Below, piece after piece: positions 1 through 64,000 of a stretch of 64,000 bases of DNA. Both the position numbers and the translations under genes were made by a program. The DNA is from Candidatus Magasanikiibacteriota bacterium (GTDB lineage: Bacteria > Patescibacteriota > Patescibacteriia > Magasanikbacterales > GWA2-37-8): positions 547,910 to 611,909 of the forward strand of contig DAIOHD010000001.1 in NCBI GenBank assembly GCA_036744835.1, written 5' to 3'. Positions within the stretch are counted from its first letter, which is position 1, and every line of letters begins with the position of its first letter. The notes beneath the pieces were generated by a model. That model was given only the letters and a program-made list of their open reading frames with translations. It did no database searches and was not told where the DNA came from.

Positions 1-551
1 GCTACAATATTATTTTTTTGATCTAATTTAATATTTTCATTCATTATTTCTATAGCTTCAATAAAATTTTGACAATTACCGCCATTTATCGCTCCTTGAA
101 AATATTTTCCTTCATTTTTTTTATCGACAAAAGCTAGAGATGAATTATTTTTTTCATAAGGAAATTTAGATATTTTTTTATTAAAATATCCGGAATGTAG
201 ACATGCGACCAGTTTTTCTTGGCCAACAGGTAAGAACTCCTCAGTTGTAATTTTTTGTAAAAATTGCAAATCAGCATTAAAAAAGAAAAGATAATCGAAA
301 TTTACTAATTGTTTTTTAAAATTTAAAAACATCCCATATCTTCTCAATGTATTTCCTGGCCAACCAAGGTTTTCTTGAAATATTCTATGAATCTTTGGAT
401 TTTCTTTTTCAAAATCAATACTTTCACTATCTGTAAAAACAAAATATTCTTTTTCTGCTTCCGATATAAAATATTTTTCGCAACTCAAATAAAAATCTTT
501 CCAAAAGATTTTATATTTTCCTGTGCAAATATATAAAATACCTATTTTCAT
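1..551 (-). CDS. Glycosyltransferase family 6-like, N-terminal part. The gene starts at 551 and its 3' end runs off the window start.
   Basis: Not in the ORF track. Reverse-strand ATG at 551 gives MKIGILYICTGKYKIFWKDFYLSCEKYF..., a GT6-type N-terminus, and stays open to position 1. It heads the glycan cluster. Confidence 0.5.
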   Translation of the reverse strand, partial: MKIGILYICTGKYKIFWKDFYLSCEKYFISEAEKEYFVFTDSESIDFEKENPKIHRIFQENLGWPGNTLRRYGMFLNFKKQLVNFDYLFFFNADLQFLQKITTEEFLPVGQEKLVACLHSGYFNKKISKFPYEKNNSSLAFVDKKNEGKYFQGAINGGNCQNFIEAIEIMNENIKLDQKNNIV

Positions 552-1303
552 ATCTTTTTAGCAATCAATATAATTTCTGGTGAATAAACACGACAATTAG
601 GAATAAATCTTAACGGCATAAAACCTCTGATCATTTTTATAATTATTTTTTTAAATAGGCTTCTTTCTTCTGGTATTACCCAAAAATCAAAGCCTCCTAT
701 ATGTGTAGCTTTTATTATTTCACAATTTTCATTTACCAAAATTTCTTTCCATTTTTTTAAATCCATCGCTGGTAAATAGCAAGAATCAAAACTTTTTTTG
801 TCTAAATATTGGTGAAGTTTTTTTTGAATATAACCGGAAAAATTCGGGGCGGTAATAAAAATTATACCATCTTTTTTTACCAATTTAGTATGCAACCTGA
901 TAATTTCATCAAAATTTGTAAAATGTTCAACAAACCCTGAAGAAAAAACCACATCATATTTTTGTATTTTACTAATATCTATATTAAAAATATCCTGATT
1001 AATAAATTCTCCAATTTTAAAGTTATTACTTTTAAACCATTCAATCATTTTTGGTAAAAATTTAGTTTGATCAATTCCATTTAAAATAAAGCCAAGTTTC
1101 CCAAAATAATAAAGAAATCTCCCAGGAAAACATCCTATTTCTAAAATATTTTTAAAATTTTTTTCTTTAAAAAAAATTTTTATTTCTTTTACTATAGGAT
1201 ATTTCTCTGGAATAGGATAAAAAACATGACTTTCATAACCTGAGTCCCAAAAATCTTCTGTTGTTAATTTTTTATTCATATTTTTACAAAAATCAATCTG
1301 CAC
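548..1303 (-). CDS. Class I SAM-dependent methyltransferase
   Basis: Motif I LEIGCFPGRF (glycine-rich SAM loop). Located in the glycan cluster. Confidence 0.6.
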   Translation of the reverse strand: MQIDFCKNMNKKLTTEDFWDSGYESHVFYPIPEKYPIVKEIKIFFKEKNFKNILEIGCFPGRFLYYFGKLGFILNGIDQTKFLPKMIEWFKSNNFKIGEFINQDIFNIDISKIQKYDVVFSSGFVEHFTNFDEIIRLHTKLVKKDGIIFITAPNFSGYIQKKLHQYLDKKSFDSCYLPAMDLKKWKEILVNENCEIIKATHIGGFDFWVIPEERSLFKKIIIKMIRGFMPLRFIPNCRVYSPEIILIAKKI

Positions 1304-1945
1304 TTATTTTGTAGCTACTAGAATAACATGCCTATATTTTAATATATTGCCTTTAATTCTACATGATAACCAAAATAATTTGCTGGGCAAAAATTTATAT
1401 AAAATTTTAGCTAAAGAAATCAATGAATGAGGTACAACTTTTACATTTTCTACTTTAAATCCTGCTGCCCAAAATAAATTTCCTAAATTAAGAGGTGTCC
1501 AAGTATAAAGATGTTTATTAATATCTTCCTTGATATATTCTTTTTGTTTTCGCCAATCATCAATAGGAGTTACAAAAATTATTTTACCATTTTCTTTTAA
1601 TTTATTTTTTAATTCCATCAATACACCAAAAGGATTTTCTACGTGCTCCAAGGCATGGTGAGAAATGATTTTATCAAACAATTTGTCGTTTGATATGTCA
1701 TTAATGTTTTTATAAGTTTCTATTCCATTTTGCCTTGCCTGTTCAGCAGCTACGTCATTTATTTCAACACCAAATTTTTCTTTACACTCCAAAGATGCCA
1801 AAATATATCCTCCACCGCAACCAAAATCGAGCACACTATCATTTTCATTTATATATCCACTGAACATCCAAGAATCACCCAATACACCATCTTGTCCAAT
1901 TTTCTTCTGCCAATTAAAATAATTCTGATCGTAATAATTATTCAT
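1304..1945 (-). CDS. Class I SAM-dependent methyltransferase (Methyltransf_11/23-like)
   Basis: VLDFGCGGGY SAM-binding motif. Its stop abuts the start of the next methyltransferase gene. Confidence 0.6.
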   Translation of the reverse strand: MNNYYDQNYFNWQKKIGQDGVLGDSWMFSGYINENDSVLDFGCGGGYILASLECKEKFGVEINDVAAEQARQNGIETYKNINDISNDKLFDKIISHHALEHVENPFGVLMELKNKLKENGKIIFVTPIDDWRKQKEYIKEDINKHLYTWTPLNLGNLFWAAGFKVENVKVVPHSLISLAKILYKFLPSKLFWLSCRIKGNILKYRHVILVATK

Positions 1946-1953
1946 AATAAATG

Positions 1954-2889
1954 TTATATAAATTTAAAAATATTATTTAAGTGTTGTACATAAGTATAAT
2001 TTTTACAAATTTCTTGTTGCTTTTTTATTAAATTTATATACTCGCTTTTATCTAAAGACAATACTTTTTTTACCATTTTTTCCATATCTTCATCATAAAT
2101 ATTACAGTCTTTAAAAATATCATTAAATTTTTTTATGTTTGAAAATCCCAGCTGACCATAAGAAATATTTTTGAACATTCGACAAGGTAAATAATCTATT
2201 TTCAATTGTCTATCTCCGCTTATTGCGGGAGCTATTCGAGAATTTCTAATAAAAAAAATATTTAACCAATCCGGAATAAATCTAATTTTAAAAAATTTTA
2301 AATTAATATTTTTAAGAATTTCTTTAAATTTAAAAATTTCATTAATATTTCCATGATTTTTTTTATCATTCCAAACGGAACCAATCCAAAAAACTAACTT
2401 ATTTTTATTAAAGATAGGTTCTTTAAATTCTGCGGGCAATAAATTAGTACCCCACGGTTGGTAAAGAGTTCTAGTTTTAGTATCAAAATGAACAGCTTCG
2501 TATAGTTTAAAATGATTTTCAGCTAAATTATAATAAACCTGTAACTTTAACAAACTAGAAAAATTTAATTTATTAAGAAAAACTTCTTTAAAATTATGCA
2601 AGCAATAAAAAATATCATCACGAACCGGTAAATTATAATCTTCAAATTTAATTTTTTCTGACACCATTTTACCGATTACTTCAGCCGAAATAATCAAATC
2701 GTTTGGTTCGATATATTTTTGATTTTTCTTTTCATCTTCTACCCAAATTACGGGAATACCAAGTTTTTTCAATGTTTTATAATAACCCTGAAAAATATAA
2801 CGATGAGTATGAAATCTTTTTCTCAAACCCCAAATGACGATTTTATTAAATCTTTTTGCATTTTGCTTTAGTTCCCCTATCGGATCCAT
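1954..2889 (-). CDS. Hypothetical protein in the glycan cluster (possible glycosyltransferase-type fold)
   Basis: 311-aa ORF tightly packed between the methyltransferase and GT4 genes. No motif recognised. Confidence 0.4.
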   Translation of the reverse strand: MDPIGELKQNAKRFNKIVIWGLRKRFHTHRYIFQGYYKTLKKLGIPVIWVEDEKKNQKYIEPNDLIISAEVIGKMVSEKIKFEDYNLPVRDDIFYCLHNFKEVFLNKLNFSSLLKLQVYYNLAENHFKLYEAVHFDTKTRTLYQPWGTNLLPAEFKEPIFNKNKLVFWIGSVWNDKKNHGNINEIFKFKEILKNINLKFFKIRFIPDWLNIFFIRNSRIAPAISGDRQLKIDYLPCRMFKNISYGQLGFSNIKKFNDIFKDCNIYDEDMEKMVKKVLSLDKSEYINLIKKQQEICKNYTYVQHLNNIFKFI

Positions 2890-2890
2890 A

Positions 2891-3949
2891 TTAAAAAGTT
2901 AACATTTTTTTTAATTTTTCAGAAATAATATTATAATTATAATTATTTATAATCATTTCTCGACACAAATTATTATGTTTAATTCTAATTTCCGGATTTT
3001 CTAAATAAAAAATAATATTTTCAGCCAATTTTTTATAATCTTCTCTACTGTGAAACATCGCCTTATCTTGAAAAACACCTCTAAATGACATAATATTAGG
3101 CAAACAAAGGGCACAACCAGCTAAAACCGCATTGTATACAGCTACACACTGACCTTCTAAAAAAGAAGAATTCAAATTAATTAAAAAATTATTTAATAAA
3201 ATATTTGCTTCCTTAGGCGATTTAAAACCATGAAAAATAATGTTGTCAGATATTTTTTTTTCTTTAACCAAATTTTTAATATTATCTTCTAAAACAGACC
3301 CCACAAAATGCAATTTAATATTTGTAATTTTTTTTAAAACCAGTTCAAAGGCTTTTATAATAGTTGGTAAATTTTTTGTAATAGTGATATTACCAAAACA
3401 AACCAAATCACGACGATTTAAATAATCATTAGTAAAACTATATATTTTATTAGAAACAACTAAAGGCAATACAAAAAGCTTATCTTCTTTTAAATTCTGT
3501 TCCAATAAAAAATTTTTTTCTTCTTTATTATTAAGTCTTATTTTAGAAAAAAATCTCATTGAAAAATTAAAAATTTTTTGTTTTATCTTATTTTGCCTTA
3601 TTGGATGAGTATGTCCCATAAAAATAGTTTTCTTTGCCAGAAAAGGAACTATTAAAGATTGTGGTTCTACACTATTTACATAAAATACCGCTCCTTTGCT
3701 GGAATATTTAATTATTTGAAAAAAATAATTAAATATATTTTTATAATTTACAACTTTTATGGTTTTATCGAATTTAGGATCGTTTTCAATATCACCCTTA
3801 TTTTGTTTAATTATTACCACAGGCACACAACCCAACTCTTTTGCAATATTTAAAACATGCAAATGATAGTTTTCTTCAATTGAAAAGTCATACATTCTTG
3901 CCGAATATCCCCAAATGATCGATACAAAATATCTTTCTTTCTGTACCAT
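2891..3949 (-). CDS. Glycosyltransferase family 4 (GT-B fold)
   Basis: C-terminal EGQCVAVYNAVLAGCALCLP resembles the GT1/GT4 E-x7-E region. Confidence 0.6.
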   Translation of the reverse strand: MVQKERYFVSIIWGYSARMYDFSIEENYHLHVLNIAKELGCVPVVIIKQNKGDIENDPKFDKTIKVVNYKNIFNYFFQIIKYSSKGAVFYVNSVEPQSLIVPFLAKKTIFMGHTHPIRQNKIKQKIFNFSMRFFSKIRLNNKEEKNFLLEQNLKEDKLFVLPLVVSNKIYSFTNDYLNRRDLVCFGNITITKNLPTIIKAFELVLKKITNIKLHFVGSVLEDNIKNLVKEKKISDNIIFHGFKSPKEANILLNNFLINLNSSFLEGQCVAVYNAVLAGCALCLPNIMSFRGVFQDKAMFHSREDYKKLAENIIFYLENPEIRIKHNNLCREMIINNYNYNIISEKLKKMLTF

Positions 3950-3962
3950 ACAAAATTTATTT

Positions 3963-4727
3963 TTAATAATTTCTGTTTAAAGCATACAAATAACCACCTC
4001 TACAATCAACTAAAAAATTATTTTTTCTAAGAAACCCTGTGATTTCTTCATGTCTGTGGTTTGTTATATCATCGTGATATTCCAGAGAAATTCTTTTAAT
4101 TCTAGAAACAAACTCTGGGGATAGGTTTAAAATAATATCATATTCAGCGCCTTCACAATCTAATTTAAAAAAATCAATATGACTAATATTTTTTTCAAAA
4201 CAATATTTTTCAAGTTCCATATTTTGTATTTGCACCTCCTCGTCATCTTCGTCTCTTTTATATATACTATGACAACCGTTGTGTTTTTTAGAAATAAAAA
4301 ACTTTTCAACCGTGTTTTTATTTGAAACAGCAATATTTTCAACAAAAATATTATTCAATTTATTTAACTTTATATTTTCTCTTATTTTTTCAGCAAGTTC
4401 TTTTACCGGTTCAAAAGCAAACACCTTTCCATTTTTTGCTTTTACTCCCGCATAGATAGTAAAAAATCCGTTATTTCCTCCAATATCAAAAACTATGTCA
4501 TTTTCATTTATTTGCATAAACGGAGGATTATAAAATTCATAATGCCAAATTTCAACCAACATTGAAATATCGGCTTTCCCTATTTTATTTTTTTCAATTT
4601 TAAACAAAATACCGTTTCCTAATTTAATAAATTTGATCGGAAAATATAAAAATTTGTTTAAAATTATTTTAAACCAATTACTTTTTAATATTACTAAAGC
4701 GCCTAAAACTCGCAAATAATTTATCAT
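3963..4727 (-). CDS. FkbM-family methyltransferase
   Basis: FDIGGNNGFFT, FAFEP and LKLDCEGAEYDIL motifs typical of FkbM methyltransferases. Confidence 0.7.
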   Translation of the reverse strand: MINYLRVLGALVILKSNWFKIILNKFLYFPIKFIKLGNGILFKIEKNKIGKADISMLVEIWHYEFYNPPFMQINENDIVFDIGGNNGFFTIYAGVKAKNGKVFAFEPVKELAEKIRENIKLNKLNNIFVENIAVSNKNTVEKFFISKKHNGCHSIYKRDEDDEEVQIQNMELEKYCFEKNISHIDFFKLDCEGAEYDIILNLSPEFVSRIKRISLEYHDDITNHRHEEITGFLRKNNFLVDCRGGYLYALNRNY

Positions 4728-4744
4728 AAAAAATAACTTTTAAT

Positions 4745-6034
4745 TTATTTTTTATTTTTTAAAAAAGAAAAAATTAAAACAGGTCCTATAGAATAAGACA
4801 TTAGTGTCGCCCAAGCTGCACCGGTTAAACCAAATTTTGGTATAAAAACAATGTTTAATAATATGTTTAAAATCATTGAAAAAAAACTAAGATTAAAAAT
4901 AGTATATAAATGATTTTCAGTTAGGAAATAATAGTTTAGCCCCCAAGTCAAAAACAAGCCAACCCCCGACCAAACATAAATTTGTAAAATTACCACAGAA
5001 CCACCGTAAGCTGACCCAAAAAATAAATTTATAAACCAATTTGCAAGCAAAGTTGAGGGTATAGCTATCAAAATAGCGATACTGGCCAATAGTAAATATA
5101 AATTTTTTAATCTTTTTTTATATTTTTCTTCATCTATTTTTTTTGCATTTATTATAGCCGGAAATAACGAAGCACAAATTAAAGTTGGAATAAAATACCA
5201 AATTTCTACCAATCGTACCGCGGCAGCATAAAGACCAACGGCTGTTGAACCAAGATAATATCCTATCATCACTTGATCTATCCTCATATAAATAAAAGCC
5301 GCAGCTGAAGAAATCATCAAAAGCCAAGAAACTGATAAAATTTCTTTTGCAATTATTTTATCGAATTTCCAATCGAATAATTTTAAGCCACTTTTAAAAT
5401 AATTAAACACATATAGAATACTATTGAACAGATAATCCCCGACATAAACCAACATAAACCAAATAATTCCTTTACCGGATAAAATTATCATAATTTTAAG
5501 AACTGAGCTTAAGATCGTGGTTATTATTTGCACTATAGAATTCTTTTTTGCTTGAACATTTGCTTGAAAATAATTAGAAATAACACTAAAAGAAGACAAG
5601 ATAAAAGTTAAAGCAAAAACGATACTTAAATTACGAATTATTAAGGAATCTATAATTAGAAAAGCACCAAGTGTAGTAATCAAAAAAGCTAAAAATCCTC
5701 CGCCAAGAGTAAGTATAAAAGCTGTTCCCAAAAGTTTATCTCTTTTTTCCGGAAATTTTACCAAATCACGAATTAAAATACTACTTATTCCTAAATTAGC
5801 AATAAAACTAAACATACCCGTAAATGCCAAGGCATAACTCAACATCCCAAAATTACTTGGCTCAAGATATCTTGCCACCCAAATATTTACTATTACCGAA
5901 ATAATATTGAACATCTGTGCAAAAAACATCCACCCTGTATTGGCAAAATACTTCCTAAAACCACCATGTTCCAAAACCCAATACCAACGTTGCGGAATAA
6001 TGATTTTAAATTTTTCAAACAGTTTTTCGAACAT
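4745..6034 (-). CDS. Polysaccharide flippase (Wzx/MOP-family, multi-TM)
   Basis: 429 aa, about 12 predicted TM helices, MOP-flippase-like composition. Sits in the glycan cluster. Confidence 0.6.
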   Translation of the reverse strand: MFEKLFEKFKIIIPQRWYWVLEHGGFRKYFANTGWMFFAQMFNIISVIVNIWVARYLEPSNFGMLSYALAFTGMFSFIANLGISSILIRDLVKFPEKRDKLLGTAFILTLGGGFLAFLITTLGAFLIIDSLIIRNLSIVFALTFILSSFSVISNYFQANVQAKKNSIVQIITTILSSVLKIMIILSGKGIIWFMLVYVGDYLFNSILYVFNYFKSGLKLFDWKFDKIIAKEILSVSWLLMISSAAAFIYMRIDQVMIGYYLGSTAVGLYAAAVRLVEIWYFIPTLICASLFPAIINAKKIDEEKYKKRLKNLYLLLASIAILIAIPSTLLANWFINLFFGSAYGGSVVILQIYVWSGVGLFLTWGLNYYFLTENHLYTIFNLSFFSMILNILLNIVFIPKFGLTGAAWATLMSYSIGPVLIFSFLKNKK

Positions 6035-6124
6035 AAGTAGCTTTTGATTTATAAAGCCAAAAAATTACAAAAATTGTAAAAATTACTTAATTTAAAAAAT
6101 CTAAACTTAACCGATCTTAAAATC

Positions 6125-8161
6125 TTATTCCTCCGCTCCCATGCTCATTATCTGTGTAATGATATTGTCTTCACTTTCCGTAAAAACCACTCCGTTTTGC
6201 TGTGCTAATTGCAAAATATTTAAAGCCTTTTCATTTTCTCCGGCGATTTTGTAAACATAAGCTAAACGCCAATAACTTTCCCCTATTTTAGCATTACCTT
6301 TTATCGCTCCATCAAGCAATTTAATAGCGTCATTAAATTTACCTAACTGCATTTGCAACATAGAAAGAGAATATATTAATTGCTGGCGGCGTGGAGATTT
6401 TTCCAAAGCGTCTTTAAGATAATTTTCCGCTTCCACCATTTTTTGCGGATCATTGTTAAGCTGTGCCATAACTTGACTCATTTGTGAGAGTGTCATCTGA
6501 TTGCGAATATCCAAAGGATGAAGCTCGGTATTTTTATGCAATTCTGTGAAACAAACATCCAATATTTTTTTCAAAAAATCTTTTTGTGCTTGTTGATTTT
6601 GCATTACTGTATAAGCAATTTGCACCACGGAACGAGAAATATCACTTCTGATATCATCAATGTGCGGAGATTGAAAATGTAGAGCATCCTCTACTACATT
6701 CAACGCCACCGTAGGATTTTGATTAAGCGCTTTAATAGCATTGAGAGATTTACTATTAGCACGAGCAGGCTGGAGGTTGAAAATTAAAATAAGGATTAAA
6801 ACCAAAATTCCGGCTGTAGAAACTGCACCAAGAGAAATATTTTTATTGACAGAAACATCTTTTTCGTTATTTTCATCCGGAAGTAAAGTAAGACGAGAAA
6901 CCATGGCCAATACAAACATAAAATAAATATAGGACGTCAGATTTTCAAATACTGTAATATTTTCTACCAAATGTGAAATCACATAAACTGATAAAACGAT
7001 AAACAAAATCAAATCAATATGTTTTTTACGATATGCAATAGTCAGAGAAAAGAAAGCGATAATAAACAGAAGTAAATAAACTAAAATTCCAAAAGTGCCT
7101 TGCACGGCCATAGTGTTAAGCACAATGTTATGTGCATTATCAAACCAAGTTTCTCCATATCCATGATTGAGAGATTCTGGATTATAATGTGTATTAAAAG
7201 TGTAAAAATAATTATTTGGACCCCAGCCAAAAACTGGTCGGTCTTTCCACCCTTGCAGGGCTATTTTCCAAGCAATCCAACGTGGAGAAGCTTTAATGTC
7301 ACTATATGAAGTATTAATAGCACGACCAACCGCCGGAATACTTTGAACAAAATCTGTTTGACGATTAAAATAAAGGATTCCAAACAACAACGCAAAAGCT
7401 ATTAATGATCCCCAAAGATAAATTTTGGCTTTACCGAAACCACGCAAAGCAATAGCCAACAAAAAGATTGTGAGAGGAATGGCTACCCCCAAAGCTAAAA
7501 TATCACCGCGCGTACCGGAAAAAAATATATTAGCAAAAGCCAATAAAAATATCGTTCCTAAAATCCAACGCCAATATAGCTCTTTTTCTTTAGCAAAAAG
7601 TAAAATCGCCATGGCAGATAAAAATAAAGCATAGCCACCCACATAAATCGGGTTACCCAAAGTACTGGCGACACGATCAGAGCCTTGATTGAGAAGTAAA
7701 TCCGGATTACCAACTTGTAAAAAACCGACGAACATCACTCCTGTCCCGGCAACTAGAAATATTTTCAAAGCTAAACGATAATCCGCCCAGGTTTGAAGTA
7801 CAGCTCCGACAATATAAAAATAGACCACATAATGAGTAATAGTAAAAAACCCAAGCATACGTTCATGATTGTCCCAAAAACTATGATAAACATCAACTCC
7901 CAAAAACGTAGAAAGTCCAAAACTTAACCAAAATAAAAACACTGCAATATTTACCGGAGTAAATTTTGGTTTAAATTCTTTAAAGTCTAAAATCAAAAGC
8001 AAACTATACAATCCAAGCATCACCATTACTATAGAACGAAAAGTCAAAATTTTTGGTACAATAAAAGGAAAAATAAATGAGCTGGGCAAAACGATAAGTG
8101 GAACAAAAAAACTGGCGTAAATTAACAGTTTTATCGCCAAAATTACTTTATCTTTAGACAT
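6125..8161 (-). CDS. O-antigen ligase-like (Wzy_C) membrane protein with C-terminal TPR repeats
   Basis: Polytopic N-terminal domain plus a C-terminal TPR-like region (NEKALNILQLAQQNG...). Confidence 0.55.
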   Translation of the reverse strand: MSKDKVILAIKLLIYASFFVPLIVLPSSFIFPFIVPKILTFRSIVMVMLGLYSLLLILDFKEFKPKFTPVNIAVFLFWLSFGLSTFLGVDVYHSFWDNHERMLGFFTITHYVVYFYIVGAVLQTWADYRLALKIFLVAGTGVMFVGFLQVGNPDLLLNQGSDRVASTLGNPIYVGGYALFLSAMAILLFAKEKELYWRWILGTIFLLAFANIFFSGTRGDILALGVAIPLTIFLLAIALRGFGKAKIYLWGSLIAFALLFGILYFNRQTDFVQSIPAVGRAINTSYSDIKASPRWIAWKIALQGWKDRPVFGWGPNNYFYTFNTHYNPESLNHGYGETWFDNAHNIVLNTMAVQGTFGILVYLLLFIIAFFSLTIAYRKKHIDLILFIVLSVYVISHLVENITVFENLTSYIYFMFVLAMVSRLTLLPDENNEKDVSVNKNISLGAVSTAGILVLILILIFNLQPARANSKSLNAIKALNQNPTVALNVVEDALHFQSPHIDDIRSDISRSVVQIAYTVMQNQQAQKDFLKKILDVCFTELHKNTELHPLDIRNQMTLSQMSQVMAQLNNDPQKMVEAENYLKDALEKSPRRQQLIYSLSMLQMQLGKFNDAIKLLDGAIKGNAKIGESYWRLAYVYKIAGENEKALNILQLAQQNGVVFTESEDNIITQIMSMGAEE

Positions 8162-8294
8162 AATTTATTAAATTTTAACAGACAGGGTACACCCCCGCCT
8201 ATTTGTTTTATAATGGGTATATTTTACACTATTAAATTTCAATTGACAAGAAGTAATTTTTTTGCTAAAATAAGAGAAATAATATAATAGATGT

Positions 8295-8798
8295 ATGACA
8301 GAACTAATAGTTAAAAACGAAAAAGAATTACTTGACTTTGGTAAAAAAATCGCAGCTAATTTAAAAAGCGGGGATGTTTTGTGTTTATATGGTAATTTAG
8401 GAGTTGGAAAAACTACTATGACCAAAGGAATCGCTCAATATTTTGGAATCAAGAAAAGAATAACAAGTCCAACTTTTACTTTATTTAATGTTTATAAGCT
8501 GTCCACTGAAAATTATAAACCAGACCAACCCGACTTCGCTAAAGCTACGCCGGGCAAGCTAAACTTATCCGAATGCCCCGAATGTAAAAAAAAACCAAAA
8601 CTGTTAGTGCATATTGATGCTTATAGGGTAAAAGATGAGGAAGAATTATTGGAAGTCGGCATGGAGGATTATCTAGGTGATGATGAAACTATTTGCGTGG
8701 TAGAATGGGCGGAGAAAATCCCCGGGCTCTTAAAAAATAAAAAATGTGTAGAGGTACACATTGAACACACTGCTAACGGACGAAAAATACTATATTAA
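8295..8798 (+). CDS. tsaE: tRNA threonylcarbamoyladenosine biosynthesis ATPase TsaE, carrying a ~30-aa insertion
   Basis: GDVLCLYGNLGVGKTT Walker A and a SPTFTL motif. A GC-rich insertion containing CPEC sits before HIDAYR. Confidence 0.75.
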   Translation: MTELIVKNEKELLDFGKKIAANLKSGDVLCLYGNLGVGKTTMTKGIAQYFGIKKRITSPTFTLFNVYKLSTENYKPDQPDFAKATPGKLNLSECPECKKKPKLLVHIDAYRVKDEEELLEVGMEDYLGDDETICVVEWAEKIPGLLKNKKCVEVHIEHTANGRKILY

Positions 8799-8985
8799 TC
8801 TCAAATCTCAAAAGTCAAAAGTCAAAACCTTTTGTCATTCTGAGCATAGCGAATAATCCCTTGTGGCTTAACTAATTGTTTAAAACCTTGTTTAAGGGAT
8901 CCTTCGTTTCACTCAGGATGACGGGTGTCGTCAGTTTTAGGGTTTTAAGTTGTAGTTTTGAGATTTGACATTTGAGTTTTGAGTT
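8799..8985. repeat. MITE-like element copy 1: (tcaaaag)n left arm and (gttttgag)n right arm around a long imperfect hairpin core.
   Basis: Left arm tctcaaatctcaaaagtcaaaagtcaaaacc. Core gtcattctgagca...cactcaggatgac forms an inverted repeat. Right arm ggttttaagttgtagttttgagatttgacatttgagttttgag. The right arm overlaps the queH 3' codons. Confidence 0.6.
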
Positions 8986-9518
8986 CGGTTTTCTAACGAA
9001 AACCGACATCCACAATAATCCTGCCGATAAATTCCCCTATCTTTTATCATTCTCCTCCCCTTTTCTTGCCTTCCGTCTTTTTTCCAATCAACATCTAAAA
9101 ACTTCAAACCAAAATTTTTGGCAATACTGCTCCCAAGTGGATGGATAACATCTGCTTTTTTATTTCTACCACTGGTCAAAGTGGTGGCAAAAATATCAAA
9201 ATTATTTTTAGTCGCATATTCTCCAGCTTTTTGCAGGCGCATAGCAAAACAAGTGGTACACCTAACCCCGCCCTCAGATTCTTTTTCCAGCCCCGCAACA
9301 TGTTTGTTCCAGACAGATGTTTCATAATCCGCGTCAATCATTGAAACATTCCACTCTTTACAAACTTTTATTACTTCTTCTTTACGTTTTATATATTCCT
9401 GTTCCGGATAAATATTTGGATTGTAAAAATAAACCATCAGATCATAGAGGTCTTTGAGTTCATCGATAATGGCAATACCACAGGGAGCACAACAGACGTG
9501 TAATAATAATTTTTGCAT
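8937..9518 (-). CDS. queH: Epoxyqueuosine reductase QueH (DUF208)
   Basis: LLLHVCCAPCG N-terminal signature. The C-terminal tail is encoded by the repeat arm. Confidence 0.7.
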   Translation of the reverse strand: MQKLLLHVCCAPCGIAIIDELKDLYDLMVYFYNPNIYPEQEYIKRKEEVIKVCKEWNVSMIDADYETSVWNKHVAGLEKESEGGVRCTTCFAMRLQKAGEYATKNNFDIFATTLTSGRNKKADVIHPLGSSIAKNFGLKFLDVDWKKDGRQEKGRRMIKDRGIYRQDYCGCRFSLENRTQNSNVKSQNYNLKP

Positions 9519-9637
9519 AAAAAATTATCAAATTTAAAGATTGAAAGATTTTGATATTGGATATTGAATATTAAATATCAACCACCCCTACCCCTCCTTC
9601 GTAAGAAGGATAATATCCAATATTCAATATTCATTAT
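9519..9637. repeat. AT-rich palindromic spacer (atattggat/atattgaat words) with a GC hairpin core ccttcGTAAgaagg
   Basis: Inverted word arrays flank ccacccctacccctccttcgtaagaagg. Confidence 0.5.
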
Positions 9638-10882
9638 TTATTTTCGCAAGTATTTTTTTCCTTTCAGCTCTTCCGGTAAATATTCTTGAACAACAGGTTC
9701 GGTGTGATCCGGATTATATTTATAATCTTTACCATACCCAATATCTTTCATAAAATCCGTTACCGCATTACGTAGATGAATTGGTACACCCAAATGCGAA
9801 GTAACTTCTGCGTCCTTCATCGCTTTTTCATAAGCCACATATAATAAATTGGATTTGGTGGATTTGGCACAATAAACTACGGCTTGAGCTAAATGCACAC
9901 CACATTCAGGCATCCCCAAACGGTGACAAGCGTCATAAGCGGCGTTAGCCTGGATAAGCGCTTCGCCATTGGCCATCCCGATGTCTTCACTAGCAAATCG
10001 GACTACTCGTCGCGCCACGTAAAGCGGATCGGCTCCACCTTGCAACATCCGGGCCATCCAATAAATCGCCGCGTCTGGATCGCTCCCACGCATAGATTTG
10101 TGAAGCGCGGAAATGAGGTTATAAAATTCCTCGCCCTGTTTATCAAAAACTACATTTACTTTTTGTGCCGCTTCCTTTACATCGCTTTTTGTTATTTCGC
10201 TATTTTTATAAAGTTTTGCCGTTAACTCCAAAATATTAAGTGCTGTACGTGCATCACCACCAGAAAAAAATACAATACTTTTAACCACCTCGTCATCTAT
10301 TTTAATTTTCATTTTTCCCAGTCCCCTTTCTTTATCATTCAGTGCTCTTTTTATCACCTGAATCAAATCTTCTTCATTAAGAGATTTCAAAACAAAAACT
10401 CTGGATCTTGAAAGTAAAGCGCGAATAATTTCAAATGATGGATTTTCCGTGGTCGCACCAATCAAAATTATTTCACCCTGTTCCACATATGGTAAAAGTG
10501 CATCTTGTTGAGCTTTGTTCCAACGATGAATTTCATCAATAAATAAAATAGTACGCAAATTTTCTTTTTCTTTTTTTTCTTTGGCCACAGCTACTGCTTG
10601 GCGCAATTCTTCCTTACCACTCATCACTGCAGAAAGCTGAATAAAATAAGATTTGGTCTTATTAGCAATAATTTTAGCCAAAGTGGTTTTACCTACCCCG
10701 GGCGGTCCCCAAAAAATAAGAGACGTCAAATCATCACTTTCTATCAAACGACGCAGTATTTTTCCAACACCCACAATATCTGTCTGACCAAAAAATCCAT
10801 CAAAATCAAGAGGGCGCATGCGCTCGGCGAGAGGAATAGAGTTTGTTGCTACAGTTTGGATTTTATTCTGTTTAAGAGACAT
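9638..10882 (-). CDS. rarA: Replication-associated recombination protein RarA/MgsA (AAA+)
   Basis: WGPPGVGKTTLA Walker A, AAA+ lid and MgsA C-terminal domain. Confidence 0.85.
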   Translation of the reverse strand: MSLKQNKIQTVATNSIPLAERMRPLDFDGFFGQTDIVGVGKILRRLIESDDLTSLIFWGPPGVGKTTLAKIIANKTKSYFIQLSAVMSGKEELRQAVAVAKEKKEKENLRTILFIDEIHRWNKAQQDALLPYVEQGEIILIGATTENPSFEIIRALLSRSRVFVLKSLNEEDLIQVIKRALNDKERGLGKMKIKIDDEVVKSIVFFSGGDARTALNILELTAKLYKNSEITKSDVKEAAQKVNVVFDKQGEEFYNLISALHKSMRGSDPDAAIYWMARMLQGGADPLYVARRVVRFASEDIGMANGEALIQANAAYDACHRLGMPECGVHLAQAVVYCAKSTKSNLLYVAYEKAMKDAEVTSHLGVPIHLRNAVTDFMKDIGYGKDYKYNPDHTEPVVQEYLPEELKGKKYLRK

Positions 10883-11007
10883 AAATTTGATTAGCTATGA
10901 GAATAATTTTCAATTTTTAATCTTACAATTTTTAATGAATTTTTAATTTATAATTTTCAATTCTATGTCATTTTATGAACTTTATAACTTTATGAACTTT
11001 ATAAACT

Positions 11008-12120
11008 CTATACTATTTTCTTCATCGCACTTCCCCACCACTGTTTAATCTTTTTTACAATCCATAAATCAGTGAACTTCTTACGATCATAGGGCATGGC
11101 TTGACTTTTAAGTACTTCAAAAATACCGTTTAGTTCTTTGACCATGTTTTTTTCTTCAAAAATTACATCTGTTTCCTTGTTGATATAAAAACTACGATGA
11201 GTAAAATTATTACTACCAATTGATCCAAATTTATTATCCACAGACATCGCTTTGCCATGATGCATCTTGGGTAAGAAAAAAAGTTTTGCACCGGTCAAAT
11301 GCGTCAATTCGTAAAAAGCTTGAGATGCCAATTGAATAAATTTATGATCCGGACGATAAGGTAAAATAATATTTATTTCTACTCCGCGTTTTTTAGCTTC
11401 AGTTAAAAGTTTCAAAAACTTTTTATCAGGAATATAATATGGCGTCATCAAGGTAATGGATTGTTTGGCAGAACGGATAAGTTTATAATAAAAATTTTTT
11501 AATTTTGATTTTTCCGCATCAAACATAGGTGCATGAAAAATAAAATTTATTTTCTTTTTCAAACTCGGAAATTCTTTATATTTGATAGGATGAAACAAAT
11601 GTTTAACTTTTTTCTTTTCTCCACCGGATTTAACATAACTTCGAGCAAATTGACGAATAAGCGGTCGAACACTTTTGCCCTCTAGCCGTAAATGTAGATC
11701 TCCCCACTCTTTTTCTTCCGCCATTACATTTACTCCGCCCAAAAAAGCAATCTCTTCATCCACTATCAAAACTTTACGATGGTTACGTTGCCAAATACGT
11801 TTGAACCATTTATAAAAATTAAATTGAAATCTAAAAACTTCGTTATGAATAATTAAATCAATTCCTGCTTGTCTTAGGCTTTCTTGTTGAGTCGTAGTAA
11901 GTGAAAAACTACCTAAATGATCAGCAATAATTTTAACATCCAATCCAGCTCGAGATTTTTCCATCAAAAGATTCATAAACCTTTCACCAACTTCATCGTT
12001 ACCGATGGCATAAATCTCCCAATAAATGGAAGTTTGCGATTCCAAAATAACTTGGTACATGGCATCCCAAGCTTCAGTAGCAGTAGTGTAAAATTTATAA
12101 GCAAAGCTTTTTTCGCTCAT
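11008..12120 (-). CDS. Phospholipase D / cardiolipin synthase-like protein (two HKD motifs)
   Basis: HRKVLIVDEEIAFLGGVN and HHGKAMSVDNKFGSIGSNN HxK-x4-D motifs. Confidence 0.7.
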   Translation of the reverse strand: MSEKSFAYKFYTTATEAWDAMYQVILESQTSIYWEIYAIGNDEVGERFMNLLMEKSRAGLDVKIIADHLGSFSLTTTQQESLRQAGIDLIIHNEVFRFQFNFYKWFKRIWQRNHRKVLIVDEEIAFLGGVNVMAEEKEWGDLHLRLEGKSVRPLIRQFARSYVKSGGEKKKVKHLFHPIKYKEFPSLKKKINFIFHAPMFDAEKSKLKNFYYKLIRSAKQSITLMTPYYIPDKKFLKLLTEAKKRGVEINIILPYRPDHKFIQLASQAFYELTHLTGAKLFFLPKMHHGKAMSVDNKFGSIGSNNFTHRSFYINKETDVIFEEKNMVKELNGIFEVLKSQAMPYDRKKFTDLWIVKKIKQWWGSAMKKIV

Positions 12121-12251
12121 AGATCGATCTATATAATTTATGTTATTTCTAAATAAATAAAATTTTTAATTTTTAATTTTACAATTTTTAATTAATTTTT
12201 AATTATCAATTTTTAATTTCGTATTCTATTTAATCTTTAAATCTTGCAATA

Positions 12252-14714
12252 TTATAGGTATTCTAAATATTTCTGCTCCAAACTGTCAATAAACCTACTT
12301 CGTGTTTGTGGTCGACTACCAAACGATGTCATATTATTATTGCTGTAGGATAAATAAATATGTTTTTTAGCGCGAGTCAATGCAACATAAAACAATCTTT
12401 TTTCTTCTTCTAAATCACTTTTATAAGCCGGGAATTTAAATTCATTCATCCCAATAATAAAGATATAGTCGAATTCCAACCCTTTGGCCTGATGAATAGT
12501 AATAATCGGAGTTTTTCCCGATTCCAATCCTAAGAAATCCAAATTCTTTGCCAAAGCAAAACGACTAACCATTTCCTGTAAAGAAATTTCTGCTTCTTTT
12601 TCTTTGTCATCATAATGGACCAAAAAATTTAAAAGCATCTGAATATTTTTTGCCTTTTCTTTTTCTTTATCATCTTCGTAATAATATTTTTTTAAACCAG
12701 AATCCTCAAAAATAAATTCAACAGCTTTGTCTGGACGAAAATCTCTAATAACTTTACGCCAATTTTCTATTTTGAGAGCTAGTGATAAAAACTTACTACC
12801 ATACTCTTTAAAAAATTTTTCTCTTTCTTTGGTATGTTTTTTTAATTGTTTAACTAAATATAAAAATAAATCTATCGTTGCAGCCACATCATCATCCGCA
12901 CTATGAGTAGCTGAGCTAAAATTTAAAAGTTTGGACAAAGTAGATAATTTATAATTTTCACTTTTGATAAATCTACGACTCAAATCTAGAGTATCATAAA
13001 ATTCTTTAATATTTTGCTTGATATCCAAGCGACGACAATTTTCTACAATCATTTTAAAATCAAAATAAACATTATGTCCGACAATGGCATCTTTACCAAT
13101 AAAAGAAATAATCTCTGTCAAAACAATTTTTGGGTCTTCGCCTTTTTCTTTCAAAAATTCATCACTTAACCCATGAATATTTTCTGATAAACCAACAGGA
13201 ACAGAATTTTTCAAATAAAAATGTCTTTTGTCTCCCGACTTACCACCAACTATTTCTTGAGCAAAAATTTGAACAATCTCATCTGTCATCGGATTGGTGC
13301 CGGTAGTTTCGGTGTCCAAAACGATAACTCTGCCTTTGTCTACAGCTTGAACTAATTTTTCAAAAGGTTCACTCCGACCAAAATTGACAAAAGAAAAAAA
13401 GTCACAAACGCGCAAGCCTGTAAATTCAATTTCCGAAATCATTTTTTTGAAAGCCGGGGCGGTCATTATTTTTTCCGGTCGCAGAGTCATTCGTGCCGCA
13501 CTCTCAGTATCAAATTTATTGAATAAAATTTTTACACAAGCCAATAAATCTTTGATTTCTTGTCGACGAAAAAAACGAAATTTATCCACAGTAATAAACG
13601 GCTCATTTTTTTCTTCAAAATTAATTACTGATTCGCGAATCAAACTATGCCCGCGCGAAAGCACGGCCACCGTAGTACTGGGTTCTTCGGCTCGTAAACG
13701 TTTCAATTCATTTATTACAAAAGATATTTCTTCTTTAAAATCAAATCCCCCAAACATGGTAATGCATTTTTCTCTCCCTCCGCTATTACTTGTTGTCAAT
13801 TCTTTGGTATAAGAATTTTCAAAACTAGAAAGAAATGATTTTACCGCACTGAGCAAATAAGGATTAAAACGATAATTTTCAGTTAAATCATACTCAATCA
13901 CCGGAGCAAAATGCGATTTAAAAATCTTGGCAATAAAAAGAGGATTACTCCCTCGCCAGGAATAAATCGTTTGATCCAAATCTCCGATAAAAGTAATATT
14001 TTTATGAACTTTGGCCAATTCTTTGACTACCAGATATTCGGATAAATGCGTATCTTGAAATTCATCTACTTGGATAAATTTATAACGCCCAACCCATTTT
14101 TTCTTAAGATTTTCTTCTAAATATAAAATTCGCAAAGTATAAACAACTAGCTCGTTGAAATCCAAAACATTCAAGTCAGTTAATTTTTTGAAATATCTAT
14201 CTTTGATTTGTTCTTCTATTTTGGTCAAAGAAATTTGCGAAGTCTTGCAACCAATGACATTTTCCATTTCTGTCAAACGACTACGAGAAATTTTATCAAA
14301 CAATTTATCATTTCGCACTTCTTTGAGTTCAGGGTATTCTTCCAAAATATTTTCAAAAATTTGCATTTGCTCTTCCTCATCAATAATCGTAAAATCAGTA
14401 TTAAGTCCGAGTTCTTTGGCTTCAGATTTTACAATATTGGCGCAAAAACCATGAAAAGTTTTTACAGTCAAAGCATTTATAATTTCCGTTTGGATAATCT
14501 TGGTTTTGATACGTGAAACCATCTCGGCCGCAGCTTTGTTGGTAAAAGTCAAACACAAAATCTCTTCAGGTTTTATCCCTTGTTTCAAGGCAGATAGTAC
14601 TCGTTGTGCCAAAACAGTGGTTTTGCCGGTACCAACCGGAGCGCAAACAAGATAAGCACCAAAAACACTATCAATGATTTTTTGTTGTTCTTGATTAAAA
14701 TTCATAAGTTTCAA
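12252..14714 (-). CDS. UvrD/PcrA-family helicase with an embedded DEDDh (DnaQ-like) 3'-5' exonuclease domain
   Basis: N-terminal APVGTGKTT Walker A. Internal VLDTETTG...HNVYFDFKM...HSADDD exonuclease motifs. C-terminal UvrD_C region (ITIHQAKGLEFD, ALTRAKK). Confidence 0.75.
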   Translation of the reverse strand: MKLMNFNQEQQKIIDSVFGAYLVCAPVGTGKTTVLAQRVLSALKQGIKPEEILCLTFTNKAAAEMVSRIKTKIIQTEIINALTVKTFHGFCANIVKSEAKELGLNTDFTIIDEEEQMQIFENILEEYPELKEVRNDKLFDKISRSRLTEMENVIGCKTSQISLTKIEEQIKDRYFKKLTDLNVLDFNELVVYTLRILYLEENLKKKWVGRYKFIQVDEFQDTHLSEYLVVKELAKVHKNITFIGDLDQTIYSWRGSNPLFIAKIFKSHFAPVIEYDLTENYRFNPYLLSAVKSFLSSFENSYTKELTTSNSGGREKCITMFGGFDFKEEISFVINELKRLRAEEPSTTVAVLSRGHSLIRESVINFEEKNEPFITVDKFRFFRRQEIKDLLACVKILFNKFDTESAARMTLRPEKIMTAPAFKKMISEIEFTGLRVCDFFSFVNFGRSEPFEKLVQAVDKGRVIVLDTETTGTNPMTDEIVQIFAQEIVGGKSGDKRHFYLKNSVPVGLSENIHGLSDEFLKEKGEDPKIVLTEIISFIGKDAIVGHNVYFDFKMIVENCRRLDIKQNIKEFYDTLDLSRRFIKSENYKLSTLSKLLNFSSATHSADDDVAATIDLFLYLVKQLKKHTKEREKFFKEYGSKFLSLALKIENWRKVIRDFRPDKAVEFIFEDSGLKKYYYEDDKEKEKAKNIQMLLNFLVHYDDKEKEAEISLQEMVSRFALAKNLDFLGLESGKTPIITIHQAKGLEFDYIFIIGMNEFKFPAYKSDLEEEKRLFYVALTRAKKHIYLSYSNNNMTSFGSRPQTRSRFIDSLEQKYLEYL

Positions 14715-14764
14715 ACTTACTTAAATATAGCTTAAAATCGGGATTTTTACAAATCTTTTTGGAG

Positions 14765-14793
14765 TTGACAAAAAAGATAAATTTTAGTATATT
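14765..14793 (+). promoter_or_regulatory. Sigma70-type promoter: TTGACA, 17-nt spacer, TATATT
   Basis: ggagTTGACAaaaaagataaattttagTATATT upstream of the AGGAGG RBS of the 14840 gene. Confidence 0.55.
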
Positions 14794-14839
14794 TACCTAC
14801 TATTGATCTTTAAAAACAATTTCCAAAAAGGAGGAAAAG

Positions 14840-15442
14840 ATGATCAAAAATTATTACCCGACGTTTGAAGAAGCGTCAGACGCGTTTGCTAAAATATTGG
14901 AAAAGAAAAAGGTAGATCAATACTCTGGAACAGCTTTTTATGTTTATCTAGGTCATTATGATGAAGATCCCAGACTGCCACCCAGCCCGGAATTCACTTA
15001 CCGGAACGTGTGGAAACAAAATGGGGGCTGGAAAACATTCTTAAAAAGAAAAGATGAAGAGATACTGTTTTATACTTTTGAAGAAGCTCAAGAGGCTATT
15101 CAAAAATTGCGTCCAGTGCCTAAAAATAGCACCGAATACTCAAAGTATCAAAAACAAAATCGACGTCTAACTTCTGTGCCAGCAACCTTTTACCCCGATT
15201 TTGAAGATCGCGGAGGTTGGGACGCCTATCTACTCTTGGCTGAAATTTATATAAACAAAAATCCTCAATATTATGAGGATATATTTGAAGCCAAGAAGGC
15301 TATTATCAAACTCGGAATAAAAAATGAAAATGCATATCGAACTGATTATAAGTTTGATCCAAAACTACCGCCCAATCTACGAGGGTATTATGGAAAATAT
15401 GCTTTACAGAAAGCTTTTGGAAGTTGCTTTAAATTTATTTGA
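14840..15442 (+). CDS. Hypothetical protein built of three tandem ~60-aa repeats (FEEA...A..KL...Y..Y....LPxxP...GW module)
   Basis: Internal repeats YYPTFEEASDAFAKIL.., LFYTFEEAQEAIQKL.. and QYYEDIFEAKKAIIKL... Strong promoter and RBS. One of only three plus-strand genes. Confidence 0.5.
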   Translation: MIKNYYPTFEEASDAFAKILEKKKVDQYSGTAFYVYLGHYDEDPRLPPSPEFTYRNVWKQNGGWKTFLKRKDEEILFYTFEEAQEAIQKLRPVPKNSTEYSKYQKQNRRLTSVPATFYPDFEDRGGWDAYLLLAEIYINKNPQYYEDIFEAKKAIIKLGIKNENAYRTDYKFDPKLPPNLRGYYGKYALQKAFGSCFKFI

Positions 15443-15449
15443 ACCTTAG

Positions 15450-16253
15450 TTATAGGGAAACCAATGGTTTCCCTTTTTTATTTACCAAATAATAAATCGC
15501 GGAAAAAATGATAAACGGTAAACTAAGCCATTGTCCGGCAGTCAAGATGTTTTCCCAAGAAGTTTGATATTCTTTGAAAAATTCCAGTAAAAATCGCGAA
15601 GAAAAATAAAGAAATAAAAATAAATTGAAAATAGAACCGGATCGCCAAGCAGTTGAATACTTTTGGTATACAAAATATAAAATAATAAAAAGTATCCAAG
15701 AAACAAGCATTTCATAAACTACTACCGGGTGACGCAAAAACTGAATTTGTTCTGCGCGAACAAAATACACCCCCCAAGGAACAAATGTGACTCGCCCCAA
15801 AATCTCGGAATTAAAAAAATTACCCAAACGAATAAAACCTGCTAGCAGAGGAATAACTACCACTAAAGTGTCAGCAATATTAAAAAAATTTTTCTTTTTA
15901 AAATAACCGTATGCAATAACCGTTAAAATAATACCTATTGTCATCCCATGACTACTAAGTCCGCCATGGTTGATAAAAAATATTTCTAACGGATTTTGTA
16001 AATAATAGGCAAAACCGTAAAAGAAAATTTCACCCATTCGTGCGCCGACAAGACCACCTATTATAAGCCAGATACATAAATCTAAAACTTGATCGGAATT
16101 CCAACCTTTTTTCTTGAATAAGTTTATCAAAACCAAAACTGACAGCGCTATTCCCGAAGCCAAAAAAACTCCGTACCAGCGGATAGAGATAAAGTCTGAT
16201 TGGAAGATTATTGGATTGAGATTATTGGTAAACATACTCGTGTAGTATAACAA
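15450..16253 (-). CDS. lgt: Prolipoprotein diacylglyceryl transferase
   Basis: Polytopic membrane protein with the Lgt signature RLGNFFNSEILG. Confidence 0.8.
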   Translation of the reverse strand: MLYYTSMFTNNLNPIIFQSDFISIRWYGVFLASGIALSVLVLINLFKKKGWNSDQVLDLCIWLIIGGLVGARMGEIFFYGFAYYLQNPLEIFFINHGGLSSHGMTIGIILTVIAYGYFKKKNFFNIADTLVVVIPLLAGFIRLGNFFNSEILGRVTFVPWGVYFVRAEQIQFLRHPVVVYEMLVSWILFIILYFVYQKYSTAWRSGSIFNLFLFLYFSSRFLLEFFKEYQTSWENILTAGQWLSLPFIIFSAIYYLVNKKGKPLVSL

Positions 16254-16470
16254 AAAGATTACAAGATTACAAAAATTACAAGATTGAAAGATTAAATAAG
16301 ATACGAAATACGAAATTATACGAAATTACGAACCGAAATTAAAAATTGATAATTAAAAATTTATTAAAAATTGTAAAATTAAAAATTAAAAATTTTAACT
16401 ATATTAAAAAGAATATTTTTATAATAAAAAACCACCCTGATTTTAACATCAGAGCGGTTTTAATTATTCT

Positions 16471-16602
16471 TTATTTTCCACAATCACATCCACAACCACA
16501 AGTTTCTTCTTCTTTTTCTTCACACTTGCCGTCTGGACCGCAGTCACAGCCTTCTTTACCACATTCACAAGGTTCTTGTGGGTTTAGTTCATCTAAGTTC
16601 AT
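16471..16602 (-). CDS. Small Cys-rich metallothionein-like peptide (43 aa, 9 Cys), not in the ORF track
   Basis: Reverse-strand ATG at 16602 gives MNLDELNPQEPCECGKEGCDCGPDGKCEEKEEETCGCGCDCGK* (CxC/CGC clusters). A perfect TTGACA-17-TATAAT promoter sits immediately upstream. Confidence 0.45.
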   Translation of the reverse strand: MNLDELNPQEPCECGKEGCDCGPDGKCEEKEEETCGCGCDCGK

Positions 16603-16643
16603 AGTTTTTGTTTACGGCTACTAAAAGTAGCTACTCGGGGTAT

Positions 16644-16672
16644 ATTATAGCACATTTTGGCAGTTTTGTCAA
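16644..16672 (-). promoter_or_regulatory. Consensus sigma70 promoter overlapping a TTGRC-N6-GTCAA palindrome (shared motif, copy a)
   Basis: Minus strand reads cTTGACAaaactgccaaaatgtgcTATAAT. The plus-strand motif is gcacattttggcagttttgtcaag. Confidence 0.6.
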
Positions 16673-16836
16673 GGTCTTAATTTAGCTAGTTATAGCCAAA
16701 TTAAGAATTATAAAAATTACAAAGATTACAAAAATTACAAAGATTATGTTTTTTGGCTAATATTAAATAAAAATAAAAAACCGCTAAAATTAGCGATTTT
16801 TCAATTTATTTTTTATTAATTCATAATCTTACCAGC

Positions 16837-17274
16837 TTACAAACTTTTAATTTTCCTATACTTCTTCCCCACTACTGCACGATTCATCTCTTTTTCAATC
16901 ATTGCTTGGATTCTGGCATATTCCACATCTTCTACGTTTTTGATTTGTTGCAAAAGTTCTTCAGCACGAGCTCTGGAAGCTTCGGCACGTTCCACATCAA
17001 TTTCTTCCGCACGTTCAGCTGAATCCGCAATCAAAAAAAGTTCGTTGTTTGGCCTCATTTCCAAAACCCCTCCGGATAATGCTAAATCGGTTTCATAACC
17101 ATCTTTGTAAATGTTTACCTCTCCAGAATCTAAAACCGATACCATGGCTTCATGCTCAGGTAAAATAGTTACTTCTCCAGATTTTGTCGGTAAGGTGACT
17201 TTCTCTACTACATCTTCGTAGATAATACCACCCGGAGTAACAATGGTTAATTTAAGTGTTTGTTCTTTGTCCAT
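16837..17274 (-). CDS. atpC: ATP synthase F1 epsilon subunit
   Basis: Position after atpD and epsilon-type sequence. Confidence 0.85.
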   Translation of the reverse strand: MDKEQTLKLTIVTPGGIIYEDVVEKVTLPTKSGEVTILPEHEAMVSVLDSGEVNIYKDGYETDLALSGGVLEMRPNNELFLIADSAERAEEIDVERAEASRARAEELLQQIKNVEDVEYARIQAMIEKEMNRAVVGKKYRKIKSL

Positions 17275-17276
17275 AT

Positions 17277-19645
<2,369 letters not shown>

Positions 19646-19646
19646 A

Positions 19647-21149
19647 TTATCTTAAAAATTGTTTTTGAAAATCTTCACAAGAGTTTTTCAACTCCTTTTC
19701 TATTTCTTCATCCCATTGTTTTTTTGCAATTTTTTCCAACAATGATTTTTTGGAATTATTCATAAAAGTCAAAAATTTTTCTTCTATCTCTCTGATATTT
19801 TTGACTTCTACTGCATCAAAATAACCGTTGTTAACCGCAAAAATTGAAACTACCTCTTCTTCCATCGGATATGGTTTATATTGTGGCTGTTTGAGAAGTT
19901 CGGTCAGTCGTTGGCCACGGTCAATCTGTTTCTTGGTTTCCGGATCCAAATCAGAGGCAAATTGAGCAAAAGCTTCCATTTCTCTAAATTGTGCCATGGC
20001 CAATTTCAATTTACCAGCAACTTTTTTCATCGGTTTGGTTTGAGCTGAAGAACCGACACGTGATACGGATAAACCGACATTGAGCGCCGGGCGAATACCA
20101 CGATAAAATAAATCTGTTTCCAAAAATATTTGACCATCAGTAATGGAAATCACGTTGGTCGGGATATAAGCAGAAACATCGCCAGCCTGAGTTTCAATAA
20201 TTGGTAGCGCTGTGATAGAACCGCCACCGTTTTCTTTATTGAGACTACAAGCGCGTTCAAGTAAGCGAGAATGTAAATAAAACACATCCCCCGGGTATGC
20301 TTCGCGACCTGGTGGACGACGAAGTAAAAGAGAGATTTCTCTGTATGCCCAAGCTTGTTTAGTCAAATCATCATAAACTATCAAAACATCTTTACCTTTA
20401 TCGGCAAAATATTCAGCCATGGCTACCCCTGCATAAGGAGCTAAATAAGACATTGGGGCCGGTTCAGAAGCACCAGCCATCACTACCACGGTATAATCCA
20501 TAGCGCCAGTTTCTTGAAGTTTGGCTACCAACCTGGCAATTTTGGATTCTTTTTGTCCAACCGCTACATAAATACAGATCATGTCTTGTCCTTTTTGATT
20601 GATAATAGCGTCAATTGCCAAAGCGGTTTTACCGGTTTGTCTATCACCGATGATAAGTTCACGTTGACCGCGGCCTATCGGAATAAGTGCGTCCACTGCT
20701 TTGACACCAGTCTGCACCGGACGAGACACCGGTTCGCGAGTCATAACCCCCGGAGCGATTCGTTCCAACGGATAAAAATCTTTAGTTTTTATATCGCCTT
20801 TACCATCCATTGGGATGCCCAAAATATTCACAACACGACCAATAAGATCTTCTCCAACCGGTACAGATAAAATACGACCAGTTCGTTTCACCAAATCACC
20901 TTCTTTGATTTGTTTGTAATCACCCAAAATAATAGAACCAACGGTTTCTTCTTCCAAGTTAAGAACCACGCCATACACACCACCGGGAAATTCAAGCATT
21001 TCTTGAGCTTGGCAATTTTCCAAACCACTCATACGCGCAATACCGTCACCAACTTCAATAACAGTTCCGACTTCTTCCACTTGCGCTTGGCGTTTGAAAG
21101 ATTCGATATTGTCTTTGAGCGCTTTGATAATTTGATTGGTATTTGACAT
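19647..21149 (-). CDS. atpA: ATP synthase F1 alpha subunit
   Basis: GDRQTGKT P-loop. Confidence 0.95.
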
Positions 21150-21157
21150 AACAAAAT

Positions 21158-21544
21158 TTATATTAATTGTTGTTTTAATTTATTGATTTGTGTTTTTAAA
21201 CTAGCATCAAAAATCTTATTTCCAACTTCAACTACCGTACCACCTAATATTTTTTCATCAATTTTAGTTTTAACTTCACCTTTGAGCGATAAAAATTTTT
21301 TTATCTCTTCTATGGTACTATCCGAAAGTTCACGGGCACTTTTAATAGTCGCTTTTTCACTTCCTTGCATCTTGGCAGAATAAATTTCAAAATCCTTGAT
21401 AATATAAGGGATTTTGTTTAAACTCTGATTTTTATGAAGCAAAGCAACAAAATCCGAAATATGTTTTTCAAGCTCTTTACCCGACAATCCAATAGTCAGG
21501 GTGTGTAAAATTTTGGCGTATTGCAAAGGTAAAATCTTTTGCAT
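21158..21544 (-). CDS. atpH: ATP synthase delta (OSCP) subunit, short form
   Basis: Operon position between atpF and atpA. 128 aa. Confidence 0.7.
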
Positions 21545-21546
21545 AA

Positions 21547-22056
21547 TTATTTTTTGATTTTTTCTACAATAGATTTGACGTATTTGGCGTCATCAGCAGC
21601 TTTAAGATTTTCACCCAAAACTTTTTCTGTAACCAAAGAAATCAAACCAACGGTTTCTTTTTTCAATTCTTCCGTCATTTTTTCTTTTTCCGCCAAAATA
21701 GTGTTTTTGGCTTCAGTCACTACTTTTTGTGCTTCTTCTTTGGCTTTATTTTTTGCCAGCTCTACCGTAATCTTGGCTTCATTTTGAGCTTCACCCATCA
21801 AATGGTTAGCCATCAAACGACTTTCATCCACTATTTGTTGAGCGGTTTGTTTGGCTACCGATACTTCAGTCTGAGCTTTATCAAAATTCTCCGATGTCTC
21901 TTGCGCTTTCTTTTGGCGTTCCTGAATAATTTTCATCAATGGTGCAAAAGCAAATTTTTTCAAAATCCAAAAAGCCACGAGAAAATTTATAAGATTGAAC
22001 AAACTCATACGCCAATCAAAACCGACTTTACCTAAAATTTCTAATAATTTTTCCAT
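21547..22056 (-). CDS. atpF: ATP synthase Fo subunit b
   Basis: Single N-terminal TM helix plus a long charged coiled coil. Confidence 0.75.
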   Translation of the reverse strand: MEKLLEILGKVGFDWRMSLFNLINFLVAFWILKKFAFAPLMKIIQERQKKAQETSENFDKAQTEVSVAKQTAQQIVDESRLMANHLMGEAQNEAKITVELAKNKAKEEAQKVVTEAKNTILAEKEKMTEELKKETVGLISLVTEKVLGENLKAADDAKYVKSIVEKIKK

Positions 22057-22124
22057 ATATTATTTATAATTTGTGTTTATGGGCACCGCCAAAAAAATTT
22101 TTGACGGTAAACAAAACGCAAAAT

Positions 22125-22340
22125 TTAGACGATAAAAAAACAAACGAAAGCGTAAATAGCTGTTGATTCAGCCATGGCTACCCCGATAATCATTTTGGAA
22201 AAAATACTTCCTTCCATTTTCGGGTTGCGACCGATAGCTTCGAGAGCTTTACCGATAAGATAACCTTCGCCGATAGCGGATCCTCCCATGGTGATGGTAC
22301 AAAGACCCTTGGCGATAAGACGTGCGACTTCAATATCCAT
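22125..22340 (-). CDS. atpE: ATP synthase Fo subunit c
   Basis: 71-aa two-helix hairpin proteolipid, GRNP loop, conserved carboxylate helix. Confidence 0.85.
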   Translation of the reverse strand: MDIEVARLIAKGLCTITMGGSAIGEGYLIGKALEAIGRNPKMEGSIFSKMIIGVAMAESTAIYAFVCFFIV

Positions 22341-22369
22341 AAAAATAAATTAAATAATTTAATTTTTTG

Positions 22370-23161
22370 TTAATTAGTTTTTATCTTTTCCGTATCAACT
22401 GCCAAACTATAAAAAGCGGCAATAAGCGATCCAAAAACCATAGTTTGTACTACTGCAGCCAATAAGCTCATAAAAAACCACGGGAGAGGTAATAGTAGAG
22501 CGAACATCCCAAATAAAATAGCGGTCAAAACTCCACCTGCATACATATTACCAAACAAACGCAAAGACAAGGATATGACTCTGGCAATTTCTGAAACTAT
22601 ATCAAGTAATCCGATGATAAAATCCACTATTGCCATCATTCCTTTGCCAAAACCTTGTTTAAATCCCAAATAAATTTCTTTAAATTTTAGATATTTTCCA
22701 ATGTGTCCAAAAATCCCAGCGTCTCTGATGCTCTCCAATTGAATCAAAATAATCATAGATAAGGCCAAGCCAAAAGTAACATTAAAATCACTAGTGTGAG
22801 TACGAAAAAAATAAATACCGTTGTAAGTAAACTCCGACAATATTGGAATAAGACCCAATAAGTTTGATAATCCTATGTAAACAAAAAGCGCACCGACCAA
22901 CGGCAGTGTTTTAATGGCAAAGCTACGACTACCACTAATCTGTTCAATAAGGTTAAAGAAGGCTTCGGTTAAACTTTCGGCCATGGATTGAAATTTACCA
23001 GGAATAAATTTAATTTTAGAAGAAATAATAAAACTACCGATAGCAATCAAAAACAACACGAGCAATCCGGAGGTCATTGAATTGGTAAATTCAAAATTAC
23101 CGACTTTAAAAAGTGTGTCCGGTCTGATAGGTGCGACTTGTGATTCAACTTGAAAAAACAT
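22370..23161 (-). CDS. atpB: ATP synthase Fo subunit a
   Basis: LSLRLFGNMYAGG motif carrying the essential Arg. Confidence 0.85.
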   Translation of the reverse strand: MFFQVESQVAPIRPDTLFKVGNFEFTNSMTSGLLVLFLIAIGSFIISSKIKFIPGKFQSMAESLTEAFFNLIEQISGSRSFAIKTLPLVGALFVYIGLSNLLGLIPILSEFTYNGIYFFRTHTSDFNVTFGLALSMIILIQLESIRDAGIFGHIGKYLKFKEIYLGFKQGFGKGMMAIVDFIIGLLDIVSEIARVISLSLRLFGNMYAGGVLTAILFGMFALLLPLPWFFMSLLAAVVQTMVFGSLIAAFYSLAVDTEKIKTN

Positions 23162-23164
23162 ACT

Positions 23165-23431
23165 TTAATTTTGTTTTTTATTTTCTTCTTTTTCTAATTC
23201 TTTAAATTCACGAGAAATTTTGAAATACAATTTAAAAGCCAAAAACCAAGAAAAAATAAAAGCCCCCAATAATAGAGGCCATATAATATTAAAATTTACT
23301 ATTTCTTTTTCTTGTAAATATTTTCCTAAAAATAAAGCCCCGAACGCCGGTGCAGCAAAAATTACCAAAATCTCAAACATTGCTTTGAACGTTTTATGAA
23401 CTAACGCTTGTTTTTTTTCTTCAGGGTTCAT
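23165..23431 (-). CDS. Small membrane protein, AtpI/AtpZ-like
   Basis: 88-aa two-TM protein immediately upstream of atpB. Confidence 0.4.
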   Translation of the reverse strand: MNPEEKKQALVHKTFKAMFEILVIFAAPAFGALFLGKYLQEKEIVNFNIIWPLLLGAFIFSWFLAFKLYFKISREFKELEKEENKKQN

Positions 23432-23532
23432 AATTTAAGGTTATTTTAGCGTAAAAATTATATTTTCTGATTGATTTTTCTTTTTTAATCCGGCTTCATT
23501 TTACAGTAAAAACAAAAAAACGTCAAGGGGCT

Positions 23533-24369
23533 TTAAATTTTGAATAATCTCCTAGCATTATCAACGGTTATTTGTATAATATCTTCTGTGGTTTTTTGCC
23601 GAATTTCAGCGATTTTTTTGACCACTTCCTCTACCATCCAAGGTTCACAACGCTGTCCACGATAGGCTTGAGGAGCTAAATAAGGAGCATCGGTTTCTAT
23701 CAATAATTTATCCAAAGGACAATTTTTGACCACTTCCAATAAATCTTCTTGAACTTTAGGCTCGGTCTTTTTAGGTGGAAAAGTTATAACACCGGTAAAA
23801 CCGATATATAATCCAAGATCTAGATATTGTTTTGCATACTTCCAATTATTCGTATAACAATGGACTACACCATAAATTTCTTTTTTTAAACTTTTCAACA
23901 AATTAATCATTTCTTCATGAGCATTTCTGACATGAATAATTATTGGTAAACACAGTTCCTGCGCCAGTTCGTATTGTTTAATAAAAATTTCTTTTTGTTT
24001 TTGTAAAACTTTTTCTTTATCTAAGCCTTCCGGTAAATGATATAATTCCAACCCACACTCCCCTATGGCTATAACTTTTTTATTTTGTGCCAATTTTTTA
24101 TATTTATCATAATCAAAATCCTCTTCGCGAGATTTGAAAGCAGCTTCTTCTTCATCAACCCTAGTTTCAAATAAATGTATAGGGTGCAAACCGACACTAG
24201 CATAAATATTTTCATATTTTTGTGCGAATTCCACCGCGCGTATAGAAGTATCAATTTGCGAACCAACAACATTAAGCAATGTGTCTTTTTCTAAACAACG
24301 TTTATAAACTTCAGAAAAATCTTTTTCGTAAATTTTGAATTGGAGATGACAGTGAGAGTCGAATAACAT
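23533..24369 (-). CDS. tatD: TatD-family metal-dependent DNase/hydrolase
   Basis: MLFDSHCHL N-terminus and TatD His/Asp/Glu pattern. Confidence 0.8.
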   Translation of the reverse strand: MLFDSHCHLQFKIYEKDFSEVYKRCLEKDTLLNVVGSQIDTSIRAVEFAQKYENIYASVGLHPIHLFETRVDEEEAAFKSREEDFDYDKYKKLAQNKKVIAIGECGLELYHLPEGLDKEKVLQKQKEIFIKQYELAQELCLPIIIHVRNAHEEMINLLKSLKKEIYGVVHCYTNNWKYAKQYLDLGLYIGFTGVITFPPKKTEPKVQEDLLEVVKNCPLDKLLIETDAPYLAPQAYRGQRCEPWMVEEVVKKIAEIRQKTTEDIIQITVDNARRLFKI

Positions 24370-24411
24370 AAAAAATTATAGAAATTACAGAGATTACAAA
24401 AATTACAAATA

Positions 24412-26280
24412 TTAATTGGAAATTATTAAATTGAAATTGTTAAATTCATAATTTTGCAAACGGGAATTTTTTGTCCAATCAACCAAATATTTTTCCGCAA
24501 TACTATATTCCATAAGTCCTACGGCGCTGGCTTTTTGTTGAAGCGGAAAAACATGCAAAGATAATGTATTTTCTTTTATCACTAAACCCAGAGAAAGGCC
24601 TTGCTGGGTTGGAACGGAAAAATATTGATCAAATATGAAATTGCCGAGCGAATAAAAAACAGGTTTATTTTGATAAATTTCCATTTCTTGCACCACGTGC
24701 GGGTGATGACCAATAACTGTATCCGCGCCGTTATCTACAAAATAATGTGCCAGTTCGCGTTGGCGAGTATTGGAAATTTCTTTGTATTCATATCCCCAAT
24801 GGATAAAAATAATTACTTTTTCTGCGCCTTTACTTTTTGCTAAATCAATCAATTTTTTTACCGCTGTTTTTTCCACCGGTGAATTGGTATCGTTGAGTCC
24901 AATAAAACCTATTTTGTAATCCCCTACTTGTTTAATAATCAAAGATTCGTTATCTACTCTATATTGCGAACCAAAATATTCAAAACCAAATTTATCTAAA
25001 TTTTTTTTATTTTCTATAAAACCGGCACTGCTCATATCCAAAGTATGGTTATTGGCTAAACTAAATAAACCAAAATTGTATTTTTTCAATTCCGGTAAAA
25101 GAACAGGGTCAAAACGAAAAGCAATTTCTTTGGTGGTGGCGCGTCGTGAATCCGCAAACGGTCCTTCCAGATTAGCAACAATCAAGTCCATTCCAAGAAA
25201 AAATCTATTTTCTTGTCCGGCTAAATTTTTCAATAAATAATCAAAACCGTGTTGATCTATTTTTGTCTTCACACTGCGGTCAAGCATCATATCGCCAAAA
25301 AATAACAAGCTAGCAACTTTTTCTTTTTGTGCATCTCCTCCTATAAAATAAGGAGAATAATAACTAGTGGTTTCTTTGAGAGATGGGGTGTTTAAAATTT
25401 GTGCTGAATTATCAGACAGTTCATAAGCGACTTTACCATAATTTTTTGTAAATAAATATTTGGTCAAAATATATAAACTCCCCGGAGAATCAGTTTCCAA
25501 TTTGAAAGATCGTTCAAAATCCAAATTTTTAATAACTTGTTCACTAAGTTCGTCATGAAAATCAGACACTGGGTTTGTGAGATAGTGAGAAAAATCAACC
25601 GATGCAACAACCACAGAATCATCCGTTACATTTTCCACTAAATATTGATAAACTTTTTCTAAAGTTGTACTCGAAGTATAATAACTAAATATTATCGGCA
25701 CGATTTTTATTTTTGGCAAAGATTTTTTAATAAAAGAAACTAGTGATGAAATGCTTTGTTCTTTAGTAAAAACATTTTCATCAGCCAAACGAGCGATATT
25801 TTTTTCTTGTAAATCAGAAATTATATTAATTTCCGGCGCCAAAATTCCATACGGCGTTTGCCAAGCAAAATCTGTGGTCAGGACTTCACCGTTACCGCTA
25901 TGATAATGATCAGGGCCGAGCAAATAAATAACTTCAGGGTTTTGTTTTTGTAAGTTTTTAAAAAAAGCAGCAGATAAATGACCGGCCAAAAGGTGGTGTG
26001 GTACTATTCCGCCTTTTATATTTCCTAAATTATCCGGAATGAGCGGAGCTCTCTGACAAGCTTCTTCATAAATTTGCAGATCAAAGGGTTCAGCATAAAT
26101 AAAATTGGTAAAAATTTCTTCTTTACTTTGTTTGTTTTCTTTTTGTGTTTTTTGATTAATAGCCAAAATTTCACGACTATCCAAAAAAACCGGTGCTTGA
26201 CGACACAAATTTACAAAAACAACGCCCGATAATAAAATTATCGGGAGAAGAATTAAATTGATAAATATTATTTTCTTCAT
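24412..26280 (-). CDS. Fusion protein: N-terminal TM segment, MEMO1/AmmeMemoRadiSam-B-like domain, C-terminal CapA (PGA_cap) metallophosphoesterase domain
   Basis: GGIVPHHLLAGH (MEMO-like) followed by GDMMLDRSV, ANLEGP, LANNHTLD and IGHHPHVVQ (CapA). Confidence 0.6.
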   Translation of the reverse strand: MKKIIFINLILLPIILLSGVVFVNLCRQAPVFLDSREILAINQKTQKENKQSKEEIFTNFIYAEPFDLQIYEEACQRAPLIPDNLGNIKGGIVPHHLLAGHLSAAFFKNLQKQNPEVIYLLGPDHYHSGNGEVLTTDFAWQTPYGILAPEINIISDLQEKNIARLADENVFTKEQSISSLVSFIKKSLPKIKIVPIIFSYYTSSTTLEKVYQYLVENVTDDSVVVASVDFSHYLTNPVSDFHDELSEQVIKNLDFERSFKLETDSPGSLYILTKYLFTKNYGKVAYELSDNSAQILNTPSLKETTSYYSPYFIGGDAQKEKVASLLFFGDMMLDRSVKTKIDQHGFDYLLKNLAGQENRFFLGMDLIVANLEGPFADSRRATTKEIAFRFDPVLLPELKKYNFGLFSLANNHTLDMSSAGFIENKKNLDKFGFEYFGSQYRVDNESLIIKQVGDYKIGFIGLNDTNSPVEKTAVKKLIDLAKSKGAEKVIIFIHWGYEYKEISNTRQRELAHYFVDNGADTVIGHHPHVVQEMEIYQNKPVFYSLGNFIFDQYFSVPTQQGLSLGLVIKENTLSLHVFPLQQKASAVGLMEYSIAEKYLVDWTKNSRLQNYEFNNFNLIISN

Positions 26281-26456
26281 GAAACTAATTTTATAATCCG
26301 AATACTACAAATTAATATCCCTGCCCACCAACAGCATGAGCCGTAGGTGATAGCAGGCGGGCGAATTCCTCAAATTACTACGACATCCGAATTATTAATA
26401 TTCGGGTGATTCATTATTTATTCGGAGCATTCGGATGATATTCGTAAATTCGGATC

Positions 26457-27044
26457 CTATTTGATGAAATATTCAATCGAACTTTCTATAGTTTTGAGGG
26501 CCTCTGGGACAAAAGGTAGTAATATAGAGGCAAAAGAAACTAAGTGAGGAATCAAAAAAGATTCACCTAAATACTCCATAAAATATTCTGCCAATGGAAA
26601 TTTGCCAATAAAATAAAAAACCATTCCTAAACCAATAACTCCTTCCAAAGCTCCAAAAAGCATACCTAAAAATCTATTAATACCACTGATAAATGGTAAA
26701 CGAGTTATAAAACCCAACATTTTGTCTATAATCCAAAAAGCCAAACCCACCAAACGATTGATTAAGAAGAAAACGATAATAAAAATCAAAACTTTCGAAA
26801 AATTGGCTTGCCAACCGGTAATATCCATCAACCAATTGGATGCAGCTTCATAGTAACGAGTAGCTAAAAATACTCCAAACACTGTCCCTAAAAGTGAACC
26901 TAGAGTGTGTATTAAACCAAACCAAAGACCAAAAAGGCCGAAACTGGCAATGATGATTATAAAAATGACGTCGAGTAAGGACATATGGTAAAAATTTTTA
27001 ATTTTTAATGAATTTTCAATTTTTAATGAATTTTCAAATCGCAA
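26457..27044 (-). CDS. cvpA: CvpA-family membrane protein
   Basis: Four-TM small protein with CvpA-like composition. Confidence 0.55.
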   Translation of the reverse strand: MRFENSLKIENSLKIKNFYHMSLLDVIFIIIIASFGLFGLWFGLIHTLGSLLGTVFGVFLATRYYEAASNWLMDITGWQANFSKVLIFIIVFFLINRLVGLAFWIIDKMLGFITRLPFISGINRFLGMLFGALEGVIGLGMVFYFIGKFPLAEYFMEYLGESFLIPHLVSFASILLPFVPEALKTIESSIEYFIK

Positions 27045-27072
27045 TTTTCAAACAATCTTTAAATCTTATAAT

Positions 27073-28632
27073 TTACTTCTCCAGCCGCGGAAAAAGTGGT
27101 TGTAATTCTCCTATCTTATTTCCTACTGTCAATTCCACCCAGGTCTGTAAATCTTCCAATTTTTTAGCATTTTCTTTGACAGGATCAAGTCCGAGCTGGA
27201 TAAAAATCTTCTCTGAAGTTTCAGGCATCACCGGATATATCATTATCGCAATATGGCGTAAACTTTCGCATAAGTGGTAAAGCAAATCTTTTACTTCTTC
27301 GGTTTTGCCTTCTTTACTCATTGTCCACGGTTTTTTATCGGAAATCAATTGATCACAATAAGTAATAAACTTCCAAGTACTTTCAAGTGCGCGATCAAAA
27401 CGCCATTTGTCCATATTTTTTTGGTATTCCGGCCAAATCTCGTCGGTTAAATATTTTATCAAATCATTGTTTACATTTTTTACTTTTGGTACTTCACTAT
27501 CGGAATATTTCACCACCATGGATAAAACACGGTTGGTTAAATTTCCCAAACCGTTGGCCAAATCAGCATTAAAACGAACCTCAAATTTACTTTCGGAATA
27601 ATCACCGTCATTATCAAAAGGAATTTCGCGCATCAAGAAATAACGCACTGATTCCAGCGGATATTTTGTTACAATTTCCATTGGATCAATAACATTACCT
27701 ACTGTTTTGCTCATTTTTTGACCATCAACAGTCATCCAGCCGTGTACAGCAATAGTTTTGGGCAATTCCAAACCAGCCGACATCAACATCGCCGGCCAGA
27801 GCAAAGAATGAAAGCGGTTGATTTCTTTGCCAATAACATGTGCATCTGCAGGCCAATATTTTTTCAATAATTTTTCGTCTTCACCATATCCCAATGCGGT
27901 CACATAATTGGTCAAAGCGTCAAACCAAACATACATTACCTGGGTTTTATCTCCCGGCACGGGCACGCCCCAAGATAATTTGTCCGAAGACCTGGAAATG
28001 GAAATATCTTCCAATCCACTTTTTAAAACATTATACATTTCATTGTAGCGGCTTTCCGGATAAACAAAATCCTTGTTTTTTTCAAACAAAAATTCAAGCG
28101 GTTCTTGATATTTGGAAAGTTTGAAAAAATAATTTTCTTCTTCCAATAATTCTGGCTCTTTGTTGTGGTCCGGACACTTACCATCCACTAAATCTTTTTC
28201 GGTTTTATAAGCTTCACACCCTACGCAGTATAAACCACTGTATTTTTTTTTATAAATATCCCCGCTCTTTTCCGCGGCTTTCCAAAATTCTTGTGCGCGG
28301 TCTTCATGGCGCTTCTGCGTAGTACGGATGAAATCGTTGTTAATGATATTCCACTGATCGGCAAGATTCACATATTCCGCGGAAGTTTGCGCGGCGAAAT
28401 CAGCCACATCCATACCTTTTTCCTTGGCGGTTTTCAACATCTTTTGACCGTGTTCATCGGCTCCGGTTAAAAAATATACATCTTTACCGAGCATTCGTTG
28501 ATAGCGGGCCATGACATCGGTATAAAGTAATTCCAAAGCAAAACCGATGTGGGGAGAGGCGTTGGCGTAGGGTATAGCAGTGGTAAGATAAAATTTTTCT
28601 TTTTTGGACATACTTATTTTTTTTAATTTCAA
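27073..28632 (-). CDS. metG: Methionyl-tRNA synthetase
   Basis: PYANASPHIGFA (HIGH) and KMSKT motifs. Confidence 0.9.
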   Translation of the reverse strand: MKLKKISMSKKEKFYLTTAIPYANASPHIGFALELLYTDVMARYQRMLGKDVYFLTGADEHGQKMLKTAKEKGMDVADFAAQTSAEYVNLADQWNIINNDFIRTTQKRHEDRAQEFWKAAEKSGDIYKKKYSGLYCVGCEAYKTEKDLVDGKCPDHNKEPELLEEENYFFKLSKYQEPLEFLFEKNKDFVYPESRYNEMYNVLKSGLEDISISRSSDKLSWGVPVPGDKTQVMYVWFDALTNYVTALGYGEDEKLLKKYWPADAHVIGKEINRFHSLLWPAMLMSAGLELPKTIAVHGWMTVDGQKMSKTVGNVIDPMEIVTKYPLESVRYFLMREIPFDNDGDYSESKFEVRFNADLANGLGNLTNRVLSMVVKYSDSEVPKVKNVNNDLIKYLTDEIWPEYQKNMDKWRFDRALESTWKFITYCDQLISDKKPWTMSKEGKTEEVKDLLYHLCESLRHIAIMIYPVMPETSEKIFIQLGLDPVKENAKKLEDLQTWVELTVGNKIGELQPLFPRLEK

Positions 28633-28716
28633 ATATCAAATTTCCAATTTCCAATCAATTTCAAAATCCAAATTTCAAATTTTGATATTGGATATTGGAT
28701 ATTTGACATTTAGTGA
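28633..28716. repeat. AT-rich palindromic spacer (tttccaatt/atattggat words)
   Basis: tcaaatatcaaatttccaatttccaatca ... tgatattggatattggatatttgacatt forms an imperfect inverted repeat. Confidence 0.5.
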
Positions 28717-29388
28717 TTATTTTCGTGAAATAATCACGACGAATTCCCCTCTTTCATCTTTCATCTTCTCCATAATTTCATAGATTGTTCCGCGGTAAAT
28801 CGTTTCAAACTTTTTGGTCAATTCGCGACACACGACAATTTGTCTTTTCGGATCTAATAACTCTTTTAATTCTTGCAAACATTTCAAAATGCGATGGCCG
28901 GATTCGTAAAAAACAACTGTTTCCTCTGCCTGCACCACTTCCTTGAAATATTTTTGTCTTTTATTTTTGTGCGGAGGAAAACCCATAAATATAAATCTGT
29001 CAGTCGGAAAACCGGAAATGGACAGGGCCATTACTACGGCGGAAACTCCCGGAATCGCCACGATATTTTCCCCTAGCCCTTTTTTAATCAAATATTCAAT
29101 AAGTAAGCCACCTGGGTCAGAAATCCCCGGAGTACCGGCATCAGTAACTAAACCTACATTCTTGCCGGATAAAAGCATGTTTTCAATTTCTTTGAATTTC
29201 GCCATATCACTATGCTGATGAAAATTGACCAACTGTTTATTGATTTCATAATGATCCAACATATTTTTGGTCACCCTGGTATCTTCACACAATATCAAAT
29301 CAACGCTTTTAAAATTTTCCAAAGCGCGCAAAGTAATATCACCCAAATTTCCAATAGGTGTAGCGATAATATAGAGGGTGCCAGGCAT
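28717..29388 (-). CDS. rsmI: 16S rRNA (cytidine1402-2'-O)-methyltransferase
   Basis: Tetrapyrrole-methylase fold with the N-terminal LYIIATPIGNLGDIT motif. Confidence 0.85.
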   Translation of the reverse strand: MPGTLYIIATPIGNLGDITLRALENFKSVDLILCEDTRVTKNMLDHYEINKQLVNFHQHSDMAKFKEIENMLLSGKNVGLVTDAGTPGISDPGGLLIEYLIKKGLGENIVAIPGVSAVVMALSISGFPTDRFIFMGFPPHKNKRQKYFKEVVQAEETVVFYESGHRILKCLQELKELLDPKRQIVVCRELTKKFETIYRGTIYEIMEKMKDERGEFVVIISRK

Positions 29389-29452
29389 AATAAATATTAG
29401 TTTTATTTGGCTTTATTGTAGCAAAAAGCGTTAGAAAATGCAATTTTAAATA

Positions 29453-29662
29453 AACTCAAAACTCAAATGTCAAAAGTCAAAACCAAAACCTTAAATGTCA
29501 AAACTGACGATAAGTGTCATTACGAATCCGCAAAGCGGATGAAGTAATCCCACTGCTTTCTGAATTTTGTGGGATTGCTTCGTCATTACATTCCTCGCAA
29601 TGACAAATTTTTTAGGTTTTAAGTTGTAGTTTTGAGATTTGCGTTTTGAATTTTGAGATAAA
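29453..29662. repeat. MITE-like element copy 2 (same arms, divergent multi-hairpin core)
   Basis: Arms aactcaaaactcaaatgtcaaaagtcaaaacc and ggttttaagttgtagttttgagatttgcgttttgaattttgag. Core hairpins atccgcAAAgcggat, aatcccac..gtgggatt and gtcattac..gcaatgac. Confidence 0.55.
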
Positions 29663-29680
29663 CAGTCAAAAAAACAAAAA

Positions 29681-29712
29681 CTATCAGTGATTAAACTGAT
29701 AGTTTTTAAAAA
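29681..29712 (-). terminator. Intrinsic terminator downstream of the ferredoxin gene
   Basis: Perfect hairpin aaaactatcagt-gatta-aactgatagtttt followed by a T-run on the minus strand. Confidence 0.6.
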
Positions 29713-29721
29713 GAATAAATC

Positions 29722-29904
29722 TTATTCTAAAGTAATCGCTCCGACTGGACAACCCTCAACAGCTTGTTGAATGGTTTCTTCTGGATCACCTGTTGGATTG
29801 ATGACTTCGGATTTACCTTCGGCGTTTAATTTGAAAGTGTTGCCGGCAATCGCGGCGCAAGCACCACAGCCGATACACTTTTCGGCGTCTACTTTTGGAA
29901 TCAT
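29722..29904 (-). CDS. 4Fe-4S ferredoxin
   Basis: CIGCGACAAIAG ... CPVGAI cluster motifs. 60 aa. Confidence 0.7.
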   Translation of the reverse strand: MIPKVDAEKCIGCGACAAIAGNTFKLNAEGKSEVINPTGDPEETIQQAVEGCPVGAITLE

Positions 29905-30017
29905 ATATTTATATAATTTAATAGTAAATTAAATAATAAAGTTTATTTTATAGTAAAGACTACAATAGAATAAAAGGAGTTCTTAATTTTTAATTTTCAA
30001 TTTTACAATTTTTAGTG

Positions 30018-30103
30018 AATTTTTAGTGTAACAATTTACAAACCGAACATTGATAATTGAACATTGATAATTAATTAAAAATTTTAAATTAAAAATTGAA
30101 AAT
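30018..30103. repeat. ~86-bp AT-rich repeat, copy A, 3' of nifU
   Basis: Near-identical to 30836-30922 (taacaatttacaaacYgaacattgataattgaaMattgataattaattaaaaattttaaattaaaaattgaaaatt). Confidence 0.6.
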
Positions 30104-30108
30104 TTTCG

Positions 30109-30792
30109 TTAAAAGTATTTTTCTCTATAAAACCTAATCAATTCTTCAATAGATGGAATTATATCCGGTTTGCTAGCCCCAACTTTGAGTTTCTTTTGGA
30201 TATCCTCCAATGTTTGTGCACCATCAAGAACAGCGTCTTCAATATCTTTATCTGTAATCTTCAAATCAGGGTCAATAACTTTTGACCCCTCCACTATTAT
30301 TCTACCATGTTGCTTAGTTTTGCGAAAGTAGTCGTTTAAGGCTGCTTGCAAAGCTTTGTCTCCCAAAACTGAGCAATGAACTTTACGATCGGGCAGTCCG
30401 CCGAGCTCTTTCATAATATCTTGAGGTTTAAGTTTTAGTGCATCATCAATTTTCATTCCACCTTTTCTTTTTATCATTTCACTCAATACTGAGGTAGAAG
30501 CAATGGCGCTACCACAACCAAAAGTTCGCCAACGACAATCTTTAATTTTTTCCGTTTTTGGATCTATTTGAAGCCAAAGAACCATTTCATCTCCACAAGC
30601 CGGAGAGCCAACCCGACCATAGCCGTTAAATTTAAACTTTTTTTCTTCACCAAAACGCATGAAATTACGTGGATTGAAAAAATGATCTTTCACTTTATTG
30701 GTGTAGAGCCAGCCAGTAGTACCGTCTTTATTACGAACATCAAAAGATTTTTTTACTCTGGTTGGTTTTTTAATTGTTTTTTTCTTAAGCAT
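30109..30792 (-). CDS. nifU: Fe-S cluster scaffold NifU/IscU-like with a C-terminal extension
   Basis: GSPACGDEMVLWL ... FGCGSAIASTS IscU cysteine motifs. Confidence 0.8.
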   Translation of the reverse strand: MLKKKTIKKPTRVKKSFDVRNKDGTTGWLYTNKVKDHFFNPRNFMRFGEEKKFKFNGYGRVGSPACGDEMVLWLQIDPKTEKIKDCRWRTFGCGSAIASTSVLSEMIKRKGGMKIDDALKLKPQDIMKELGGLPDRKVHCSVLGDKALQAALNDYFRKTKQHGRIIVEGSKVIDPDLKITDKDIEDAVLDGAQTLEDIQKKLKVGASKPDIIPSIEELIRFYREKYF

Positions 30793-30835
30793 ACTTTATT
30801 TAATTTTAAATTTTCAATTTTGCAATTTTTATTTT

Positions 30836-30922
30836 AGTTAATTTTTAATGTAACAATTTACAAACTGAACATTGATAATTGAAAATTGATAATTAATTAA
30901 AAATTTTAAATTAAAAATTGAA
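30836..30922. repeat. ~86-bp AT-rich repeat, copy B, between nifS and nifU
   Basis: See copy A. About 95% identical. Confidence 0.6.
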
Positions 30923-30925
30923 AAT

Positions 30926-32158
30926 TTATTTATATTTCGGATGTTTCTGATTTGCCATGTTCACCGGACTGATTTCGCGCAATAATTTCACAATTTCCGG
31001 TAAATATTTCATCATGTAATCAATATCTTCTTTGGTGTTTTCTTTTCCAAGTGAAAAACGTAAACTACCGTGGGCATATTCATAAGATAATCCAATAGCT
31101 CGTAATACATAAGAAGGTTCCAAAGATTCTGAAGTACACGCCGAACCAGTAGAACACATTATGCCGTATTCATCCAAATAAAGTAACATGGCTTCGCCTT
31201 CCACATCTTCAAACGTAATATTTACGTTGTTGGGTAAACGATCATCCCCTATTTGTGGCCCATTGAGTCTAACTTTGTCTATTTTTTTACTAACTTGTTG
31301 CCATAAATAAGCGGATAATTTACGAACTCGCGCAGATTCTTTTGGGCCGGATTTTTGCGCTAATTCTAAAGCTTTAGCTAAACCTATAATTCCCGAGACA
31401 TTTTCCGTACCTGCGCGAACCTTTTTTTCTTGTGCACCACCAAAAACAAGTGGTTTGATTTTTACACCGCGACGAACGTATAAAACACCCGTTCCTTTGG
31501 GGCCATAAATTTTACCACCATTTATAGTCATCAGATCTACATGTAGTTTTTCGGTGTCCAAATTAAGATAACCGGCCGCCTGGCAAGCATCGGTATGAAA
31601 ATAAGGATAAGCGGTTTTATTTTCTTTGCGATATCGCAAAAGTTCACGACCAATTTCAGCTATCGGTTCAATCGTGCCGATCTCATTATTGGCATACATA
31701 GTAGAAATCAAAATGGTGTCCGGTCGAATCGCTTTAATAATATCTTTGGCGGAAACTTTTCCTTCTTTATCAACTTTGACATAAGTGATTTCAAAACCTT
31801 GTTTTTCCAATTCTTCCAGAGGGTGCAGGACGGCATGATGTTCAATGGAAATAGATATAATATGTTTTCCAATACTTTTATGAGCTTGGGCAATACCGAA
31901 AATCGCTAAATTATCCGATTCTGTACCGCTGCCGGTGAAAATAATATTTTCAGGAAGCGCATGAATAATTTCAGCCACGGTTTTACGAGCCAACGAAATA
32001 GCCGATTGTGCTTCTCGGCCAATTTTATATAAAGATGAAGGATTACCAAAAACATCCGTAAAATACGGCATCATGCTTTTAACCACTGTTTTATCAACCG
32101 GAGTGGTCGCAGCATGATCAAGATAAACTTGACGGATTTTTTTTGGTTTAGATAACAT
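30926..32158 (-). CDS. nifS: Cysteine desulfurase (NifS/IscS)
   Basis: PLP-dependent class V fold. SLGKEN near the C-terminus and an active-site Cys region. Confidence 0.9.
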   Translation of the reverse strand: MLSKPKKIRQVYLDHAATTPVDKTVVKSMMPYFTDVFGNPSSLYKIGREAQSAISLARKTVAEIIHALPENIIFTGSGTESDNLAIFGIAQAHKSIGKHIISISIEHHAVLHPLEELEKQGFEITYVKVDKEGKVSAKDIIKAIRPDTILISTMYANNEIGTIEPIAEIGRELLRYRKENKTAYPYFHTDACQAAGYLNLDTEKLHVDLMTINGGKIYGPKGTGVLYVRRGVKIKPLVFGGAQEKKVRAGTENVSGIIGLAKALELAQKSGPKESARVRKLSAYLWQQVSKKIDKVRLNGPQIGDDRLPNNVNITFEDVEGEAMLLYLDEYGIMCSTGSACTSESLEPSYVLRAIGLSYEYAHGSLRFSLGKENTKEDIDYMMKYLPEIVKLLREISPVNMANQKHPKYK

Positions 32159-32197
32159 AACTTTATTAAAAAATTGAAAGATTTAAAGATTGCAAGA

Positions 32198-32587
32198 TTA
32201 CAATTGAGTAAGTTTAGTTTTTGATAAAATTTTCAAAATATCATCATTAATTTTTTTCATTTTATCTTTTAAACAACATTTAATATTTTTACATTTTTTC
32301 GTCGCGCAATAACAAGGTAGTACGGCGCAACCACCCTCCATCGCTACGATAATATCTTTTAGCGAAATTTCTCTAGCAGATTTTGCCAAAGAATAACCTC
32401 CGTTTACTCCGCTAGTAGCTTTTATCAATCCAACTAAACGCAATTTACGCGCAATTTTTTGCAAAAAAAGAAATGAGACACCGGATTGTTTGGCAATATC
32501 TTTCAAGCTAATACAATATTTCTTGTCTTTGGGGACAAGTTTTAATAGTTGAATAGCATAATCGGTTTCTTTATTCAAAGTAAACAT
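32198..32587 (-). CDS. Rrf2-family transcriptional regulator (IscR-like)
   Basis: Rrf2 helix-turn-helix plus a Cys cluster (CYCATKKC). Heads the nifS-nifU-fdx operon. Confidence 0.75.
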   Translation of the reverse strand: MFTLNKETDYAIQLLKLVPKDKKYCISLKDIAKQSGVSFLFLQKIARKLRLVGLIKATSGVNGGYSLAKSAREISLKDIIVAMEGGCAVLPCYCATKKCKNIKCCLKDKMKKINDDILKILSKTKLTQL

Positions 32588-32588
32588 T

Positions 32589-33173
32589 TTAAAAAGGTAA
32601 CGTATAATTTACATTTTTTAAATTTGATTTTTCAACAGTTCTAGAAAAATCTACAGCAAAAGGCAAAGTTTCTCCAGCTAAGTTTTTATAAAATAATTGT
32701 TTATTTTCTCTACCAAAATCATACAATTCCTTGGTGACTCTTACATCTTGTTCACAATATTTTTTTATTTCATCAATTTTTCCTTCTTTCCACCATTTGA
32801 TAGCCTGTAAACCATCAGCGCTTTTGGTAACATTATCCAGCGTTGCCTCGGCCACATCAGCCAATTTCAATCTAATTCCTAAACTTTCTTTGATTTTTTT
32901 CAATAAATCCAAGCTTGGTAAATTTAATAAATCACCCAAATAATAATTGTTCAAAACAGGTAAATCAAAATGTTCGCTGTTATACCCTATCAACCTATCG
33001 GCTTTTTCCAAAATTGGCCAAAGCTTGGGCAGTTCACTTTCGGTAAAACTCTGATAGGTGTCGGTCGCATAACTATAAATAGAAACAACGGAAACTTTCA
33101 ATTTTTTAAAATCATTTTCCACTTCCGCAAAAGTGTTTTGGGTTTCGATATCAAAGACTATTTCATTTAACAT
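32589..33173 (-). CDS. DEDD-family 3'-5' exonuclease-like protein
   Basis: VFDIETQ, YNSEHFDLPVL and a C-terminal Y/H-xxxD pattern. Confidence 0.5.
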   Translation of the reverse strand: MLNEIVFDIETQNTFAEVENDFKKLKVSVVSIYSYATDTYQSFTESELPKLWPILEKADRLIGYNSEHFDLPVLNNYYLGDLLNLPSLDLLKKIKESLGIRLKLADVAEATLDNVTKSADGLQAIKWWKEGKIDEIKKYCEQDVRVTKELYDFGRENKQLFYKNLAGETLPFAVDFSRTVEKSNLKNVNYTLPF

Positions 33174-33239
33174 AATAAATTCAAAAAATATTATAATATT
33201 GTAATATTATAATATTTTGATTAAATTTTGTCCATCTAC

Positions 33240-33467
33240 TTATAAATTAAGTAAGCGGTCAATTTCCGGTTTATCAAAACCAATAATAATATTACTATCA
33301 ATTTCTACTACTGGCACACCCATTTGACCAGATTTTTCTACCATCTCCTCCGCTTTGGCCTGATCCTCGGCTACATTATAATCGTTGAAATCAACACCTT
33401 TGCTTTTAAGATAGTCTTTGACCATGTGGCAATAAGGGCATGTTGGGGTGGAATATATGTTAATCAT
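33240..33467 (-). CDS. Glutaredoxin/NrdH-like thiol-disulfide protein
   Basis: CPYC active site. 75 aa. Confidence 0.65.
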   Translation of the reverse strand: MINIYSTPTCPYCHMVKDYLKSKGVDFNDYNVAEDQAKAEEMVEKSGQMGVPVVEIDSNIIIGFDKPEIDRLLNL

Positions 33468-33481
33468 ACAAATAAATAATT

Positions 33482-33603
33482 AACTCAAAAGTCAAAGGTC
33501 AAAAGTCAAAACTTTGGTGTCCCAATTAAATCGGGACGAATTTTATTATAGATATTGCGAAGCAATACAATAGTTTTGAGATTTGCGTTTTGAGATTTGA
33601 GAT
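33482..33603. repeat. MITE-like element copy 3 (short core)
   Basis: aactcaaaagtcaaaggtcaaaagtcaaaac | ggtgtcccaattaaatcgggac..attgcGAAgcaat | ttttgagatttgcgttttgagatttgag. Confidence 0.6.
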
Positions 33604-33605
33604 TT

Positions 33606-34730
33606 TTATATCATACTAATATCGTATGATATAACTTCGGTTTTGTCAAGTGTGGATAAGTCCAACCTCTTTTCTAGCTCCTCTACTTTCTCTTTTTTGG
33701 CTCTAGTTTGAGGGTGAGCCGCTACAAATAAACTACAACAATCTTCATACGGCCGATTGGAAATATCTAGTGTTCCTATTTTACGAGCCAATTTAACCAC
33801 TTCAACTTTATTACTTCCCGACAAAGGATTAAGTTTAAGAATATCAGTCCCGGCATAAACCGCACTGAGATTTTCTAGTGTTTGTGAAGCGACTTGACCC
33901 AGACTGTCCCCTGTCACCAGTCCTAAATATTTTTGTTTTTTTGCCACTTGTTGTGAAATTTTAAGCATCAACCGACGTGTAATGAGCATACGATAATCTG
34001 ATGGTATTTTCATCACAATTTGTTTTTGCCAAAAGGCAAACGGTACAATATAGAGTTTGCTTGTGATTTGATAAGCGCAAAGTTTTTTTACCAAATCAAA
34101 AATCTTTTCCGAAACTTCTTGGGTCACTTCTGTTTGATTTTGAAAGTGTATAAAATCAACTTGGGCCCCGCGCTTCATCATCGTATAAGCGGCCACCGGA
34201 CTGTCTATACCACCGGATAACAAACATAATAATTTTCCCGAAGTTCCGGTCGGCAATCCGCCTATCCCATCAATATCATTACCGCAAACATAAGTTTCTT
34301 CTTTAGTTATAAAAATAGAAATTTTAATATCAGGATTTTTTAAATCAACTTTTAAACCAAATTTTTTTCCCAAAATTCCGCCTATTTTTCCGCTTATCTC
34401 TTGTGATTTATAAAGAAATTTTTTATATGACCGCATAGTTTCTACGGCAAAAGTTAACCCAGAATAATTTTTAAAAACTTTTTTGGCCACTTTAGCGATT
34501 TCATCTAAATCGTTTTTACAAACTATAACCGGAGAAATTTTGGCAATACCAGGAATAAGTTCTAACTGTTTTTGTTTTTCTTCATCAATATCTAAAAGCA
34601 GACCGCCTTCGGTCCGCTTGATAATGGTGGGAGAAAGAAGTTTTTTTAAATTCTCTCGCAAGGCATCAAAAAACATTTTTTGGTTGTTGCCTTTGAGGAA
34701 AATTTCGTCGACTCGGAGATAAAAAAGCAT
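33606..34730 (-). CDS. thiI: tRNA uracil-4 sulfurtransferase ThiI
   Basis: THUMP region plus the PP-loop LLSGGIDSPVAAY. Confidence 0.8.
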   Translation of the reverse strand: MLFYLRVDEIFLKGNNQKMFFDALRENLKKLLSPTIIKRTEGGLLLDIDEEKQKQLELIPGIAKISPVIVCKNDLDEIAKVAKKVFKNYSGLTFAVETMRSYKKFLYKSQEISGKIGGILGKKFGLKVDLKNPDIKISIFITKEETYVCGNDIDGIGGLPTGTSGKLLCLLSGGIDSPVAAYTMMKRGAQVDFIHFQNQTEVTQEVSEKIFDLVKKLCAYQITSKLYIVPFAFWQKQIVMKIPSDYRMLITRRLMLKISQQVAKKQKYLGLVTGDSLGQVASQTLENLSAVYAGTDILKLNPLSGSNKVEVVKLARKIGTLDISNRPYEDCCSLFVAAHPQTRAKKEKVEELEKRLDLSTLDKTEVISYDISMI

Positions 34731-34862
34731 AATGACTCAAAAATATCAAATGACAAATATCCAATTTCCAATCAAGTTCAAAATCGAAATGTCAAAATTT
34801 GTAATTTGATATTTTTTATTGATTTGACATTGGATATTGGAAATTTGAAATTATAATAATAT
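34731..34862. repeat. AT-rich palindromic spacer (tttccaat/atattggaaatt words)
   Basis: aatatccaatttccaatcaag...gacattggatattggaaatttgaaatt. Confidence 0.5.
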
Positions 34863-36110
34863 TTATTTGATTTTTTTTAATAATTCTTCAAACTTTACTA
34901 TTGCAGATTCTTCACTATTTCTAGCCTTTACTTCAACCCCTCCCTTTTCCATGGTTTTTTTGGAAACAACAACTCGATATGGCAAACCTATAAGATCAGC
35001 GTCAGCTAATTTTTCTCCGGCAGAAGCATTTTCTCTGTCGTCATACAAAACTTCGATATTTCTTTTCAATAACTCCTGATAAATTTTTTCCACTTCTGTT
35101 TTACTTTCTTCTTCTTTACCTAAAGACATCAAATGAACTTTATAAGGAGCTACACTTTCTGGCCAGATAATACCTTTTTCATCATTATATACTTCAACAA
35201 TAGTCCCCATGATACGAGAAGGGCCGATGCCATAACATCCCATTTGTGCGACTTGTTGCACCCCTTTTTCATCCTGATACAAAAACTTAAACGGCGTGGT
35301 AAATTTATCCATTAATTTAAAAATATTACCAACTTCTATAGCTTTTTCTTCTTTAAGATCTTTATTACCGCATTTTGGACAAACACTTTGCTCATTGGCA
35401 ATTTCTTTATTAACCGCCACTTGGCATTTTTTACAAACATAAATAGTGTCTTCGCCAGATTGCGCCAAAGTTTGATATTCATGGGAATATTTGGAAAATG
35501 CACCACCAGAAGCATAAGTCAAAATCGTCCGACCACTTCCTAAACCTAAACGGTCATAAACTTGATAATAAGATTTAATAACTTCTTCATAATATCTATT
35601 TAAATCTTTTTCGTTTGCATGAAAAGAATACATGTCTTTCATGCGAAATTCTCTGCCCCGTAAAAGCCCGGATTTAGCTCTAGCTTCATTGCGAAATTTG
35701 GTCTGAATCTGATAAGCACAAGCTGGTAAATCCTGATAAGAAAAAACAAATTTTTGCACCAATGGAGTGACAACTTCTTCATGGGTCGGATTCAAAACAA
35801 TTTTTGATTCCCCGGCTCCGGAAGTATGATAAAAAACATCAGCCAAAGTTTTATCGCGTCCAGTGATTTCATAGCTTTCTTCCAAAGTCAAAGCAGGCAT
35901 CAAAATTTCATTTCCTCCAGCTTTATCCATTTCTTCACGAATAATATTTTCAATTTTATTAAGTACTCTGAGTCCAAGCGGTAAAAAAACATAAACCCCA
36001 GCCATTTGTTTGGTAATAAATCCGGCTTGGGTCAAAAGTTTAGCATTAATACTATCAGCATCAGAAACAGCAGTTTTGCTAGTTTTGGTAAAAAGTTGAG
36101 AAAATTTCAT
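34863..36110 (-). CDS. proS: Prolyl-tRNA synthetase, short form without an editing domain, with a Cys4 ribbon insertion
   Basis: N-terminus aligns with bacterial ProRS (AKLLTQAGFI.., LPLGLRVLNKIENIIREEM). CKKC..CPKC insertion. Anticodon-binding C-terminus. Confidence 0.8.
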   Translation of the reverse strand: MKFSQLFTKTSKTAVSDADSINAKLLTQAGFITKQMAGVYVFLPLGLRVLNKIENIIREEMDKAGGNEILMPALTLEESYEITGRDKTLADVFYHTSGAGESKIVLNPTHEEVVTPLVQKFVFSYQDLPACAYQIQTKFRNEARAKSGLLRGREFRMKDMYSFHANEKDLNRYYEEVIKSYYQVYDRLGLGSGRTILTYASGGAFSKYSHEYQTLAQSGEDTIYVCKKCQVAVNKEIANEQSVCPKCGNKDLKEEKAIEVGNIFKLMDKFTTPFKFLYQDEKGVQQVAQMGCYGIGPSRIMGTIVEVYNDEKGIIWPESVAPYKVHLMSLGKEEESKTEVEKIYQELLKRNIEVLYDDRENASAGEKLADADLIGLPYRVVVSKKTMEKGGVEVKARNSEESAIVKFEELLKKIK

Positions 36111-36373
36111 ATATTAAGTTAATAAATGTTTTTTCGTTTCACTTATTATAAATGTTTTATCGTTTCGCTTGTTCCATTGCAACAATTAGAACATTTACAA
36201 CAATTAAAACTTCTCGGAAATTATACTAAAATAACCTACTTTTGTCAAAAAACCTTAAAAAATTTTACTCTAAATTATACCAATATTTAAAACTGCTTTA
36301 TTTGACGAAATCTAAAATAAATCATACACTTTATACAGCACCTTAACATTTTTCCTTTACAAGGGAGGATCTC

Positions 36374-37060
36374 ATGAAAGGAAACAAAAGACAAAAGCTG
36401 ATCCAATTTATTCTCAAAAAAGAAATGGGGATTTTGGATCTTGCCGAAACACTACCCTTGCCGGAACTAGGCAATCTCGGACAAAAAATTCAAAAAGCTG
36501 TGTCTTTGATCAAAAAACAAACGGACAAAAAACTCGGAACAAAATTAAGAAATGATGAAGAATTTAAACATTTTATCCGTAGAAGATGGATACATCGTAT
36601 CCCTCTGTTTCCTGAACAAGAGAAAGAAAATTCCACCTTAATCATCACTGGTTCGTCTGATTTTAGAAGTCTGATTGGACTGGGTATTAACACCGATTTT
36701 GTTATTGCTTATGGCGCAGGAGGTATGGCTTGTTTTACCGGCTGTGGCATAAGTAAACAAAGTGTTTATGGAATTATCAATGAAGAAGTGAAAAAATTTC
36801 TTCTCAACAAAGGAATCGACAAAATTTTTTTGGTAAGCTCTTATCCTCTCTCTGCTTCCTTAAAAGCAGGCCTGGAAGACCCAGGATATTGGGAAATAAG
36901 AAACTGTATAATTTGGCTTGCACAAGCCAAAGAATTTATGGTTGGTCTCAACCCCGATTTCCAAATATTTTCTTTTCTGATTTATAACCACAATTTATGT
37001 TTGGTTAATCACCAAAAAGTTCTCTTGGAAAAGACGAAATACAAAAATACAGGTACATAA
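36374..37060 (+). CDS. Hypothetical protein
   Basis: GGGAGG RBS 8 nt upstream. Followed by the bidirectional terminator at 37068-37097. No recognisable domain. Confidence 0.4.
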   Translation: MKGNKRQKLIQFILKKEMGILDLAETLPLPELGNLGQKIQKAVSLIKKQTDKKLGTKLRNDEEFKHFIRRRWIHRIPLFPEQEKENSTLIITGSSDFRSLIGLGINTDFVIAYGAGGMACFTGCGISKQSVYGIINEEVKKFLLNKGIDKIFLVSSYPLSASLKAGLEDPGYWEIRNCIIWLAQAKEFMVGLNPDFQIFSFLIYNHNLCLVNHQKVLLEKTKYKNTGT

Positions 37061-37067
37061 AAAAAAC

Positions 37068-37097
37068 AGCCTCGTTTAATTGCGAGGCTTTTTTATT
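37068..37097 (+). terminator. Intrinsic terminator, possibly bidirectional
   Basis: agcctcgTTTAATTgcgaggct followed by ttttttatttt. Confidence 0.6.
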
Positions 37098-37133
37098 TTT
37101 AAATTAAAAAAAGCGGAATTTCTTCCGCCATGT

Positions 37134-37586
37134 TCACGAAGAACAATATTTTTTTATTTCAAAAGTAGCTTTTTCTATTAAACCTTCAATGCCCTTAATA
37201 TTCGGCTCAAATTCTCCTAAAATTTTTTCACTAAAACTATCTTTAAGAATTATTTTGCCTTGGATAATTTTAACCTTCAAAATTTCACGCTCTTCTTTCT
37301 CTTCCACTTCATAAAAAGAAGGGAATAAATTCTTTTTAAAAATTTTGAACATATTTTTCAGATGAGAATCTTTATTTAGATCAAAAACACCGTGACAAAA
37401 ACCATCTGATTTCTGGGTCATACTTCCAACAACCCCACCAGCTTTAACATCTTTTAGTGATTCCCAAACAGCAACATCTCTCTGGTGATAAACAAAAATC
37501 CATTTATTGTTTTCACCGTCAGCAAAAAAAATTTTCTTTTCTTTGTGGTTATAAAACATCCCCACCATCGGCAACACAACTGACAT
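37134..37586 (-). CDS. Hypothetical protein
   Basis: 150-aa ORF. No recognisable motif. Confidence 0.35.
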   Translation of the reverse strand: MSVVLPMVGMFYNHKEKKIFFADGENNKWIFVYHQRDVAVWESLKDVKAGGVVGSMTQKSDGFCHGVFDLNKDSHLKNMFKIFKKNLFPSFYEVEEKEEREILKVKIIQGKIILKDSFSEKILGEFEPNIKGIEGLIEKATFEIKKYCSS

Positions 37587-37704
37587 TGACCACCTCCAAA
37601 AATATAAAAATAATAAGGTACTATCGTAAAAGCTTAACAGATAAAAAATCTTTTGTCAATATTCGCTTAATAAAAAATCGCCCCGCTGTGCGGGACAATT
37701 TTTT

Positions 37705-38157
37705 TTATTTTAAACTCAATTTTTCTTCAAGAAGTTTTTTATAAATATCTTTACGATAAAGTGTACCGATAGGCTTACCATTTTCCATCACTGTCAATCT
37801 ATCAGTGCTACGCGCCAGCATCAATGCTCCAGCTTTGAGTGCTGGCTCATTGGGACCGATAGTAAAAACATCTCGTTTCATAAATACTTCTACCCTCTTA
37901 CTGCGAATTTGCTCGGGTTTGCCTTCTCGCTCTTCAAAATCCGTATACATCTCCGGATTGTCATAATAACTAGTGTAAAAAGGGTAAAGAATACGAAATA
38001 AATCTTTTTCCGAAACAAAACCAACTAATCTTTCATCTTCATCCAAAACAATCGCCCCGCCGGCGTTGTTTTCCTGTAAAATTCTAAATACTTGCTCGTA
38101 AGTGGTGCCGGTGTAAACGGCGAGGACCTTGGGGTCCATGAGATCGCGTACTAACAT
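37705..38157 (-). CDS. CBS-pair domain protein
   Basis: Tandem CBS motifs (VLAVYTGTTYEQV..., VFMKRDVFTIGPNE...). Confidence 0.65.
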   Translation of the reverse strand: MLVRDLMDPKVLAVYTGTTYEQVFRILQENNAGGAIVLDEDERLVGFVSEKDLFRILYPFYTSYYDNPEMYTDFEEREGKPEQIRSKRVEVFMKRDVFTIGPNEPALKAGALMLARSTDRLTVMENGKPIGTLYRKDIYKKLLEEKLSLK

Positions 38158-38202
38158 ATGTTTAAAATTTTAAATTAATTTTCAATTATCCTTTCTTTAA
38201 TA

Positions 38203-38970
38203 TTAACTTATAAATAACCAAAAAACAATAGCTATAATGATACGGTAAACTCCAAAACCCAAAAACGTATATTTTTTAACTAAACTAAGTAAAAACTTAA
38301 TTGATAAAACAGCTACCAAAAAAGCGATAATAAAACCGATAGACAATAAACCAAATTGATCAAATGAAAATGCGGTTGCATTTTTTAGTAAATCATAACC
38401 GGTTGCGGCACCCATAGTCGGAATAGCCAAAAGAAAAGAAAATTCCACTATTACCTGTCTTTTCATTCTTTGCGTCAAACCACCAATGATAGTAGCCGCG
38501 GATCTAGAAACTCCCGGAATCATGGCAATACACTGGTATAAACCGACAATAAAAGATTGTTTATAAGAAATATTTTCCACTTCAGCAATGTCCGTTTCTT
38601 TTTCTTTATACCAAAGTTCAAAAATTATCAAAGCAATGCCGCCAAAAAATAGAGACCGTAAAACTACAGTATTACCAACAAGCATTTGTTTGATAAAAGG
38701 ATAAAAAGTAAAACCCAAAATTGCCGAGGGTAAAAAAGCGATGATTATCTTTTTCCAAATTTCCAAACCGGCAAATAATTTTTTCCAATATAAAAAAACC
38801 ACGGCCAAAATCGCCCCCAACTGTATACTAATTGTAAAAGTAGATAAAAAATCACTATAGGGTATTCGAAGTAAATCAGCAGTCAGAATCATGTGTCCGG
38901 TGGAAGAAACGGGTAAAAATTCGGTAATTCCTTCAACAACGGCAATAATAATCGCATGAAAAAAATACAT
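38203..38970 (-). CDS. uppP: Undecaprenyl-diphosphatase
   Basis: EGITEFLPVSSTGH signature. Confidence 0.85.
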   Translation of the reverse strand: MYFFHAIIIAVVEGITEFLPVSSTGHMILTADLLRIPYSDFLSTFTISIQLGAILAVVFLYWKKLFAGLEIWKKIIIAFLPSAILGFTFYPFIKQMLVGNTVVLRSLFFGGIALIIFELWYKEKETDIAEVENISYKQSFIVGLYQCIAMIPGVSRSAATIIGGLTQRMKRQVIVEFSFLLAIPTMGAATGYDLLKNATAFSFDQFGLLSIGFIIAFLVAVLSIKFLLSLVKKYTFLGFGVYRIIIAIVFWLFIS

Positions 38971-38983
38971 AAAAATATTATTT

Positions 38984-40030
38984 TTATTTTTTTGTGTTAG
39001 TAGCTACTTTTTCTTCAGGCATAGTAGTAGTAGCATCAAACACTACTGGAGTTTCAATTTTTGTTCCATCAACTTCTTTTTTAGCTGAAGCAAAAGGAGA
39101 TTTGTCACAATAAAAATTTATCTCTGTACAGCCAAGCTGGAGCCATTCGTAAATATAACTTGGATCTTCATCTATCGCCATATACACTTGATAAATGTGA
39201 GGAAATTGTTTGAGGGTATTTTCTATTTCTGCCAAAAATTGCGCACTACCGCAAGAACTATTGGCATTTGGTATCAAGGTGCGTAAATCTTTGAGATTAA
39301 CCAGAGCTACATTTTCTACAACTTTTACGCTTCGTAAAATTCGTGCTGTACTACTACTGAAAAAACTTTGAAAACCAGCTTCTACTTGCGCATCATTCGG
39401 GCCAGCAAACAAAACACGCAAAACTTGTTCTTCATAAGGCAAAGTTCCGGAAACAGCCACTTCTACTGGATAAACCAAACGACAATCCAACATTTCCGGA
39501 TTCAACTTATTATTATTGAAAAAAACTTTGAATTTGTTTATTTTAAATTCTTTGCCCGAATCTATTTTGAAACTTCCCAAAACTTCATTGACTCCGCGAT
39601 GTAACATAATAAATTGTTCCATCTGTGGCGAGGTATAAGGATTGTCTAAGGTGCGAATCAAAACAAAAACATAACTGTTAGTATAAGCAAAGACTTGTTG
39701 ATTTAAAACAAGTTCAGCGTTATTTTTATAATTTTGCCAAGTTTCAAAAGGATAAATAGCTAAACGAAAAAGCGGATATTCTTGTCCCGGCAAACCATTG
39801 TATACAAAAGATAAAACTGTAATATCATTTTGTATTTCTTCTATAATACTAAAATTATCAAACCAGCTATCAGGAAAAGAAAGTGAAAAATCATATTTAT
39901 CAGAATAATATTTTTTTTGTGTATAACCTTCCATCTTTTGTAAATCAGTTTGTTTTTGAAAACAACCAGAAAGTACGGTGCCACATATAAATAGTAGTGT
40001 GATAAAAAATAATTGTTTAAATCTTAACAT
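38984..40030 (-). CDS. Lipoprotein with a C-terminal GerMN-like domain
   Basis: Signal peptide with lipobox LSGC. C-terminal region resembles the GerMN / spore-germination domain. Confidence 0.5.
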   Translation of the reverse strand: MLRFKQLFFITLLFICGTVLSGCFQKQTDLQKMEGYTQKKYYSDKYDFSLSFPDSWFDNFSIIEEIQNDITVLSFVYNGLPGQEYPLFRLAIYPFETWQNYKNNAELVLNQQVFAYTNSYVFVLIRTLDNPYTSPQMEQFIMLHRGVNEVLGSFKIDSGKEFKINKFKVFFNNNKLNPEMLDCRLVYPVEVAVSGTLPYEEQVLRVLFAGPNDAQVEAGFQSFFSSSTARILRSVKVVENVALVNLKDLRTLIPNANSSCGSAQFLAEIENTLKQFPHIYQVYMAIDEDPSYIYEWLQLGCTEINFYCDKSPFASAKKEVDGTKIETPVVFDATTTMPEEKVATNTKK

Positions 40031-40112
40031 AGTTCGTATTTTTAAAATATAAAAATATTAAATATTGGTTATTAATACTCTTATTTTAATCTAAAACGAA
40101 TAAAAAGGCAAT

Positions 40113-40715
40113 AAAAAAGGCGCAGCTATGAGAAGCTGCGCCAAGGTACGGTACAAGGTACGATACGAAACAGGACAAAAACAATTCTGATCCTTTGACA
40201 GGGATAAAGGCGAAGACAACAATCTCCGGTAAAAACCCGCTTCAGTAGGACCTTTTTGGCCAGCGTGTTAGCCATCAGGACCTCAAGATTGTTGTTTCCA
40301 AGAACTTGGATTGGAGAGGATAGCCAAGACCACATTACAACCTTACCTCTCAAGCAAGAAAAAGCTATTTAACAGTGGCTTGTATCTTCGCACAAACTGT
40401 AAAATAGCTGGATGTCTCTGCTTAAAAGCTACCGTTTTTAAGAAACGGAGTAAGCTTTACCGACAAACTCGGTAGGTTTAGGCATCACTTACGATACGCT
40501 TGTTGCACTGCTATGACCTAGATGAAGGAAACAGTGCATAGGTTTTTTGATTGCAGCAGATAGAACTGCTAGGTCTTTGTTGGCGACCAAGCCCCTAGCA
40601 CAGATAAAAGAAATTAAGTTGTTTTTTTCTGTGCGAAAAAACACTCCATCTTTCGGATTGCGACCGCTTACCTGTCTGCCAAAGAACATGTTTTCTGTCC
40701 AAAAAAACATAAACA
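40113..40715 (-). ncRNA. Candidate large structured ncRNA (~590 nt), class unresolved
   Basis: GC-rich (~45%) ORF-free island in a ~30% GC genome. Dense hairpins (GCACAGA..UCUGUGC, GGUC..GACC, UGCACUG..CAGUGCA, CCGUUU..AAACGG). A -10 TATAAT lies at 40722-40717. A strong terminator ggcgcagct-atgaga-agctgcgcc plus T-run lies at 40142-40113. Confidence 0.35.
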
Positions 40716-40753
40716 AAATTATAAACCTTTTTTTGTAAAAGTCAACCTGTGGA

Positions 40754-40778
40754 TAAAAAAACCCGGACTAAATCCGGG
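40754..40778 (-). terminator. Intrinsic terminator of the response-regulator gene
   Basis: cccggatttagtccggg followed by ttttttt on the minus strand. Confidence 0.65.
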
Positions 40779-40786
40779 CTATGTAA

Positions 40787-41176
40787 CTAATCACTCAATT
40801 TTTTCTTAAAAATTTCTAATAACTTTTCCAAATTAAGCGGTTTCAAAAAAAGGGATTCCGAAAAAGATTCTTTCACTTCGTTATACAATGGCGAATGAAT
40901 GCTTGCAGTCATAAACATCACCTGCGGACACTCTTCGCCGAGAGCTTCAGAATCAGCTTCTATTACTCTGATAACATCAAGTCCAGAAATAAAGGGCATG
41001 TGGAGGTCTGTCAGAATTATTTTGATTTCTTTTCTGTTTTGAGAAAATTTTCCTAAACCTTCTTGTCCGTTTTTGGCAATAATAACCTCCAAACCAGCGA
41101 AACGAAAAAATTTCGCCATCGCAAAAAGCGTAAGTTCGTCATCGTCAATAATTAAAATCTTCTTTTTTTCAGTCAT
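40787..41176 (-). CDS. Stand-alone response-regulator receiver (CheY-like) protein
   Basis: KILIIDDDELT with acidic pocket, conserved Asp and Lys positions. No output domain. Confidence 0.75.
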   Translation of the reverse strand: MTEKKKILIIDDDELTLFAMAKFFRFAGLEVIIAKNGQEGLGKFSQNRKEIKIILTDLHMPFISGLDVIRVIEADSEALGEECPQVMFMTASIHSPLYNEVKESFSESLFLKPLNLEKLLEIFKKKLSD

Positions 41177-41235
41177 TTTATTCTCCTTTTTTAAAAAAAT
41201 ATTAAAGAACTCAACGAATCATCTTAACACAAAAT

Positions 41236-41267
41236 CAAATAAAAATCAAGGGCTTGGAGACCCTTGA
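41236..41267 (-). terminator. Intrinsic terminator of the GMP-reductase-like gene
   Basis: tcaagggtctccaagcccttga followed by a T-run on the minus strand. Confidence 0.6.
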
Positions 41268-41276
41268 TTTTATGTG

Positions 41277-42314
41277 TTAATTTTTTCCATGAGCGATACT
41301 TTCTTTTATTCCAGCAGAAGTTATGGAAATAAAATCAGCTTTACCTTTTATCGCTTCTATATTTTCCGCGCCCATATAAGTCATCCCTGAGGCTAGGCCA
41401 CCCAAAATTTTCTGAATAATCGGGGCTACCGGTCCTTTAAAAGGCACTACTGTCATCTCCCCTTCCACATGAACCATTTCTTCTGTTTTTTGCCCATCCA
41501 TTTGCATTTTCTTTATCGTAGCAGCAAAACTAGCCATGCCACGAAATTCCTTATACTCCAAACCGTCTTTGATAATTATTTTTCCTGGAGATTCAGAAGT
41601 TCCGGCAAACATAGAACCAAGCATTATAGTGTCTGCACCAGCTCCTATCGCTTTACTTACATCTCCGGGTTGTTTTATTCCACCATCAGCACAAATTGGC
41701 ACCCTGCCTTGTGCAGCTTCGTAAGCATCCATAATCGCTGTAATTTGTGGCACCCCGGCTCCAGTCATTACTCTGGTGGTACACATTGAACCCGGACCTA
41801 TCCCGACTTTTATAGCATCGGCTCCTTTGTGAATAAAATACTCAGCCGCGTCTTTGGTCGCAATATTTCCTGCCATCACATCAATTTTTGGATAATTTTT
41901 TTTAATAAAGTCTAGTACCTGTCCCATGCGTTTACAATGACCATGAGCTACATCCAAAACTATGATATTTATTCCGGCTTCAAAAAGAGCTTTTATTCTT
42001 TCTTCATAATCTTTTATTCCAACCGCCGCCGCCGCAATCAAATTGTGTTTTTTAACTTCTTTAATTTGTTGAGCTTGTTCTTCTATAGATAAAAAACGAT
42101 GTATAATTCCAAGTCCTCCCAAACGACCAACAACAATAGCCATCTCACTTTCACAAACAGTATCCATATTGGCGGCTAAGATCGGCATATCCAATTCATA
42201 ATTTTTAGTAACTTTGGTTTTAAAACTAACATTTTTACGCGAAAAAACTTTGTTATATTTTGGAACAATCAAAACATCATCAAAAGAATATCCTGAACCA
42301 ATAATACGAGCCAT
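41277..42314 (-). CDS. IMPDH/GMP reductase family protein without a CBS subdomain (GuaC-like)
   Basis: TIM-barrel with catalytic loop [16 protein letters not shown]. Its size fits a GMP reductase. Confidence 0.7.
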
Positions 42315-42412
42315 ACTTTAATAAGTTAAAAGTTAAAAGTTGAAAGTTACAAAAACTAACCTTATGAATATTATACCTGAAATTAAATACTGACAAGGGT
42401 TTGGATTAATAA

Positions 42413-42440
42413 TTGACTTTTCTTCATTTTTTGCTACAAT
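42413..42440 (+). promoter_or_regulatory. Sigma70-type promoter for tRNA-Glu
   Basis: TTGACT, 16-nt spacer, TACAAT. The tRNA starts 12 nt downstream. Confidence 0.55.
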
Positions 42441-42452
42441 ATTTGAAGTTTT

Positions 42453-42524
42453 GGCCCGTTCGTCTATCGGTTAGGACACCGCCTTCTCAAGGCAGTAAGA
42501 GGGGTTCGACTCCCCTACGGGCTA
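42453..42524 (+). tRNA. tRNA-Glu (anticodon CUC)
   Basis: Cloverleaf folds by hand. Acceptor GGCCCGT/ACGGGCT. D-arm GTCT..GGAC. Anticodon loop TTCTCAA (U33, CTC, A37). T-arm AGGGG-TTCGACT-CCCCT. CCA is not encoded. Confidence 0.75.
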
Positions 42525-42528
42525 CAGA

Positions 42529-42561
42529 AATACTCCAAACTTGTTTTGGAGTATTTTTTTA
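42529..42561 (+). terminator. Intrinsic terminator after tRNA-Glu
   Basis: aatactccaaa-cttgt-tttggagtatt followed by ttttttt. Confidence 0.65.
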
Positions 42562-42895
42562 GTCGCGAAGCGAGAGTCGAACGGGAAAGGGAGAAAACGG
42601 GAGTTTTCTCTTTGCAGAGGAAAGCTCACGAAAACCCGAAGGTTTTCGTGAGAGTCCCGATAAAATCGGGACGAGTGAGATTTCCCCTACGGGCTACAGA
42701 AACAAAATGCTCAGCGTAAGCTGGGTTTTTTGTTTCTGTATTCTGACCGGGGAGTCGAAGGGTGCGAATGAGCAAGGAGCGACAGCGACGAAGCGAGCTG
42801 ACGAAAATATGCCAGTGGCATATTTTCGGGCACCCCGGACGCGACTACCCTACGGGCTACAAAAATACTCCAAACTTATTTTGGAGTATTTTTTA
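42562..42895 (+). repeat. Two tandem modules, each consisting of GC-rich perfect hairpins, a 15-nt copy of the tRNA-Glu 3' end (cccctacgggctaca) and a terminator
   Basis: Direct repeats at 42511-42525, 42684-42698 and 42847-42861. Hairpins at 42591-42610, 42625-42652, 42654-42672 and 42803-42827. Terminators at 42709-42731 and 42864-42895. Confidence 0.55.
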
Positions 42896-42922
42896 TTTCA
42901 CAGTGTTTATTTGCTTACTTGC

Positions 42923-44224
42923 TTACAAACTTTTACGTATCCAGTATTCTTCTTGTCTCACTAGTAATTCTTCAGCTTTTTCCGGTTCCGCCATGACTTC
43001 TTTTACAATTTTTTCCATCCGTATGCTTTGTGAACCTTTTATTAAAATTATATCACCCTTCTCCATTTTATTTTGTAAAAACTTTCCAGCCGAAGCGCTA
43101 TCATCAAATACTACAATTTTATTTTCATCCATTCCCGCTTCTTTGGCAGCAACGGCTGTAAATTTTTTACTGGCTTCTCCAACTACTATCAGATAATCAA
43201 AGTTAGCTTCAACCACGCGAAATCCTATTTCTCGATGGGCATTTTCAGTATCTAGTCCCAATTCTAACATATCTCCCAAAATTGCAATTCTTTTGCCACT
43301 TCCTTGCGGAGAAATTTTAGCTGTAGCCAAAAGAGCACTACGCACCGCTTCCGGAGAAGAATTATAAGTATCATCAATAATCAAAGTATGTTTAATACCT
43401 GGAATAATACGCATGTGACCTAAAAGCGGTTTAATTTGTCGCAAAGCTATAGCTCCTTCAACTAAATTTATTCCAAAAATATGACCCACGGTCAAACCAG
43501 CTAAGGCCGCCGGGATAAATTGTTCGGCAATAAAACCAGGCAAAAAAACTGGTACAATATTGCCTCGATGTAAAACTTTAAAATTTAAACCAACAGGCCA
43601 AAAAGACTGCTCGTCTATGATAATATTGACATCAGTTGCTTGAAAATCAGCTCCATCTTTAAAACCATATGTAAAAGTTTCAGCATTAGTTTTGGCATTT
43701 TGCATCACCATTTCATTATCAAAATTAAGAACAGCAAAACCATCTTCTTTAAGATGAGAAACTATTAAACGCTTTTCTTGTGCAATTTTTTTAATAGTTT
43801 TAAAAAACTCAATATGAGCATTGCCAATAAAAGTTAAAACCCCGACTTTGCAAGGAGCAATTTCAAGTAAATATTCGATATCACCCGGTTTGTCCGCCCC
43901 CATTTCCAAAACTAAAACATCTGGATAATCAGAAATTCGAGAAAATCTCAAAACAAAGGCTTTGTAAAAAACTTTAATCCAACCAAAAATATCCTTACCT
44001 GGAGTTTTTTCTACGCCAATTATAGTTAAGGGCATCCCAATTTCATTGTTATAATTTTTTTTGTTGGATCTAACATTAAATTTACTGCCGAGTACAACAG
44101 CAATAGCCTCTTTGGTGGAGGTTTTACCAATGGAACCGGTGATACCAATAATGTCAGGTTTGTATTTTTTAATAATTTTTTTCGCACAATGACGAAGTAA
44201 CATCTGTAAAATGGTTTTTAACAT
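42923..44224 (-). CDS. murF: UDP-MurNAc-tripeptide--D-Ala-D-Ala ligase
   Basis: Mur ligase domains with the GITGSIGKTSTKE ATP-binding motif. Confidence 0.85.
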   Translation of the reverse strand: MLKTILQMLLRHCAKKIIKKYKPDIIGITGSIGKTSTKEAIAVVLGSKFNVRSNKKNYNNEIGMPLTIIGVEKTPGKDIFGWIKVFYKAFVLRFSRISDYPDVLVLEMGADKPGDIEYLLEIAPCKVGVLTFIGNAHIEFFKTIKKIAQEKRLIVSHLKEDGFAVLNFDNEMVMQNAKTNAETFTYGFKDGADFQATDVNIIIDEQSFWPVGLNFKVLHRGNIVPVFLPGFIAEQFIPAALAGLTVGHIFGINLVEGAIALRQIKPLLGHMRIIPGIKHTLIIDDTYNSSPEAVRSALLATAKISPQGSGKRIAILGDMLELGLDTENAHREIGFRVVEANFDYLIVVGEASKKFTAVAAKEAGMDENKIVVFDDSASAGKFLQNKMEKGDIILIKGSQSIRMEKIVKEVMAEPEKAEELLVRQEEYWIRKSL

Positions 44225-44257
44225 AAAATATAATTTTTATAAAAATTATTTAAATTC

Positions 44258-44373
44258 AAAACTCAAAAGTCAAAAGTCAAAACTTTGGTGTCCTGAATAA
44301 ATCAGGGCAATTTTATTATATATATCGCGAAGCGATACGATAGTTTTGAGATTTGCGTTTTGAGATTTGAGAT
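44258..44373. repeat. MITE-like element copy 4 (short core; sister of copy 3)
   Basis: caaaactcaaaagtcaaaagtcaaaac | ggtgtcctgaataaatcagggc..atcgcGAAgcgat | ttttgagatttgcgttttgagatttgag. Confidence 0.6.
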
Positions 44374-44376
44374 TAT

Positions 44377-46107
44377 TTACCTATCTTCTTCCACCCCATA
44401 ATAATCCATCGTGAATTTAGCCAATTCCCTAAATGTTATGGCTGCTGTACCTTCCGCCCAAAGACGTTGTGGTTTTTCATATTTTACCACAATTACCACC
44501 TTTGGTTCTTTGACCGGTAAAAATCCACAAAAAGTGTGGTTGGTATCTGTACTACTATAACCTGAAGGTCCAGGGATTTGAGCCGTGCCTGTTTTACCGG
44601 CAATAAAATATCTGTCCAAACGAACAGTGTTCGTATATGTTTTTTCTGTAACTGAAGTCAACATAGCTGTAAGCAAACGCGAAGCTCGAGAAGAAATAAC
44701 TTGCTCGATAATTTTTGGCTCTACTTTTTCTATTTTACCATCACTTCTTTTGATTTCATCAACAATTCTTGGTTGTATTAACTTACCACCATTAGCAATT
44801 ACACTGTAAGCCGTAGCTAACTGCAAAGGGGTTACCGTAATCCCTTGACCAAAAGAAGCTTGGGCCGGACCAATTTGGGATTTTTTTTCTAAATTTTTCA
44901 AATTACCATCAACTTCCTTATCTAGCTCAACACCTAGTTTTTGACCAAAACCAAATTTACGAACATATTCAGTAAATTTTTCCCAACCGATTTTTTCCGC
45001 TACCCACATCATACCAGTATTGACCGAATTTTCTAAAACATTAGTCATAGTAATGGAACCATAACATTTCTTCAAAGCATTGCGAATAATATAAGGACCA
45101 TATTTCATTTCGCAAGGATCATTAAACCATGTATCCGGGGTTATTAATTCCATATCCAAAGCTGCACCCATAATAACTGGTTTAAAAACCGAACCCGGTT
45201 CATATGGGGTAAAAATAGCCTGATTATTAAAAATAGCGATATCTTCAATTTTGCCATAATTATTTGGATCAAAATCAGGATAAGAACACATTGCCAAAAT
45301 TGCACCGGTTTGAGGATTCATCATAACCAAAGCAGCTGATTGAGCCTTGTGTTCCTCTGCGCCTTTTTTTAAAAGATCACAAGCTTTATATTGCAAAGCT
45401 CGATCAATTGTTAAAATCAAATCATCTCCATTTTTAGCTTCAATTGTCGTCATATCCGCCAAGGTAATCCAACTTCCTTTGGCTCCACGCTCAGCAAACA
45501 AATAACCACCTTTCCCAGATAATATACTATTCCAATATCCTTCTATACCATAATTTCCCTGCATATTACCATCATTGTCCATATTACAAAAACCAAGTAT
45601 TGAAGATCCTAAATTATTTTCTGGATAATAACGGTATACCTCGGCCGATTTATAAATTCCTCCCAAATCAACTTTCTCTATCTTTTTTACAACTTCTTCA
45701 GGGACTTTTCGCGCCAAAGATTCAAATGGATCATTTGCTTTATTTAATTTTTCTCTAACTATTTCTTTTTTAATTTCATCCAGTTCTAGAATTTCAGCAA
45801 CTTTTTCCGTTGTACTATTAATTTCATTTTTATCCATTTCTTTTGGGACCGCAAAAATTTGATAAAACCAGCGATTTATGGCTATCGGAAAAGTTTCTTT
45901 TGTACGCGAATCTTGAAAATAAATTTGTCCACGCTTGGGATGAATTTTTTGATAAATTTCATGTGTACTCATCGCCAAGGTTTTATAATAATCATGTTGA
46001 TTAACTTGTAAATAAAAAAGTTTACCAATAATTGCAATGGCTATTAAAATAAAAAGCGCTGATAATAAGCGAAGTTCTAACGAATTGCTGTCTTCGCGAT
46101 TAAACAT
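44377..46107 (-). CDS. Penicillin-binding protein 2 / FtsI-type transpeptidase
   Basis: N-terminal TM, dimerisation domain, SxxK (SVFK), SxN and KTGT motifs. Confidence 0.85.
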   Translation of the reverse strand: MFNREDSNSLELRLLSALFILIAIAIIGKLFYLQVNQHDYYKTLAMSTHEIYQKIHPKRGQIYFQDSRTKETFPIAINRWFYQIFAVPKEMDKNEINSTTEKVAEILELDEIKKEIVREKLNKANDPFESLARKVPEEVVKKIEKVDLGGIYKSAEVYRYYPENNLGSSILGFCNMDNDGNMQGNYGIEGYWNSILSGKGGYLFAERGAKGSWITLADMTTIEAKNGDDLILTIDRALQYKACDLLKKGAEEHKAQSAALVMMNPQTGAILAMCSYPDFDPNNYGKIEDIAIFNNQAIFTPYEPGSVFKPVIMGAALDMELITPDTWFNDPCEMKYGPYIIRNALKKCYGSITMTNVLENSVNTGMMWVAEKIGWEKFTEYVRKFGFGQKLGVELDKEVDGNLKNLEKKSQIGPAQASFGQGITVTPLQLATAYSVIANGGKLIQPRIVDEIKRSDGKIEKVEPKIIEQVISSRASRLLTAMLTSVTEKTYTNTVRLDRYFIAGKTGTAQIPGPSGYSSTDTNHTFCGFLPVKEPKVVIVVKYEKPQRLWAEGTAAITFRELAKFTMDYYGVEEDR

Positions 46108-46238
46108 AGCAAAAAAAATAATTTCAAATTTCCAATATCCAATATCAAATCAATTTCAAAATCCAAATGTCAAAATTTGAAATTTGTCATTTGATATTTG
46201 TTATTGATTGGAAATTGGTAATTTGACATTTGTAATTT
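46108..46238. repeat. AT-rich palindromic spacer (tttccaatatccaat / attggaaattgg words)
   Basis: Long imperfect inverted repeat between the PBP2 start and the typA stop. Confidence 0.5.
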
Positions 46239-48059
46239 CTAATTGATTCCTTTCGCTTTTCTTTTTGCTTCGTCCGCATTTAAAATAGTCTTTCTAATAC
46301 GAACATTTTGCGGAGTGATTTCTACCAATTCATCATCTCCGATATATTGAAGAGCGTCTTCCAAATCCATAGTTTTTGGCGCATTGAAATGTTCGGTCAC
46401 TCCATGTCCTTTACTACGCATATTGGAAAGTTGTTTTTCTTTACAAACATTTACTGACAAATCCCCTGTTCTGGCATTTTGTCCCACCACTTGTCCTTTA
46501 TAAACTTTGACAGCCGGACCGATAAATAAAACCCCACGATCTTGGATATTCATCAAACCATACATATTACTTTCTCCGGTTTCATGAGCTACGAGCGATC
46601 CTTGTTCTTTTTCTTTCCACAAAGTCGCATCTTCTTGATAATCATAAAAACAAGTATTTATAATTCCCAATCCTTTGGTATCAGTCAAAAATTCACTACG
46701 ATAACCAAAAAGTCCACGCGTTGGAATAATAAATTCTAGAAAACTAATACCTCGTTCACTAGCCATATTAGTCATAGTCCCATGACGAGTGCCTAATTTT
46801 TGGATCACAACTCCAGCAAATTCCTCCGGAACTTCCACAAAGACTTGGTCAAAAGGTGCGAGTTTTTTTCCATCTACTTCCTTTATTATAACTTGTGGAC
46901 GAGATACTTGCAATTCAAAACCTTCACGACGCAATCTCTCAATCAAAATTTCTAAATGTAATTCACCACGACCACAAACAATCCAACTACCACTAGAATC
47001 AGTATCGCTAACTTTCAAAGCCATATCCGTTTCCAATTCTTTATACAAACGTTCTCTGATTTGACGTGAAGTAGTAAACTTGCCTTCTTGTCCAGCAACT
47101 GGAGAATCGTTTACAGAAAAAGTCATTTTTACAGTTGGTTCTTCAATATTGATAGTAGGTAAAGCAACAGGATCATTGACATCGGCAATAGTTTCACCGA
47201 TATTTATTTCAGCTATTCCAGAAATTGCCGCGATATCTCCAGCTTTTACTTCTGTTATTTCCGATCTATCCAAACCATCAAACGTCATCAAACTGGTCAT
47301 GCGATATTTTTTCATTTCTCCCGTACGATTGATATACATCACATCTTGGTTGGTTCTCAAAGTGCCATTATAAACACGACCAATAGCAATACGTCCTTTA
47401 TAATTATCACCCACGATAGATACAGTCAGCATCTGAAGAGGTTTGTTTTCGTCGCCTTGAGGTGGCGGAACTTCTTTGATGATAGTTTCAAAAATATCAA
47501 CAACATTTGTCATTTTTTCTAGTTCCGGAGTCAAACCAGCTTTACCGGCCTTGGCGCAAGAATATACGACTGGGAAATCACAAATTTCATCACTGGCGCC
47601 AAGTTCAATAAAAAGCTCCAATGTTTTATCGAGCACATATTGTATACGGGCGTCAGGTTTATCTATTTTATTTACTACTACGATAACTTTTAGTCCGAGC
47701 GCGAGAGCTTTTTTCAAAACAAAACGAGTTTGAGGCATGGGGCCTTCTTTGGCATCAACCAATAACAAACAACCGTCTGCCATCTTGAGCACACGTTCTA
47801 CTTCTCCGCCAAAATCAGCGTGTCCCGGAGTATCAATAATATTAATTTTTGTACCATTAAAAACTACTGAAGCAATTTTAGAAAAAATAGTAATTCCGCG
47901 TTCTTTTTCCAAATCATTACTATCCATGATGCAAGTAGCATCTTCATTTTCTTTGTTAAGCTTAGTTTTACTTTGACGCAACAATGCATCCACGAGCGTA
48001 GTTTTGCCGTGGTCAACGTGAGCAATAATAGCGATGTTTCGAATATCTGTTTGTTTCAT
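46239..48059 (-). CDS. typA: Translational GTPase TypA/BipA
   Basis: AHVDHGKTT G1 and DTPGHADF G3 motifs. BipA-type C-terminal domain. Confidence 0.9.
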   Translation of the reverse strand: MKQTDIRNIAIIAHVDHGKTTLVDALLRQSKTKLNKENEDATCIMDSNDLEKERGITIFSKIASVVFNGTKINIIDTPGHADFGGEVERVLKMADGCLLLVDAKEGPMPQTRFVLKKALALGLKVIVVVNKIDKPDARIQYVLDKTLELFIELGASDEICDFPVVYSCAKAGKAGLTPELEKMTNVVDIFETIIKEVPPPQGDENKPLQMLTVSIVGDNYKGRIAIGRVYNGTLRTNQDVMYINRTGEMKKYRMTSLMTFDGLDRSEITEVKAGDIAAISGIAEINIGETIADVNDPVALPTINIEEPTVKMTFSVNDSPVAGQEGKFTTSRQIRERLYKELETDMALKVSDTDSSGSWIVCGRGELHLEILIERLRREGFELQVSRPQVIIKEVDGKKLAPFDQVFVEVPEEFAGVVIQKLGTRHGTMTNMASERGISFLEFIIPTRGLFGYRSEFLTDTKGLGIINTCFYDYQEDATLWKEKEQGSLVAHETGESNMYGLMNIQDRGVLFIGPAVKVYKGQVVGQNARTGDLSVNVCKEKQLSNMRSKGHGVTEHFNAPKTMDLEDALQYIGDDELVEITPQNVRIRKTILNADEAKRKAKGIN

Positions 48060-48154
48060 ATATTTATTTTGGCAATAATATCATATTTTAGCAAAAAAAG
48101 CAAGGATTACCGAGATATTGAATATTGGATATTGAATATTGGATATTGAATATT

Positions 48155-48186
48155 AAAAAAATAAAGGAGCCCGGGTTAGGGGCTCC
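48155..48186 (-). terminator. Intrinsic terminator of the small secreted Cys protein gene
   Basis: ggagcccctaacccgggctcc followed by tttatttttttaat on the minus strand. Confidence 0.65.
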
Positions 48187-48204
48187 TATGAAAGCGGTTA
48201 TGAG

Positions 48205-48444
48205 TTACTTCATCAAAGCAAAGATTTTTTCCTCTTCGCCATAATGAAGTACTTCGATGCAAAGCTCTTTTTTTTCAGAATACATTTCGCATTCCTCATA
48301 AAGAGCCCTCTTGCATATTCCGATCTTGACCGGGAGACTTTCATCTCCTTTCATGTGCTTAGCATACACTTCGCACATGTCATTAGCCATAAGACCAGAA
48401 ACAGCCATAAAAACGACCATTGCAAACATAAGTGATTTCTTCAT
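48205..48444 (-). CDS. Small secreted Cys-containing protein (79 aa, signal peptide, 4 Cys)
   Basis: AGGAGA RBS. Signal peptide MKKSLMFAMVVFMAVSGLMA. Carries the shared promoter motif and a ~200-nt structured leader. Confidence 0.5.
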   Translation of the reverse strand: MKKSLMFAMVVFMAVSGLMANDMCEVYAKHMKGDESLPVKIGICKRALYEECEMYSEKKELCIEVLHYGEEEKIFALMK

Positions 48445-48640
48445 GATACTCTCCTTTTAGATAATTTTATGATTCGGACCGCTTTGACTTGTAAAGAACT
48501 TTTTCCTATTTCTAGCTCTCATTCTTTTGAATAAGGGCTTGATAAAAGAAAAACTCTCCTAAATATGGAGAGATATGTCAAAAGATTTGTTTGTATCGCT
48601 TTTATCCTCTCTCCAAGATAAAGTTGATACGATTTGGGTT
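48445..48640 (-). promoter_or_regulatory. Structured 5' leader with alternative antiterminator/terminator hairpins (riboswitch- or attenuator-like)
   Basis: Minus strand reads uuGGAGAGAGgauaaaagcgauacaaacaaaucuuuugacauaUCUCUCCauauuuaGGAGAGuuuuucuuuu. The CUCUCC segment can pair either upstream (GGAGAGAG) or downstream (GGAGAG plus U-run). Confidence 0.4.
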
Positions 48641-48658
48641 TTTATTATTTAACTACAT

Positions 48659-48688
48659 AGTTTAGCACATTTTGACGGTTTTGTCAAG
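48659..48688 (-). promoter_or_regulatory. Promoter with TTGAC-N6-GTCAA palindrome (shared motif, copy b)
   Basis: Minus strand reads cTTGACAaaaccgtcaaaatgtgcTAAACT. The plus-strand motif is gcacattttgacggttttgtcaag. Confidence 0.55.
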
Positions 48689-48867
48689 CCCTAAAAGTGG
48701 CTAATATTAGCGAAATTGAAAATTACAAAAATTTAAAAGATTGCAAAAATTACAAAGATTGCTGTTTTTTGGCTAGGATTAGATAAAATAGTATAAAATA
48801 CTACAAAATTTGGCTTATTGTAAACAAAAAACCCTCGCGTCTGCGAGAGTAAAATATTTGTTTCTTA

Positions 48868-49596
48868 TCATTCCTGTTTTTCTTTTTTCTCTTTTTGAAA
48901 AACAACAATAGAAAAAATATTTTTTTTAAAGGTTGCGGCTTCTTGAAAAAAAGAAGATCCCAAAAAAACAATTGCATCATTTCCTGCTTTTTGAAACAAA
49001 GAAAACCCAATTAAACCAAGTATCACATCATTTCCTGCTTTTTGAAACAAAGAAAATCCGCAACATATTATACTTGCGTCATTTCTTGCTATTTGGAGTA
49101 AAGAAAATCCGAAAAAGCCAATCATCGTATCGTTTCTTGCTATTTGGAGTAAAGAAAATCCGAAAAAAAACATACTCGCATCATTTCCTGCTTTCTGAAA
49201 CAAAGAAAATCCGAAAATAATAGTGCCGTTATGTCCTGCTATTTGGAGTAAAGAAAAGCCTATAGCAACAACTGCATCATTTCCTGCTTTTTGAAACAAA
49301 GAAAATCCGAAAACAATAGTGCCATTAATTCCAGCTTTTTGGAACAGAGAAATGCCAAACCAAGAAAAAGCATTTTTTTCCGCTAACTGAAAAAACATGC
49401 AAATAGAATATACACTCCCTTCGAAATTAATTCCTCCAAAAACAGAATAAACATTCTTTCCTATCCTCCAAGGATATGAAATAAAAAAAATTCCAATAAG
49501 ATGCATGGGATTGTTAGTTATTAACAATCCGGCCAATACGGTAGCTACAACGGCCACTGTTAAATTTACAACGTTAGCGATATTTCTTTTCATCAT
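48868..49596 (-). CDS. Membrane/secreted protein built of ~9 tandem 17-aa repeats (GFSLFQKAGNDAxxxxx)
   Basis: True start is MMKRNIANVV at 49596 with a GGAGG RBS 6 nt upstream. The track ORF, extended to 49803, runs through the gene's own promoter. The DNA contains a 51-bp tandem array. Confidence 0.5.
   Translation of the reverse strand: MMKRNIANVVNLTVAVVATVLAGLLITNNPMHLIGIFFISYPWRIGKNVYSVFGGINFEGSVYSICMFFQLAEKNAFSWFGISLFQKAGINGTIVFGFSLFQKAGNDAVVAIGFSLLQIAGHNGTIIFGFSLFQKAGNDASMFFFGFSLLQIARNDTMIGFFGFSLLQIARNDASIICCGFSLFQKAGNDVILGLIGFSLFQKAGNDAIVFLGSSFFQEAATFKKNIFSIVVFQKEKKEKQE
48953..49390. repeat. 51-bp tandem repeat array (~8-9 units) inside the repeat-protein gene
   Basis: Recurring unit gcatcatttcctgctttttgaaacaaagaaaatccg..., read directly from the sequence. 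Confidence 0.6.
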
Positions 49597-49638
49597 GACA
49601 AACCTCCAAATAAATAAATTGTTAAAGATCAACAAAGT

Positions 49639-49668
49639 ATTGTGATACATTTTAACAATTTTGTCAAC
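49639..49668 (-). promoter_or_regulatory. Promoter with TTRAC-N6-GTCAA palindrome (shared motif, copy c)
   Basis: Minus strand reads gTTGACAaaattgttaaaatgtatCACAAT. The plus-strand motif is atacattttaacaattttgtcaac. Confidence 0.5.
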
Positions 49669-49797
49669 CCTGGCGCTGAGCGCCAGTAAAGCCACTCTTA
49701 GCGTGGCCCGCGAAGATAAGTCGGAGTTATAGTTACGCTTAACATAGACCCGCTCAGCGGGGGCGTGACAATAAATAAAAGTGACTAATATTAACCA

Positions 49798-49826
49798 AAA
49801 CAAAAAACCGCTTTTTCAGCGGTTTT
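49798..49826 (-). terminator. Intrinsic terminator of the acetyl-CoA synthetase gene
   Basis: aaaccgctgaaaaagcggttt followed by ttgtttt on the minus strand. Confidence 0.6.
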
Positions 49827-49875
49827 TGTTTTTAAAATTTACAATCCTATAACTTTTTACTTTTAACTTTCAACT

Positions 49876-51888
49876 TCATACCATTCTCACATCTACCAAA
49901 TTCACCCCATTTTCATCACAAAACACCGGATTGAAATCCATTTCTTTGATTTCCGGATGTTTTATCGCCAAATCAGATACCGCCAAAATAGTCTTTTTGA
50001 GAGCTTCAAAATTTATCGCCTTTTGTCCTCTACCACCTTTCAAAATATTTATCCCTTTTATATCACCGATTAAATTATCTACATCTTCCGGTGTTAAAGG
50101 AGTTACGCACATAGAAACATCTTTGAGAACCTCTACAAATATTCCACCTAAACCAAAAACTATTGTCGGACCAAAAACCGCATCGCGTTTCATCCCGATA
50201 ATCACTTCCCTACCTTTGGTCATACTTTGCAACAGCATCCCTTCTATTTTGATATCCGAAGTTTTGCCAAAAACATTTTTAGATATTTCTTCCCAGGCTT
50301 TTTCAATTTCTTCCGCATTTTGTAAATTCAGCTTCAAAGCTCCAATATCGCTTTTGTGTAAAACTTTGTCGGTAATTGCTTTGAGTACATAAGGTCCGGT
50401 TAATTTTTCTACAGCGGAAATTATTTCTTTTTTATCTGCAACAAAAATCCCAGAAGTTGCTAGACCAACACTTTGTAATAATTTTTCTGTTTGCGCGAAA
50501 TTGATTTGATCGACAACAACATATTCCTTCTTCTTTTCCTCAACAGGTTTATTTTTGAAAGACAGATAATCCAAGGCTTTGACTAAATGAATAGGGTCGG
50601 AAAAATAAGCGATGTTTTTTTGTCGGAAAATTTTCAAAGCCGGTTCTATTTGTGTTCCGCCGATAAAAAGTGGCAACACAACTTTCTTTTTATTTATTTT
50701 AGAAATAATTTTTGCTGTTTCTTTTATTTGAGTCATCTTTTGTGGAGTGAGGATTACCGCCAAAGCATCAATATCTTTTACTTTGCTTAGAATTTTCAAA
50801 GCACTTTCATATCTATCACTTAACGCGTCACCAATAACATCCACCGGATTACCAACCGCCGCAGTTGCGGGCAATACTTCACGCAAAGATGTTTTTATTT
50901 TATCCGTCAAAGTCGCCAAATTTAAACTTTGTGAAAGCTCCAATAAATCCGCTAAAATAATGGAAGGCCCCCCGCCATTGGTAACTATACCGATATTTTC
51001 AAGTGGTTGATAAATACCAGCGTTAAACATTTTTAACAGATCAAACATCTGCGAAATAGTTTCTACATTGATTACTTTAGCTTGAACGCACACAGCTTCA
51101 AATACTTTGTTTTCCGAAGCTAGTGAACCGGTGTGTGAAGCTACCGCCATAGCACCACGCGCTGTTTTCCCAGCTTTGAGCACTACTAATGGTTTAACAG
51201 CTGTAATCTTTTTTGCTAATTCCAAAAATCTAACTCCGTCAGATACTGCCTCCAAATACATCACAATGGCTTTTGTTTTTTCATCAGTCAATAAATATTC
51301 CAAGAAATCATTTTCCGTGAGTCCGGCTTCGTTGCCCACAGAAATAAATTTAGCAAAACCGATATTTTCTTTTTGCGCAAAATCAAGCATAGAAGTACCC
51401 ACGGCCCCAGATTGTGAAATCACAGAAATACCACCAATCTTTGGAAGTTTGTCGCCGAAAGTTGCATTGAAATTATTTTGACAATCAAAAATTCCTAAAC
51501 AATTCGGACCAATAATTTTTATACCAAAACTTTTTGCGATTTGTTTGAGCTCATCTTCACGTTTTTTTCCTTCTTCTCCTGTTTCTTTATAACCGGCAGT
51601 AATGATAATACAATAAGGAATTTTTTTCTCTCCGCAAGATTTTAGAACACCAGGTACAATTTCCGGTTTGACAGCAATCACGGCCAAATCTATTCCTTCT
51701 TTTATTTCTACTATGGAAGAAAAAACTTGTTCACCCAAAATTTCTTTTTCACTTGGGTTAACCAAAAAAATCCGGCGTTCGTTTTTACCATCAAGTAAAT
51801 TGGAAGCCAAGGCATAGCCGATTTTCTGCGGATTACCCGAAGCTCCGATAACAGCGACACTTTTTGGATTGAATAAATTTTCTAACAT
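49876..51888 (-). CDS. Acetate--CoA ligase (ADP-forming), fused alpha/beta subunits (ACD-type)
   Basis: N-terminal CoA-binding Rossmann (IGASGNPQKIG), succinyl-CoA-synthetase-like ligase domain and C-terminal ATP-grasp. Confidence 0.8.
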   Translation of the reverse strand: MLENLFNPKSVAVIGASGNPQKIGYALASNLLDGKNERRIFLVNPSEKEILGEQVFSSIVEIKEGIDLAVIAVKPEIVPGVLKSCGEKKIPYCIIITAGYKETGEEGKKREDELKQIAKSFGIKIIGPNCLGIFDCQNNFNATFGDKLPKIGGISVISQSGAVGTSMLDFAQKENIGFAKFISVGNEAGLTENDFLEYLLTDEKTKAIVMYLEAVSDGVRFLELAKKITAVKPLVVLKAGKTARGAMAVASHTGSLASENKVFEAVCVQAKVINVETISQMFDLLKMFNAGIYQPLENIGIVTNGGGPSIILADLLELSQSLNLATLTDKIKTSLREVLPATAAVGNPVDVIGDALSDRYESALKILSKVKDIDALAVILTPQKMTQIKETAKIISKINKKKVVLPLFIGGTQIEPALKIFRQKNIAYFSDPIHLVKALDYLSFKNKPVEEKKKEYVVVDQINFAQTEKLLQSVGLATSGIFVADKKEIISAVEKLTGPYVLKAITDKVLHKSDIGALKLNLQNAEEIEKAWEEISKNVFGKTSDIKIEGMLLQSMTKGREVIIGMKRDAVFGPTIVFGLGGIFVEVLKDVSMCVTPLTPEDVDNLIGDIKGINILKGGRGQKAINFEALKKTILAVSDLAIKHPEIKEMDFNPVFCDENGVNLVDVRMV

Positions 51889-52049
51889 ACTTTAATAAAT
51901 TTTCAATTTTTAATTTTTTACCCCGTGAAATCCTGTCAAAGACAGGATCGCCTTCGGCAATATTTCACAGGGGTGAATTTTTAATTAATTTTCAATTACC
52001 GATCACCGATTTTCGTAGTTTCGTAGATTATTCGTACGTTCGTACGTAA

Positions 52050-52823
52050 TTACAATTGTTCTTCAAAGGTCGATCTTTCCACATCATAAAATATACCCAG
52101 CGGTATTTTTTCCATTTCCTGTACTTTTTCCATCGCCCATTTCAAATCATTTTTTGGTAAATTGGAATCAAGTTGGTAAACTTTTTCTTTAAAATATTCA
52201 CGAGTATCGTTGAAACTGATACAAGGTTGGATAATATCCAAAAAAGCGAAACCTTTGTGTAAAATAGCTTTTTTCATCACTTGAGTTAGAAAAACCATAT
52301 CTCCGGTATAAGCACGAGCAACAAAAGTAGCACCAGCACTTAGCATCACCAGAAGCGGATTGAGTGGCTCTTCCACACTCCCCTGCGGAGTTGATTTACC
52401 TTTGTAACCTCTGTTACTGGTAGGAGTAACTTGACCGGTAGTCAAACCAAAAACTTGATTATTATGAACAAATAATTTAATATCACTGTTTCTTTTGGCA
52501 GCGTGAACTAAATGTTCTACCCCTTCAGCATAAGAATCTCCGTCTCCAGAAAATGCGATTGCGGTCAAATCGGGATTTCCTAATTTTACACCAGTCATAG
52601 TTGGCACCACGCGACCATGAAGAGAAATAATACTATTCACATTTACATAATCGGCTATTTTACCATGACACCCAATACCAGCTCCGACTACAATATTATC
52701 TTTTTTAATTTTCCCTTCCGTCACCAATTCGGTTATCGCGTTTTTAAACGCGGTCAAAATCATGAAATTGGTACAACCCGGGCACCAGGTGTTTTTTGCT
52801 TTGGTATTTAAATCTACAGTCAT
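52050..52823 (-). CDS. 2-oxoacid:ferredoxin oxidoreductase beta (TPP-binding) subunit
   Basis: WCPGCTNF, GIGCHGK and GDGD(S) TPP motifs. Confidence 0.85.
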   Translation of the reverse strand: MTVDLNTKAKNTWCPGCTNFMILTAFKNAITELVTEGKIKKDNIVVGAGIGCHGKIADYVNVNSIISLHGRVVPTMTGVKLGNPDLTAIAFSGDGDSYAEGVEHLVHAAKRNSDIKLFVHNNQVFGLTTGQVTPTSNRGYKGKSTPQGSVEEPLNPLLVMLSAGATFVARAYTGDMVFLTQVMKKAILHKGFAFLDIIQPCISFNDTREYFKEKVYQLDSNLPKNDLKWAMEKVQEMEKIPLGIFYDVERSTFEEQL

Positions 52824-52824
52824 A

Positions 52825-54522
52825 TTATATTATTTTATTTATTTTTTTTGCTAGTTCCATCGGTTCAAAAGAATAAGTGTCGTATTTCAAAATTTTATGT
52901 TTTATTTCTATCCCGGTTTTTTCGCGAATTAAGCTAGCCAAAGGAGAGGTATAATTTAATTCTACATCAATAATTTTTTTAGCTCCTTTGAAAGTGTCTA
53001 GTAAACTCTTAGTCGACAATGGTTCTATTGCCAAAATTTGTACAGCTTTAATAGGTTTTTTGGTGTGCTTTATCGCTTCCAAAACTGCACCTTTGGTAGA
53101 TCCCCAAAACACAATGATATTTTTACTATTTTTATCACCATAAATTCTTATGCTTTTCATCCCAATCATTTCTTTTTCCAAATTTTTTATTTTAGCAAAT
53201 CTTTTATCAAACATTTTTTGCGTTATCTCTGCACTCTCGGTTATCAAACCATCTTCGCTATGCTCATAACTATTGGCTTTAACCACGGTGTCGGGGTTTC
53301 CTGGAAAACAAAGAGGAGAAACACCGTCGGTGCTAAAAGCATAGCGTAGATAATTTTTTCCTCCTTTGCTAATTTTTATTTTTTCCGATTTAATTTTTAT
53401 TTTACTAAAATCCGCATTTGATAAACTTTCAGATAGATGTTTATCAAGCGCTATCATCACCGGTAATTGATATTGCCAAGCTAAATTTATCGCTTTTCCA
53501 CCCAATTCATAAGCCTCTTCCTGATCACCAGGAGCTAAAACAATTCGCGGAAATTCACCCAAAACCTGTCGGATAAATTGTAGATCACCTTGCGCGGTTC
53601 TAGTTGGCACACCGGTTGATGGGCCAGGACGCTGTGACTCCACTACTACAGTTGGAATTTCAGCAATCCCTGCCATACTCAAAGCCTCGGTCATTAAAGC
53701 AAATCCCCCACCAGAAGTCCCAGTGGCAGTACGGGCTCCAGCAAAAGCGCTACCCAAAACCATATTGATAACCGCCACTTCGCTTTCGGCCTGAGTAACT
53801 TTCAGACCATATTTTGGTGCTTGTTTGGCCAAATGATGTAAAACACTGGTAGCTGGAGTCATAGGATAGGCAATGTAATTTTTCATACCACCCGCTACCA
53901 AACCTTCACCTATCGCTGCATTACCGTCAATAATCTGTCCTTTAATTTTTTTATCAGGACGATCAAATTTTATTTTTCCAAAACTCTTATCTTGTAAATA
54001 ATCACAACCTTTTTTACTCAAATCAATATTTATTTGAGCTTTGGCACCAAAAATTTCCGTAAAAACTTTATTTAAACTTTCAAGCGGTAAATCATAAAAA
54101 CAACAAAGAGCACCCAGTGCAACCGCCGTGCGCGCTAAACTAGGAGCTCCTAATTCTTTGGTATAAGAACTAATCGGCAAACTTACCAATTGTCCAGGTT
54201 TACCGCTAACAGAATTTAAAATATTATCAAAAAATATTACACCGGATTTTTTGAGTTCATTTTTATGTAAATCCACAGTTTCCTGATTGAACGCAATAAT
54301 CGCATCGAGTTCTTGATAATCACTATAAATTTTTTCTTTGGAAAAAGAAACACGACAAAAATTATGTCCACCGCGAATCAGCGACGGATATTCCATGCTA
54401 GCAAAAACATAATAACCCAACTTACAAAACAAACGTGCCAAATTTACTCCGGCCTCTCTGGCTCCATCTCCGGCCTGGCCGCCTATTAAAATAGTGTATA
54501 TTTTTTCTTGATTTTTCTTCAT
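52825..54522 (-). CDS. 2-oxoacid:ferredoxin oxidoreductase alpha subunit with an N-terminal gamma-like domain
   Basis: ILIGGQAGDG (gamma-type) followed by the PFOR alpha core. The ATG at 54522 (MKKNQEK) was chosen because it abuts the hydA stop. The track ORF starts 54 nt earlier and overlaps hydA. Confidence 0.75.
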   Translation of the reverse strand: MKKNQEKIYTILIGGQAGDGAREAGVNLARLFCKLGYYVFASMEYPSLIRGGHNFCRVSFSKEKIYSDYQELDAIIAFNQETVDLHKNELKKSGVIFFDNILNSVSGKPGQLVSLPISSYTKELGAPSLARTAVALGALCCFYDLPLESLNKVFTEIFGAKAQINIDLSKKGCDYLQDKSFGKIKFDRPDKKIKGQIIDGNAAIGEGLVAGGMKNYIAYPMTPATSVLHHLAKQAPKYGLKVTQAESEVAVINMVLGSAFAGARTATGTSGGGFALMTEALSMAGIAEIPTVVVESQRPGPSTGVPTRTAQGDLQFIRQVLGEFPRIVLAPGDQEEAYELGGKAINLAWQYQLPVMIALDKHLSESLSNADFSKIKIKSEKIKISKGGKNYLRYAFSTDGVSPLCFPGNPDTVVKANSYEHSEDGLITESAEITQKMFDKRFAKIKNLEKEMIGMKSIRIYGDKNSKNIIVFWGSTKGAVLEAIKHTKKPIKAVQILAIEPLSTKSLLDTFKGAKKIIDVELNYTSPLASLIREKTGIEIKHKILKYDTYSFEPMELAKKINKII

Positions 54523-54523
54523 A

Positions 54524-56272
54524 TTATTTTTTGATTTTAATTTTACTTTTACCTTCCGGTTTAAAATCCACTTCAAACATTTTTTTAGTTAATTTTTTAT
54601 CAGTCAAAAATTCCTTATAAACTTTCTGAACTTGCGGATTTTGGTGCGCCAAACGTATTTTTTTGGTTTTATCTATTTGATAAAGAGAATCTGCTCTTTT
54701 TTGACGAATCTCTTCGTTGGTCGGTAGGGGTTGCCCACCACCGCCGATACAACCTCCGGGACATGCCATCACTTCTACAAATTGATATTTTTTCGGATCA
54801 ACTTTCAATTCTTCCAAAATAATTTTAGCATTTTTCAAACCATTTACCACCGCTACTTTTAATTCCACACATTTATCACCACCAAATTTAACCGGTTTAC
54901 AAAGTCTGATAGTTGCTCTTTTGATACCTTCTTGACCACGTACTTGATCAAAATCCACTTTTTGCAAATCACGACCAAATAAACGAAAATAAGCAGTGCG
55001 CAAAGCACTTTCCATCACACCGCCAGATGCCCCGTATAATACACCTGCGCCACTTGGGTCACCAAGCGGATTATCGGCTGGATCTTCTTTGATAGTTTTG
55101 AAATCTATTTTTTTATCTCGCAAAATCCATGCTAGTTCTCGAGTAGTCCAAACATAATCCACAGGTTTGAGACCATTATCAAAATTTAACTCTTCTCGAC
55201 TAGCTTCATATTTTTTGGCCGTGCAAGGCATGATAGAAACCATCACAATATCTTTAGGGTCTATGTTTTGTTTTGGCGCAAAATAATTTTTAATAACCGC
55301 TCCCAACATTATTTGTGGTGATCTGGCATGAGAAATATTTTTTCTAAATTCAGGATGATAAAATTCTACAAACTTTACCCACGAAGGACAGCACGAAGTA
55401 AATATTGGCAAATTTTTTCCAGACAAAATCCTCTCAATTGCTTCACCGGCTTCCTCTGTTGTAGTAAAATCAGCGCCAACAGATGTATCAAAGACATAAT
55501 CAAAACCTATTTTTTTTAAAGAAGCAGATAATTTATCAGTAGCAATTGAACCATAAGGCATACCGAATTCTTCACCAATACTGGTGCGAATAGATGGAGC
55601 AAATTGTGCCACTAAAATTTTTCCTTGTTTTTTAAGCGCTAAAACTTTTTCCATTTCTTCAAACTCACCTTCACTTTTGATGGCACCTACCGGACAATGC
55701 ACAATACACTGACCGCAGTAAACACAATCTTTATTTTTATCAGTACTTGGCTCAATAGAGATATTACTTCCACGATTTTTGATTTCATAATAACCAACCG
55801 GACAAACCTCTACGCAGTTGCGACAATCAATACATTTTTTACCTTCGAAAATTATCGGTCCAAATTGTTTACTCGGTCTTTTTTCTTTACGATTAGGAAA
55901 TCTGGTAATTTTGGCACGAAGTGGTTTTTGATATTGTAATAATCCACAACGTTTATTCCAAGTACAATTTTCACAATCTAAATGATGTTGCCCAAAAATC
56001 AATTCTAAATTCATTTTACGACTACGACGAATTTCTTTATCATCAGTGATTATCTCCATCCCGTCTTCTACCGGTGTAGAACAAGAGGTAAACAAACCGT
56101 TACGACCCTTAATTTTTACTACACACATTCGACAGTTGGCTTTTACTTTTAAATCAGGATGATCACAAAGATGTGGAATTTCTATCCCATTTTTTTGCGC
56201 TACATATAAAATCATTTTGTCTTCGGTACATTCTATTTTTTTACCGTCAATTTTAATGGTTATTTTTTTCAT
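54524..56272 (-). CDS. hydA: [FeFe] hydrogenase catalytic subunit HydA with N-terminal 2Fe-2S/4Fe-4S domains
   Basis: H-cluster motifs TSCCPSWV and MACPGGCIGGGGQP plus ferredoxin-like Cys clusters. Confidence 0.85.
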   Translation of the reverse strand: MKKITIKIDGKKIECTEDKMILYVAQKNGIEIPHLCDHPDLKVKANCRMCVVKIKGRNGLFTSCSTPVEDGMEIITDDKEIRRSRKMNLELIFGQHHLDCENCTWNKRCGLLQYQKPLRAKITRFPNRKEKRPSKQFGPIIFEGKKCIDCRNCVEVCPVGYYEIKNRGSNISIEPSTDKNKDCVYCGQCIVHCPVGAIKSEGEFEEMEKVLALKKQGKILVAQFAPSIRTSIGEEFGMPYGSIATDKLSASLKKIGFDYVFDTSVGADFTTTEEAGEAIERILSGKNLPIFTSCCPSWVKFVEFYHPEFRKNISHARSPQIMLGAVIKNYFAPKQNIDPKDIVMVSIMPCTAKKYEASREELNFDNGLKPVDYVWTTRELAWILRDKKIDFKTIKEDPADNPLGDPSGAGVLYGASGGVMESALRTAYFRLFGRDLQKVDFDQVRGQEGIKRATIRLCKPVKFGGDKCVELKVAVVNGLKNAKIILEELKVDPKKYQFVEVMACPGGCIGGGGQPLPTNEEIRQKRADSLYQIDKTKKIRLAHQNPQVQKVYKEFLTDKKLTKKMFEVDFKPEGKSKIKIKK

Positions 56273-56274
56273 AG

Positions 56275-57285
56275 TTATTTAGAATCTCTTTTATTTTTAT
56301 AACTAACTTTCACGCTTTCGAGCATCGAATCAATAGGTAAATAAACACTTTTACCCAAAGGACAGAAAGAAGTGTCACGCATAGCACGTAAAACACTGCG
56401 TAAAAGCACCATATCAATTTCATTTTTTTGCAACATTTCTCTGAGACGATAAAGACCCTCCCGGCACGGTACACATTTACCGCAATTATAATCAAAGAAA
56501 AAATTAACCCATTTTTTAATCAACTCTTTAGTGTCCGTTTTTTTTAAATTATACATTATGATACCACCAGCACCGCAAATTGGTTTATTCAATTCTTCTT
56601 GAGTTAAAATTTCTCCAGCTGCCCCCCCGCCAACTTGCACAAAATATTCAAAGCGTGGAACGTTTTTGGTTTTTTTCAAAATTTCTCCAACAGTCATATC
56701 AACAGGTAGTTCATAAGCGCCTTTTTTGGGTGCATCACCACCAATACAATAAAATCTGGTATTTTTATATTCTCCATGCTGAATTTGAGAAATTTGGTAA
56801 AAAGTTTCCACATTGTTTATCAAAGTAGGACAGCCAGATAACCCCACTTCGGTCGGATACGGAGGTTTCAAACGTGGTTCTGGCAAATTACCCTCTATAG
56901 TTTCTAAAAGAGTTGTTTCCTCTCCACCTAAATAACCTATTTTTTCTGCTGTTAATTCAATCGGCAATTTACCAATGTATTTTTTCAGATGATTTTTAAA
57001 CTTTTTCAAATAATCTTGTCGCAAATAAATATAAGCTTTATCGGCCCCAAGAGTATCCATTGCTATCTTGATACCTTCTACTACTTTTTCCGGATAATTT
57101 TGCAAAATATAACCGTCTTTAGACATCCCCGGCTCACCTTCCGCACCGTTACAAATTATATAACACGGTTGATTAAAATCGCGTAAATGGCCTTTGGCCA
57201 CCGCCAACCATTTAAAAGCAGTTGGAAACTCCGCCCCCCCTCGCCCCTTGAGGTTAAATTCTTGAATTTTGTTGATAAATTTCAT
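56275..57285 (-). CDS. NuoF/HydB-like NAD(P)H-binding flavoprotein subunit (short)
   Basis: GRGGAEFPTAFKW FMN site, CNGAEGEPG, and C-terminal CxxCxxC...C 4Fe-4S motif. Confidence 0.75.
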   Translation of the reverse strand: MKFINKIQEFNLKGRGGAEFPTAFKWLAVAKGHLRDFNQPCYIICNGAEGEPGMSKDGYILQNYPEKVVEGIKIAMDTLGADKAYIYLRQDYLKKFKNHLKKYIGKLPIELTAEKIGYLGGEETTLLETIEGNLPEPRLKPPYPTEVGLSGCPTLINNVETFYQISQIQHGEYKNTRFYCIGGDAPKKGAYELPVDMTVGEILKKTKNVPRFEYFVQVGGGAAGEILTQEELNKPICGAGGIIMYNLKKTDTKELIKKWVNFFFDYNCGKCVPCREGLYRLREMLQKNEIDMVLLRSVLRAMRDTSFCPLGKSVYLPIDSMLESVKVSYKNKRDSK

Positions 57286-57387
57286 AAAATTTTTGTTTTT
57301 AATTGCGAAAATATTATACCATTTTTTGAAATTATTTACAAAAAAACCTCCGCCATAATAGCGGAGGTTTTTTGATTTTTTTGAAAA

Positions 57388-57669
57388 TTATAGAACTGCA
57401 TCTTTAGCAGCTTTGGCAACACGGAATTTTACCACGGTTTTAGCAGGAATCTTGATGGTTTCACCGGTAGCTGGGTTACGGCCCATACGAGCGGCTCTTT
57501 TAATTTTAATCAATTTTCCAAAACCAGGAATAACAAATTCGTTTCCTTTTTTAACTTCTTTGTAAGCAACGTCTGTCATTGCATCCAAGAAATTAGCGAC
57601 TTCTTTTTTGCTCAAATTGGTAGCTTCGGAAAGCACACCGAGCAATTGAGACTTGGTCATTTTTGCCAT
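57388..57669 (-). CDS. hup: HU-family DNA-binding protein
   Basis: 93 aa with the GFGKL..R.ARMGRNP.TGE beta-arm signature. Confidence 0.85.
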   Translation of the reverse strand: MAKMTKSQLLGVLSEATNLSKKEVANFLDAMTDVAYKEVKKGNEFVIPGFGKLIKIKRAARMGRNPATGETIKIPAKTVVKFRVAKAAKDAVL

Positions 57670-57835
57670 AGTGGTAAAAATTAAATTAATTAATAAATAA
57701 ATTAATTTTTGGGCGGAAATTATACTTTCCTTGACCCGCCTTTATTATACACCAATAAAATCAATAGCAACAGCCCCTCCCCTGTGGAAAACCCTTTATT
57801 TACAATATGTTTTAAAAGTTGTCGTTAAAAAAACC

Positions 57836-58342
57836 TTATTTTTTGCGATAATTCTCACCAAAAAGACCACTCTCAACAACACTATGGTCAAGTTCTTTTT
57901 CTTTAATAACTTCATCGTTTATTTCTTTTTGCCAAGTACTCCAATCAAAACTATCGACTGATCCTTCGTAACCAATATTTTCAAAATATTCTTCTATCAA
58001 AGAATCGGGTAAATATGGGCGATCTTCTAAAGGTAAACGATGTTCATTTCTTTGTAATAAACTTTCTACTGTCGCCATTTGTTCAAAATACTCATCTATT
58101 TTTTTATACTCTTTTTCTTTATTTTCAAAATCTTTTTTATCTTCTTGGTATTGTCTTTGAGTCAAACGATAAACATAATCTCTTCTCTTGCTTACCCCTG
58201 GAATTCTTTTGCCATAAATTTCATCACAAGCTTTGTTTATCAAATTAACTTTTTTTTCATCAAATTCTTCTTTCAATTTTTCCACCAAGCTCACTACTCT
58301 ATCAACCTCTTTTCTATCTTCTTTGTTTAAATATAAAGCCAT
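57836..58342 (-). CDS. Hypothetical acidic protein
   Basis: 168-aa ORF immediately downstream of the PRTase-like gene in the same operon. Confidence 0.4.
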   Translation of the reverse strand: MALYLNKEDRKEVDRVVSLVEKLKEEFDEKKVNLINKACDEIYGKRIPGVSKRRDYVYRLTQRQYQEDKKDFENKEKEYKKIDEYFEQMATVESLLQRNEHRLPLEDRPYLPDSLIEEYFENIGYEGSVDSFDWSTWQKEINDEVIKEKELDHSVVESGLFGENYRKK

Positions 58343-58359
58343 ACAATTTTAGTTAATGT

Positions 58360-59229
58360 TTAACTTTCTTTACCTGTTTTTTGCAAATCTTTCAAATAAT
58401 TTTCTTTTATCAATCTTTTTATAATATCCCTGACTAAATAAGCTTTCTTAATTTCCGGAGAAAGCTTATCGGTCTTTTTGTCTTTTTTTTCTTTATTTAA
58501 AGAAACAACTTTGGTATAGGTTTTTTCCGTTAAATTATCAGTACCAAAAGGATAACATTCTATCTCTTCGGGTTTGTCCAAACTAATATAATCAAGGGGA
58601 AATTTATCTTTAAAATCTTCATTTTCCTTATGAATAACAAAAATTTTTATATGAGAAAAACCATTTTCCTCAAAAAATTTTAAAACATTTTGTAACGATT
58701 CTCCTCCGTGTACACAATTGTCATAAATCAAAAGTGGCTTGTCTCTATCTTTTAATAATTGAGAGTAAGTCTTCTTAAAATCCTCGTTAATTTCTTCTTC
58801 ATCTCTTATAAGAGAAATGCTTTCTTGCCTGTCATATTTCATCTTTCGGTCATAAAATATTTTATCACTCGTATTGGGATATCTTTCATTACTAACAAAG
58901 CCCCTAGGATTAGTAAAATAAATATGAGGATTTTTATTCTTTCTATCTTCATTTTCTTGGAGAAGGCGCCAATACTCACGTAATCCTACACAAACATTTC
59001 GAGCACTACGATCAAGCAAAACTATATTTTCAATATTATTTTTATCTATATATTCAGCGATTTTTTTGATATATTCATAAGACTGCCTCTCTAATTGAAA
59101 ATTTTTAAAAAACTCCACCGGATATGGGTTTTTATACCCCTCTTGTCTAAGTTCTTCTTTTTTCAAAATTTCTTTATTTTTAGCTTCTTCTGTTTGAGAA
59201 ATATATTTTTCAATAAAACCCTCTTTCAT
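58360..59229 (-). CDS. Phosphoribosyltransferase-fold (PRTase-like) protein
   Basis: IVLLDRSARNVCVGL and the PRPP-loop-like KPLLIYDNCVHGGESL. Overlaps the AlkD-like gene by 4 nt. Confidence 0.45.
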   Translation of the reverse strand: MKEGFIEKYISQTEEAKNKEILKKEELRQEGYKNPYPVEFFKNFQLERQSYEYIKKIAEYIDKNNIENIVLLDRSARNVCVGLREYWRLLQENEDRKNKNPHIYFTNPRGFVSNERYPNTSDKIFYDRKMKYDRQESISLIRDEEEINEDFKKTYSQLLKDRDKPLLIYDNCVHGGESLQNVLKFFEENGFSHIKIFVIHKENEDFKDKFPLDYISLDKPEEIECYPFGTDNLTEKTYTKVVSLNKEKKDKKTDKLSPEIKKAYLVRDIIKRLIKENYLKDLQKTGKES

Positions 59230-59933
59230 ATTTTATTTTTCAAATAATTTAATCTTTTATTTTCTTCAAATTTTTCTATTGCGTAACGCAACATAGTGCG
59301 TGGCATTTGACGATAGTATTTTTTCAAAAACTTTTCTTCTTTTTCTTCCCCGCAACGTTTACCAACTTCTCGGAGCATCCAACCTACAGCTTTGTGTATC
59401 AAATCATGTTTATCCTGAAGTAAATTTTCTGAAATTTTCAAAGTTAGTTCGCAATCACCTTTTTTTATGTAATGAAAAGTAGATAAAATAGCTATTCGGC
59501 GTTCCCATAAATTTTTGGATTGTACCAATTTAAAAAGAACATCTTTATTTTTATTTTTCAAATAGGGGCCGACGATTTTTTCCGCAGTCAAGTCTACCAA
59601 ATCCCAATTGTTTATTTTTTTAGTATTTTTTAAATAAAATTTACAAATCTTTTTTTGCCCCCGTGTATCAGCTCGCGAATATTTTACTACTAAAATCAAA
59701 AGTGCACTCAATCTTTCTTCATGATAAACACTATTCAATAATTTCTGTAAATCATTCAACTCCAAATCTATAAATTCTTTTATTGTTGACCTAATATCAG
59801 GAACTGTTACACCTAAAAATTTGTCTCCTTGTCCATATTGCCCAGGACCGGTTTTGAAAAAACGAGCCAAAATAATTGCTTTTTCTTTGCTCGCTTTTTT
59901 TCTTAACTCTTTTTTAAATGATTCAATTGCCAC
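59226..59933 (-). CDS. DNA alkylation repair protein (AlkD/AlkC-like HEAT-repeat glycosylase family)
   Basis: ALK-repeat composition (KKELRKKASKEKAIILARFFKTGPGQY..., WMLREVGKR...). Confidence 0.6.
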   Translation of the reverse strand: MAIESFKKELRKKASKEKAIILARFFKTGPGQYGQGDKFLGVTVPDIRSTIKEFIDLELNDLQKLLNSVYHEERLSALLILVVKYSRADTRGQKKICKFYLKNTKKINNWDLVDLTAEKIVGPYLKNKNKDVLFKLVQSKNLWERRIAILSTFHYIKKGDCELTLKISENLLQDKHDLIHKAVGWMLREVGKRCGEEKEEKFLKKYYRQMPRTMLRYAIEKFEENKRLNYLKNKI

Positions 59934-59939
59934 AAAATT

Positions 59940-60488
59940 TTAAATTCCACATTCTCCACGAAATAACGCCCATTCTTCGCAAACTTTACCACCAGGTAGC
60001 GTACAATAACCAATCTGACCATCTATTTCATCTTTGATTTCCAAAACTCCGCCTAATTCTGTACAATGTACAGAAGCCGGATTGGCTAGACCGGTTTTTC
60101 CGCCTTGTTTACACTCACCACTATAAGAAATCTCCACTCCCGTGCATTTGGCACCACAAGCATTGCCATAAGTTTTACCATCAATTCCACAAACTGGTGC
60201 ATATTCCATAGTACATATACAACCTTCTTCCAGATTATCATCTTTTTTTTCTGAATAAATAGCATCTCTTAGGTCATTACATTCTCCGTCATAACGCTTA
60301 GTAGTTCCGGCTTTTTCCATAAAACATTCATTTACATAAGTATAATCATCTACAGCACAAACTTTTTTAATTTCTAACGGACAATTTTCTAAATTTTTTA
60401 TCAAATTTTTAAAATAACACATACTACTTCCATAAGCTATGGAACCAACCACCAAAAATACTACCGCTAAAATTATGATTTTCTTCAT
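59940..60488 (-). CDS. Secreted protein with two Kazal-type inhibitor-like domains and a C-terminal DUF333
   Basis: Signal peptide [20 protein letters not shown]. Kazal motif [27 protein letters not shown]333 motif [39 protein letters not shown] start at 60488 is preferred over the GTG at 60518. Confidence 0.6.
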
Positions 60489-60596
60489 ATTTAATTTTTT
60501 ATTATATATATTAAACACCTTTATATAATAAATCTGAATAGAAATTAAGTCAAAAAATTAAAAAACCAACCTTTGAAAAGGCGGTTTTTTCTGTTT

Positions 60597-61697
60597 TTAT
60601 AAATCTTTTTTCAATTCTTCCAATTTCTTTTTCAAATCTCTGCTAATATGTTTAGGAACTTTGATTTTTACTTTTATATAATGGTCTCCTCTGCCTTTTT
60701 GACGTAAGTAAGGAATACCTTTATCTTTTAGGCGAATCAACTGGCCTGATTCAATACCTTCGGGAATCATTATTTTTTCCACACCGTCGAGAGTTTCTAT
60801 TTCCACTTTATCACCCAATACGGCTTGTGGATAACTAATTTCACAATCTGTAAATATTTCATAACCCTCACGAGAAAAATATTTATTTTTCTTAATATGA
60901 ATACGGACATACAAATCTCCGCTCATGCCATTATAAGCAGCAGCCTCACCGTACCCGCTTAAGCGGATAGATTCACCATCATTAATACCTGATGGAATTT
61001 TTACTTGGAAAGTATTATTTTTGGTTATTACCCCATCACCACCACAGTGTTTACATTTTGAACTAGGTTTTTGACCTCGCCCATGACAATCAGGACAAAT
61101 AGCTGCTTGTTGGATAGTACCAAAAATAGTGCGCTGATTATGCACGACTTGTCCGTGTCCGCCACAAGTACTACATTTTTCTAACTTACTACCTGCTTCA
61201 GCGCCGCTGCCCTGACAAACATCACAGGTGGTTTTTTTACGTAAACTTAATTCTCTTTCCACCCCAAAAGCAGCTTCTTTAAAATCCAGTTCTACATCCA
61301 CTTCTATATCACGACCGCGTGATTTACTACCTCGTCCACGTGAACCTCCGCTAAAACCAAAAAGATCACCAAAAATATCTCCGAAATCACCACCACCAAA
61401 ATTGAAATTGAAATCACCGCCACCTTGACCACGAGCTGCGCGCATAAAATCTTCCCAGCCGGCCCCACCGCCGAATCCGCCTTGTTGTTCAAAATCAGCA
61501 CCAAATTGATCGTATTGTTTGCGTTTTTGTTCATTACCAAGAACTTGATAGGCTTCGTTGGCTTCTTTAAATTTAACTTCATCACCACCCTGTTTATCAG
61601 GATGGTGTTGATGAGCCATTTTTTGGAAAGCTTTACGAATTTCGTCTTTACTGGCGTTTTTTTCTATACCAAGTATTTTATAATAATCCTTTGACAT
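60597..61697 (-). CDS. dnaJ: Chaperone DnaJ
   Basis: J-domain HPD, G/F-rich region and four CxxCxGxG zinc motifs. Confidence 0.9.
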   Translation of the reverse strand: MSKDYYKILGIEKNASKDEIRKAFQKMAHQHHPDKQGGDEVKFKEANEAYQVLGNEQKRKQYDQFGADFEQQGGFGGGAGWEDFMRAARGQGGGDFNFNFGGGDFGDIFGDLFGFSGGSRGRGSKSRGRDIEVDVELDFKEAAFGVERELSLRKKTTCDVCQGSGAEAGSKLEKCSTCGGHGQVVHNQRTIFGTIQQAAICPDCHGRGQKPSSKCKHCGGDGVITKNNTFQVKIPSGINDGESIRLSGYGEAAAYNGMSGDLYVRIHIKKNKYFSREGYEIFTDCEISYPQAVLGDKVEIETLDGVEKIMIPEGIESGQLIRLKDKGIPYLRQKGRGDHYIKVKIKVPKHISRDLKKKLEELKKDL

Positions 61698-61781
61698 AAA
61701 AGTATTATAGTATACCGTATATCGTATGTCGTATTACAATATTTTAAAATACTATATACGATATACTAAATACGAAATACA

Positions 61782-63683
61782 TTATTTTACTACTTCCCCT
61801 TCTATCGGCCCTTGTTCATTTCCATCTTTCTTTTCTTCGGTTTTATTTTCCGCCCCTGGAGTTCCAGCTTGTTGGTTTTGTTGATACATTTTAGCACCAA
61901 CAACTTGGGCATCTTTACTTAATGCATCGGCTGCTTTTTTGATAGCTTCCACGTCATCTTTATCTTTTACATCTTTTAATGCCTTTACACCTTCTTCGAC
62001 TTTTTTCTTTTCATCGTCGGTAATTTCAATTTTCTTTTCTTCAATTTCTTTCATCATTTTTTCTGTCGTATAAATCATAGTATCGGCCAAATTACGAGCT
62101 TCAATAAGTTCTTGTTTTTTCTTATCTTCGTCAGCATGAGCTTCAGCTTCTTTTTTCATTTTTTCTATTTCATCTTTATTTAAACCAGAAGATGATTCAA
62201 TACGCACGGATTGTTCTTTACCCGTTCCTTTGTCTTTGGCTTTAACATTTAAAATACCGTTGGCATCAATATCAAAATGTACTTCAACTTGAGGAACACC
62301 GCGCGGCGCCATTGGAATTCCGTCTAACATAAATCTACCCAACGTTTTATTATCAGGGGCCATCGGACGTTCACCTTGTAAAATATGAATCTCCACACTT
62401 GGTTGATTATCGGCAGCTGTTGAAAATACTTGGGATTTGGAAGTTGGAATAGTGGTGTTACGTTCAATAAGTTTGGTCATTACACCACCCATTGTTTCAA
62501 TACCCAAAGAAAGAGGTGTTACATCAAGCAACAAAACATCTTTGACATCACCTTGGAGCACACCGCCTTGTACTGCAGCACCAGAAGCTACTACTTCATC
62601 TGGATTTACGGTAATATTTGGTTTTTTGCCAAAGAATTTTTCTACGGTAGAAATAACCAATGGCATACGAGTCATACCGCCGACCATCACTACTTCGTGC
62701 AAATCACCCGTAGATAATTTAGCGTCTTCCAATGCTTTTTTTACTGGAATCAGTGTTTTTTCTACCAAATCCCCCACTAATTCTTCTAATTTAGAACGAG
62801 TTAATTTCATCACTAAATGTTTTGGTCCAGTAGCATCAGAAGTGATAAACGGCTGATTGATTTCACTTTCTTGTGCGGTAGATAATTCAATTTTTGCTTT
62901 TTCTGCAGCTTCTTTGATGCGTTGAAGTGCCAAAGTATCTTTGCTTAGATCAATACCTTGGTCTTTTTTAAATTCATCCAAAATCCAATTGATAACTACT
63001 TGATCAAAATCATCTCCACCAAGATGAGTATCGCCGTTGGTAGAAAGAACTTGTACGGTATCAGCAGAAACATCCAAAATAGAAATATCAAAAGTACCAC
63101 CACCCAAATCATACACTGCAATTTTCTGATCTTTCTTTTTATCAAAACCATAAGCTAAAGCGGCAGCGGTTGGCTCATTGATGATACGCAAAACTTTCAA
63201 ACCGGCAATTTCTCCGGCATCTTTGGTGGCTTGACGTTGAGAATCATCAAAATATGCTGGCACGGTGATAACCGCTTCGGTAATTTTTTCTCCCAACCTT
63301 TCTTCCGCATCAGCTTTTAATTTTTGCAAAATCATGGCGGAAATTTCTTGCGGTGAATATTCTTTATCGCCCATTTTAATTTTTACCCCTTCGCCGGATT
63401 TTACAATTTTATAAGGCATCAAACTAACATCACGTTGAACTTCCGCATCGTCAAAACGACGACCGATAAGACGCTTGATGGAATATAAGGTGTTTTCCGG
63501 ATTGGTCACAGCTTGGCGTTTAGCCAATTGACCAACTAATCTTTCACCGGTTTTAGAAATAGCAACAATAGAAGGAGTTGTACGATTGCCTTCTTTGTTT
63601 TCCAAAACTTTCGGTTGACCACCTTCGATAATGGCCATGCAGGAATTAGTAGTTCCCAAATCGATTCCTAATACTTTACCCAT
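61782..63683 (-). CDS. dnaK: Chaperone DnaK (Hsp70)
   Basis: [16 protein letters not shown] and Hsp70 substrate-binding domain. Confidence 0.95.
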
Positions 63684-63706
63684 ATGTGTATAAATTAAGT
63701 TATTAA

Positions 63707-64000
63707 TTATTTATTTATTATTACTTTTGCTGGTTTGATAATTTTATCTCCAACTTTATAACCACCATCAACTTCTTTTAAAATAATGTGGGATTCTACA
63801 CCATCCTGCTCTTCTTCTTTTATTGCTTCGTGAAATTTTGGATCAAATTTCTCACCCACAGTTTTAATTTCCTCCACTCCGTGGCTTTTCAAAACACTTT
63901 CAAACTGCTTCATTATATAGCCTATCCCGTCCGCCCATTTTTGTTGTTCAGCGCTGAAGCCTGAAGTCTGAAGTCTAAAAGCCAGTTTAAAATTCTCATA
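63707..64000 (-). CDS. grpE: GrpE nucleotide-exchange factor; 3' portion present, the 5' end lies beyond the window
   Basis: C-terminal FDPKFHEA...[14 protein letters not shown] GrpE motif. The reading frame stays open upstream to position 64000. Confidence 0.7.

Follow-up and report, generated by a model that had tools for sequence, protein, structure and literature searches.

What is a 43-aa reading frame with nine cysteines, small enough to be omitted by default ORF tracks, doing behind a consensus promoter in a genome of the Patescibacteria, which are ultra-small, host-dependent bacteria with genomes of ~1 Mb? The locus lies within a 64,000-nt stretch of Candidatus Magasanikiibacteriota DNA that was analysed as a whole (the window). 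The initial annotation had described here an unannotated metallothionein-like peptide of 43 aa with 9 Cys, preceded by a perfect consensus promoter and followed by an imperfect hairpin plus T-run, and had regarded a 92-aa ORF on the opposite strand as probably spurious. Translation of 16602..16471 on the minus strand, from ATG to the TAA at 16473..16471, gives MNLDELNPQEPCECGKEGCDCGPDGKCEEKEEETCGCGCDCGK, which is exactly the peptide that had been quoted, with all 9 Cys in CxC motifs and with neither aromatic residues nor His. Its start codon is fixed by a TAA that stands in frame 12 nt 5' of the ATG. The Cys share of 21% is the highest among window ORFs of at least 30 aa (runner-up, 12%), and ORFs of 30-60 aa with at least 9 Cys occurred in 0 of 200 Markov-1 simulated 64-kb windows, where the maximum was 7 Cys. 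The word 'unannotated' holds only in part: the exact peptide and its relatives have already been called by public metagenome gene callers, but none of them carries a name or a Pfam domain.

We searched for homologs of the peptide with a word-indexed search of 5.8 billion proteins and an exhaustive phmmer search of 1.84 billion representatives. The former returned 4 close relatives of 42-43 aa (77-95% identical), while the latter found only 2 close relatives and none that were new beyond the word-indexed search. Longer relatives of 46-60 aa (the L020 and L022 ORFs and P0006-P0011) were then recovered by inspecting syntenic loci and by two profile iterations; profile searches brought the family up to 12 clusters, after which it did not grow. 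One further sequence, P0012 (93 aa, E = 5), resembles a relative with a frameshift and was left out. In total the family holds 12 protein variants and 16 distinct alleles on contigs of related Patescibacteria, encoding peptides of 42-60 aa with 9-11 Cys. The relatives derive from bins of Patescibacteria, among them Patescibacteria group bacterium RA.bin39; two of them bear Gammaproteobacteria labels, which are probably wrong since their gene order is the same as in the Patescibacteria relatives.

Comparison of these loci argues that the frame is translated. The sense frame is free of stops in 16 of the 16 alleles, which is not the case for the other five frames. Nei-Gojobori pN/pS ranges from 0.08 to 0.7, many of the substitutions are TGT/TGC or other third-position changes, and the indels preserve the frame. 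The Cys codons are kept among members with only 45-54% protein identity, and selection at the amino-acid level extends to non-Cys residues. Across the family, the initial Met-Asn, the Cys of the CxC positions and an acidic N-terminus of consensus MNLDEL are invariant or nearly so. The first 10 residues are free of Cys and their amino acids are kept through synonymous changes, and the Cys-rich remainder is more variable. At the DNA level, alignment of the atpC-lgt spacer reveals one conserved island, which begins at the -35, takes in the leader and the ORF and reaches the terminator region, and the intergenic DNA outside this island is unalignable between lineages. Conservation in related genomes was the test that had been set for this ORF at the outset, and the ORF, its reading frame and its Cys codons are all kept there. 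The doubt cast on the antisense ORF was likewise well placed: two antisense frames are open in the window copy, but they are broken by stop codons in six homologous loci (L020, L022, L026, L028, L030 and L032), so the 92-aa ORF is spurious and was discarded as a gene. Judged by its pattern of substitution, the Cys-rich ORF is a genuine conserved protein-coding gene under purifying selection. The features of the locus are collected in Table 1.

Table 1. Features of the Cys-rich peptide locus and its neighbours, in window coordinates.
Feature	Position	Strand	Evidence
CDS, acidic Cys-rich 43-aa peptide	16471..16602	-	Homologues, pN/pS, open frame, composition
-35 hexamer TTGACA inside invariant TTGACAAAA	16667..16672	-	Invariant in 15/15 distinct promoter alleles
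Extended -10, TGC-TATAAT	16644..16652	-	TATAAT invariant in all alleles
Invariant ATACCCCGAGTAGC: discriminator, inferred transcription start and first transcribed bases	16630..16643	-	Unique in window
5'-proximal leader hairpin GCUACU-UUU-AGUAGC	16617..16631	-	RNA folds
A-rich unstructured leader without Shine-Dalgarno	16603..16616	-	Sequence, RNA folds
Inverted repeat GGCTATAACTAGCT 5' of -35	16684..16697	-	Unique in window
Antisense 92-aa ORF, spurious	16346..16624	+	Frames not conserved
Intrinsic terminator: 14-bp stem including G-U, 6-nt loop, T-run	16418..16461	-	Fold energy, conservation
lgt (prolipoprotein diacylglyceryl transferase)	15450..16235	-	Pfam LGT, E = 2.7e-62
lgt extended -10, TGTTATACT	16252..16244	-	8 nt before lgt ATG
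atpC, last atp-operon gene, upstream neighbour	16837..17274	-	Pfam ATP-synt_DE_N and ATP-synt_DE
atpC terminator	16803..16774	-	Hairpin signal

The regulatory signals described around the gene were confirmed. The promoter at 16672..16644 (-) reads TTGACA-17-TATAAT, a 12/12 match to the consensus with a 17-nt spacer and a TGn extension before the -10. Only two such perfect matches occur in the 64 kb, and sites with at most one mismatch number 6 against 1.17 expected; several of these precede genes and start with TTGACAAAA, so the host organism makes use of this type of promoter. Across the family, the core block TTGACAAAA-N-TGnTATAAT-ATACCYCGAGTAGC is nearly invariant and ATACCCCGAGTAGC has a single variable position (C/T) in 15 alleles. 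Pairwise identity among the loci of the 12 protein variants is 90% in the promoter core as compared with 47% in the 30 nt upstream. Going by the distance to the -10, transcription would start at ~16637-16635.

Downstream of this predicted start, the leaders of 9 family members fold into a 5-7 bp hairpin that lies 3-5 nt from the inferred 5' end and is followed in each member by an unstructured A-rich stretch and then the AUG. The single-sequence z-scores of this hairpin are weak (-0.01 to -1.9). Its 3' arm differs by clade (AGUAGC, AGGCU or UGGCUA), such that the hairpin is kept as its sequence and register vary between clades. We suggest that the hairpin may act as a stabiliser of the mRNA 5' end or as a protein-binding site. 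The lack of a Shine-Dalgarno sequence is normal in this genome, where an SD-like motif precedes only 4 of the 54 window ORFs of at least 120 aa.

Just 5' of the -35, most related loci have GGCTAA-N3-TTAGCC, the counterpart of the window's GGCTATAACTAGCT, and in L001, L013 and L025 a GC-rich palindrome is inserted before the -35 and displaces this upstream inverted repeat. The repeat may be a regulator site or a UP-like region, and both it and the invariant +1..+14 block could serve as regulator sites or operators. TAGCC/GGCTA half-sites are common to the upstream repeat and the leader hairpin. It is conceivable that one regulator could bind both through these shared half-sites; their arrangements differ between loci, with no consistent co-variation.

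At the other end of the gene, the hairpin with T-run reported earlier was upheld as an intrinsic terminator. The hairpin at 16461..16428 (-) starts 9 nt past the stop codon, forms 14 pairs in RNA including G-U and is followed by the T-run; it has a dG of -21.4 kcal/mol (z = -8.35), a stability equalled by 0 of 200 shuffles. A GC-rich hairpin with a T-run lies directly past the stop codon in every homologue, its sequence differing by lineage. Given this terminator in every lineage, the atpC terminator upstream and the separate -10 of lgt, the Cys-rich gene is by its sequence signals a transcription unit of its own. Its product would be a short, abundant, monocistronic mRNA of ~215 nt, from ~16636 to ~16420, and the peptide is predicted to be highly expressed. 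Transcription of lgt is most readily seen as separate because the terminator of the peptide gene intervenes, the spacer between this terminator and lgt is variable and unalignable (the distance from the stop codon to lgt is ~80-220 nt), and a conserved extended -10 of its own (TGTTATACT or TGnTATAAT) stands 6-8 nt before the lgt ATG in the family.

At all family loci the peptide gene lies directly upstream of lgt and is co-oriented with it, and an INT_rpt protein and a UvrD-RNase T fusion are neighbours throughout. In the window and the closest relatives the order is atpA-G-D-C, peptide, lgt, an INT_rpt protein on the opposite strand and a UvrD-RNase T fusion. TatD takes the upstream place in L025, L028 and L029, itself preceded by a Memo/PGA_cap protein and CvpA, and in the window the TatD, Memo/PGA_cap and CvpA genes are found just upstream of the atp operon. 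Because this TatD set adjoins the peptide gene in those three loci, the atp operon has been either inserted or deleted between TatD and the peptide gene, a rearrangement that the adjacency of peptide gene and lgt survives. Such adjacency is either functional or simply inherited as gene order in one family-level clade. The latter is plausible since identity to the window copy across the family is 69-87% for Lgt as against 45-95% for the peptide. We did not identify any metal transporter, metal sensor or peptide-maturation gene nearby (Pfam for the nearest genes; the rest of the window by eye). Further away, at ~30.1-32.6 kb of the window, there are ORFs for Fe-S assembly, namely an Rrf2 regulator, a cysteine desulfurase-like protein and a NifU-like protein.

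We then asked how far the family resembles metallothioneins, which are proteins of <10 kDa with ~15-30% Cys in CxC, CxxC or CC motifs, no or very few aromatic residues and little His. The members, at 42-60 aa, fall within this size, have a Cys content of 18-24% that is essentially all in CxC motifs, and contain no F, W or Y in 10 of the 12 variants and a single Phe in the other two. His is absent from the short forms and numbers 1-2 in the long forms. Asp and Glu make up 27-39% of residues (pI ~4.1), and the long forms have acidic C-terminal tails. The long-form topology, C-x-C-x3-C-x-C-x4/5-C-x-C-x3-C-x-C-x3..7-C-x-C-x-C, amounts to two CxCGxxCxC modules and a CxCxC end, and the short forms, including the window copy, have one CxC pair fewer. 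P0006 is without two of the Cys, and the window copy has Gly at position 25 where its close relatives have Cys. As the Cys count varies and individual Cys are lost, a plastic thiolate cluster fits these data better than fixed structural zinc sites.

Family searches gave no significant match. In Pfam, the window peptide matched only Metallothio_Euk (E = 8.4) and had no match to Metallothio_5, while Metallothio_5 (PF02067) appeared in 5 of 9 members with a best E-value of 0.2, far below the Pfam gathering threshold. These two metallothionein models were the only Pfam families to appear at all (E = 0.2-8.4, all below cut-offs). Metallothio_Pro (PF02069), the SmtA/BmtA model, did not match any of the 9 members at E ≤ 10, and the same 9 members matched 0 NCBIfam families at E ≤ 10, RiPP precursor families included. 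No relevant Rfam family came up, whether the region was searched at E ≤ 1 or the full window at gathering thresholds. Sequence and profile searches of all PDB entries matched no solved metallothionein, and PDB matches to EGF and PKC C1 domains were dismissed as compositional and spurious. The models from two AlphaFold2 runs are of low confidence (pLDDT 57.6 and 52.8) and almost devoid of regular secondary structure, as expected for an apo-thionein; the low confidence may simply reflect a shallow alignment. The search of metallothionein HMM profiles that the initial annotation had proposed therefore gave no significant match. Its term 'metallothionein-like' remains a fair description of the Cys content, the CxC motifs, the scarcity of aromatics and, in the long forms, a spacing close to that of MtnA, but the searches do not place the peptide in any metallothionein sequence family. 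By these searches, the family belongs to no known Pfam, NCBIfam or PDB family.

The dipteran MtnA-type Cu-thioneins (PF02067) resemble the family in that they are ~40-55 aa long, with 20-25% Cys all in CxC and no aromatics. The Cys spacing of Drosophila MtnA, C-x-C-x3-C-x-C-x8-C-x-C-x3-C-x-C-x7-C-x-C, is nearly the same as that of the long forms, which differ by a middle linker of x4-5 rather than x8 and by one extra terminal Cys. Pairwise BLASTP of a long form against MtnA, a single post hoc comparison, aligned all 10 MtnA Cys with one gap (identity = 39%, E = 2e-5). The MtnA sequence used for this has a computed mass of 3997.54 Da, against a theoretical 3997.49 Da. The theoretical mass of 3997.49 Da is that given for MtnA in work that characterised it as a Cu-thionein (PMC2864907). 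However, the family is bacterial and acidic (pI ~4.1 versus 8.1 for the basic MtnA), and it has an extra Cys-free MNLDEL N-terminus as well as, in the long forms, an acidic C-terminal tail. Because the comparison was chosen after the fact, we read the likeness as convergence and not homology; with scores so far below the Pfam cut-off, convergence is probably the right reading.

The fungal Cu-metallothioneins, such as Neurospora crassa MT and yeast Cup1, also have repeated CxC motifs with Gly-rich spacers, and Cup1, which is relatively acidic, starts with a short stretch devoid of Cys. They were not matched in PDB sequence searches covering all PDB entries, and no homology was detectable. Among bacterial proteins, SmtA has His ligands, a zinc-finger-like fold and mixed CxC and CxxC motifs, and the smtA promoter is regulated, its operator lying between the -10 and the start codon. 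The present family differs from SmtA/BmtA in being purely CxC, acidic and restricted to Patescibacteria, although SmtA (Zn) and MymT from Mycobacterium tuberculosis (Cu) are likewise small cytoplasmic Cys-rich bacterial peptides that sequester metal. According to one publication, SmtA and MymT were the only bacterial metallothioneins that had been studied for biological function (PMC7387436). In their strong acidity, their conserved Cys-free N-terminus and the acidic C-terminal tails of their long forms, the predicted peptides are unlike typical metallothioneins.

On balance, we give an even chance to the explanation that the gene encodes a highly expressed, monocistronic, metallothionein-type metal-thiolate peptide of an undescribed family limited to one Patescibacteria lineage. 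The perfect extended sigma-70-type promoter would yield large amounts of peptide from a transcript that opens with a 5' hairpin and an open A-rich leader, in a genome mostly without SD motifs, and that is closed by a strong terminator. The cytoplasmic peptide would be disordered on its own, and its 9-11 thiolates, arranged as repeated CxC-x3/4-CxC ending in CxCxC, would wrap several soft metal ions such as Cu(I), Zn(II) or Cd(II) into a metal-thiolate cluster, so that the peptide would serve as a metallothionein-type metal buffer or store. Both the metal binding and the metal preference are predictions from the Cys pattern.

Several properties of the family speak against a metal store. The peptide is extremely acidic and thiolate clusters would add further negative charge, there is no significant metallothionein-family match and short Cys-rich sequences align easily, the nearby genes include no recognisable metal transporter or sensor, and the promoter looks constitutive. 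Further, a simple metal sponge would explain neither the MNLDEL N-terminus nor the strict lgt adjacency across rearrangement. We put forward only tentatively, at somewhat below an even chance, that the candidate phyla radiation has here its first metallothionein family, one that has converged on the Cys topology of insect and fungal Cu-thioneins.

Rather than storing metal, the peptide could be a small Cys-rich cofactor, redox or sulfur protein. Candidate roles would be those of a protein thiol buffer, of a carrier for persulfide or Fe-S, or of an adaptor that depends on zinc to bind a partner protein. The evidence for coding and conservation serves this explanation equally well, and the acidity, the acidic tails and MNLDEL would suggest a protein-protein interface over a bare metal sponge. 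Patescibacteria are thought to lack many biosynthetic pathways, for which a Cys-rich cofactor-type protein could compensate, and the Fe-S assembly ORFs lie in the same window. Those ORFs, however, are 14 kb off with no conserved redox or Fe-S linkage, only lgt being consistently adjacent. CxC pairs are also unusual as an Fe-S or redox (CxxC) motif, the Cys number varies and AlphaFold2 predicts no fold, and we regard such a role as unlikely.

A conserved Cys-free segment of 10 residues ahead of a more variable Cys-rich core is also what a RiPP precursor of the ranthipeptide, SCIFF-like or thioether type would have, with MNLDELxxxE as a short leader and the maturase encoded elsewhere. MNLDEL resembles the FNLD/ELxxxL boxes of lanthipeptide leaders, although this is a lead only, and SCIFF and ranthipeptide precursors share with the family a length of 40-50 aa, a Cys-free N-terminus and a Cys-rich C-terminal part. 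The family differs from these precursors in lacking an NCBIfam match and an adjacent radical-SAM maturase and in being highly acidic. No radical-SAM-type CxxxCxxC ORF is present in the 64-kb window, and no maturase, protease or ABC exporter adjoins a family member in at least 12 loci with two upstream contexts (atpC or TatD). A leader of only ~10 aa and long acidic C-terminal tails would be atypical, and a lanthipeptide is excluded by a core almost without Ser or Thr. With no maturase or related gene found in view, a RiPP precursor seems quite improbable and was set aside.

The constant position next to lgt, on the same strand whether atpC or TatD lies upstream, raises the further question of a link to lipoprotein maturation, and Lgt acts on a Cys thiol. 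Rather than a passive metal store, the gene might encode a new Cys-rich factor, small and made in very large amounts, that is linked to lipoprotein maturation; its adjacency to lgt is kept across an operon-scale rearrangement, and its MNLDEL N-terminus looks suited to interaction. Such a factor could modulate Lgt in a thiol- or metal-dependent way or mimic an Lgt substrate. We consider this very improbable, and a metallothionein family more probable than it. More doubtful still is the proposal that the ORF works as a cysteine-sensing leader to attenuate transcription of lgt, or that its product is a small Lgt modulator, for which one could cite a Cys-codon-rich ORF that ends 9 nt before a terminator. 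The -10 of lgt is conserved 6-8 nt before its ATG, the spacer from the terminator to lgt varies and resists alignment, inspection shows no alternative antiterminator pairing, and non-Cys residues are under selection at the amino-acid level; the adjacency may be mere inherited order in a family-level clade where Lgt is 69-87% identical. The leader-peptide attenuator was rejected on account of the separate lgt promoter and the variable spacer. That the conserved island is instead an untranslated small RNA gene or regulatory element with an incidental ORF is scarcely credible: the promoter and leader are indeed better conserved than the ORF and a short transcript would be bracketed by the 5' hairpin and the terminator, but of the six frames only the sense frame is open in 16/16 alleles, substitutions are mostly synonymous with indels in frame, Cys codons persist among members only 45-54% identical in protein, and Rfam has no match.

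Literature searches on Patescibacteria/CPR turned up neither a metallothionein nor a small protein rich in Cys, and one preprint mentions an MtnF C-terminal motif with BLAST similarity to an unspecified Ca. Magasanikbacteria protein. That so tiny a gene is retained, with one of only two perfect consensus promoters in 64 kb, suggests that it is important to the cell. Bacterial metallothioneins are few. If the peptide binds metals, it would represent a new bacterial metallothionein family, give a first way into how Patescibacteria manage metal or thiol homeostasis and offer a clean case of convergence on the CxC-x3-CxC thionein architecture. The locus also illustrates that ORFs of <60 aa can rank among the best-supported genes in such genomes. 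An example of a predicted tryptic peptide from the Cys-rich product is NLDELNPQEPCECGK.

The ORF list places the start of lgt, the prolipoprotein diacylglyceryl transferase gene, at a TTG codon at 16253. We rejected this start as not conserved because an in-frame stop codon occupies the same place in L013, one of the homologous loci on related, mostly Patescibacteria, contigs. The true lgt start is the ATG at 16235, from which the protein begins MFTNN. The distance from a conserved extended -10 element (see table) to this ATG is only 6-8 nt, both in the window and in the homologous loci L007, L013, L027 and L030, and because the element lies so close the lgt mRNA is probably leaderless. Across the whole window, an SD-like motif was found for 4 of the 54 ORFs that encode 120 aa or more, and the regions upstream of ORFs are A/T-rich; judging from these ORFs, the genome is almost without Shine-Dalgarno sequences. 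Promoter-like sites with at most one mismatch are enriched in the window (6 observed vs 1.17 expected) and frequently read TTGACAAAA. The second perfect promoter, the first being that of the peptide gene, lies ~105 nt 5' of a 415-aa class-II aminoacyl-tRNA-synthetase-like ORF (34863..36110), and the leader that follows it has neither an Rfam match nor a convincing small ORF.

Features identified in the window
Feature	Position	Strand	Description
lgt extended -10 and start region	16235..16252	(-)	conserved, TGTTATACT or TGnTATAAT
Short tandem repeats	16255-16294 and 16706-16747		TTGTAATYTT (minus strand), 8-10 nt units; flank peptide gene on both sides
Fe-S assembly cluster	30109..32587	(-)	Rrf2-family regulator, cysteine-desulfurase-like ORF, NifU-like ORF
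Second perfect promoter	36220..36248	(-)	TTGACA-17-TATAAT, 12/12 match
192-aa ORF	59940..60518	(-)	15 Cys, hydrophobic N-terminal segment

In the window, tandem repeats fill the intergenic DNA on either side of the peptide gene, and in the L007 spacer another repeat, TCTCTTAAATC, takes the same place. Further, GC-rich palindromes (CCCCGCTCAGCGGGG, with GTCACGCTAAGCGTGAC and GCCACGCTAAGCGTGGC nearby) are found directly 5' of the -35 in loci L001, L013 and L025. These palindromes near the peptide-gene promoter, inserted in some lineages and absent from others, look like small mobile palindromic elements. On a larger scale, the entire atp operon (16837..23431) separates TatD from the peptide gene in the lineage of the window and is missing from this position in L025, L028 and L029. 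By gene order, a whole operon has been inserted, deleted or relocated within the clade.

The peptide gene was also found in two bins with the GenBank title 'uncultured Gammaproteobacteria', L021 and L022. The gene order of L021 is of the Patescibacteria type, as in the window, while L022 (2.1 kb) holds just the end of atpC followed by the peptide gene; both bins are probably taxonomically mislabelled. The 93-aa profile match P0012 (ENA contig of 995 bp) opens with MNLNDILSFGHDCGCGPDCDCEKEEN and continues with unrelated sequence. This protein probably either belongs to the family in a frameshifted or degraded form or stems from an assembly error.

Elsewhere in the window, the Fe-S assembly cluster, whose regulator has 7 Cys (Pfam E = 2.2e-26) and whose cysteine-desulfurase-like and NifU-like ORFs encode 410 and 227 aa, respectively, is unlinked to the peptide gene. 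The 192-aa ORF possibly encodes a secreted or surface Cys-rich protein.

Follow-up and report, generated by a model that had tools for sequence, protein, structure and literature searches.

The window, by which we mean the whole 64-kb stretch of DNA analyzed here, contains three related promoter sites, all on the minus strand. Core promoter (a) lies at positions 16644 to 16672 (−35 TTGACA at 16667 to 16672, −10 TATAAT at 16644 to 16649), core promoter (b) at 48659 to 48687 (−35 TTGACA at 48682 to 48687, −10 TAAACT at 48659 to 48664), and core promoter (c) at 49639 to 49667 (−35 TTGACA at 49662 to 49667, −10 CACAAT at 49639 to 49644). The motif TTGACAAAAYYGYYAAAATGT, which an earlier sequence-only reading had proposed as common to the three, is real: the window has three exact copies of it, none of them on the plus strand, and each has a −10 element 17 nt on. 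Allowing up to 3 mismatches, a scan of the window recovered (a), (b), and (c) with 0 mismatches and added just one other match, a weak one on the plus strand at 32221. Shuffling gives a chance expectation of 0.17 matches, and a count of 4 is reached in 0 of 100 shuffles. With the central pentamer left free, the three sites have 0, 0, and 1 mismatches, and no other site comes closer than 3.

The −35 hexamer is exact and the spacer is 17 nt long at all three sites. On the minus strand, the spacer is built from AAA, CTGCC, AAAA, TGTG, and C at (a) (in full, aaactgccaaaatgtgc), from AAA, CCGTC, AAAA, TGTG, and C at (b) (aaaccgtcaaaatgtgc), and from AAA, TTGTT, AAAA, TGTA, and T at (c) (aaattgttaaaatgtat). 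The −10 element matches TATAAT at 6/6 positions in (a), which scores 12/12 with a TG ahead of the −10 and was rightly described as a textbook TTGACA-17-TATAAT promoter. It matches at 4/6 positions in (b), where two relatives read TATACT, and at 4/6 in (c). The extended −10 is TGTGC in (a) and (b), while (c) lacks TGTG and has TGTAT (3/4), site (c) being a degenerate copy of the promoter class. The three sites are predicted sigma-70-type promoters whose likeness exceeds chance, and to that extent the earlier reading is supported.

The open reading frames behind these promoters are as previously described, encoding proteins of 43 aa, 79 aa, and 242 aa, the last with 17-aa repeats. Gene (a) (16471 to 16602, minus strand) encodes a 43-aa Cys-rich peptide with 9 Cys and CxC motifs. 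Its 41-nt 5′ untranslated region (16603 to 16643, minus strand) has no Shine-Dalgarno sequence, is nearly invariant in four species, and contains the hairpin GCTACT-TTT-AGTAGC (16617 to 16631, minus strand); an intrinsic terminator of the transcript is predicted at 16428 to 16461 on the same strand. The peptide orthologs (P0001 to P0004) share the gene order atpC-peptide-lgt, and their alignment has synonymous changes and an in-frame indel, with 8 of the Cys columns invariant; judging by this comparison, the peptide gene is a conserved gene. A further candidate ortholog of (a), L092, was rejected, as it lacks the Cys peptide and its similarity is confined to the short leader. The description of the product as metallothionein-like holds insofar as it is small, Cys-rich, and free of aromatic residues and His, with conserved Cys, but not as a family assignment, with no match to a metallothionein family. 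The peptide matches no Pfam family at an E value of ≤0.1, and its homologues are limited to four unnamed proteins of 42 to 43 aa with no Pfam domain on record.

Gene (b) (48205 to 48444, minus strand) encodes a 79-aa protein with a hydrophobic, signal-peptide-like N terminus and 4 Cys, and orthologs are found at L066 and L198. It begins 208 nt past the putative transcription start, and the intervening 208-nt leader (48445 to 48652, minus strand) shows 92% column identity in three species and contains a terminator-like hairpin (48554 to 48572, minus strand). The leader has no match in Rfam and is a candidate attenuator or small RNA. Gene (c) (48868 to 49596, minus strand) encodes the 242-aa membrane protein, whose 17-aa repeats correspond to 51 nt each, and is missing from both close relatives.

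The promoter class extends well beyond the window. The pattern TTGACAAAA-N5-AAAATGTGcTATAaT, with a YGT start after it, recurs in genomes of Patescibacteria (Magasanikbacteria-like) and in over 120 metagenome contigs, and TTGACAAAA-N5-AAAATGTGCTATAAT is found in more than 120 metagenome contigs, where the pentamer is unconstrained but G+C-rich. In about 62 of the approximately 100 exact matches to the YYGYY pattern in GTDB species genomes, a proper −10 element stands exactly 17 nt away, against roughly 3% expected from base composition by a rough estimate of our own. Several positions are conserved without being forced by the search, namely, G22 (53/64), C23, TATAaT, and GTT at positions 35 to 37, and YGT at motif positions 34 to 36 is conserved as the likely start. 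Matches are concentrated in Magasanikbacteria, Patescibacteria, Saccharibacteria, and Parcubacteria MAGs, the densest case being a single 563-kb contig with 7 exact copies of the core. Across these genomes, which range from 33 to 60% G+C, the core is conserved and the remaining flanks are dissimilar. Literature searches retrieved no paper containing AAAATGTGCTATAAT and nothing relevant on TTGACAAAA or on a Patescibacteria promoter consensus.

The units behind the class promoters are diverse. They include tmRNA (L032), tRNAs (L009, L028, L128, L175, and L224), a glycosyltransferase at six loci, phage-like genes, many unrelated small proteins, and many ORFans, a gene set that is not functionally coherent and that speaks against the proposed three-gene regulon. 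Rfam searches of 35 related loci likewise placed tmRNA and tRNAs behind some motif promoters, and the conserved leaders at these loci matched no Rfam family. A class of promoters mainly driving tRNAs was considered and discarded, since aragorn finds tRNA or tmRNA behind just about a dozen of 203 sites, and no repair genes, as an LexA/SOS link would have it, occur among the genes downstream of class promoters. In the window itself, Rfam at the gathering threshold reports tRNA-Glu only; scans around the three sites at permissive E values gave nothing credible, and the best hit, SR1 (19 bits, E = 0.23), was treated as chance. The genes behind class promoters do show a bias toward small proteins with hydrophobic N-terminal segments (60/154 versus 377/1710, p = 6e-6).

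The sequence-only reading had further seen in the dyad TTGRC-N6-GTCAA an operator overlapping the −35. Of the three sites, (b) has a perfect dyad and the other two deviate from it by one mismatch, (a) having TTGGC and (c) TTAAC. A model in which TTGRC-N6-GYCAA binds a metal or stress repressor (ArsR/MerR/TetR-like) that would control only the three small-protein genes can also point to GTCAA being, as we read the matches, the commonest variant among those selected for YYGYY and to the Cys-rich product of gene (a). The pentamer that the dyad requires is, however, unconstrained among 118 distinct class promoters: when it is left free in the search, it fits YYGYY in 7/118 and ends in GTC (positions 12 to 14) in 7/118, versus about 4 expected. 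In promoter (a) from four species, TTGACAAAA and AAAATGTGCTATAAT are unchanged and the pentamer is CTGCC, TCATT, or AGGCC, so that orthologs with TCATT have dropped the dyad between invariant flanks; in promoter (b), two species have CCGTC and the third (L198) has GTGTC. Dyad symmetry is therefore not kept across sites and orthologs, and the sites do not qualify as repressor operators of the ArsR/SmtB, TetR, or MerR type. MerR-type promoters have a 19- to 20-nt spacer with the operator inside it, and the 17-nt spacers of the window sites are not over-long in this manner.

A Pfam scan of 27 window proteins encoded around the sites returned no ArsR/MerR/TetR-type regulator among these neighbors, the sole regulatory domain being a stand-alone response-regulator receiver (40787 to 41176). 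These results, together with the failure of the Cys peptide to match a metallothionein family, tell against the suggested metal or stress responsiveness, as does the occurrence of the same core ahead of tRNA, tmRNA, and glycosyltransferase genes elsewhere. The likeness to ArsR/SmtB and MerR-type operators comes down to a short dyad over promoter (b) and a Cys-rich gene at (a), set against an unconserved dyad, a shorter spacer, no regulator found nearby, and unrelated genes. Because the dyad depends on the pentamer and the pentamer is free, the operator model is largely refuted and very improbable. Within the window's own lineage, the pentamer has G12 in 7/9 and Y13-Y14 in 9/9, and some extra constraint may therefore act on it there. 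The YYGYY likeness of the three window pentamers is attributed to shared ancestry and this local G-Y-Y preference rather than to a binding dyad.

The three sites are instead probably copies of a lineage-wide, near-optimal housekeeping promoter of the sigma-70/sigma-A type. Because a group of tiny uncultured bacteria reuses nearly the same letters ahead of many unrelated genes, the sites most likely mark strongly transcribed genes and not a private metal-sensing circuit of three genes. The conserved unit would comprise a C-rich base or two, TTGACA, the 17-nt spacer, TATAAT, and a YGT start 5 to 6 nt further on, and the spacer would be assembled from AAA, a free G+C-rich pentamer, AAAA, and TGTG plus one base, the latter equivalent to the Gram-positive "TRTG" extended −10. 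As far as the letters allow, the RNA polymerase holoenzyme would suffice for recognition, with sigma region 4 contacting the −35, region 3 the TG, and region 2 the −10, and with the geometry of the spacer presumably set by its two A-tracts. The outcome would be strong and probably largely constitutive transcription from a G. Within the lineage, such promoters appear to serve stand-alone, highly expressed units, both stable RNAs and numerous small proteins that are secreted or sit in the membrane.

Within the window, the class is discrete, with 0 to 1 mismatches and then none until 3, an observation that counts against a housekeeping reading and would also be expected of a factor-specific site. 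In that case, a clade-specific transcription factor or alternative sigma factor could bind the whole 29-mer, reading the two A-tracts (a direct repeat, GAC-AAAA/GYY-AAAA, 9 nt apart) and defining a class separate from housekeeping promoters. Consistent with such a factor, orthologs keep the A-tracts unchanged as the adjoining pentamer drifts, and likeness to the class is seen in only about 8 of 35 unselected TTGACA-N17-TAnnnT promoters. Both motif scans forced the A-tracts, however, and their conservation rests on orthologous alignments together with partial A enrichment elsewhere; in unselected promoters, A occupies positions 7 to 9 in 66 to 74%, and positions 15 to 18 are merely A/T-rich. 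Ordinary promoters at the same loci also have TTGACAAAA and T at position 19. Near-matches to the core are graded, and the same 29-mer with a good −10 occurs in Firmicutes MAGs as well (L007, L045, L059, L070, and L089), both of which weigh against a separate, clade-specific class. Furthermore, all three promoter elements (−35, TRTG extended −10, and −10) are canonical for the primary sigma factor, and a spacer made of an A-tract, a GC gap, and an A-tract is general in strong promoters, as seen by sort-seq in E. coli (PMC12641261). A dedicated spacer-binding factor is thus quite improbable, and recognition by the primary sigma factor is preferred.

The similarity between (a) and (b) reaches well past the 24 nt of the original motif, with 113 nt alike at 79% identity, and site (c) has only the core in common with them. 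Upstream of promoter (a), positions 16700 to 16770 (minus strand) form a cassette part with 9-nt periodic TTGTAATnT repeats, which includes a distal palindrome-like copy (16753 to 16770). The similar upstream cassette of (b) (48715 to 48786, minus strand) also has 9-nt periodic repeats and a distal palindrome-like copy (48769 to 48786). The two would be paralogous copies of a cassette of about 115 nt, made of a distal half-palindrome, 9-nt repeats, a palindrome, a 9-nt linker, and the core, which appears to have been redeployed ahead of non-homologous small genes within a variable island. In L198, a variable island has four cassette copies in a span of 3.3 kb, each ahead of a different small gene.

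Small hairpin elements are inserted exactly at the −35 in promoter (c) and in orthologs of (a) and (b), and hairpins abut TTGACAAAA in 10 cases. At (c), a G+C-rich, 101-nt element of three hairpins (49668 to 49768, minus strand) lies between a vestigial TTG (49769 to 49771) and the working −35; a 90% copy occurs at another L066 locus and a 70% copy in L129. These hairpins resemble REP/REPIN (PMC8049555 for the REPIN concept) and MITE-like elements in being short, G+C-rich, intergenic, and present in several copies with CGCTNAGCG cores, and hairpins with this core occupy different loci in related genomes. They differ in lying flush against or inside the −35 TTGACA, flanked by TTG...TTG, and in that no RAYT or transposase was identified for them.

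The cassette copies and the hairpins that abut or break the −35 raise the question of whether the promoters are alike mainly through copying with a mobile or recombining cassette, possibly hairpin linked, and not through selection at each position. Putative mobile promoters are an established concept (Matus-Garcia, Nijveen and van Passel 2012, PMC3488235), and a possible resemblance lies in highly similar promoter regions preceding non-homologous genes of one genome, as at (a) and (b) and in L198. Neither a transposase nor defined ends were found for the cassette described here, and conservation of its core extends well past a single genome, a sign of functional constraint. The conservation of the core at 33 to 60% G+C amid otherwise dissimilar flanks argues the same way, and since orthologous genes that are conserved, namely those for the glycosyltransferase and the Cys peptide, also have the core upstream, selection is needed and not recent copying. 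Copying would account for spread within the lineage but not for the sequence of the core, and as the main source of the likeness it is unlikely.

A second element accompanies some of these promoters. About 11% of class promoters carry the palindrome TTGGCTAAnnTTAGCCAA at a distance of 9 nt upstream of their −35, and all three window sites have it. The proximal palindrome-like element of (a), TTGGCTATAACTAGCTAA (16682 to 16699, 9 nt upstream of the −35), has 3 mismatches to TTGGCTAANNTTAGCCAA and is kept in the orthologs L103 and L099, and that of (b), TTCGCTAATATTAGCCAC (48697 to 48714, 9 nt upstream of the −35), has 2 mismatches. The palindrome of (c), TTGGTTAATATTAGTCAC (49781 to 49798, or 49772 to 49798 with its 9-nt linker), has been pushed away from the promoter by the insertion. 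Among 230 distinct promoters compared at the 9-nt offset, 26 have 0 to 3 mismatches, almost none have 4 to 7, and the remainder have 8 to 16; the distribution of offsets peaks sharply at 9 nt, with 28 matches. Within the window, palindrome-like matches occur only at the three promoters (5 versus 0.66 expected). An RNA hairpin or terminator was rejected for this element, because changes in its arms are not compensatory (45 one-sided versus 2 compensated), and the palindrome fits a protein site instead, such as that of a transcription factor or class I activator.

The palindrome is thus a candidate site for a regulator and hints that at least a subset of the promoters is regulated. A dimeric protein at TTGGCTAAnnTTAGCCAA, centered near −53.5, might activate or repress the palindrome-bearing subset, a proposal under which the core can still be an ordinary promoter; co-regulation of the three window genes would then be possible through the palindrome and not through the spacer. 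The fixed offset, the bimodal mismatch counts, the noncompensatory changes, the confinement to the three promoters, and the conservation in orthologs of (a) all favor such a regulon. Against it, no candidate regulator was found, the frequency of hydrophobic N termini behind promoters with and without the palindrome shows no significant difference (12/22 versus 48/132, p = 0.16), and the A/T-rich center occupies the place of an UP element. Moreover, in three cases hairpin insertions have put about 100 nt between the palindrome and the −35 and the genes persist, so that the palindrome is dispensable or those promoters are deregulated. On balance, the regulon is a tentative proposal with less than even chances. 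A more specific version, held with somewhat greater reserve, is that TTGGCTAAnnTTAGCCAA is the site of a Patescibacteria-specific dimeric regulator that switches stand-alone genes for small secreted, membrane, and Cys-rich proteins, with hairpin insertions rewiring this control. If true, the switched set would include all three window genes and plausibly represent surface or host-interaction factors of episymbionts, and MITE-like hairpins inserting at the −35 TTG would uncouple promoters from the palindrome.

The promoters of Patescibacteria (candidate phyla radiation) are barely characterized, and the one cross-phylum promoter survey that our literature search turned up represents them by just 188 starts inferred by RNA-seq in a single species (PMC12641261). 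A nearly invariant 29-bp promoter is a candidate strong native promoter for emerging Patescibacteria genetic tools. It also offers a simple marker in metagenome bins for probably highly expressed stand-alone genes, small RNAs, and small secreted proteins. The palindrome and the hairpin insertions at the −35 provide leads on regulation and on promoter turnover in reduced genomes. More generally, an apparent shared operator in one window can be a lineage consensus promoter.

Among known systems, the conserved start G and the use for stable RNAs recall the initiating-NTP-sensing +1G rRNA promoters of B. subtilis (PMC3113569), as an analogy only. The spacer of strong promoters has four regions, namely, an AT-tract, a GC-enriched gap, a second AT-tract, and a G-rich Ex/TRTG, and in strong sigma-70 promoters the UP region is also C-rich at its 3′ end and a YRY start element is present (PMC12641261). 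The promoters described here follow the same order of regions as the strong promoters of Kuo et al. 2025 (PMC12641261), with the 3′ cytosine of the upstream region and the Y-R-Y start, but the published AT-tracts are mainly thymine and reflect statistical tendencies, whereas those seen here are pure adenine and nearly fixed. In Firmicutes, the extended −10 takes the form TRTG (PMC12641261, PMC2613000), and the "−16 region" promoters of Gram-positive sigma-A (B. subtilis type) combine TTGACA, a 17-nt spacer, and TATAAT with TGTG spanning −17 to −14 and a single free base ahead of the −10. Promoters (a) and (b) match this type in full, with the difference that the remaining spacer (AAA...AAAA) is almost invariant too and that the 29-mer recurs nearly verbatim across the lineage.

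Three minus-strand sites in the window, at 16644-16672 (a), 48659-48687 (b) and 49639-49667 (c), read directly from the sequence as TTGACA-aaactgccaaaatgtgc-TATAAT, TTGACA-aaaccgtcaaaatgtgc-TAAACT and TTGACA-aaattgttaaaatgtat-CACAAT, respectively. The 21-nt pattern TTGACAAAAYYGYYAAAATGT matches the window without mismatch at these sites only, and at up to 3 mismatches it gives 4 matches against 0.17 expected, a number that no shuffle reaches, which bears out the three matching sites described in the sequence-only reading. When the pentamer at the center of the 17-nt spacer, between the A-tracts, is left free, the window scan shows 0, 0 and 1 mismatches for (a), (b) and (c), and 3 for the next candidates. 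Site (a) scores 12/12 against the promoter consensus, with a TG preceding its -10 element, and (b) and (c) each match the -10 consensus at 4/6 positions; the reading of all three as promoters is supported. The 24-nt motif originally delimited stands as a core common to the three sites, but (a) and (b) are alike well past it, over 113 nt at 79% identity (repeat family D14).

The motif is lineage-wide. An exact scan with the 21-mer, using one genome per GTDB species, retrieved 97 stretches strongly enriched in Patescibacteria-type MAGs, and the 563-kb contig JAKLGL010000001.1 carries seven copies. A proper -10 element at exactly 17 nt is present in ~62 of roughly 100 sites, against ~3% estimated from composition. 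Positions not imposed by the search are also conserved, namely, G22 (53/64 sites, with C next), T-A-T-A-a-T and G-T-T (positions 35 to 37), giving the extended consensus TTGACAAAAyyGyyAAAATGTGcTATAaT....GTT. A few Firmicutes MAGs (L007, L045, L059, L070, and L089) present the identical string with a good -10 element.

The window covers a chromosome segment of housekeeping character, with ~34% G+C and nearly all genes on the minus strand, among them the ATP synthase operon, lgt, typA, ADP-forming acetyl-CoA synthetase, pyruvate:ferredoxin oxidoreductase, FeFe hydrogenase, PBP2, a Mur ligase, queH, and tsaE. The MAG contig CALCZC010000025.1 (L066) is syntenic with it at ~80% identity, and the short metagenome contig L198 shows ~89% identity. 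MAGs behind related loci are labelled Patescibacteria or Candidatus Magasanikbacteria. Others, including those of L004, L052, L073, and L103 (CAYRYH01), are recorded as "MAG TPA_asm: uncultured Gammaproteobacteria." These have gene order, the Cys-rich peptide and promoter cassettes in common with the window, and because several share its atpC-peptide-lgt order, their labels are suspected to be wrong and look unreliable.

The inverted repeat TTGRC-N6-GTCAA, proposed earlier as a repressor operator, depends on the pentamer and is perfect in (b) but imperfect in (a) and (c). A metagenome scan with the pentamer free (query TTGACAAAANNNNNAAAATGTGCTATAAT) returned at least 120 contigs. Among the matches listed, which comprise 118 distinct sites, the pentamer ends in GTC, as the dyad requires, in 7/118 against ~4 expected, and fits YYGYY in 7/118; it is G+C-rich, with A scarce at position 11 and G at position 13. 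The gene for the Cys-rich peptide lies between atpC and lgt in the same order in four species, and in the alignment of its promoters TTGACAAAA and AAAATGTGCTATAAT are invariant and the entire 41-nt 5' UTR is invariant or nearly so, with pentamers of CTGCC, TCATT or AGGCC. At promoter (b), the pentamer is CCGTC in the window and L066 and GTGTC in L198. The pentamer, and hence the proposed dyad, is not conserved; its half-site does not co-vary in the orthologs, a result that the sequence-only reading had itself set as a refutation, and the operator is not supported. Within the immediate lineage of the window, G12 occurs in 7/9 pentamers and Y13-Y14 in 9/9, which indicates some weak additional preference, though no dyad.

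Promoters with the same core in other genomes and contigs, here called the class, precede a tmRNA (L032), tRNAs (L009, L028, L128, L175, and L224), a glycosyltransferase-like gene (six loci), and many unrelated proteins that are frequently small. Because the downstream units are so diverse, they form no functionally coherent regulon, and the three-gene regulon suggested for (a), (b) and (c) is not upheld. There is only a bias toward stand-alone units, that is, stable RNAs and small proteins that are secreted or sit in the membrane. An N-terminal hydrophobic segment is found in 60/154 downstream proteins versus 377/1710 ORFs of a crude background set (odds ratio, 2.3; p = 6e-6). Several conserved ORF-free leaders behind class promoters retrieved no Rfam match. 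One sequence of ~340 nt, ORF-free and 81% conserved, directly follows the promoter in L019 (7530-7870), L052 (3510-3850), and L209; it too has no Rfam match and is a candidate novel non-coding RNA. Another leader, GTTACAATCAAAAAGCGTTGGAGAGAGCGCGGAAG, is conserved in five loci (L040, L108, L132, L206, and L211), with a lipoprotein gene (MKKLITT...ACGGS) ~190 nt past it in at least three of the five.

The 43-aa peptide downstream of (a) (16471-16602) is a real, conserved gene. Four orthologs exist, Cys is invariant in 8 alignment columns, an indel keeps the reading frame, and synonymous substitutions occur. The gene has no Shine-Dalgarno sequence, and its 5' UTR (16603-16643), with a 5' stem-loop at 16617-16631, exceeds the coding sequence in conservation. 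Its description as metallothionein-like fits the Cys-rich composition but not the Pfam search, which matched the peptide to no metallothionein or other family. Likewise, no ArsR/MerR/TetR-type regulator occurs among the scanned neighboring window genes, and a metal response finds no support. The sole regulatory-type protein among the window proteins scanned is a stand-alone response-regulator receiver domain protein of 129 aa (40787-41176), which has no output domain. The 79-aa protein of (b) has a hydrophobic, signal-peptide-like N terminus and four conserved Cys. Its gene has a leader of 208 nt (48445-48652), with a terminator-like hairpin at 48554-48572, ~80 to 100 nt past the start. This leader is 92% identical in three species (L066, ~4780-5000; L198, ~300-510), has no Rfam match, and may be an attenuator, a riboregulator or a small RNA. 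The 242-aa repeat protein of (c) is lineage specific and missing from L066 and L198, both close relatives.

In 26/230 distinct class members (~11%), spread over many loci (e.g., L004, L018, L041, L073, L121, and L195), the palindrome TTGGCTAAnnTTAGCCAA occurs at exactly 9 nt 5' of the -35 element, centered at ~-53.5. The histogram of its mismatches is bimodal (0 to 3 or at least 7, with one site at 5), showing that it is a discrete element. The window contains 5 palindrome-like matches against 0.66 expected, all at the three promoters: proximal copies at 16682-16699 (a) and 48697-48714 (b), distal copies ~72 nt further upstream at 16753-16770 (a) and 48769-48786 (b), and a single copy at 49781-49798 (c). 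Changes in the arms are one-sided in 45 cases versus 2 compensated, which does not fit an RNA hairpin and makes the palindrome a candidate protein-binding site. The downstream genes of palindrome-bearing promoters do not differ significantly from those of the rest. The three window genes might be co-regulated via the palindrome rather than the spacer dyad.

At (c), 113 nt separate the palindrome from the -35 element. Ahead of the working TTGACA stands a G+C-rich element of 101 nt (49668-49768) that contains three hairpins (cores CGCTNAGCG) and is bordered by a vestigial TTG (49769-49771) exactly 9 nt past the palindrome. A 90% copy, again with TTG...TTG flanks, lies upstream of typA in L066, and in L129 a copy of 70% identity is located in front of another promoter of the class. 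Hairpin-ended insertions also part the palindrome from the -35 element in the (b) ortholog of L066 and the (a) ortholog of L099; the elements in these two loci map to 4334-4405 and ~5025-5120 (L066) and ~2290-2430 (L099). Insertion is precisely at TTG(A) within the -35 hexamer and shifts the palindrome ~100 nt away. Across 1.5 Mb of loci, 10/42 such hairpins adjoin TTGACAAAA without a gap. The element looks like a putative MITE/REP-like element that prefers the -35 element of this promoter class.

Between typA and the acetyl-CoA synthetase gene lies a variable island (window, 48100-49870; L066, 4330-5250; L198, 1-3030). Of small lineage-specific genes, these close relatives have one in L066, gene (b) alone, two in the window, (b) and (c), and four in L198, (b) with three other small genes, and every gene comes with a promoter cassette copy of its own. 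Outside the core, the likeness between (a) and (b) is attributed to copying of this cassette of ~115 nt. Many intergenic regions of the window carry short A/T-rich repeat families with 9- to 10-nt periodicity (AATTTTTAATGAATTTTC, GATATTGGATATTGG, TTTGAGATTTGCGTTTTGAG, and CAAAAGTCAAAAGTCAAAAC), at 10905-10962, 12161-12218, 26996-27053, 28622-28735, 29985-30105, 30802-30927, 33479-33601, 34739-34852, 44250-44371, and 46117-46230. Some pairs are 96% identical, and these repeats may serve other promoters as phased upstream elements or as curved DNA.

Other good promoters of the window and related loci also present TTGACAAAA, with A at positions 7 to 9 in 66 to 74%, and T at position 19; ahead of the -10 element, ordinary promoters are usually A/T-mixed or T-rich. 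Near-matches to the motif form a graded series. This indicates that the motif is partly generic to the lineage, with (a), (b) and (c) lying at its optimal extreme. Judged by its sequence, the element is a strong sigma-70-type promoter with an extended -10. RNA polymerase alone would recognize such near-optimal primary-sigma promoters, most likely giving strong transcription with G as the start. What is notable is the near-invariance of this element throughout a poorly studied lineage; the features most worth pursuing are the palindrome upstream of it and the hairpin insertions that target its -35.

The reuse of the cassette in the island resembles the "putative mobile promoters" known from other bacteria (PMC3488235). 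The layout of the class, with A-tract, G+C-rich gap, A-tract and TGTG, is that of the four-region spacer of strong sigma-70 promoters across bacteria, verified by sort-seq in Escherichia coli (PMC12641261). The class sites also show three further features reported there: TRTG, the shape that the extended -10 takes in Firmicutes, a cytosine where the upstream region ends on its 3' side, and the Y-R-Y start element (PMC12641261).

Follow-up and report, generated by a model that had tools for sequence, protein, structure and literature searches.

Gene-less palindromes with heptanucleotide-repeat arms in Candidatus Magasanikbacteria as probable extra-ribosomal relatives of rRNA IVSs

The nature and the origin of rRNA IVSs and of the S23p genes have been a question since about 1990. 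Both the function and the origin of IVSs are still called unclear, and the IVS of Coxiella, which RNase III cuts, is described as having a 28-bp stem of inverted repeats, with tandem heptamers on its 5' stem, and an S23p ORF (PMC4990558). In CPR bacteria, the rRNA genes contain IVP ORFs as well as ORF-less insertions, which are mainly located at the tops or at the bases of stem-loops (10.1101/2024.02.27.582315). Neither a dispersed population of extra-ribosomal, ORF-less IVSs nor a general link between PF05635 (23S_rRNA_IVP, S23p) genes and heptamer arms was encountered in the literature searched. Heptanucleotide units are also the hallmark of a second class of repeats, the long heptanucleotide SSRs, which fill the same sites in related genomes with variable length and sequence (PMC4692102, PMC2700814).

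The window analysed here, a 64-kb stretch of DNA from Candidatus Magasanikbacteria (CPR), contains four TCAAAAG-armed palindromes (copies 1 to 4 at 8799-8985, 29453-29662, 33482-33605 and 44253-44375; Table 1), which bears out the four elements of the original prediction with refined bounds for copies 3 and 4. In all of them a hairpin core is enclosed by two arms, one A-rich, (TCAAAAG)n, the other T-rich, (GTTTTGA/GATTTGA)n. The arms, about 30 nt long, are imperfect heptanucleotide repeats, and TRF returned a period of 7 for eight arms out of eight. When up to two mismatches are allowed, the arm word TCAAAAGTCAAAA has 37 matches, against 13.3 +/- 3.4 in shuffled sequences, and the arm word GTTTTGAGATTTG has 22, against 7.0 +/- 3.0, neither value being reached in any of 100 shuffles; the matches with 0-1 mismatch are concentrated at the four element sites. 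The cargo differs between copies: copies 3 and 4 have two small GC-rich hairpins with a TTTTATTA linker between them, whereas copies 1 and 2 have a nested module of about 90 nt with the bounds GTCAT...ATGAC (cores A and B). The two kinds of core are unrelated, and the GCGAAGC word that had been attributed to the cores is present in copies 3 and 4 and absent from copies 1 and 2. Hairpins 1 and 2 are modules that occur outside such arms too. A short-read assembly break was also observed here, as the end of a Logan contig coincides exactly with copy 3.

Table 1. Parts of the four copies, neighbouring genes and other heptamer-armed palindromes in the 64-kb window
Feature	Position	Strand	Remark
TsaE gene	8295-8798	plus	just before copy 1
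Copy 1, left arm	8799-8829		begins 1 nt past TsaE gene
Copy 1, nested core type A (GTCATTCTGAG...CTCAGGATGAC)	8834-8922
Copy 1, right inner arm (TTTTAGGGTTTTAAGTTGTAG) and right arm	8933-8985		codes for the final 15 codons of the QueH ORF (TQNSNVKSQNYNLKP)
QueH ORF	8937-9518	minus	3' end is the copy 1 right arm
Palindrome, ATATTGA/ATATTGG arms, GC-rich core	9519-9637		same class, other unit
Palindrome, AATTTCA/CCAATAT-type arms	28633-28716		same class, other unit
Copy 2, left arm and inner arm (…GTCAAAACCAAAACCTTAAATGTCAAAACTG)	29453-29505
Copy 2, nested core type B (GTCATTACGAATCC...CTCGCAATGAC), about 95-100 nt	29506-29605		sits in the palindrome's apical loop
Copy 2, right inner arm and right arm (TTTTTTAGGTTTTAAGTTGTAGTTTTGAGATTTGCGTTTTGAATTTTGAGAT)	29606-29662
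Palindrome, AATTTTC/ATTGATA units	30793-30925		96% identity with a further copy at 30010-30105
Copy 3, left (A-rich) arm AACTCAAAAGTCAAAGGTCAAAAGTCAAAAC, four TCAAAxG heptamers	33482-33512		TRF period 7 at 33485-33511
Copy 3, core hairpin 1 GTCCCAATTAAATCGGGAC	33519-33537
Copy 3, single-stranded linker GAATTTTATTATAGAT between the core hairpins	33538-33553		conserved
Copy 3, core hairpin 2 ATTGC-GAA-GCAAT	33554-33566		includes GCGAAGC
Copy 3, right (T-rich) arm GTTTTGAGATTTGCGTTTTGAGATTTGAGAT	33573-33605		adjoins ThiI stop codon
ThiI gene	33606-34730	minus	stop codon against copy 3 right arm
Palindrome, repeat family D5 (with 28622-28735 and 46117-46230)	34731-34862		same class, other unit
Copy 4, left arm AATTCAAAACTCAAAAGTCAAAAGTCAAAAC	44253-44283
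Copy 4, core: hairpin 1 (44290-44308), TTTTATTA linker, hairpin 2 ATCGC-GAA-GCGAT (44324-44336)	44284-44342
Copy 4, right arm, same sequence as copy 3 right arm	44343-44375		adjoins PBP/FtsI stop codon
PBP/FtsI gene	44377-46107	minus	stop codon against copy 4 right arm
Palindrome, other unit	46108-46238		site occupied in relative L099 by an unrelated AAGATTx-armed palindrome
Palindrome, TATCGTA/AAATACG units	61698-61781		same class

From a structural perspective, all four copies, folded with DNA parameters, are clearly more stable than their shuffled sequences (z = -4.8 to -6.8, 0 of 200 shuffles), in the case of copies 3 and 4 on both strands. The cores of copies 3 and 4 had been described as near-identical, which overstates an identity of 50 positions out of 60 (83%). 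The compensatory stem changes are real: a T-A pair of hairpin 2 in copy 3 becomes C-G in copy 4, and in hairpin 1 a C-G pair of one copy is T-A in the other. In the alignment of the short form, that is the form of copies 3 and 4, 97.3% of the cells are paired in the consensus fold, and changes on both sides that preserve pairing affect 4 pairs (8 cells), an outcome seen in none of 500 shuffles. The short form folds into a three-way junction that is conserved, both small hairpins showing some covariation, and its linker TTTTAT(T/C)A is kept in most of the 13 short-form relatives, a few showing small deviations. The arms pair over 23-25 positions, but the terminal inverted repeats of about 28 bp that had been proposed are not clean, since an A.A or G.G mismatch interrupts the stem every 7 nt; these mismatches are invariant in the 13 short-form relatives and are found in 25 of 30 wider copies.

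The window holds about 20 heptamer-armed intergenic palindromes, of which the four copies make up a single family, and also some 30 period-7 arrays, chiefly in intergenic gaps. The lag-7 autocorrelation of the intergenic DNA is 0.372, compared with a baseline near 0.30, and the signal is absent in coding DNA. The pattern is genome-wide and goes beyond the four copies, a point that the original prediction missed. While the TCAAAxx arms are conserved between relatives (87-99%), the other armed palindromes vary at the same site, as for the palindrome at 30793-30925, in place of which L115 carries CCAATGT/CCAATTT units. The elements of the window share the features of long-SSR pairs, namely tandem 7-nt units, an intergenic position and two convergent arrays on opposite strands, as in the pairs of Xanthomonas (GGGAATC), Nostoc (GGGGAYT), Calothrix PCC 7601 (STRR) and Geobacter, which are mostly intergenic and often form a stem-loop from convergent arrays. 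However, the units of the window are AT-rich (TCAAAAG and others), so that the G-quadruplex proposed for G-rich repeats cannot apply, and the TCAAAxx family is conserved across lineages instead of being lineage-specific, with a defined inner motif, cargo and conserved arm mismatches.

Other repeats resemble the elements in part. Like the GTAG/CGTC-tagged, RAYT-associated REP/BIME sequences, they are non-coding palindromes that neighbour ORF 3' ends (about 20 nt or less from the end of the upstream ORF, as expected of REPs), without target duplication and sometimes within genes; moreover, REP dimers nested inside longer palindromes are documented (PMC3733652) and parallel the position of cores A and B in the apical loop. 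On the other hand, the arms are 30-nt AT-rich heptamer arrays and not GC-rich tagged stems of 20-40 nt, divergent intergenic contexts are common here and rare for REPs, and cores A and B, although they contain CGTC and begin with GTCAT, misfit the published REP stem of 8-9 bp with a loop of 4-5 nt. No RAYT (Y1 HUH transposase) gene was seen among the ORFs scanned in the 64-kb window and in 8-kb pieces of other genomes. Heterocystous cyanobacteria reportedly possess very small mobile repeats (SDR), hairpin modules of about 20-30 nt nested in other repeats, and Nezha MITEs (Elhai et al. 2008; Zhou et al. 2008); hairpins 1 and 2, which also occur outside arms, are comparable modules, while sequences and hosts differ. 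Foldback (FB) transposons, known from Drosophila among other eukaryotes, have long inverted arms made of short tandem repeats, with variable length and an optional central cargo, yet they are eukaryotic, kilobase-scale and devoid of any sequence relationship, so that the analogy is one of form only.

Arms of the TCAAAAG type were found in about 100 genomes, mainly CPR together with some MAGs labelled as other phyla, the phyla outside CPR being the labels of the MAG records, which cluster look-ups repeated, with GC content and gene content as their only other support. Conversely, the proteins of the window have close relatives that carry the name Magasanikbacteria, and several MAGs labelled "uncultured Gammaproteobacteria" are syntenic with it. 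The right-arm pattern matches 102 stretches of the genome collection, with about 1 expected by our own estimate, which assumes a uniform base composition and would be higher for AT-rich genomes. The arm pattern, the inner motifs and the two-hairpin core are shared across many lineages, with host GC contents from 34 to 57.5%. Since 48 of 106 arm matches lie no more than 400 nt from an inverted partner, and the left-then-right order prevails over the opposite one (24 vs 5), the arms are not unpaired low-complexity sequence and do occur elsewhere in the paired orientation that the original prediction called for. A metagenome scan returned 37 matches, about 20 of them due to chance. The arms are located after stop codons, at the tips of rRNA hairpins and in frame within ORFs. 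Most elements start no more than about 40 nt past the upstream stop codon, and many within 10 nt. In rRNA genes, inserts of 143 and 147 nt take the place of apical loops in 16S rRNA, where a family member lies in L012, an insert of 126 nt takes the place of an 8-nt loop in 23S rRNA, where family members lie in L020 and L022, and both orientations are found.

Elements and cores come and go at orthologous sites. The stretch 40031-40125 of the window has no element, which is present at the matching site in L078 and L131; the L115 ortholog of copy 2 has just TTA at the point of core B; in L040 core A lies between different arms and the copy 1 locus carries core B; and at the copy 4 site L131 carries another palindrome. 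Insertion polymorphism is seen between related genomes. No clean and recent insertion with identical flanks was caught among the genomes compared, and the sole strain-level difference (L145/L148 vs L146) could be a tandem duplication. Where elements are retained, their arms are 87-99% identical, as against 48-68% for the third codon positions of the flanking genes and 75-96% for their first and second positions; that is, the arms are conserved like non-synonymous sites. As for copy 4, the murF-ftsI intergenic stretch (44225-44375) is identical to L099 at 150 of 151 positions, but typA, which is close by, likewise resembles L099 to an unusual degree (0.89 at third positions), so that the 99% identity may derive from recent recombination rather than selection. 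Given this mosaic similarity, copy 4 is weak proof of purifying selection, and the argument from conservation is drawn from the three other orthologous comparisons. The arms of copy 2 are conserved in a gap which, from a reading of the sequence by eye, is probably untranscribed, and this points to a constraint at the DNA level and not at the RNA level.

The arms are also tied to a gene family. In some relatives of the elements, the same arms enclose a gene for a 120-aa four-helix-bundle protein of the PF05635 family (L037, L135, L141, L144, L146, L149, L153 and L154), intact in L135 and a pseudogene in L037. Conversely, the PF05635 genes examined, which were the best-scoring and plasmid-borne homologues and not a random sample, lie between heptamer-repeat arms or arrays in 14 of 14 intact cases and in one pseudogene. 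The upstream and downstream flanks are complementary at p <= 0.0033 for 12 of the 14 intact genes, and a lag-7 array is found for 13. The hosts include CPR, Nostoc, Planktothrix, Bernardetia and Treponema. All seven further CPR homologues are between heptamer arms, and the inner motif AAAACCACAACTTAAAAG...GTTGTAGTTTTGAG of copies 1 and 2 recurs in two of them; in cultured Nostoc, Planktothrix, Bernardetia and Treponema, six genes out of six have a heptamer array in at least one flank and four have significantly complementary flanks. No IVP gene is present in the 64-kb window, hence none in the four copies.

How such elements arose and what they do can be explained in several ways. A classical MITE would be a deletion derivative of a DDE-type IS; a transposase supplied in trans would bind its terminal inverted repeats, move it and create a target-site duplication. 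The size of 115-210 nt, the terminal inverted repeats and the dispersed, non-coding copies with insertion polymorphisms would suit it, and to this extent the MITE-like description stands. The duplication and the transposase, however, are missing: no consistent direct repeats were found at 37 element boundaries or at the occupied and empty sites compared, no transposase was detected among the 20 window ORFs scanned, and the intervals of 0.4-3 kb between distant arm pairs contain ordinary genes, with no insertion sequence having AACTCAAAA...TTTTGAGTT termini and a transposase either there or in the 64-kb window. Instead of a transposase, the cargo-bearing relatives hold the four-helix-bundle gene, and no copies exist in 2.9 million viral contigs (IMG/VR), so a classical MITE is disfavoured and very improbable. 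On the same null result in IMG/VR a phage vector was rejected. It is even harder to believe that the elements are structured non-coding RNA genes or riboswitch-like leaders having the three-way junction as their functional product. The conserved junction and linker, and the limited covariation of both small hairpins, would agree with this, but the Rfam 15 covariance models gave no match over the elements at the gathering score or even at E <= 5, both strands fold equally well, neither orientation is exclusive, be it with respect to genes or within rRNA, and the core is swappable and dispensable. G.U- and A.C-type mismatches favour neither strand, and they were discarded as a strand indicator, the cases being too few and contradictory.

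A host cis-regulatory cassette, acting as a bidirectional terminator, a transcript-end stabiliser, an outward promoter with TTGAC as the -35 box or a binding array for a host protein, with dispersal being secondary, is a stronger candidate, although we consider it unlikely. It would account for the conservation of arms and adjoining spacers at orthologous loci well above synonymous sites, for the proximity to upstream stop codons and for the several gaps in which an armed palindrome is found without a canonical terminator. An A-rich arm followed by a hairpin and a T-rich arm looks like a bidirectional terminator, and a terminator scan flagged both core hairpins of copy 4 on the plus strand; these are nonetheless oriented against the local genes. 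Similarly, a promoter-like TTGACT-17-AATAAT site lies at copy 4 ahead of murF, but -10-like hexamers are not enriched 16-18 nt past the outermost TTGAC at 68 element ends, and a portable promoter as a general function was rejected on this ground. The orientation of the elements to co-directional genes shows no bias (14 vs 12), divergent gene pairs are more frequent than convergent ones as their context (8 vs 2), the same sites are empty or occupied by unrelated palindromes in relatives, and copies are found within rRNA genes and ORFs. A strand-specific function was likewise rejected, given the balanced orientation to flanking genes and both orientations in rRNA. Nor are all four copies in gaps between gene ends and gene starts on the minus strand, as the terminator-promoter cassettes of the original prediction would have it: copy 1 is between convergent genes and overlaps the QueH 3' end, the QueH tail that derives from it being a spurious ORF extension, and copy 2 is between a separate canonical terminator and a promoter read by eye. 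Less probable still is a birth of the repeats in place, by polymerase slippage of heptamers around existing hairpins with symmetry restored by hairpin-templated repair, so that nothing moves and similar units are convergent. Heptameric SSRs are over-represented in bacteria, often as convergent pairs that vary between close relatives, and slippage has been proposed as their origin (PMC4692102). The heptamer periodicity of the intergenic DNA throughout the window, with many different units, and the orthologous arrays with differing units, whose variants are seemingly homogenised per array (AATTTTC vs AATTTCC/AATGTCC), are in line with such a process. It fails to predict, however, the recurrence of the 23-nt arm pattern, inner motifs and two-hairpin core in many lineages and in hosts of up to 57.5% GC, arm mismatches that are conserved and not repaired, whole elements at rRNA hairpin tips and inside ORFs, the presence or absence of elements and cores at orthologous sites, and arms that travel with a specific gene family (PF05635).

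The explanation that we prefer, with a probability of roughly 0.6, is that the four copies are ORF-less, extra-ribosomal IVS-like foldback elements of a widespread family that is spreading, or has spread, without target duplication. Arms, stem and apical cargo reproduce the architecture of the rRNA IVSs of Salmonella, Leptospira, Coxiella and CPR, and for this reason the window copies are read as gene-less IVS-like elements. As here, those IVSs have an inverted-repeat stem of about 28-30 bp, whose loop may hold a PF05635 gene, with tandem heptamers in the stem in Coxiella; family members at 16S and 23S apical loops, ORF-less forms, a sporadic distribution and a long-suspected, unproven mobility complete the likeness. 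They differ in that the window copies are between protein-coding genes, outside rRNA, with relatives within ORFs, and carry small hairpin modules instead of an ORF. In this IVS-like element, the arms pair in a long stem with the conserved mismatch every 7 nt, closing over an apical cargo that may be two small hairpins, a nested module of about 90 nt or, in longer relatives, a PF05635 gene. We infer that the family moves, or moved in the past, as DNA, probably through a hairpin-dependent process supplied in trans and not through a DDE transposase, and each arm may be kept by sequence-specific recognition and not by pairing alone. In co-transcribed copies, probably 3 and 4, the stem could act like that of an IVS, as a site of RNase III-type processing (by analogy with the RNase III excision that is a hallmark of rRNA IVSs) or as a transcript-end hairpin, and not as a promoter. 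The original prediction is partly supported in its overall interpretation.

More tentatively, it is possible that PF05635 proteins and heptamer inverted arms constitute one previously unrecognised genetic unit across bacteria, of which rRNA IVSs, the STRR-type heptamers of cyanobacteria and other bacteria and the MITE-like elements of CPR would all be forms. The protein might recognise the arms, as DNA or as excised hairpin RNA, and help them to spread, without target duplication, to intergenic sites and the tips of hairpins, an RNA intermediate with a reverse transcriptase being one possible route. PF05635 proteins are not known to have any catalytic activity, so that a role as movers of the element is hypothetical; they are four-helix-bundle proteins distantly related to Avd, the DGR accessory protein. 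On practical grounds, the elements break short-read assemblies, lengthen ORFs spuriously, as in the case of QueH, and insert into marker rRNA genes. Three separate puzzles, that is the origin of IVSs and S23p, the over-representation of heptamers and the ORF-less insertions in CPR rRNA, are placed in one architecture, which in CPR has colonised ordinary intergenic sites, ORFs and rRNA.

The window has a GC content of about 34%, with genes almost all on the minus strand. About half of its intergenic gaps, every one of which was inspected, are palindromes with AT-rich tandem-repeat arms, mostly heptamers of units different from that of copies 1-4 (ATATTGG, AATTTTC and TATCGTA, among others), with period-9 arrays such as ATTACAAAG also among the arms. 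TRF reported about 30 period-7 arrays, chiefly in gaps between genes, and intergenic autocorrelation reaches 0.372 at lag 7 (baseline near 0.30), a signal echoed at lags 14 and 21; in coding DNA the only period is 3. Copies 1-4 are part of this larger heptamer-repeat pattern of intergenic DNA, and their neighbours are ordinary housekeeping genes (ThiI, ProRS, MurF, FtsI/PBP, TsaE and QueH). Other repeats and genes observed in the window are listed in the table together with the elements; the two palindromes with CCGAAT / ACGAA-type arms may represent another family of the heptamer-armed class.

Coordinates of the elements and associated features (window positions unless a record is named)
Feature	Position	Strand	Remarks
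Copy 1	8799-8985		nested ~90-nt core, type A
Copy 2	29453-29662		nested ~90-nt core, type B
Copy 3 (element under study)	33482-33605		short form, two-hairpin core
Copy 4	44253-44375		short form, two-hairpin core
murF-ftsI stretch with copy 4	44225-44375
typA/bipA	46239-48059
Gene with upstream element in L078 and L131	38984-40030		no element at window site
tRNA-Glu(CTC)	42453-42525		followed by its terminator
Second copy of tRNA-Glu 3' end	42560-42700		broken by ~105 nt of nested hairpins
Hairpin module GTCCCGATAAAATCGGGAC	42654-42672
Period-9 arrays AAAAATTAC / AATTACAAA	6060-6099, 16706-16747, 24371-24414, 48719-48762		recur upstream of genes
Promoter regions (repeat family D14)	16625-16836, 48445-48867		canonical TTGACA-17-TATAAT promoters adjoining period-9 arrays; 79% identity across 113 nt
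Palindromes with CCGAAT / ACGAA-type arms	26281-26456, 51889-52049		intergenic; GC-rich cores; RNA minimum free energy -53.7 and -39.2 kcal/mol
820-aa UvrD/Rep-type helicase	12252-14714	minus	RNase_T (DEDD exonuclease) domain at residues 464-617 within UvrD_C
200-aa protein	14840-15442	plus	two Pfam 'Integrase repeat unit' (INT_rpt) copies, E = 2.7e-17; among the few plus-strand genes
311-aa ORF	48868-49803	minus	no Pfam match; tandem DNA repeats of 51/102 nt (17/34 aa), ~8 copies, 70-79% identity
Parcubacteria 23S rRNA gene	L022 1903-5406		armed element; two small hairpin-module insertions (2148, 2307); group I intron near 3' end (Rfam RF00028, 61.6 bits)
Variable region downstream of IVP gene	L145/L148 vs L146/L147, ~1880-2130		123-nt block
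IVP gene, Planktothrix agardhii plasmid p1 (L159)	NZ_LR882964.1 13015-13965		ATCCCCA/ATCGTAA heptamer arms; between DISARM helicase gene drmD and MmeI-type restriction-modification gene
IVP gene, N. punctiforme			flank unit GTCGGAG/CTCCGAC
IVP gene, Planktothrix			flank unit ATCCCCA/ATCGTAA
IVP gene, Bernardetia			flank unit ATTAGTG
IVP gene, Treponema			flank unit CTCTCCG

The four elements of the original prediction were confirmed in place. Their left arms are A-rich, with heptamers TCAAAxG/TCAAAAC, and their right arms are T-rich, with the pattern GTTTTGAGATTTG(C/A)(G/C)(T/A)TTTGA..., identical across 31 nt in copies 3 and 4. Arm words exceed shuffled expectation (37 vs 13.3 ± 3.4 matches and 22 vs 7.0 ± 3.0), neither count being attained in any of 100 shuffles, and all four copies fold far better than shuffles (z = -4.8 to -6.8), copies 3 and 4 doing so on both strands. 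The compensatory differences claimed between copies 3 and 4 are genuine, a T-A pair becoming C-G in hairpin 2 and a C-G pair becoming T-A in hairpin 1. To call these two cores near-identical was an overstatement, at 50/60 positions (83%), as was the placement of all copies in gene-end/gene-start gaps of the minus strand, copy 1 lying between convergent genes. The GCGAAGC word attributed to the cores occurs in copies 3 and 4 and is absent from copies 1 and 2.

The architecture of the short form, drawn from 13 distinct copies, comprises the left arm, TTTGGT, hairpin 1, a linker bearing TTTTAT(T/C)A, hairpin 2, AC(N)3A and the right arm, and its consensus folds as a three-way junction. Standard pairs fill 97.3% of pair cells, and changes on both sides affect four pairs (8 cells), all in the two small hairpins; neither these cells nor the covariation score was attained by any of 500 shuffles. 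The arm pairs carry no covariation information because they are invariant across the 13 copies. The arms are inexact complements, with A.A and G.G mismatches every 7 nt that are invariant in the 13 copies and present in 25/30 wider copies, and therefore each arm is conserved as a sequence, beyond its role as pairing partner.

The elements are widely dispersed. In the collection of species-representative genomes, 102 stretches fit the right-arm pattern (23 nt, 20 of them specified); by estimate about 1 would be expected under uniform base composition, and more in AT-rich genomes. Most matches belong to CPR classes; the others are in MAGs labelled Omnitrophota, Deltaproteobacteria/Thermodesulfobacteriota, Verrucomicrobiales, Bacteroidota, Chloroflexota and Sericytochromatia. 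An inverted partner lies within 400 nt in 48/106 arm matches, in the order left-then-right in 24 cases vs right-then-left in 5. Since the host loci span 34 to 57.5% GC, the AT-rich arms are no by-product of local composition. A metagenome scan with the left arm/hairpin 1 junction yielded about 16 additional short-form copies, and a search of 2.9 million viral contigs found no copy. Several MAGs named 'uncultured Gammaproteobacteria bacterium' (L078, L087, L099 and other CAY*/CAZ* 'binchicken' records) are syntenic with the window at 80-86% nucleotide identity; these labels look wrong, as the close protein relatives of the window (90% identity or more) are named Candidatus Magasanikbacteria (CPR/Patescibacteria). 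A Logan contig assembled from short reads of the window's genome (SRR6007447_17582) terminates inside copy 3, at position 33575, and many PF05635 homologues lie on contigs shorter than 2 kb; heptamer-armed elements break assemblies.

Insertion polymorphisms and nested cargo have been found at several loci. Two hairpins of a Saccharibacteria 16S gene have inserts of 143 and 147 nt in place of their apical loops, and a 126-nt insert takes the place of an 8-nt loop in 23S genes. In-frame copies occur in L084, within a 767-aa membrane protein and a triose-phosphate isomerase-like ORF (the latter named by reading its sequence), and in the window within the QueH tail, whose last 15 codons derive from the copy 1 arm. 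A short-form element precedes a gene in L078 and L131 whose window orthologue has none. At the copy 2 locus, L115 carries the same arms around TTA in place of the ~95-nt core, a clean comparison that identifies the apical loop as the insertion point. L040 retains the arms of the copy 1 locus around a core of the copy 2 type; elsewhere in that genome the core of the copy 1 type lies between different arms. In L131 the site of copy 4 is occupied by an unrelated armed palindrome, and the units of other armed palindromes also differ between orthologous sites. The small hairpin modules are found away from any arm as well. Hairpins within the second tRNA-Glu 3' end (…TTTCCCCTACGGGCTACAGAAA) share modules with the element cores (TCGCGAAGCGA and GTCCCGATAAAATCGGGAC). 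The region 42453-42700 looks like a duplicated, att-like tRNA 3' fragment colonised by such modules. In records L145/L148 vs L146/L147 the IVP protein is identical, and the block that differs comprises a 14-nt spacer and a second ORF-less armed palindrome; this is a recent copy-number change between strains, by tandem duplication or insertion.

The armed palindromes are tied to genes of the IVP protein (PF05635). A Doudnabacteria MAG has two paired arms 0.5 kb apart with a PF05635 (23S_rRNA_IVP) pseudogene between them, and a nested hairpin insert in turn splits this pseudogene. In L135 an intact 121-aa PF05635 gene, with more than 1,500 homologues (CPR wherever a source is named), lies between (TAAAAG/TCAAAAG)n and (CTTTTTA)n arms. 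In all seven further CPR homologues whose flanks were retrieved, an A-rich heptamer arm reaches the ATG and a T-rich one begins at the stop; two of these (L149 and L153) have an inner motif, ...GTCAAAACCACAACTTAAAAG / GTTGTAGTTTTGAG..., in common with copies 1 and 2. The proteins match TIGR02436 and show a weak match to the DGR protein Avd. Plasmid homologues (tblastn, PLSDB) are mainly from Nostoc (18/33 records) and other cyanobacteria; of six genes inspected from that set, every one is bordered by a heptamer array on at least one side, and complementarity between the flanks is significant in four. Overall, flanks are significantly complementary in 12/14 IVP genes (p ≤ 0.0033, the floor for 300 shuffles) and carry a lag-7 array in 13/14. 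The Planktothrix agardhii cassette is inserted within a defence island.

No target-site duplication was found at the elements, no transposase among the 20 window ORFs scanned or between arm pairs, and no matching Rfam family. The reading of TTGAC-containing arms as portable promoters was rejected as a general function, as there is no -10 enrichment. Copy 2 is preceded by a canonical terminator and followed by TGCTACAAT, which, read by eye, would be an extended -10 promoter. Orientation relative to genes is unbiased (14 (+,+), 12 (-,-), 8 divergent, 2 convergent). A regulatory role in the host is a less likely reading of the elements. Less likely, too, is an origin purely by slippage. The arms at orthologous loci are 87-99% identical, flanking genes being 48-68% identical at third codon positions and 75-96% at first and second positions. 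The stretch containing copy 4 is identical to L099 at 150/151 positions, falling to about 75-85% within about 20 nt on each side. Third codon positions of typA/bipA are 89% identical to L099 vs about 60% for the adjacent pbp and murF, a mosaic that suggests recent recombination between the two lineages. Given this similarity of typA, recent exchange is also conceivable at the copy 4 locus.

In Coxiella, the IVS loop holds an S23p ORF and is closed by a 28-bp inverted-repeat stem, with tandem heptamers (GACAGAT) at the 5' stem; RNase III excises this IVS, and the authors who describe it still call IVS function and origin unclear (PMC4990558). In CPR rRNA genes, IVP ORFs and ORF-less insertions mostly occupy the top or the base of a stem-loop; the text that reports them uses neither 'inverted repeat' nor 'palindrom' (Tsurumaki et al., 10.1101/2024.02.27.582315). 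Heptameric intergenic SSRs have been described in Xanthomonas and Nostoc, often as convergent pairs and with no assigned function (PMC4692102), and in Geobacter (PMC2700814); REP dimers nested within longer palindromes are also documented (PMC3733652). In the open-access literature and bioRxiv, no paper linking PF05635 genes to heptamer arms and no description of such elements outside rRNA in CPR was found. The element under study belongs to an IVS-like family of heptamer-armed foldback elements and is one of its ORF-less, extra-ribosomal members. Members of this family would spread by a hairpin-dependent process without target duplication, their arms would be recognised sequence-specifically, possibly by the IVP protein, and elements that are co-transcribed would undergo RNase III-type processing.

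Follow-up and report, generated by a model that had tools for sequence, protein, structure and literature searches.

A predicted lineage-restricted large structured RNA gene behind a putative DnaA-box promoter in Candidatus Magasanikbacteria

The locus and its coding potential

The window, i.e. the whole 64,000-nucleotide stretch of DNA analysed here, comes from a Magasanikbacterium and contains a region of ~590 nt on the minus strand (~40711 to 40113) without a credible or usable ORF, in a neighborhood with genes for IMPDH-like, response-regulator, GerMN, BacA and CBS proteins. An earlier note, made from the letters of the sequence, had singled it out as a GC-rich, ORF-free island and a candidate large structured ncRNA. 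The compositional part of this description holds: computed on the window, GC content over 40100-40700 is 0.41-0.45 vs 0.21-0.36 in the flanks. Two 75-aa ORFs with TTG starts are present on the minus strand (40126-40353 and 40489-40716), but the frames are broken by indels. All six frames of the region are interrupted by stops (5-12 per frame under codes 11, 4 and 25) and substitutions among three orthologues lack 3-periodicity (26/21/26). A coding region or a decayed pseudogene, the latter flagged by the earlier note as something to be checked, is rejected on these stops, aperiodic substitutions and frame-breaking indels, even with UGA recoding (codes 4 and 25) taken into account. ARAGORN detects neither a tRNA nor a tmRNA in the region, its sole match in the window being a tRNA-Glu; as Rfam likewise returns nothing, a tmRNA, which needs a tRNA-like domain and a tag reading frame, is also rejected.

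Promoter, DnaA box and terminators

The region is preceded on the same strand by a sigma-70-type promoter, TTGACT-16-TATAAT (40718-40745), which matches the consensus at 11/12 positions, with the -35 hexamer TTGACT at 40745-40740 and the -10 hexamer TATAAT at 40723-40718, separated by a 16-nt spacer. The -10 box had previously been proposed as the boundary of the island; the TATAAT is indeed there, but that description understated what is a full promoter. A 39-nt promoter block, including the A-tract of the spacer, is kept across all sequence types of the RNA described below.

Two nucleotides upstream of the -35 hexamer lies a perfect DnaA-box 9-mer, TTATCCACA (40748-40756, minus strand). The window holds five perfect DnaA boxes vs 0.68 expected, and the combination of box and -35 occurs just once in it, at the RNA promoter. 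The DnaA boxes of the window are scattered and unclustered and its GC skew accumulates monotonically; an origin of replication was rejected on these grounds. The box is kept in all RNA-bearing loci, the sole variant being TTATGCACA in L098, which alters just the degenerate N position of the DnaA-box consensus TTWTNCACA. As a promoter class, the DnaA-box/-35 arrangement has ~81 genome matches vs ~13 expected by chance, mostly in Patescibacteria. Ribonucleotide reductase is encoded by 4/10 sampled ORFs downstream of such promoters; the arrangement is also found upstream of nrdD/nrd in Patescibacteria, and two such promoters in Magasanikbacteria drive rpsU. With a conserved DnaA box at its promoter, the RNA gene is a putative member of the DnaA regulon.

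The predicted primary transcript spans 40711 to 40113 (~590-600 nt, minus strand), with its start placed ~7 nt past the -10 and its end at the U-tract of an intrinsic terminator, GGCGCAGCU-ucucau-AGCUGCGCC followed by U6 (40113-40142; a 9-bp stem with 7 G-C pairs and a 6-nt loop). This is the strong minus-strand hairpin that had been pointed out before, and a terminator is present at the RNA end in every orthologue, its sequence differing each time. The response-regulator gene upstream has, as had been claimed, a terminator of its own (40780-40760). The near-consensus promoter and strong terminator of the region thus agree with the independent transcript that had been postulated; we infer its transcription, ends and abundance from such sequence signals. 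On the other side, the promoter of the GerMN gene, TTGCCT-17-TAAAAT (40083-40111, minus strand), abuts the RNA terminator and lies outside the RNA, and every locus, even the RNA-less L008, has the same kind of block, TTGCNT...GGTAAAAT, ahead of its GerMN gene.

Homologous loci and sequence types

With the GerMN gene as search anchor, about ten assemblies of related Ca. Magasanikbacteria proved to have the same combination of promoter, RNA and terminator in the same position (loci L002, L004, L005-7, L011-13, L032, L039, L083, L093 and L097-99), the RNA lying between the GerMN gene and a gene for either a response regulator or a tRNA. The locus L012 is a case where it adjoins a tRNA gene, L002-type loci have a palindromic insertion of ~110 bp between the RNA and the GerMN gene, and in L008-L010 the RNA is absent and the GerMN promoter kept. 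Promoter-based scans of genomes and metagenomes recovered no copy in any other context; among metagenomes, the specific promoter pattern matched just two loci, each of which duplicates a variant already known. A phage or viral origin was rejected, as the matches in two viral-contig scans were just chance 14-15-mers without similarity beyond them and BLAST against phage genomes gave nothing. As far as these searches reach, the RNA family does not extend beyond a subclade of Ca. Magasanikbacteria within the CPR/Patescibacteria.

Three mutually unrecognisable sequence types, namely A (to which the copy in the window belongs), B and the single variant L013, occupy the one slot behind the one promoter. 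Within types, identity is graded (93%, 88% and 41% in A; 74% and 55% in B), and among relatives whose neighboring protein stays ~70% identical that of the RNA falls to background. Judged by these comparisons, the RNA evolves very fast.

Predicted fold

The predicted folding energy of the minus strand is -196.6 kcal/mol, with z = -6.8 vs dinucleotide shuffles; the corresponding z for the plus strand is -4.5. G-U pairs are plentiful on the minus strand, which fixes the orientation of the RNA. The overall fold is predicted to be closed and multi-domain: a long 5'/3' stem (P1-H2-H3) bears three arms, namely the hairpin H5, a central domain of ~300 nt (H6-H20) and an arm of ~87 nt (H21-H24). All coordinates that follow are on the minus strand.

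The whole RNA is closed by P1/H1, in which GGACAGAAA (40692-40700) pairs with UUUUUGUCC (40173-40181). In the divergent type A copy of L012 this helix reads AAGGGAGAU/AUCUCCCUU, with both sides changed in 7/9 pairs, and all other types also have a 5'/3' closing helix of different, self-complementary sequence. In H2, the helix most conserved in sequence, GUUCUUUGGCAG (40676-40687) pairs with CUGUCAAAGGAU (40190-40201); its GUUCUUU/AAAGGAY is common to type B, where it forms helix 2. The 5' strand of H3, GGUAAGCGGU (40663-40672), lies in the conserved block ACAGGUAAGC and shows a G-C to A-U double change in L012, while the 3' strands of H2 and H3 (together 40190-40211, the latter 40203-40211) fall in a second conserved block, GCCUUUAUCCCUGUCAAAGGAU.

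The hairpin H5, GCACAGA...UCUGUGC (40598-40634), is replaced in L012 by GCACGAG/CUCGUGC, with 3 double changes. Another 3 are seen there in H6, whose strands UAGGGGCUUGG (40587-40597) and CCAAGUUCUUG (40299-40309) close the central domain. The central sub-domain H14-H20 (40351-40506; RNA positions 212-367) holds a conserved loop, UGUGCRAGGAURCAAGCC, and a junction, GCAACAAGC. The 3' arm H21-H24 (40212-40298; RNA positions 420-506) shows double changes in H21, and an alternative pairing, GCGAAGA/UCUUCGC, was rejected, as its UCUUC is part of that covarying helix. Between P1 and the terminator lies a single-stranded 3' tail (40143-40172) with repeated GUACC / CGUACCUUG words, whose conservation is limited to close type A copies.

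Four of the five helices that the earlier note had picked out by eye recur in the comparative consensus, i.e. GCACAGA/UCUGUGC (H5), UGCACUG/CAGUGCA (H12), CCGUUU/AAACGG (H18) and CCGA/UCGG (H16); the fifth, GGUCGCC..GACC, is not kept, its bases pairing long-range instead (H7/H8). A possible pseudoknot between GUUUUUU (RNA 76-82) and AAAAAAC (RNA 170-176) was also considered, both strands of which are invariant or register-ambiguous and hence uninformative. On inspection of the consensus structure no motif recurs among the hairpin loops, and a CsrB-like sponge was rejected.

Covariation and model searches

The RNA was modelled by sub-domains, with two calibrated covariance models for type A (R1 and R2) and one for type B. 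R1, which represents the central sub-domain and was built solely from three near-identical copies, scores 183.9 bits in the window and 55.2 bits (E ~1e-12) on the divergent L012, which was unseen in building. R2, representing the 3' arm, scores 107.9 bits in the window, 65 bits on L011 and 15 bits on L099, in the last case at the expected place; L099 and L011 were also recovered independently at the sequence level by the type A profile. Each of the two models matches once in the window, where the RNA is therefore single-copy.

In the R1 alignment with L012, 95.9% of the cells of the type A sub-domain are paired and 18/49 pairs show double changes, vs 7.6 +/- 1.9 in shuffles (0/500 reached 18) and 1-5 in slid registers. 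For the other, long-range helices of type A, aligned in a register set by hand, double changes are seen in 22/73 pairs and 99.3% of cells are paired, vs 42-52% when slid. In type B, 41/190 pairs are doubly changed, vs 19.6 +/- 3.2 shuffled and 2-8 slid. These counts come from ~8 distinct sequences (4 full-length type A, 3 type B and 1 other) and were made on the same alignments from which the structures were derived. The search for covariation in homologous contigs, which had been suggested at the outset, thus yielded compensatory changes in both types, and the large structured ncRNA first proposed for the island, at that point with no class assigned, is borne out by the fold z-score, the covariation and the lack of an ORF. 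Taken together, the compensatory substitutions that keep the pairing and the conservation of the region's own signals in homologues identify it as a predicted structured ncRNA gene.

Alternative explanations

The relationship between the types bears on whether they should be spoken of as one family. Types A, B and L013 could be non-homologous RNA cassettes swapped behind a fixed promoter, e.g. by conflict-driven exchange. The nhmmer profiles and the models R1, R2 and R3 of one type never detect another, the A and B consensus structures do not branch in the same order, and the RNA types are not cleanly sorted on the GerMN protein tree, although the latter is a weak, single-protein NJ tree. We nonetheless consider such cassettes rather unlikely: all types have the identical promoter block and agree in length class and in 5'/3' closure; the basal helix GUUCUUU/AAAGGAY, embedded in CCYUG(U)CAAAGGAY, is common to types at equivalent positions; B and L013 have the 12-mer UGACCUUUCCCG in common; and divergence within types is graded. 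The "family" may still be three families or a replaceable cassette, its homology across types being unsupported by HMM or CM.

A long cis-regulatory, attenuator-like leader of the downstream GerMN-uppP operon is very improbable, even though in every RNA-bearing locus the RNA immediately precedes, and is co-oriented with, the GerMN gene (partly by construction, given the search anchor) and the promoter-based scans found it nowhere else. The RNA closes on itself via P1 before an unconditional, very strong terminator, with no anti-terminator pairing evident, and in L002-type loci the palindromic insertion parts it from the gene. The separate promoter of the GerMN gene abuts the RNA terminator and is conserved even where the RNA is missing, which argues that the RNA is not a leader.

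Among known RNAs, a serious rival is an RNase P RNA that has diverged strongly and acquired large extensions of its helices, as CPR genomes are known to hide such RNAs. The earlier note had pointed to RNase-P-like words. In the universally conserved core of RNase P RNA, CR-I near the 5' end pairs with CR-V near the 3' end to form P4. The window RNA has paired 5'/3' ends and includes the words CAGUGCAACA and GGUAAG, with CUAGAUGAA on the opposite strand; rnpB was matched nowhere in the 64 kb of the window. Further, 10/35 complete CPR genomes were found to lack an RNase P RNA at Rfam cut-offs, the missed RNAs having large extensions or missing helices and so escaping the thresholds (Lui, Nielsen and Arkin 2021, PMC8172020). 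Against this, RNase P models give no match at the gathering threshold and are absent from the permissive lists for the window, L007, L012 and L013 RNAs (matches of 10-27 bits, the lists reaching down to 10-16 bits). In the window RNA, CR-I (GGAAAGUCC) is absent, as is GAAAGUC even with 1 mismatch; CR-V (ACAGAA..GGCUUA) is absent near the 3' end, with ACAGAA at positions 20 and 86 only, and P4 is missing with them. An E. coli control sequence was used solely to check these patterns. No RNase P motif is positionally conserved among RNA members, and the CUAGAUGAA word sits on the non-transcribed strand, inside the hairpin H12/H13. An essential core would also not reach background identity where neighboring proteins are ~70% identical, and the branching (stem, hairpin, 300-nt domain, arm) differs from P1-P2-P3-P4. 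The words are best seen as chance resemblances, and we give an RNase P RNA almost no weight.

The size of the RNA had also suggested ROOL or OLE. A divergent member of such a large 'ornate' class (ROOL, OLE, GOLLD, HEARO or raiA) would fit a ~590-nt RNA, near ROOL and OLE in size, forming a GC-rich island in an AT-rich genome, and the tRNA gene adjoining the RNA in L012 recalls ROOL and GOLLD, which often adjoin tRNA genes. This too is scarcely credible: the models for ROOL (RF03087), OLE (RF01071), GOLLD (RF01998), HEARO and raiA match no variant at gathering or permissive thresholds across four divergent variants, sequence conservation is far below that of those classes, and a phage or viral association is lacking. 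The OLE partners oapA, oapB and oapC are not among the gene neighbors of the RNA, and the host does not belong to the Firmicutes. More generally, the Rfam cmscan advised by the earlier note found no known family in any variant: with Rfam 15 at the gathering threshold, no family matches the RNA in the whole window and four loci, and permissive scans (down to 10-20 bits) of the window, L007, L012 and L013 RNAs produced terminator-driven noise only. Group I and group II introns, which have a conserved catalytic core (P7/P3-P8; domain V) and are inserted into a host gene, were rejected, there being no Rfam intron match to an RNA that has its own promoter and terminator and is located between genes.

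Finally, a non-functional remnant, i.e. a decayed gene or a chance GC-rich spacer, would accord with the narrow distribution, fast sequence turnover and unassigned function, but it is refuted by the covariation, with compensatory changes keeping >40 pairs in type A and 41 in type B, and is further at odds with the conserved promoter and terminators, the lack of a protein-like frame or periodicity, and a streamlined genome of ~0.9 Mb that is unlikely to keep a consensus promoter in front of 600 nt of junk.

Proposed role of the RNA

We therefore favor, as a likely though by no means certain reading, that 40711-40113 (minus strand) is an independent ~590-nt ncRNA gene of an undescribed, lineage-restricted structured family, probably a DnaA-coupled protein-binding or scaffold RNA. 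From the comparisons above, it appears to be a real, previously undescribed large structured ncRNA that matches no known RNA family. Its paired termini, near-consensus promoter and own terminator suggest that it would be stable, abundant and trans-acting. A coupling of its synthesis to DnaA status, i.e. to replication and growth, is probable, as in related bacteria genes for ribonucleotide reductase, as well as rpsU, are driven from the same arrangement of box and -35; this regulation is proposed from one 9-mer and that analogy. The pattern of conservation suggests that the RNA most likely works via its shape and a small number of short single-stranded motifs that are conserved, serving as an RNP component that binds protein or acts as a scaffold. 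As the sequence diverges to background while the neighboring protein remains ~70% identical, we consider a ribozyme built on a large invariant core less likely. The gene neighborhood indicates no partner protein.

A more far-reaching version, which we regard as distinctly unlikely, would place a CPR-specific, DnaA-controlled large RNA in the replication and cell-cycle circuitry of these ultra-small symbionts, as a new RNP or RNA-only assembly, maybe under diversifying selection. The fast remodelling of the interior behind a fixed promoter and closing stem might then reflect such selection, e.g. in host-symbiont or phage conflict. If true, this would be an evolutionary mode undescribed for any large bacterial ncRNA.

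Comparison with known systems

Few bacterial ncRNAs exceed ~400 nt and have an elaborate fold supported by covariation, and the classes that are understood have nearly all proved sophisticated in function, whether as ribozymes, as RNP machines or, for ROOL and GOLLD, as RNA cages. To our knowledge, no such large ncRNA is on record from the Candidate Phyla Radiation, in whose ~1-Mb genomes there is little space for dispensable sequence. The present RNA is an unusual case of a large RNA that appears to keep its structure while its sequence almost fully turns over between close genera. The fixed 39-nt DnaA-box promoter, the defined closing stem and the models for type A (two) and type B (one) provide handles for mining and for experiment. 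We suggest that the locus be annotated as an ncRNA gene and not as the missing RNase P RNA in CPR completeness checks.

Like the diverged RNase P RNAs of CPR genomes (PMC8172020), the RNA is large and structured, has paired termini and is missed at Rfam gathering thresholds. It differs from them in having no CR-I, CR-V, P4 or weak RF00010/RF00011 signal, in not being conserved across close relatives and in its branching.

DnaA-box-regulated promoters are known in E. coli from nrdAB and dnaA. The RNA promoter resembles this group in its perfect box beside the -35, as upstream of the nrdD/nrd genes of Patescibacteria; it differs in that the product of this putatively DnaA-regulated promoter is a large ncRNA.

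The 6S RNA is a rod-like hairpin of ~180-200 nt with a large central bubble. Like other housekeeping regulators with a conserved structure and a free sequence, it offers a parallel in that its sequence evolves fast while pairing is kept, and in the long 5'/3' closing stem and strong housekeeping-type promoter; the present RNA is also probably growth-coupled, and a protein-binding action is plausible. However, it is three times longer and three-armed rather than a rod with a central bubble, and 6S RNA itself (RF00013 and relatives) was rejected as an identity for a ~590-nt RNA with three arms on a basal stem and no CM match.

The large orphan ncRNAs OLE, ROOL and GOLLD offer parallels in general organization: the RNA is likewise a stand-alone ~600-nt gene with multiple domains and long-range helices, forming a GC-rich island in an AT-rich genome, with no obvious biochemical function and no coding partner evident from sequence alone. 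In contrast to these classes, with which it has no sequence or structure match, its primary sequence is far less conserved, it occurs in just a few Magasanikbacteria and shows no connection with phages or prophages, and its gene is headed by a DnaA-box promoter.

A predicted non-coding transcription unit with its own signals

The composition profile of the window shows a GC content of 0.41-0.45 at about 40100-40700, versus 0.21-0.36 in the flanks, and the earlier note's description of this stretch as a GC-rich, ORF-free island is borne out by both the sequence and the profile. All ORFs listed in it are short; the two of 75 aa singled out earlier are present at 40126-40353 and 40489-40716, both on the minus strand with TTG starts. 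A coding region or recoded gene is ruled out by 5-12 stops in each of the six frames (genetic codes 11, 4 and 25), by the lack of codon-position bias among substituted columns in three orthologues (26/21/26 by position mod 3), and by 16 frame-shifting gap columns in the same comparison.

Consensus scans place a promoter, TTGACT-16-TATAAT (11/12 matches), at 40745-40718 (minus strand) and an intrinsic terminator at 40142-40119 (minus), whose 9-bp stem contains 7 G-C pairs and after which a T-run extends to 40113. The upstream response-regulator gene has, as had been claimed, a separate terminator at 40780-40760 (minus). Sequence signals thus identify the RNA locus as a predicted independent gene. 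Relative to dinucleotide shuffles, the minus-strand fold (-196.6 kcal/mol) has z = -6.8 and the plus-strand fold z = -4.5. Because the conserved helices are rich in G-U pairs, which would become C-A mismatches on the plus strand, the RNA is oriented on the minus strand. The RNA is present once in the window, and a search of 46 other loci found no additional copy.

Genomic neighborhood and distribution of the slot

The gene order is IMPDH/GMP-reductase-like, stand-alone receiver domain, island, GerMN lipoprotein, BacA/UppP and CBS protein. GerMN homologues, whose source name is Candidatus Magasanikbacteria, served as synteny anchors for relatives, and the loci taken from the genome collection belong to MAGs of Magasanikbacteria or Patescibacteria. 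L014, with almost no upstream sequence, and L100, with a different gene context, were left out of the slot assessment; all other relatives except L008-L010 have a gene-free stretch before the GerMN gene. From the upstream gene to GerMN the distance is roughly 780-860 nt; L012 and L013 have longer gaps, of 975-1510 nt. In RNA-bearing loci this stretch starts with a common promoter block, TTATCCACA-NN-TTGAC-N17-TATAAT, and the RNA slot ends in an intrinsic terminator whose sequence differs between loci. Three sequence types fill the slot: type A in the window, L032 (93% identical) and L002/L004/L083/L097 (88-89%), with partial or distant members represented by the 3' part in L011, a divergent 3' half in L099 and, at 41% global identity, a very divergent copy in L012; type B in L007/L039, L005/L006/L093 and L098; and a third in L013. 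In L008-L010, without the RNA, the slot upstream of GerMN (about 283-1449) holds four tRNA genes and small ORFs, including a Cys-rich one resembling ribosomal protein L33 and another of 118 aa.

A conserved GerMN promoter, TTGCNT-N17-(GG)TAAAAT, was found by consensus scan at 40111-40083 (minus), its start overlapping the terminator U-tract of the RNA. This promoter recurs at the same position as TTGCNT-N17-GGTAAAAT/GGTATACT in L002, L005, L007, L008, L012, L013, L098 and L099, and is retained in L008-L010, all without the RNA. In L002 (about 5698-5804), and also in L004, L083 and L097, an imperfect palindrome of ~110 bp separates the GerMN gene from the RNA terminator. Since GerMN has its own conserved promoter, even where the RNA is absent, and tolerates an insertion between the two, the RNA is predicted not to be a leader of this gene. 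The palindrome, absent from the window, has a MITE-like look, with arms CTCAAAACTCAAATCTCAAAAC ... GTTTTGACTTTTGACATTTGATTTTTGAG around two short hairpins.

Elsewhere in the window, a tRNA-Glu(CTC) gene at 42453-42525 (plus) is followed by two more copies of its 3' end in a region extending to 42866. The 17-nt copies are CCCTACGGGCTACAGAA, at 42513-42529 and again at 42685-42701, and CCCTACGGGCTACAAAA, at 42848-42864; the two GC-rich (~50%) stretches separating them measure about 155 and 145 nt, and after the first and the third copy comes a hairpin of nearly the same sequence (ACTCCAAACTT.TTTTGGAGT). These look like att-type repeats from tandem integrations at the tRNA, or mini-elements.

Conserved secondary structure

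The mutual identity of the type B RNAs of L007, L005 and L098 (54-74%) still permits a MAFFT alignment, over which RNAalifold predicts 190 pairs with 94.3% of cells paired. Double changes that keep pairing occur in 41 of these pairs, versus 19.6 +/- 3.2 in column shuffles (0/500 reached 41) and 2-8 in slid registers. The type A consensus derives from three close copies only, and the same three sequences underlie both of its sub-domain covariance models. Model R1 (RNA positions 212-367) recovers the counterpart in L012 over its full length, at 55.2 bits (E about 1e-12); the resulting four-sequence alignment has 95.9% of cells paired and double changes in 18/49 pairs, versus 7.6 +/- 1.9 shuffled (0/500) and 1-5 slid. 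Model R2 (RNA positions 420-506) matches L011 at 65 bits and L099 at only 15 bits, though at the expected place; a type A profile HMM independently recovered both L099 (E = 7e-12) and L011.

For the other, long-range helices (H1, H2, H3, H5, H6, H8, H10, H12 and H21), L012 and L099 were registered by hand via unique sequence contexts and each pair verified by script: 99.3% of cells are paired, versus 42-52% in slid registers, and 22/73 pairs show double changes, in a hand-aligned table that is biased towards structure and in which two short strands were placed at an adjacent identical word, leaving the counted letters unaffected. Thus, as the earlier note's proposal of a structured RNA anticipated, pairing in homologous contigs is kept through double changes above controls in both types, and the prediction of an elaborate conserved secondary structure in A and B is well supported.

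Comparison within type A establishes a predicted conserved multi-domain fold with sequestered termini (window coordinate = 40718 - p for RNA position p). A basal stack of P1 (18-26/537-545), H2 (31-42/517-528) and H3 (46-55/507-515) carries the hairpin H5 (84-120), a ~300-nt domain holding H7-H20 closed by H6 (121-131/409-419), and an 87-nt arm, H21-H24 (420-506). Blocks of conserved sequence that the window and L012 have in common fall mostly in junctions and loops: ACAGGUAAGC, GUUUUUU, AAAAAACC, CUUCAUYUAGGU, GCAACAAGC, UGUGCRAGGAURCAAGCC, GGAAACA and UUUAUCCCUGUCAAAG. Insertions concentrate at the P1/H2 junction, where individual lineages carry 32-70 extra nt on one strand or the other: L012 (2303-2366) has a 64-nt hairpin on the 5' side, whereas the 3' side takes up 32 nt in L011 (99-131) and a hairpin of ~70 nt in type B (L007, about 5823-5872). 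That such insertions are tolerated suggests that this junction faces the solvent and is not critical to function. In other members the 5' strand of P1 is purine-rich and Shine-Dalgarno-like (AAGGAGG, AAGGGAG), pairing with a CCUCCUU-like 3' strand. A 30-nt single-stranded tail separates P1 from the terminator (40143-40172, minus); it has repeated GUACC/CGUACCUUG words (UAUCGUACCUUGUACCGUACCUUGG), and the CGUACCUUG unit occurs twice in the close copies of type A.

A probable single fast-evolving family

RNA identity follows that of the flanking GerMN protein at short range only: GerMN and RNA identities are 78% and 88% for the window and L002, 77% and 74% for L007 and L005, 69% and 41% for the window and L012, and 65-76% and about 29-39% (background) for type A and type B. 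Neither HMMs nor CMs detect one type from another among A, B and L013, and the types are not cleanly sorted on the GerMN tree, itself weak. Types A and B share the promoter, length class, 5'/3' closure and one basal helix (GUUCUUU/AAAGGAY, inside the block CCYUG(U)CAAAGGAY), and type B and L013 share the 12-mer UGACCUUUCCCG. It seems unlikely to us that the types are unrelated cassettes replacing one another; we read the slot as probably holding one positional orthologue that diverges very fast under mainly structural constraint.

At gathering score, Rfam 15 returned only tRNAs for the window, L002, L005, L007 and L008, and lowering the threshold for the RNAs of the window, L007, L012 and L013 gave just terminator-like noise (10-27 bits); the window RNA thus has no known family at either level, and ROOL, OLE, GOLLD, HEARO, raiA, 6S, tmRNA, SRP, group I/II introns and RNase P were all without a match. 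Nor was a viral or phage link found. Because E-values in the Rfam scan were multiplied by 4227 families and CPR genomes often conceal RNase P RNAs that have diverged and carry large extensions (Lui et al., PMC8172020), the RNase P motifs were tested directly. The window RNA lacks CR-I (GGAAAGUCC), CR-V (ACAGAA..GGCUUA) and CR-IV, which other members have, if at all, at dispersed places that are not conserved, and the RNase-P-like word CUAGAUGAA to which the earlier note had drawn attention sits on the non-transcribed strand, within hairpin H12/H13; together these largely rule out a diverged RNase P RNA. The divergence of the family, as judged from these comparisons, could not be accommodated by a catalytic core.

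A putative DnaA-box promoter class

A consensus promoter with a DnaA box is predicted to drive the RNA gene: the perfect 9-mer TTATCCACA lies 2 nt upstream of the -35 hexamer at all RNA loci but L098, whose variant TTATGCACA is altered only at the degenerate position of the DnaA-box consensus, TTWTNCACA. A scan of 185,579 species genomes gave 81 matches to box-NN-TTGAC-N16-18-TANAAT, versus about 13 expected by chance on our own estimate; Patescibacteria dominate, and the majority lie directly upstream of ORFs. Ten sampled ORFs behind such promoters include three NrdD and one class I/II ribonucleotide reductase, and two Magasanikbacteria box promoters drive rpsU. Ribonucleotide reductase genes are classic targets of DnaA in model bacteria. 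The strong over-representation of this arrangement in Patescibacteria, upstream of such genes and of rpsU, suggests that CPR bacteria have a DnaA regulon with a recognisable class of promoter. We infer that the RNA gene is part of such a DnaA-responsive, replication- or growth-coupled class.

The perfect box, 2 nt and -35 TTGAC occur together in the genome loci L016, L038, L088, L094, L023 and L057, and at 40718-40756 of the window. Perfect TTATCCACA boxes number five in the 64 kb (11234, 13582, 33651, 40748 and 60826) versus 0.68 expected; only that at 40748 has a -35 hexamer next to it, and at least those at 11234, 13582 and 60826 fall within long ORFs by ORF coordinates. A replication origin is ruled out by the scattered boxes and the monotonic GC skew.

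Proposed nature of the RNA

The locus is very probably a genuine new structured ncRNA gene; the functional sketch of a DnaA-linked scaffold or protein-binding RNA is offered with much lower confidence. Interest is limited by the narrow distribution and small number of sequences. The RNA is a new family within the large structured orphan bacterial ncRNAs and, judged by Rfam 15 and the literature that could be searched, the first described for CPR bacteria. It would be stable, abundant and trans-acting, with expression tracking DnaA and growth state. Its conserved nucleotides are few and mostly unpaired; it may act through its shape and a few short motifs, in the manner of a protein-binding or scaffold RNA of an RNP, rather than through a large invariant catalytic core.
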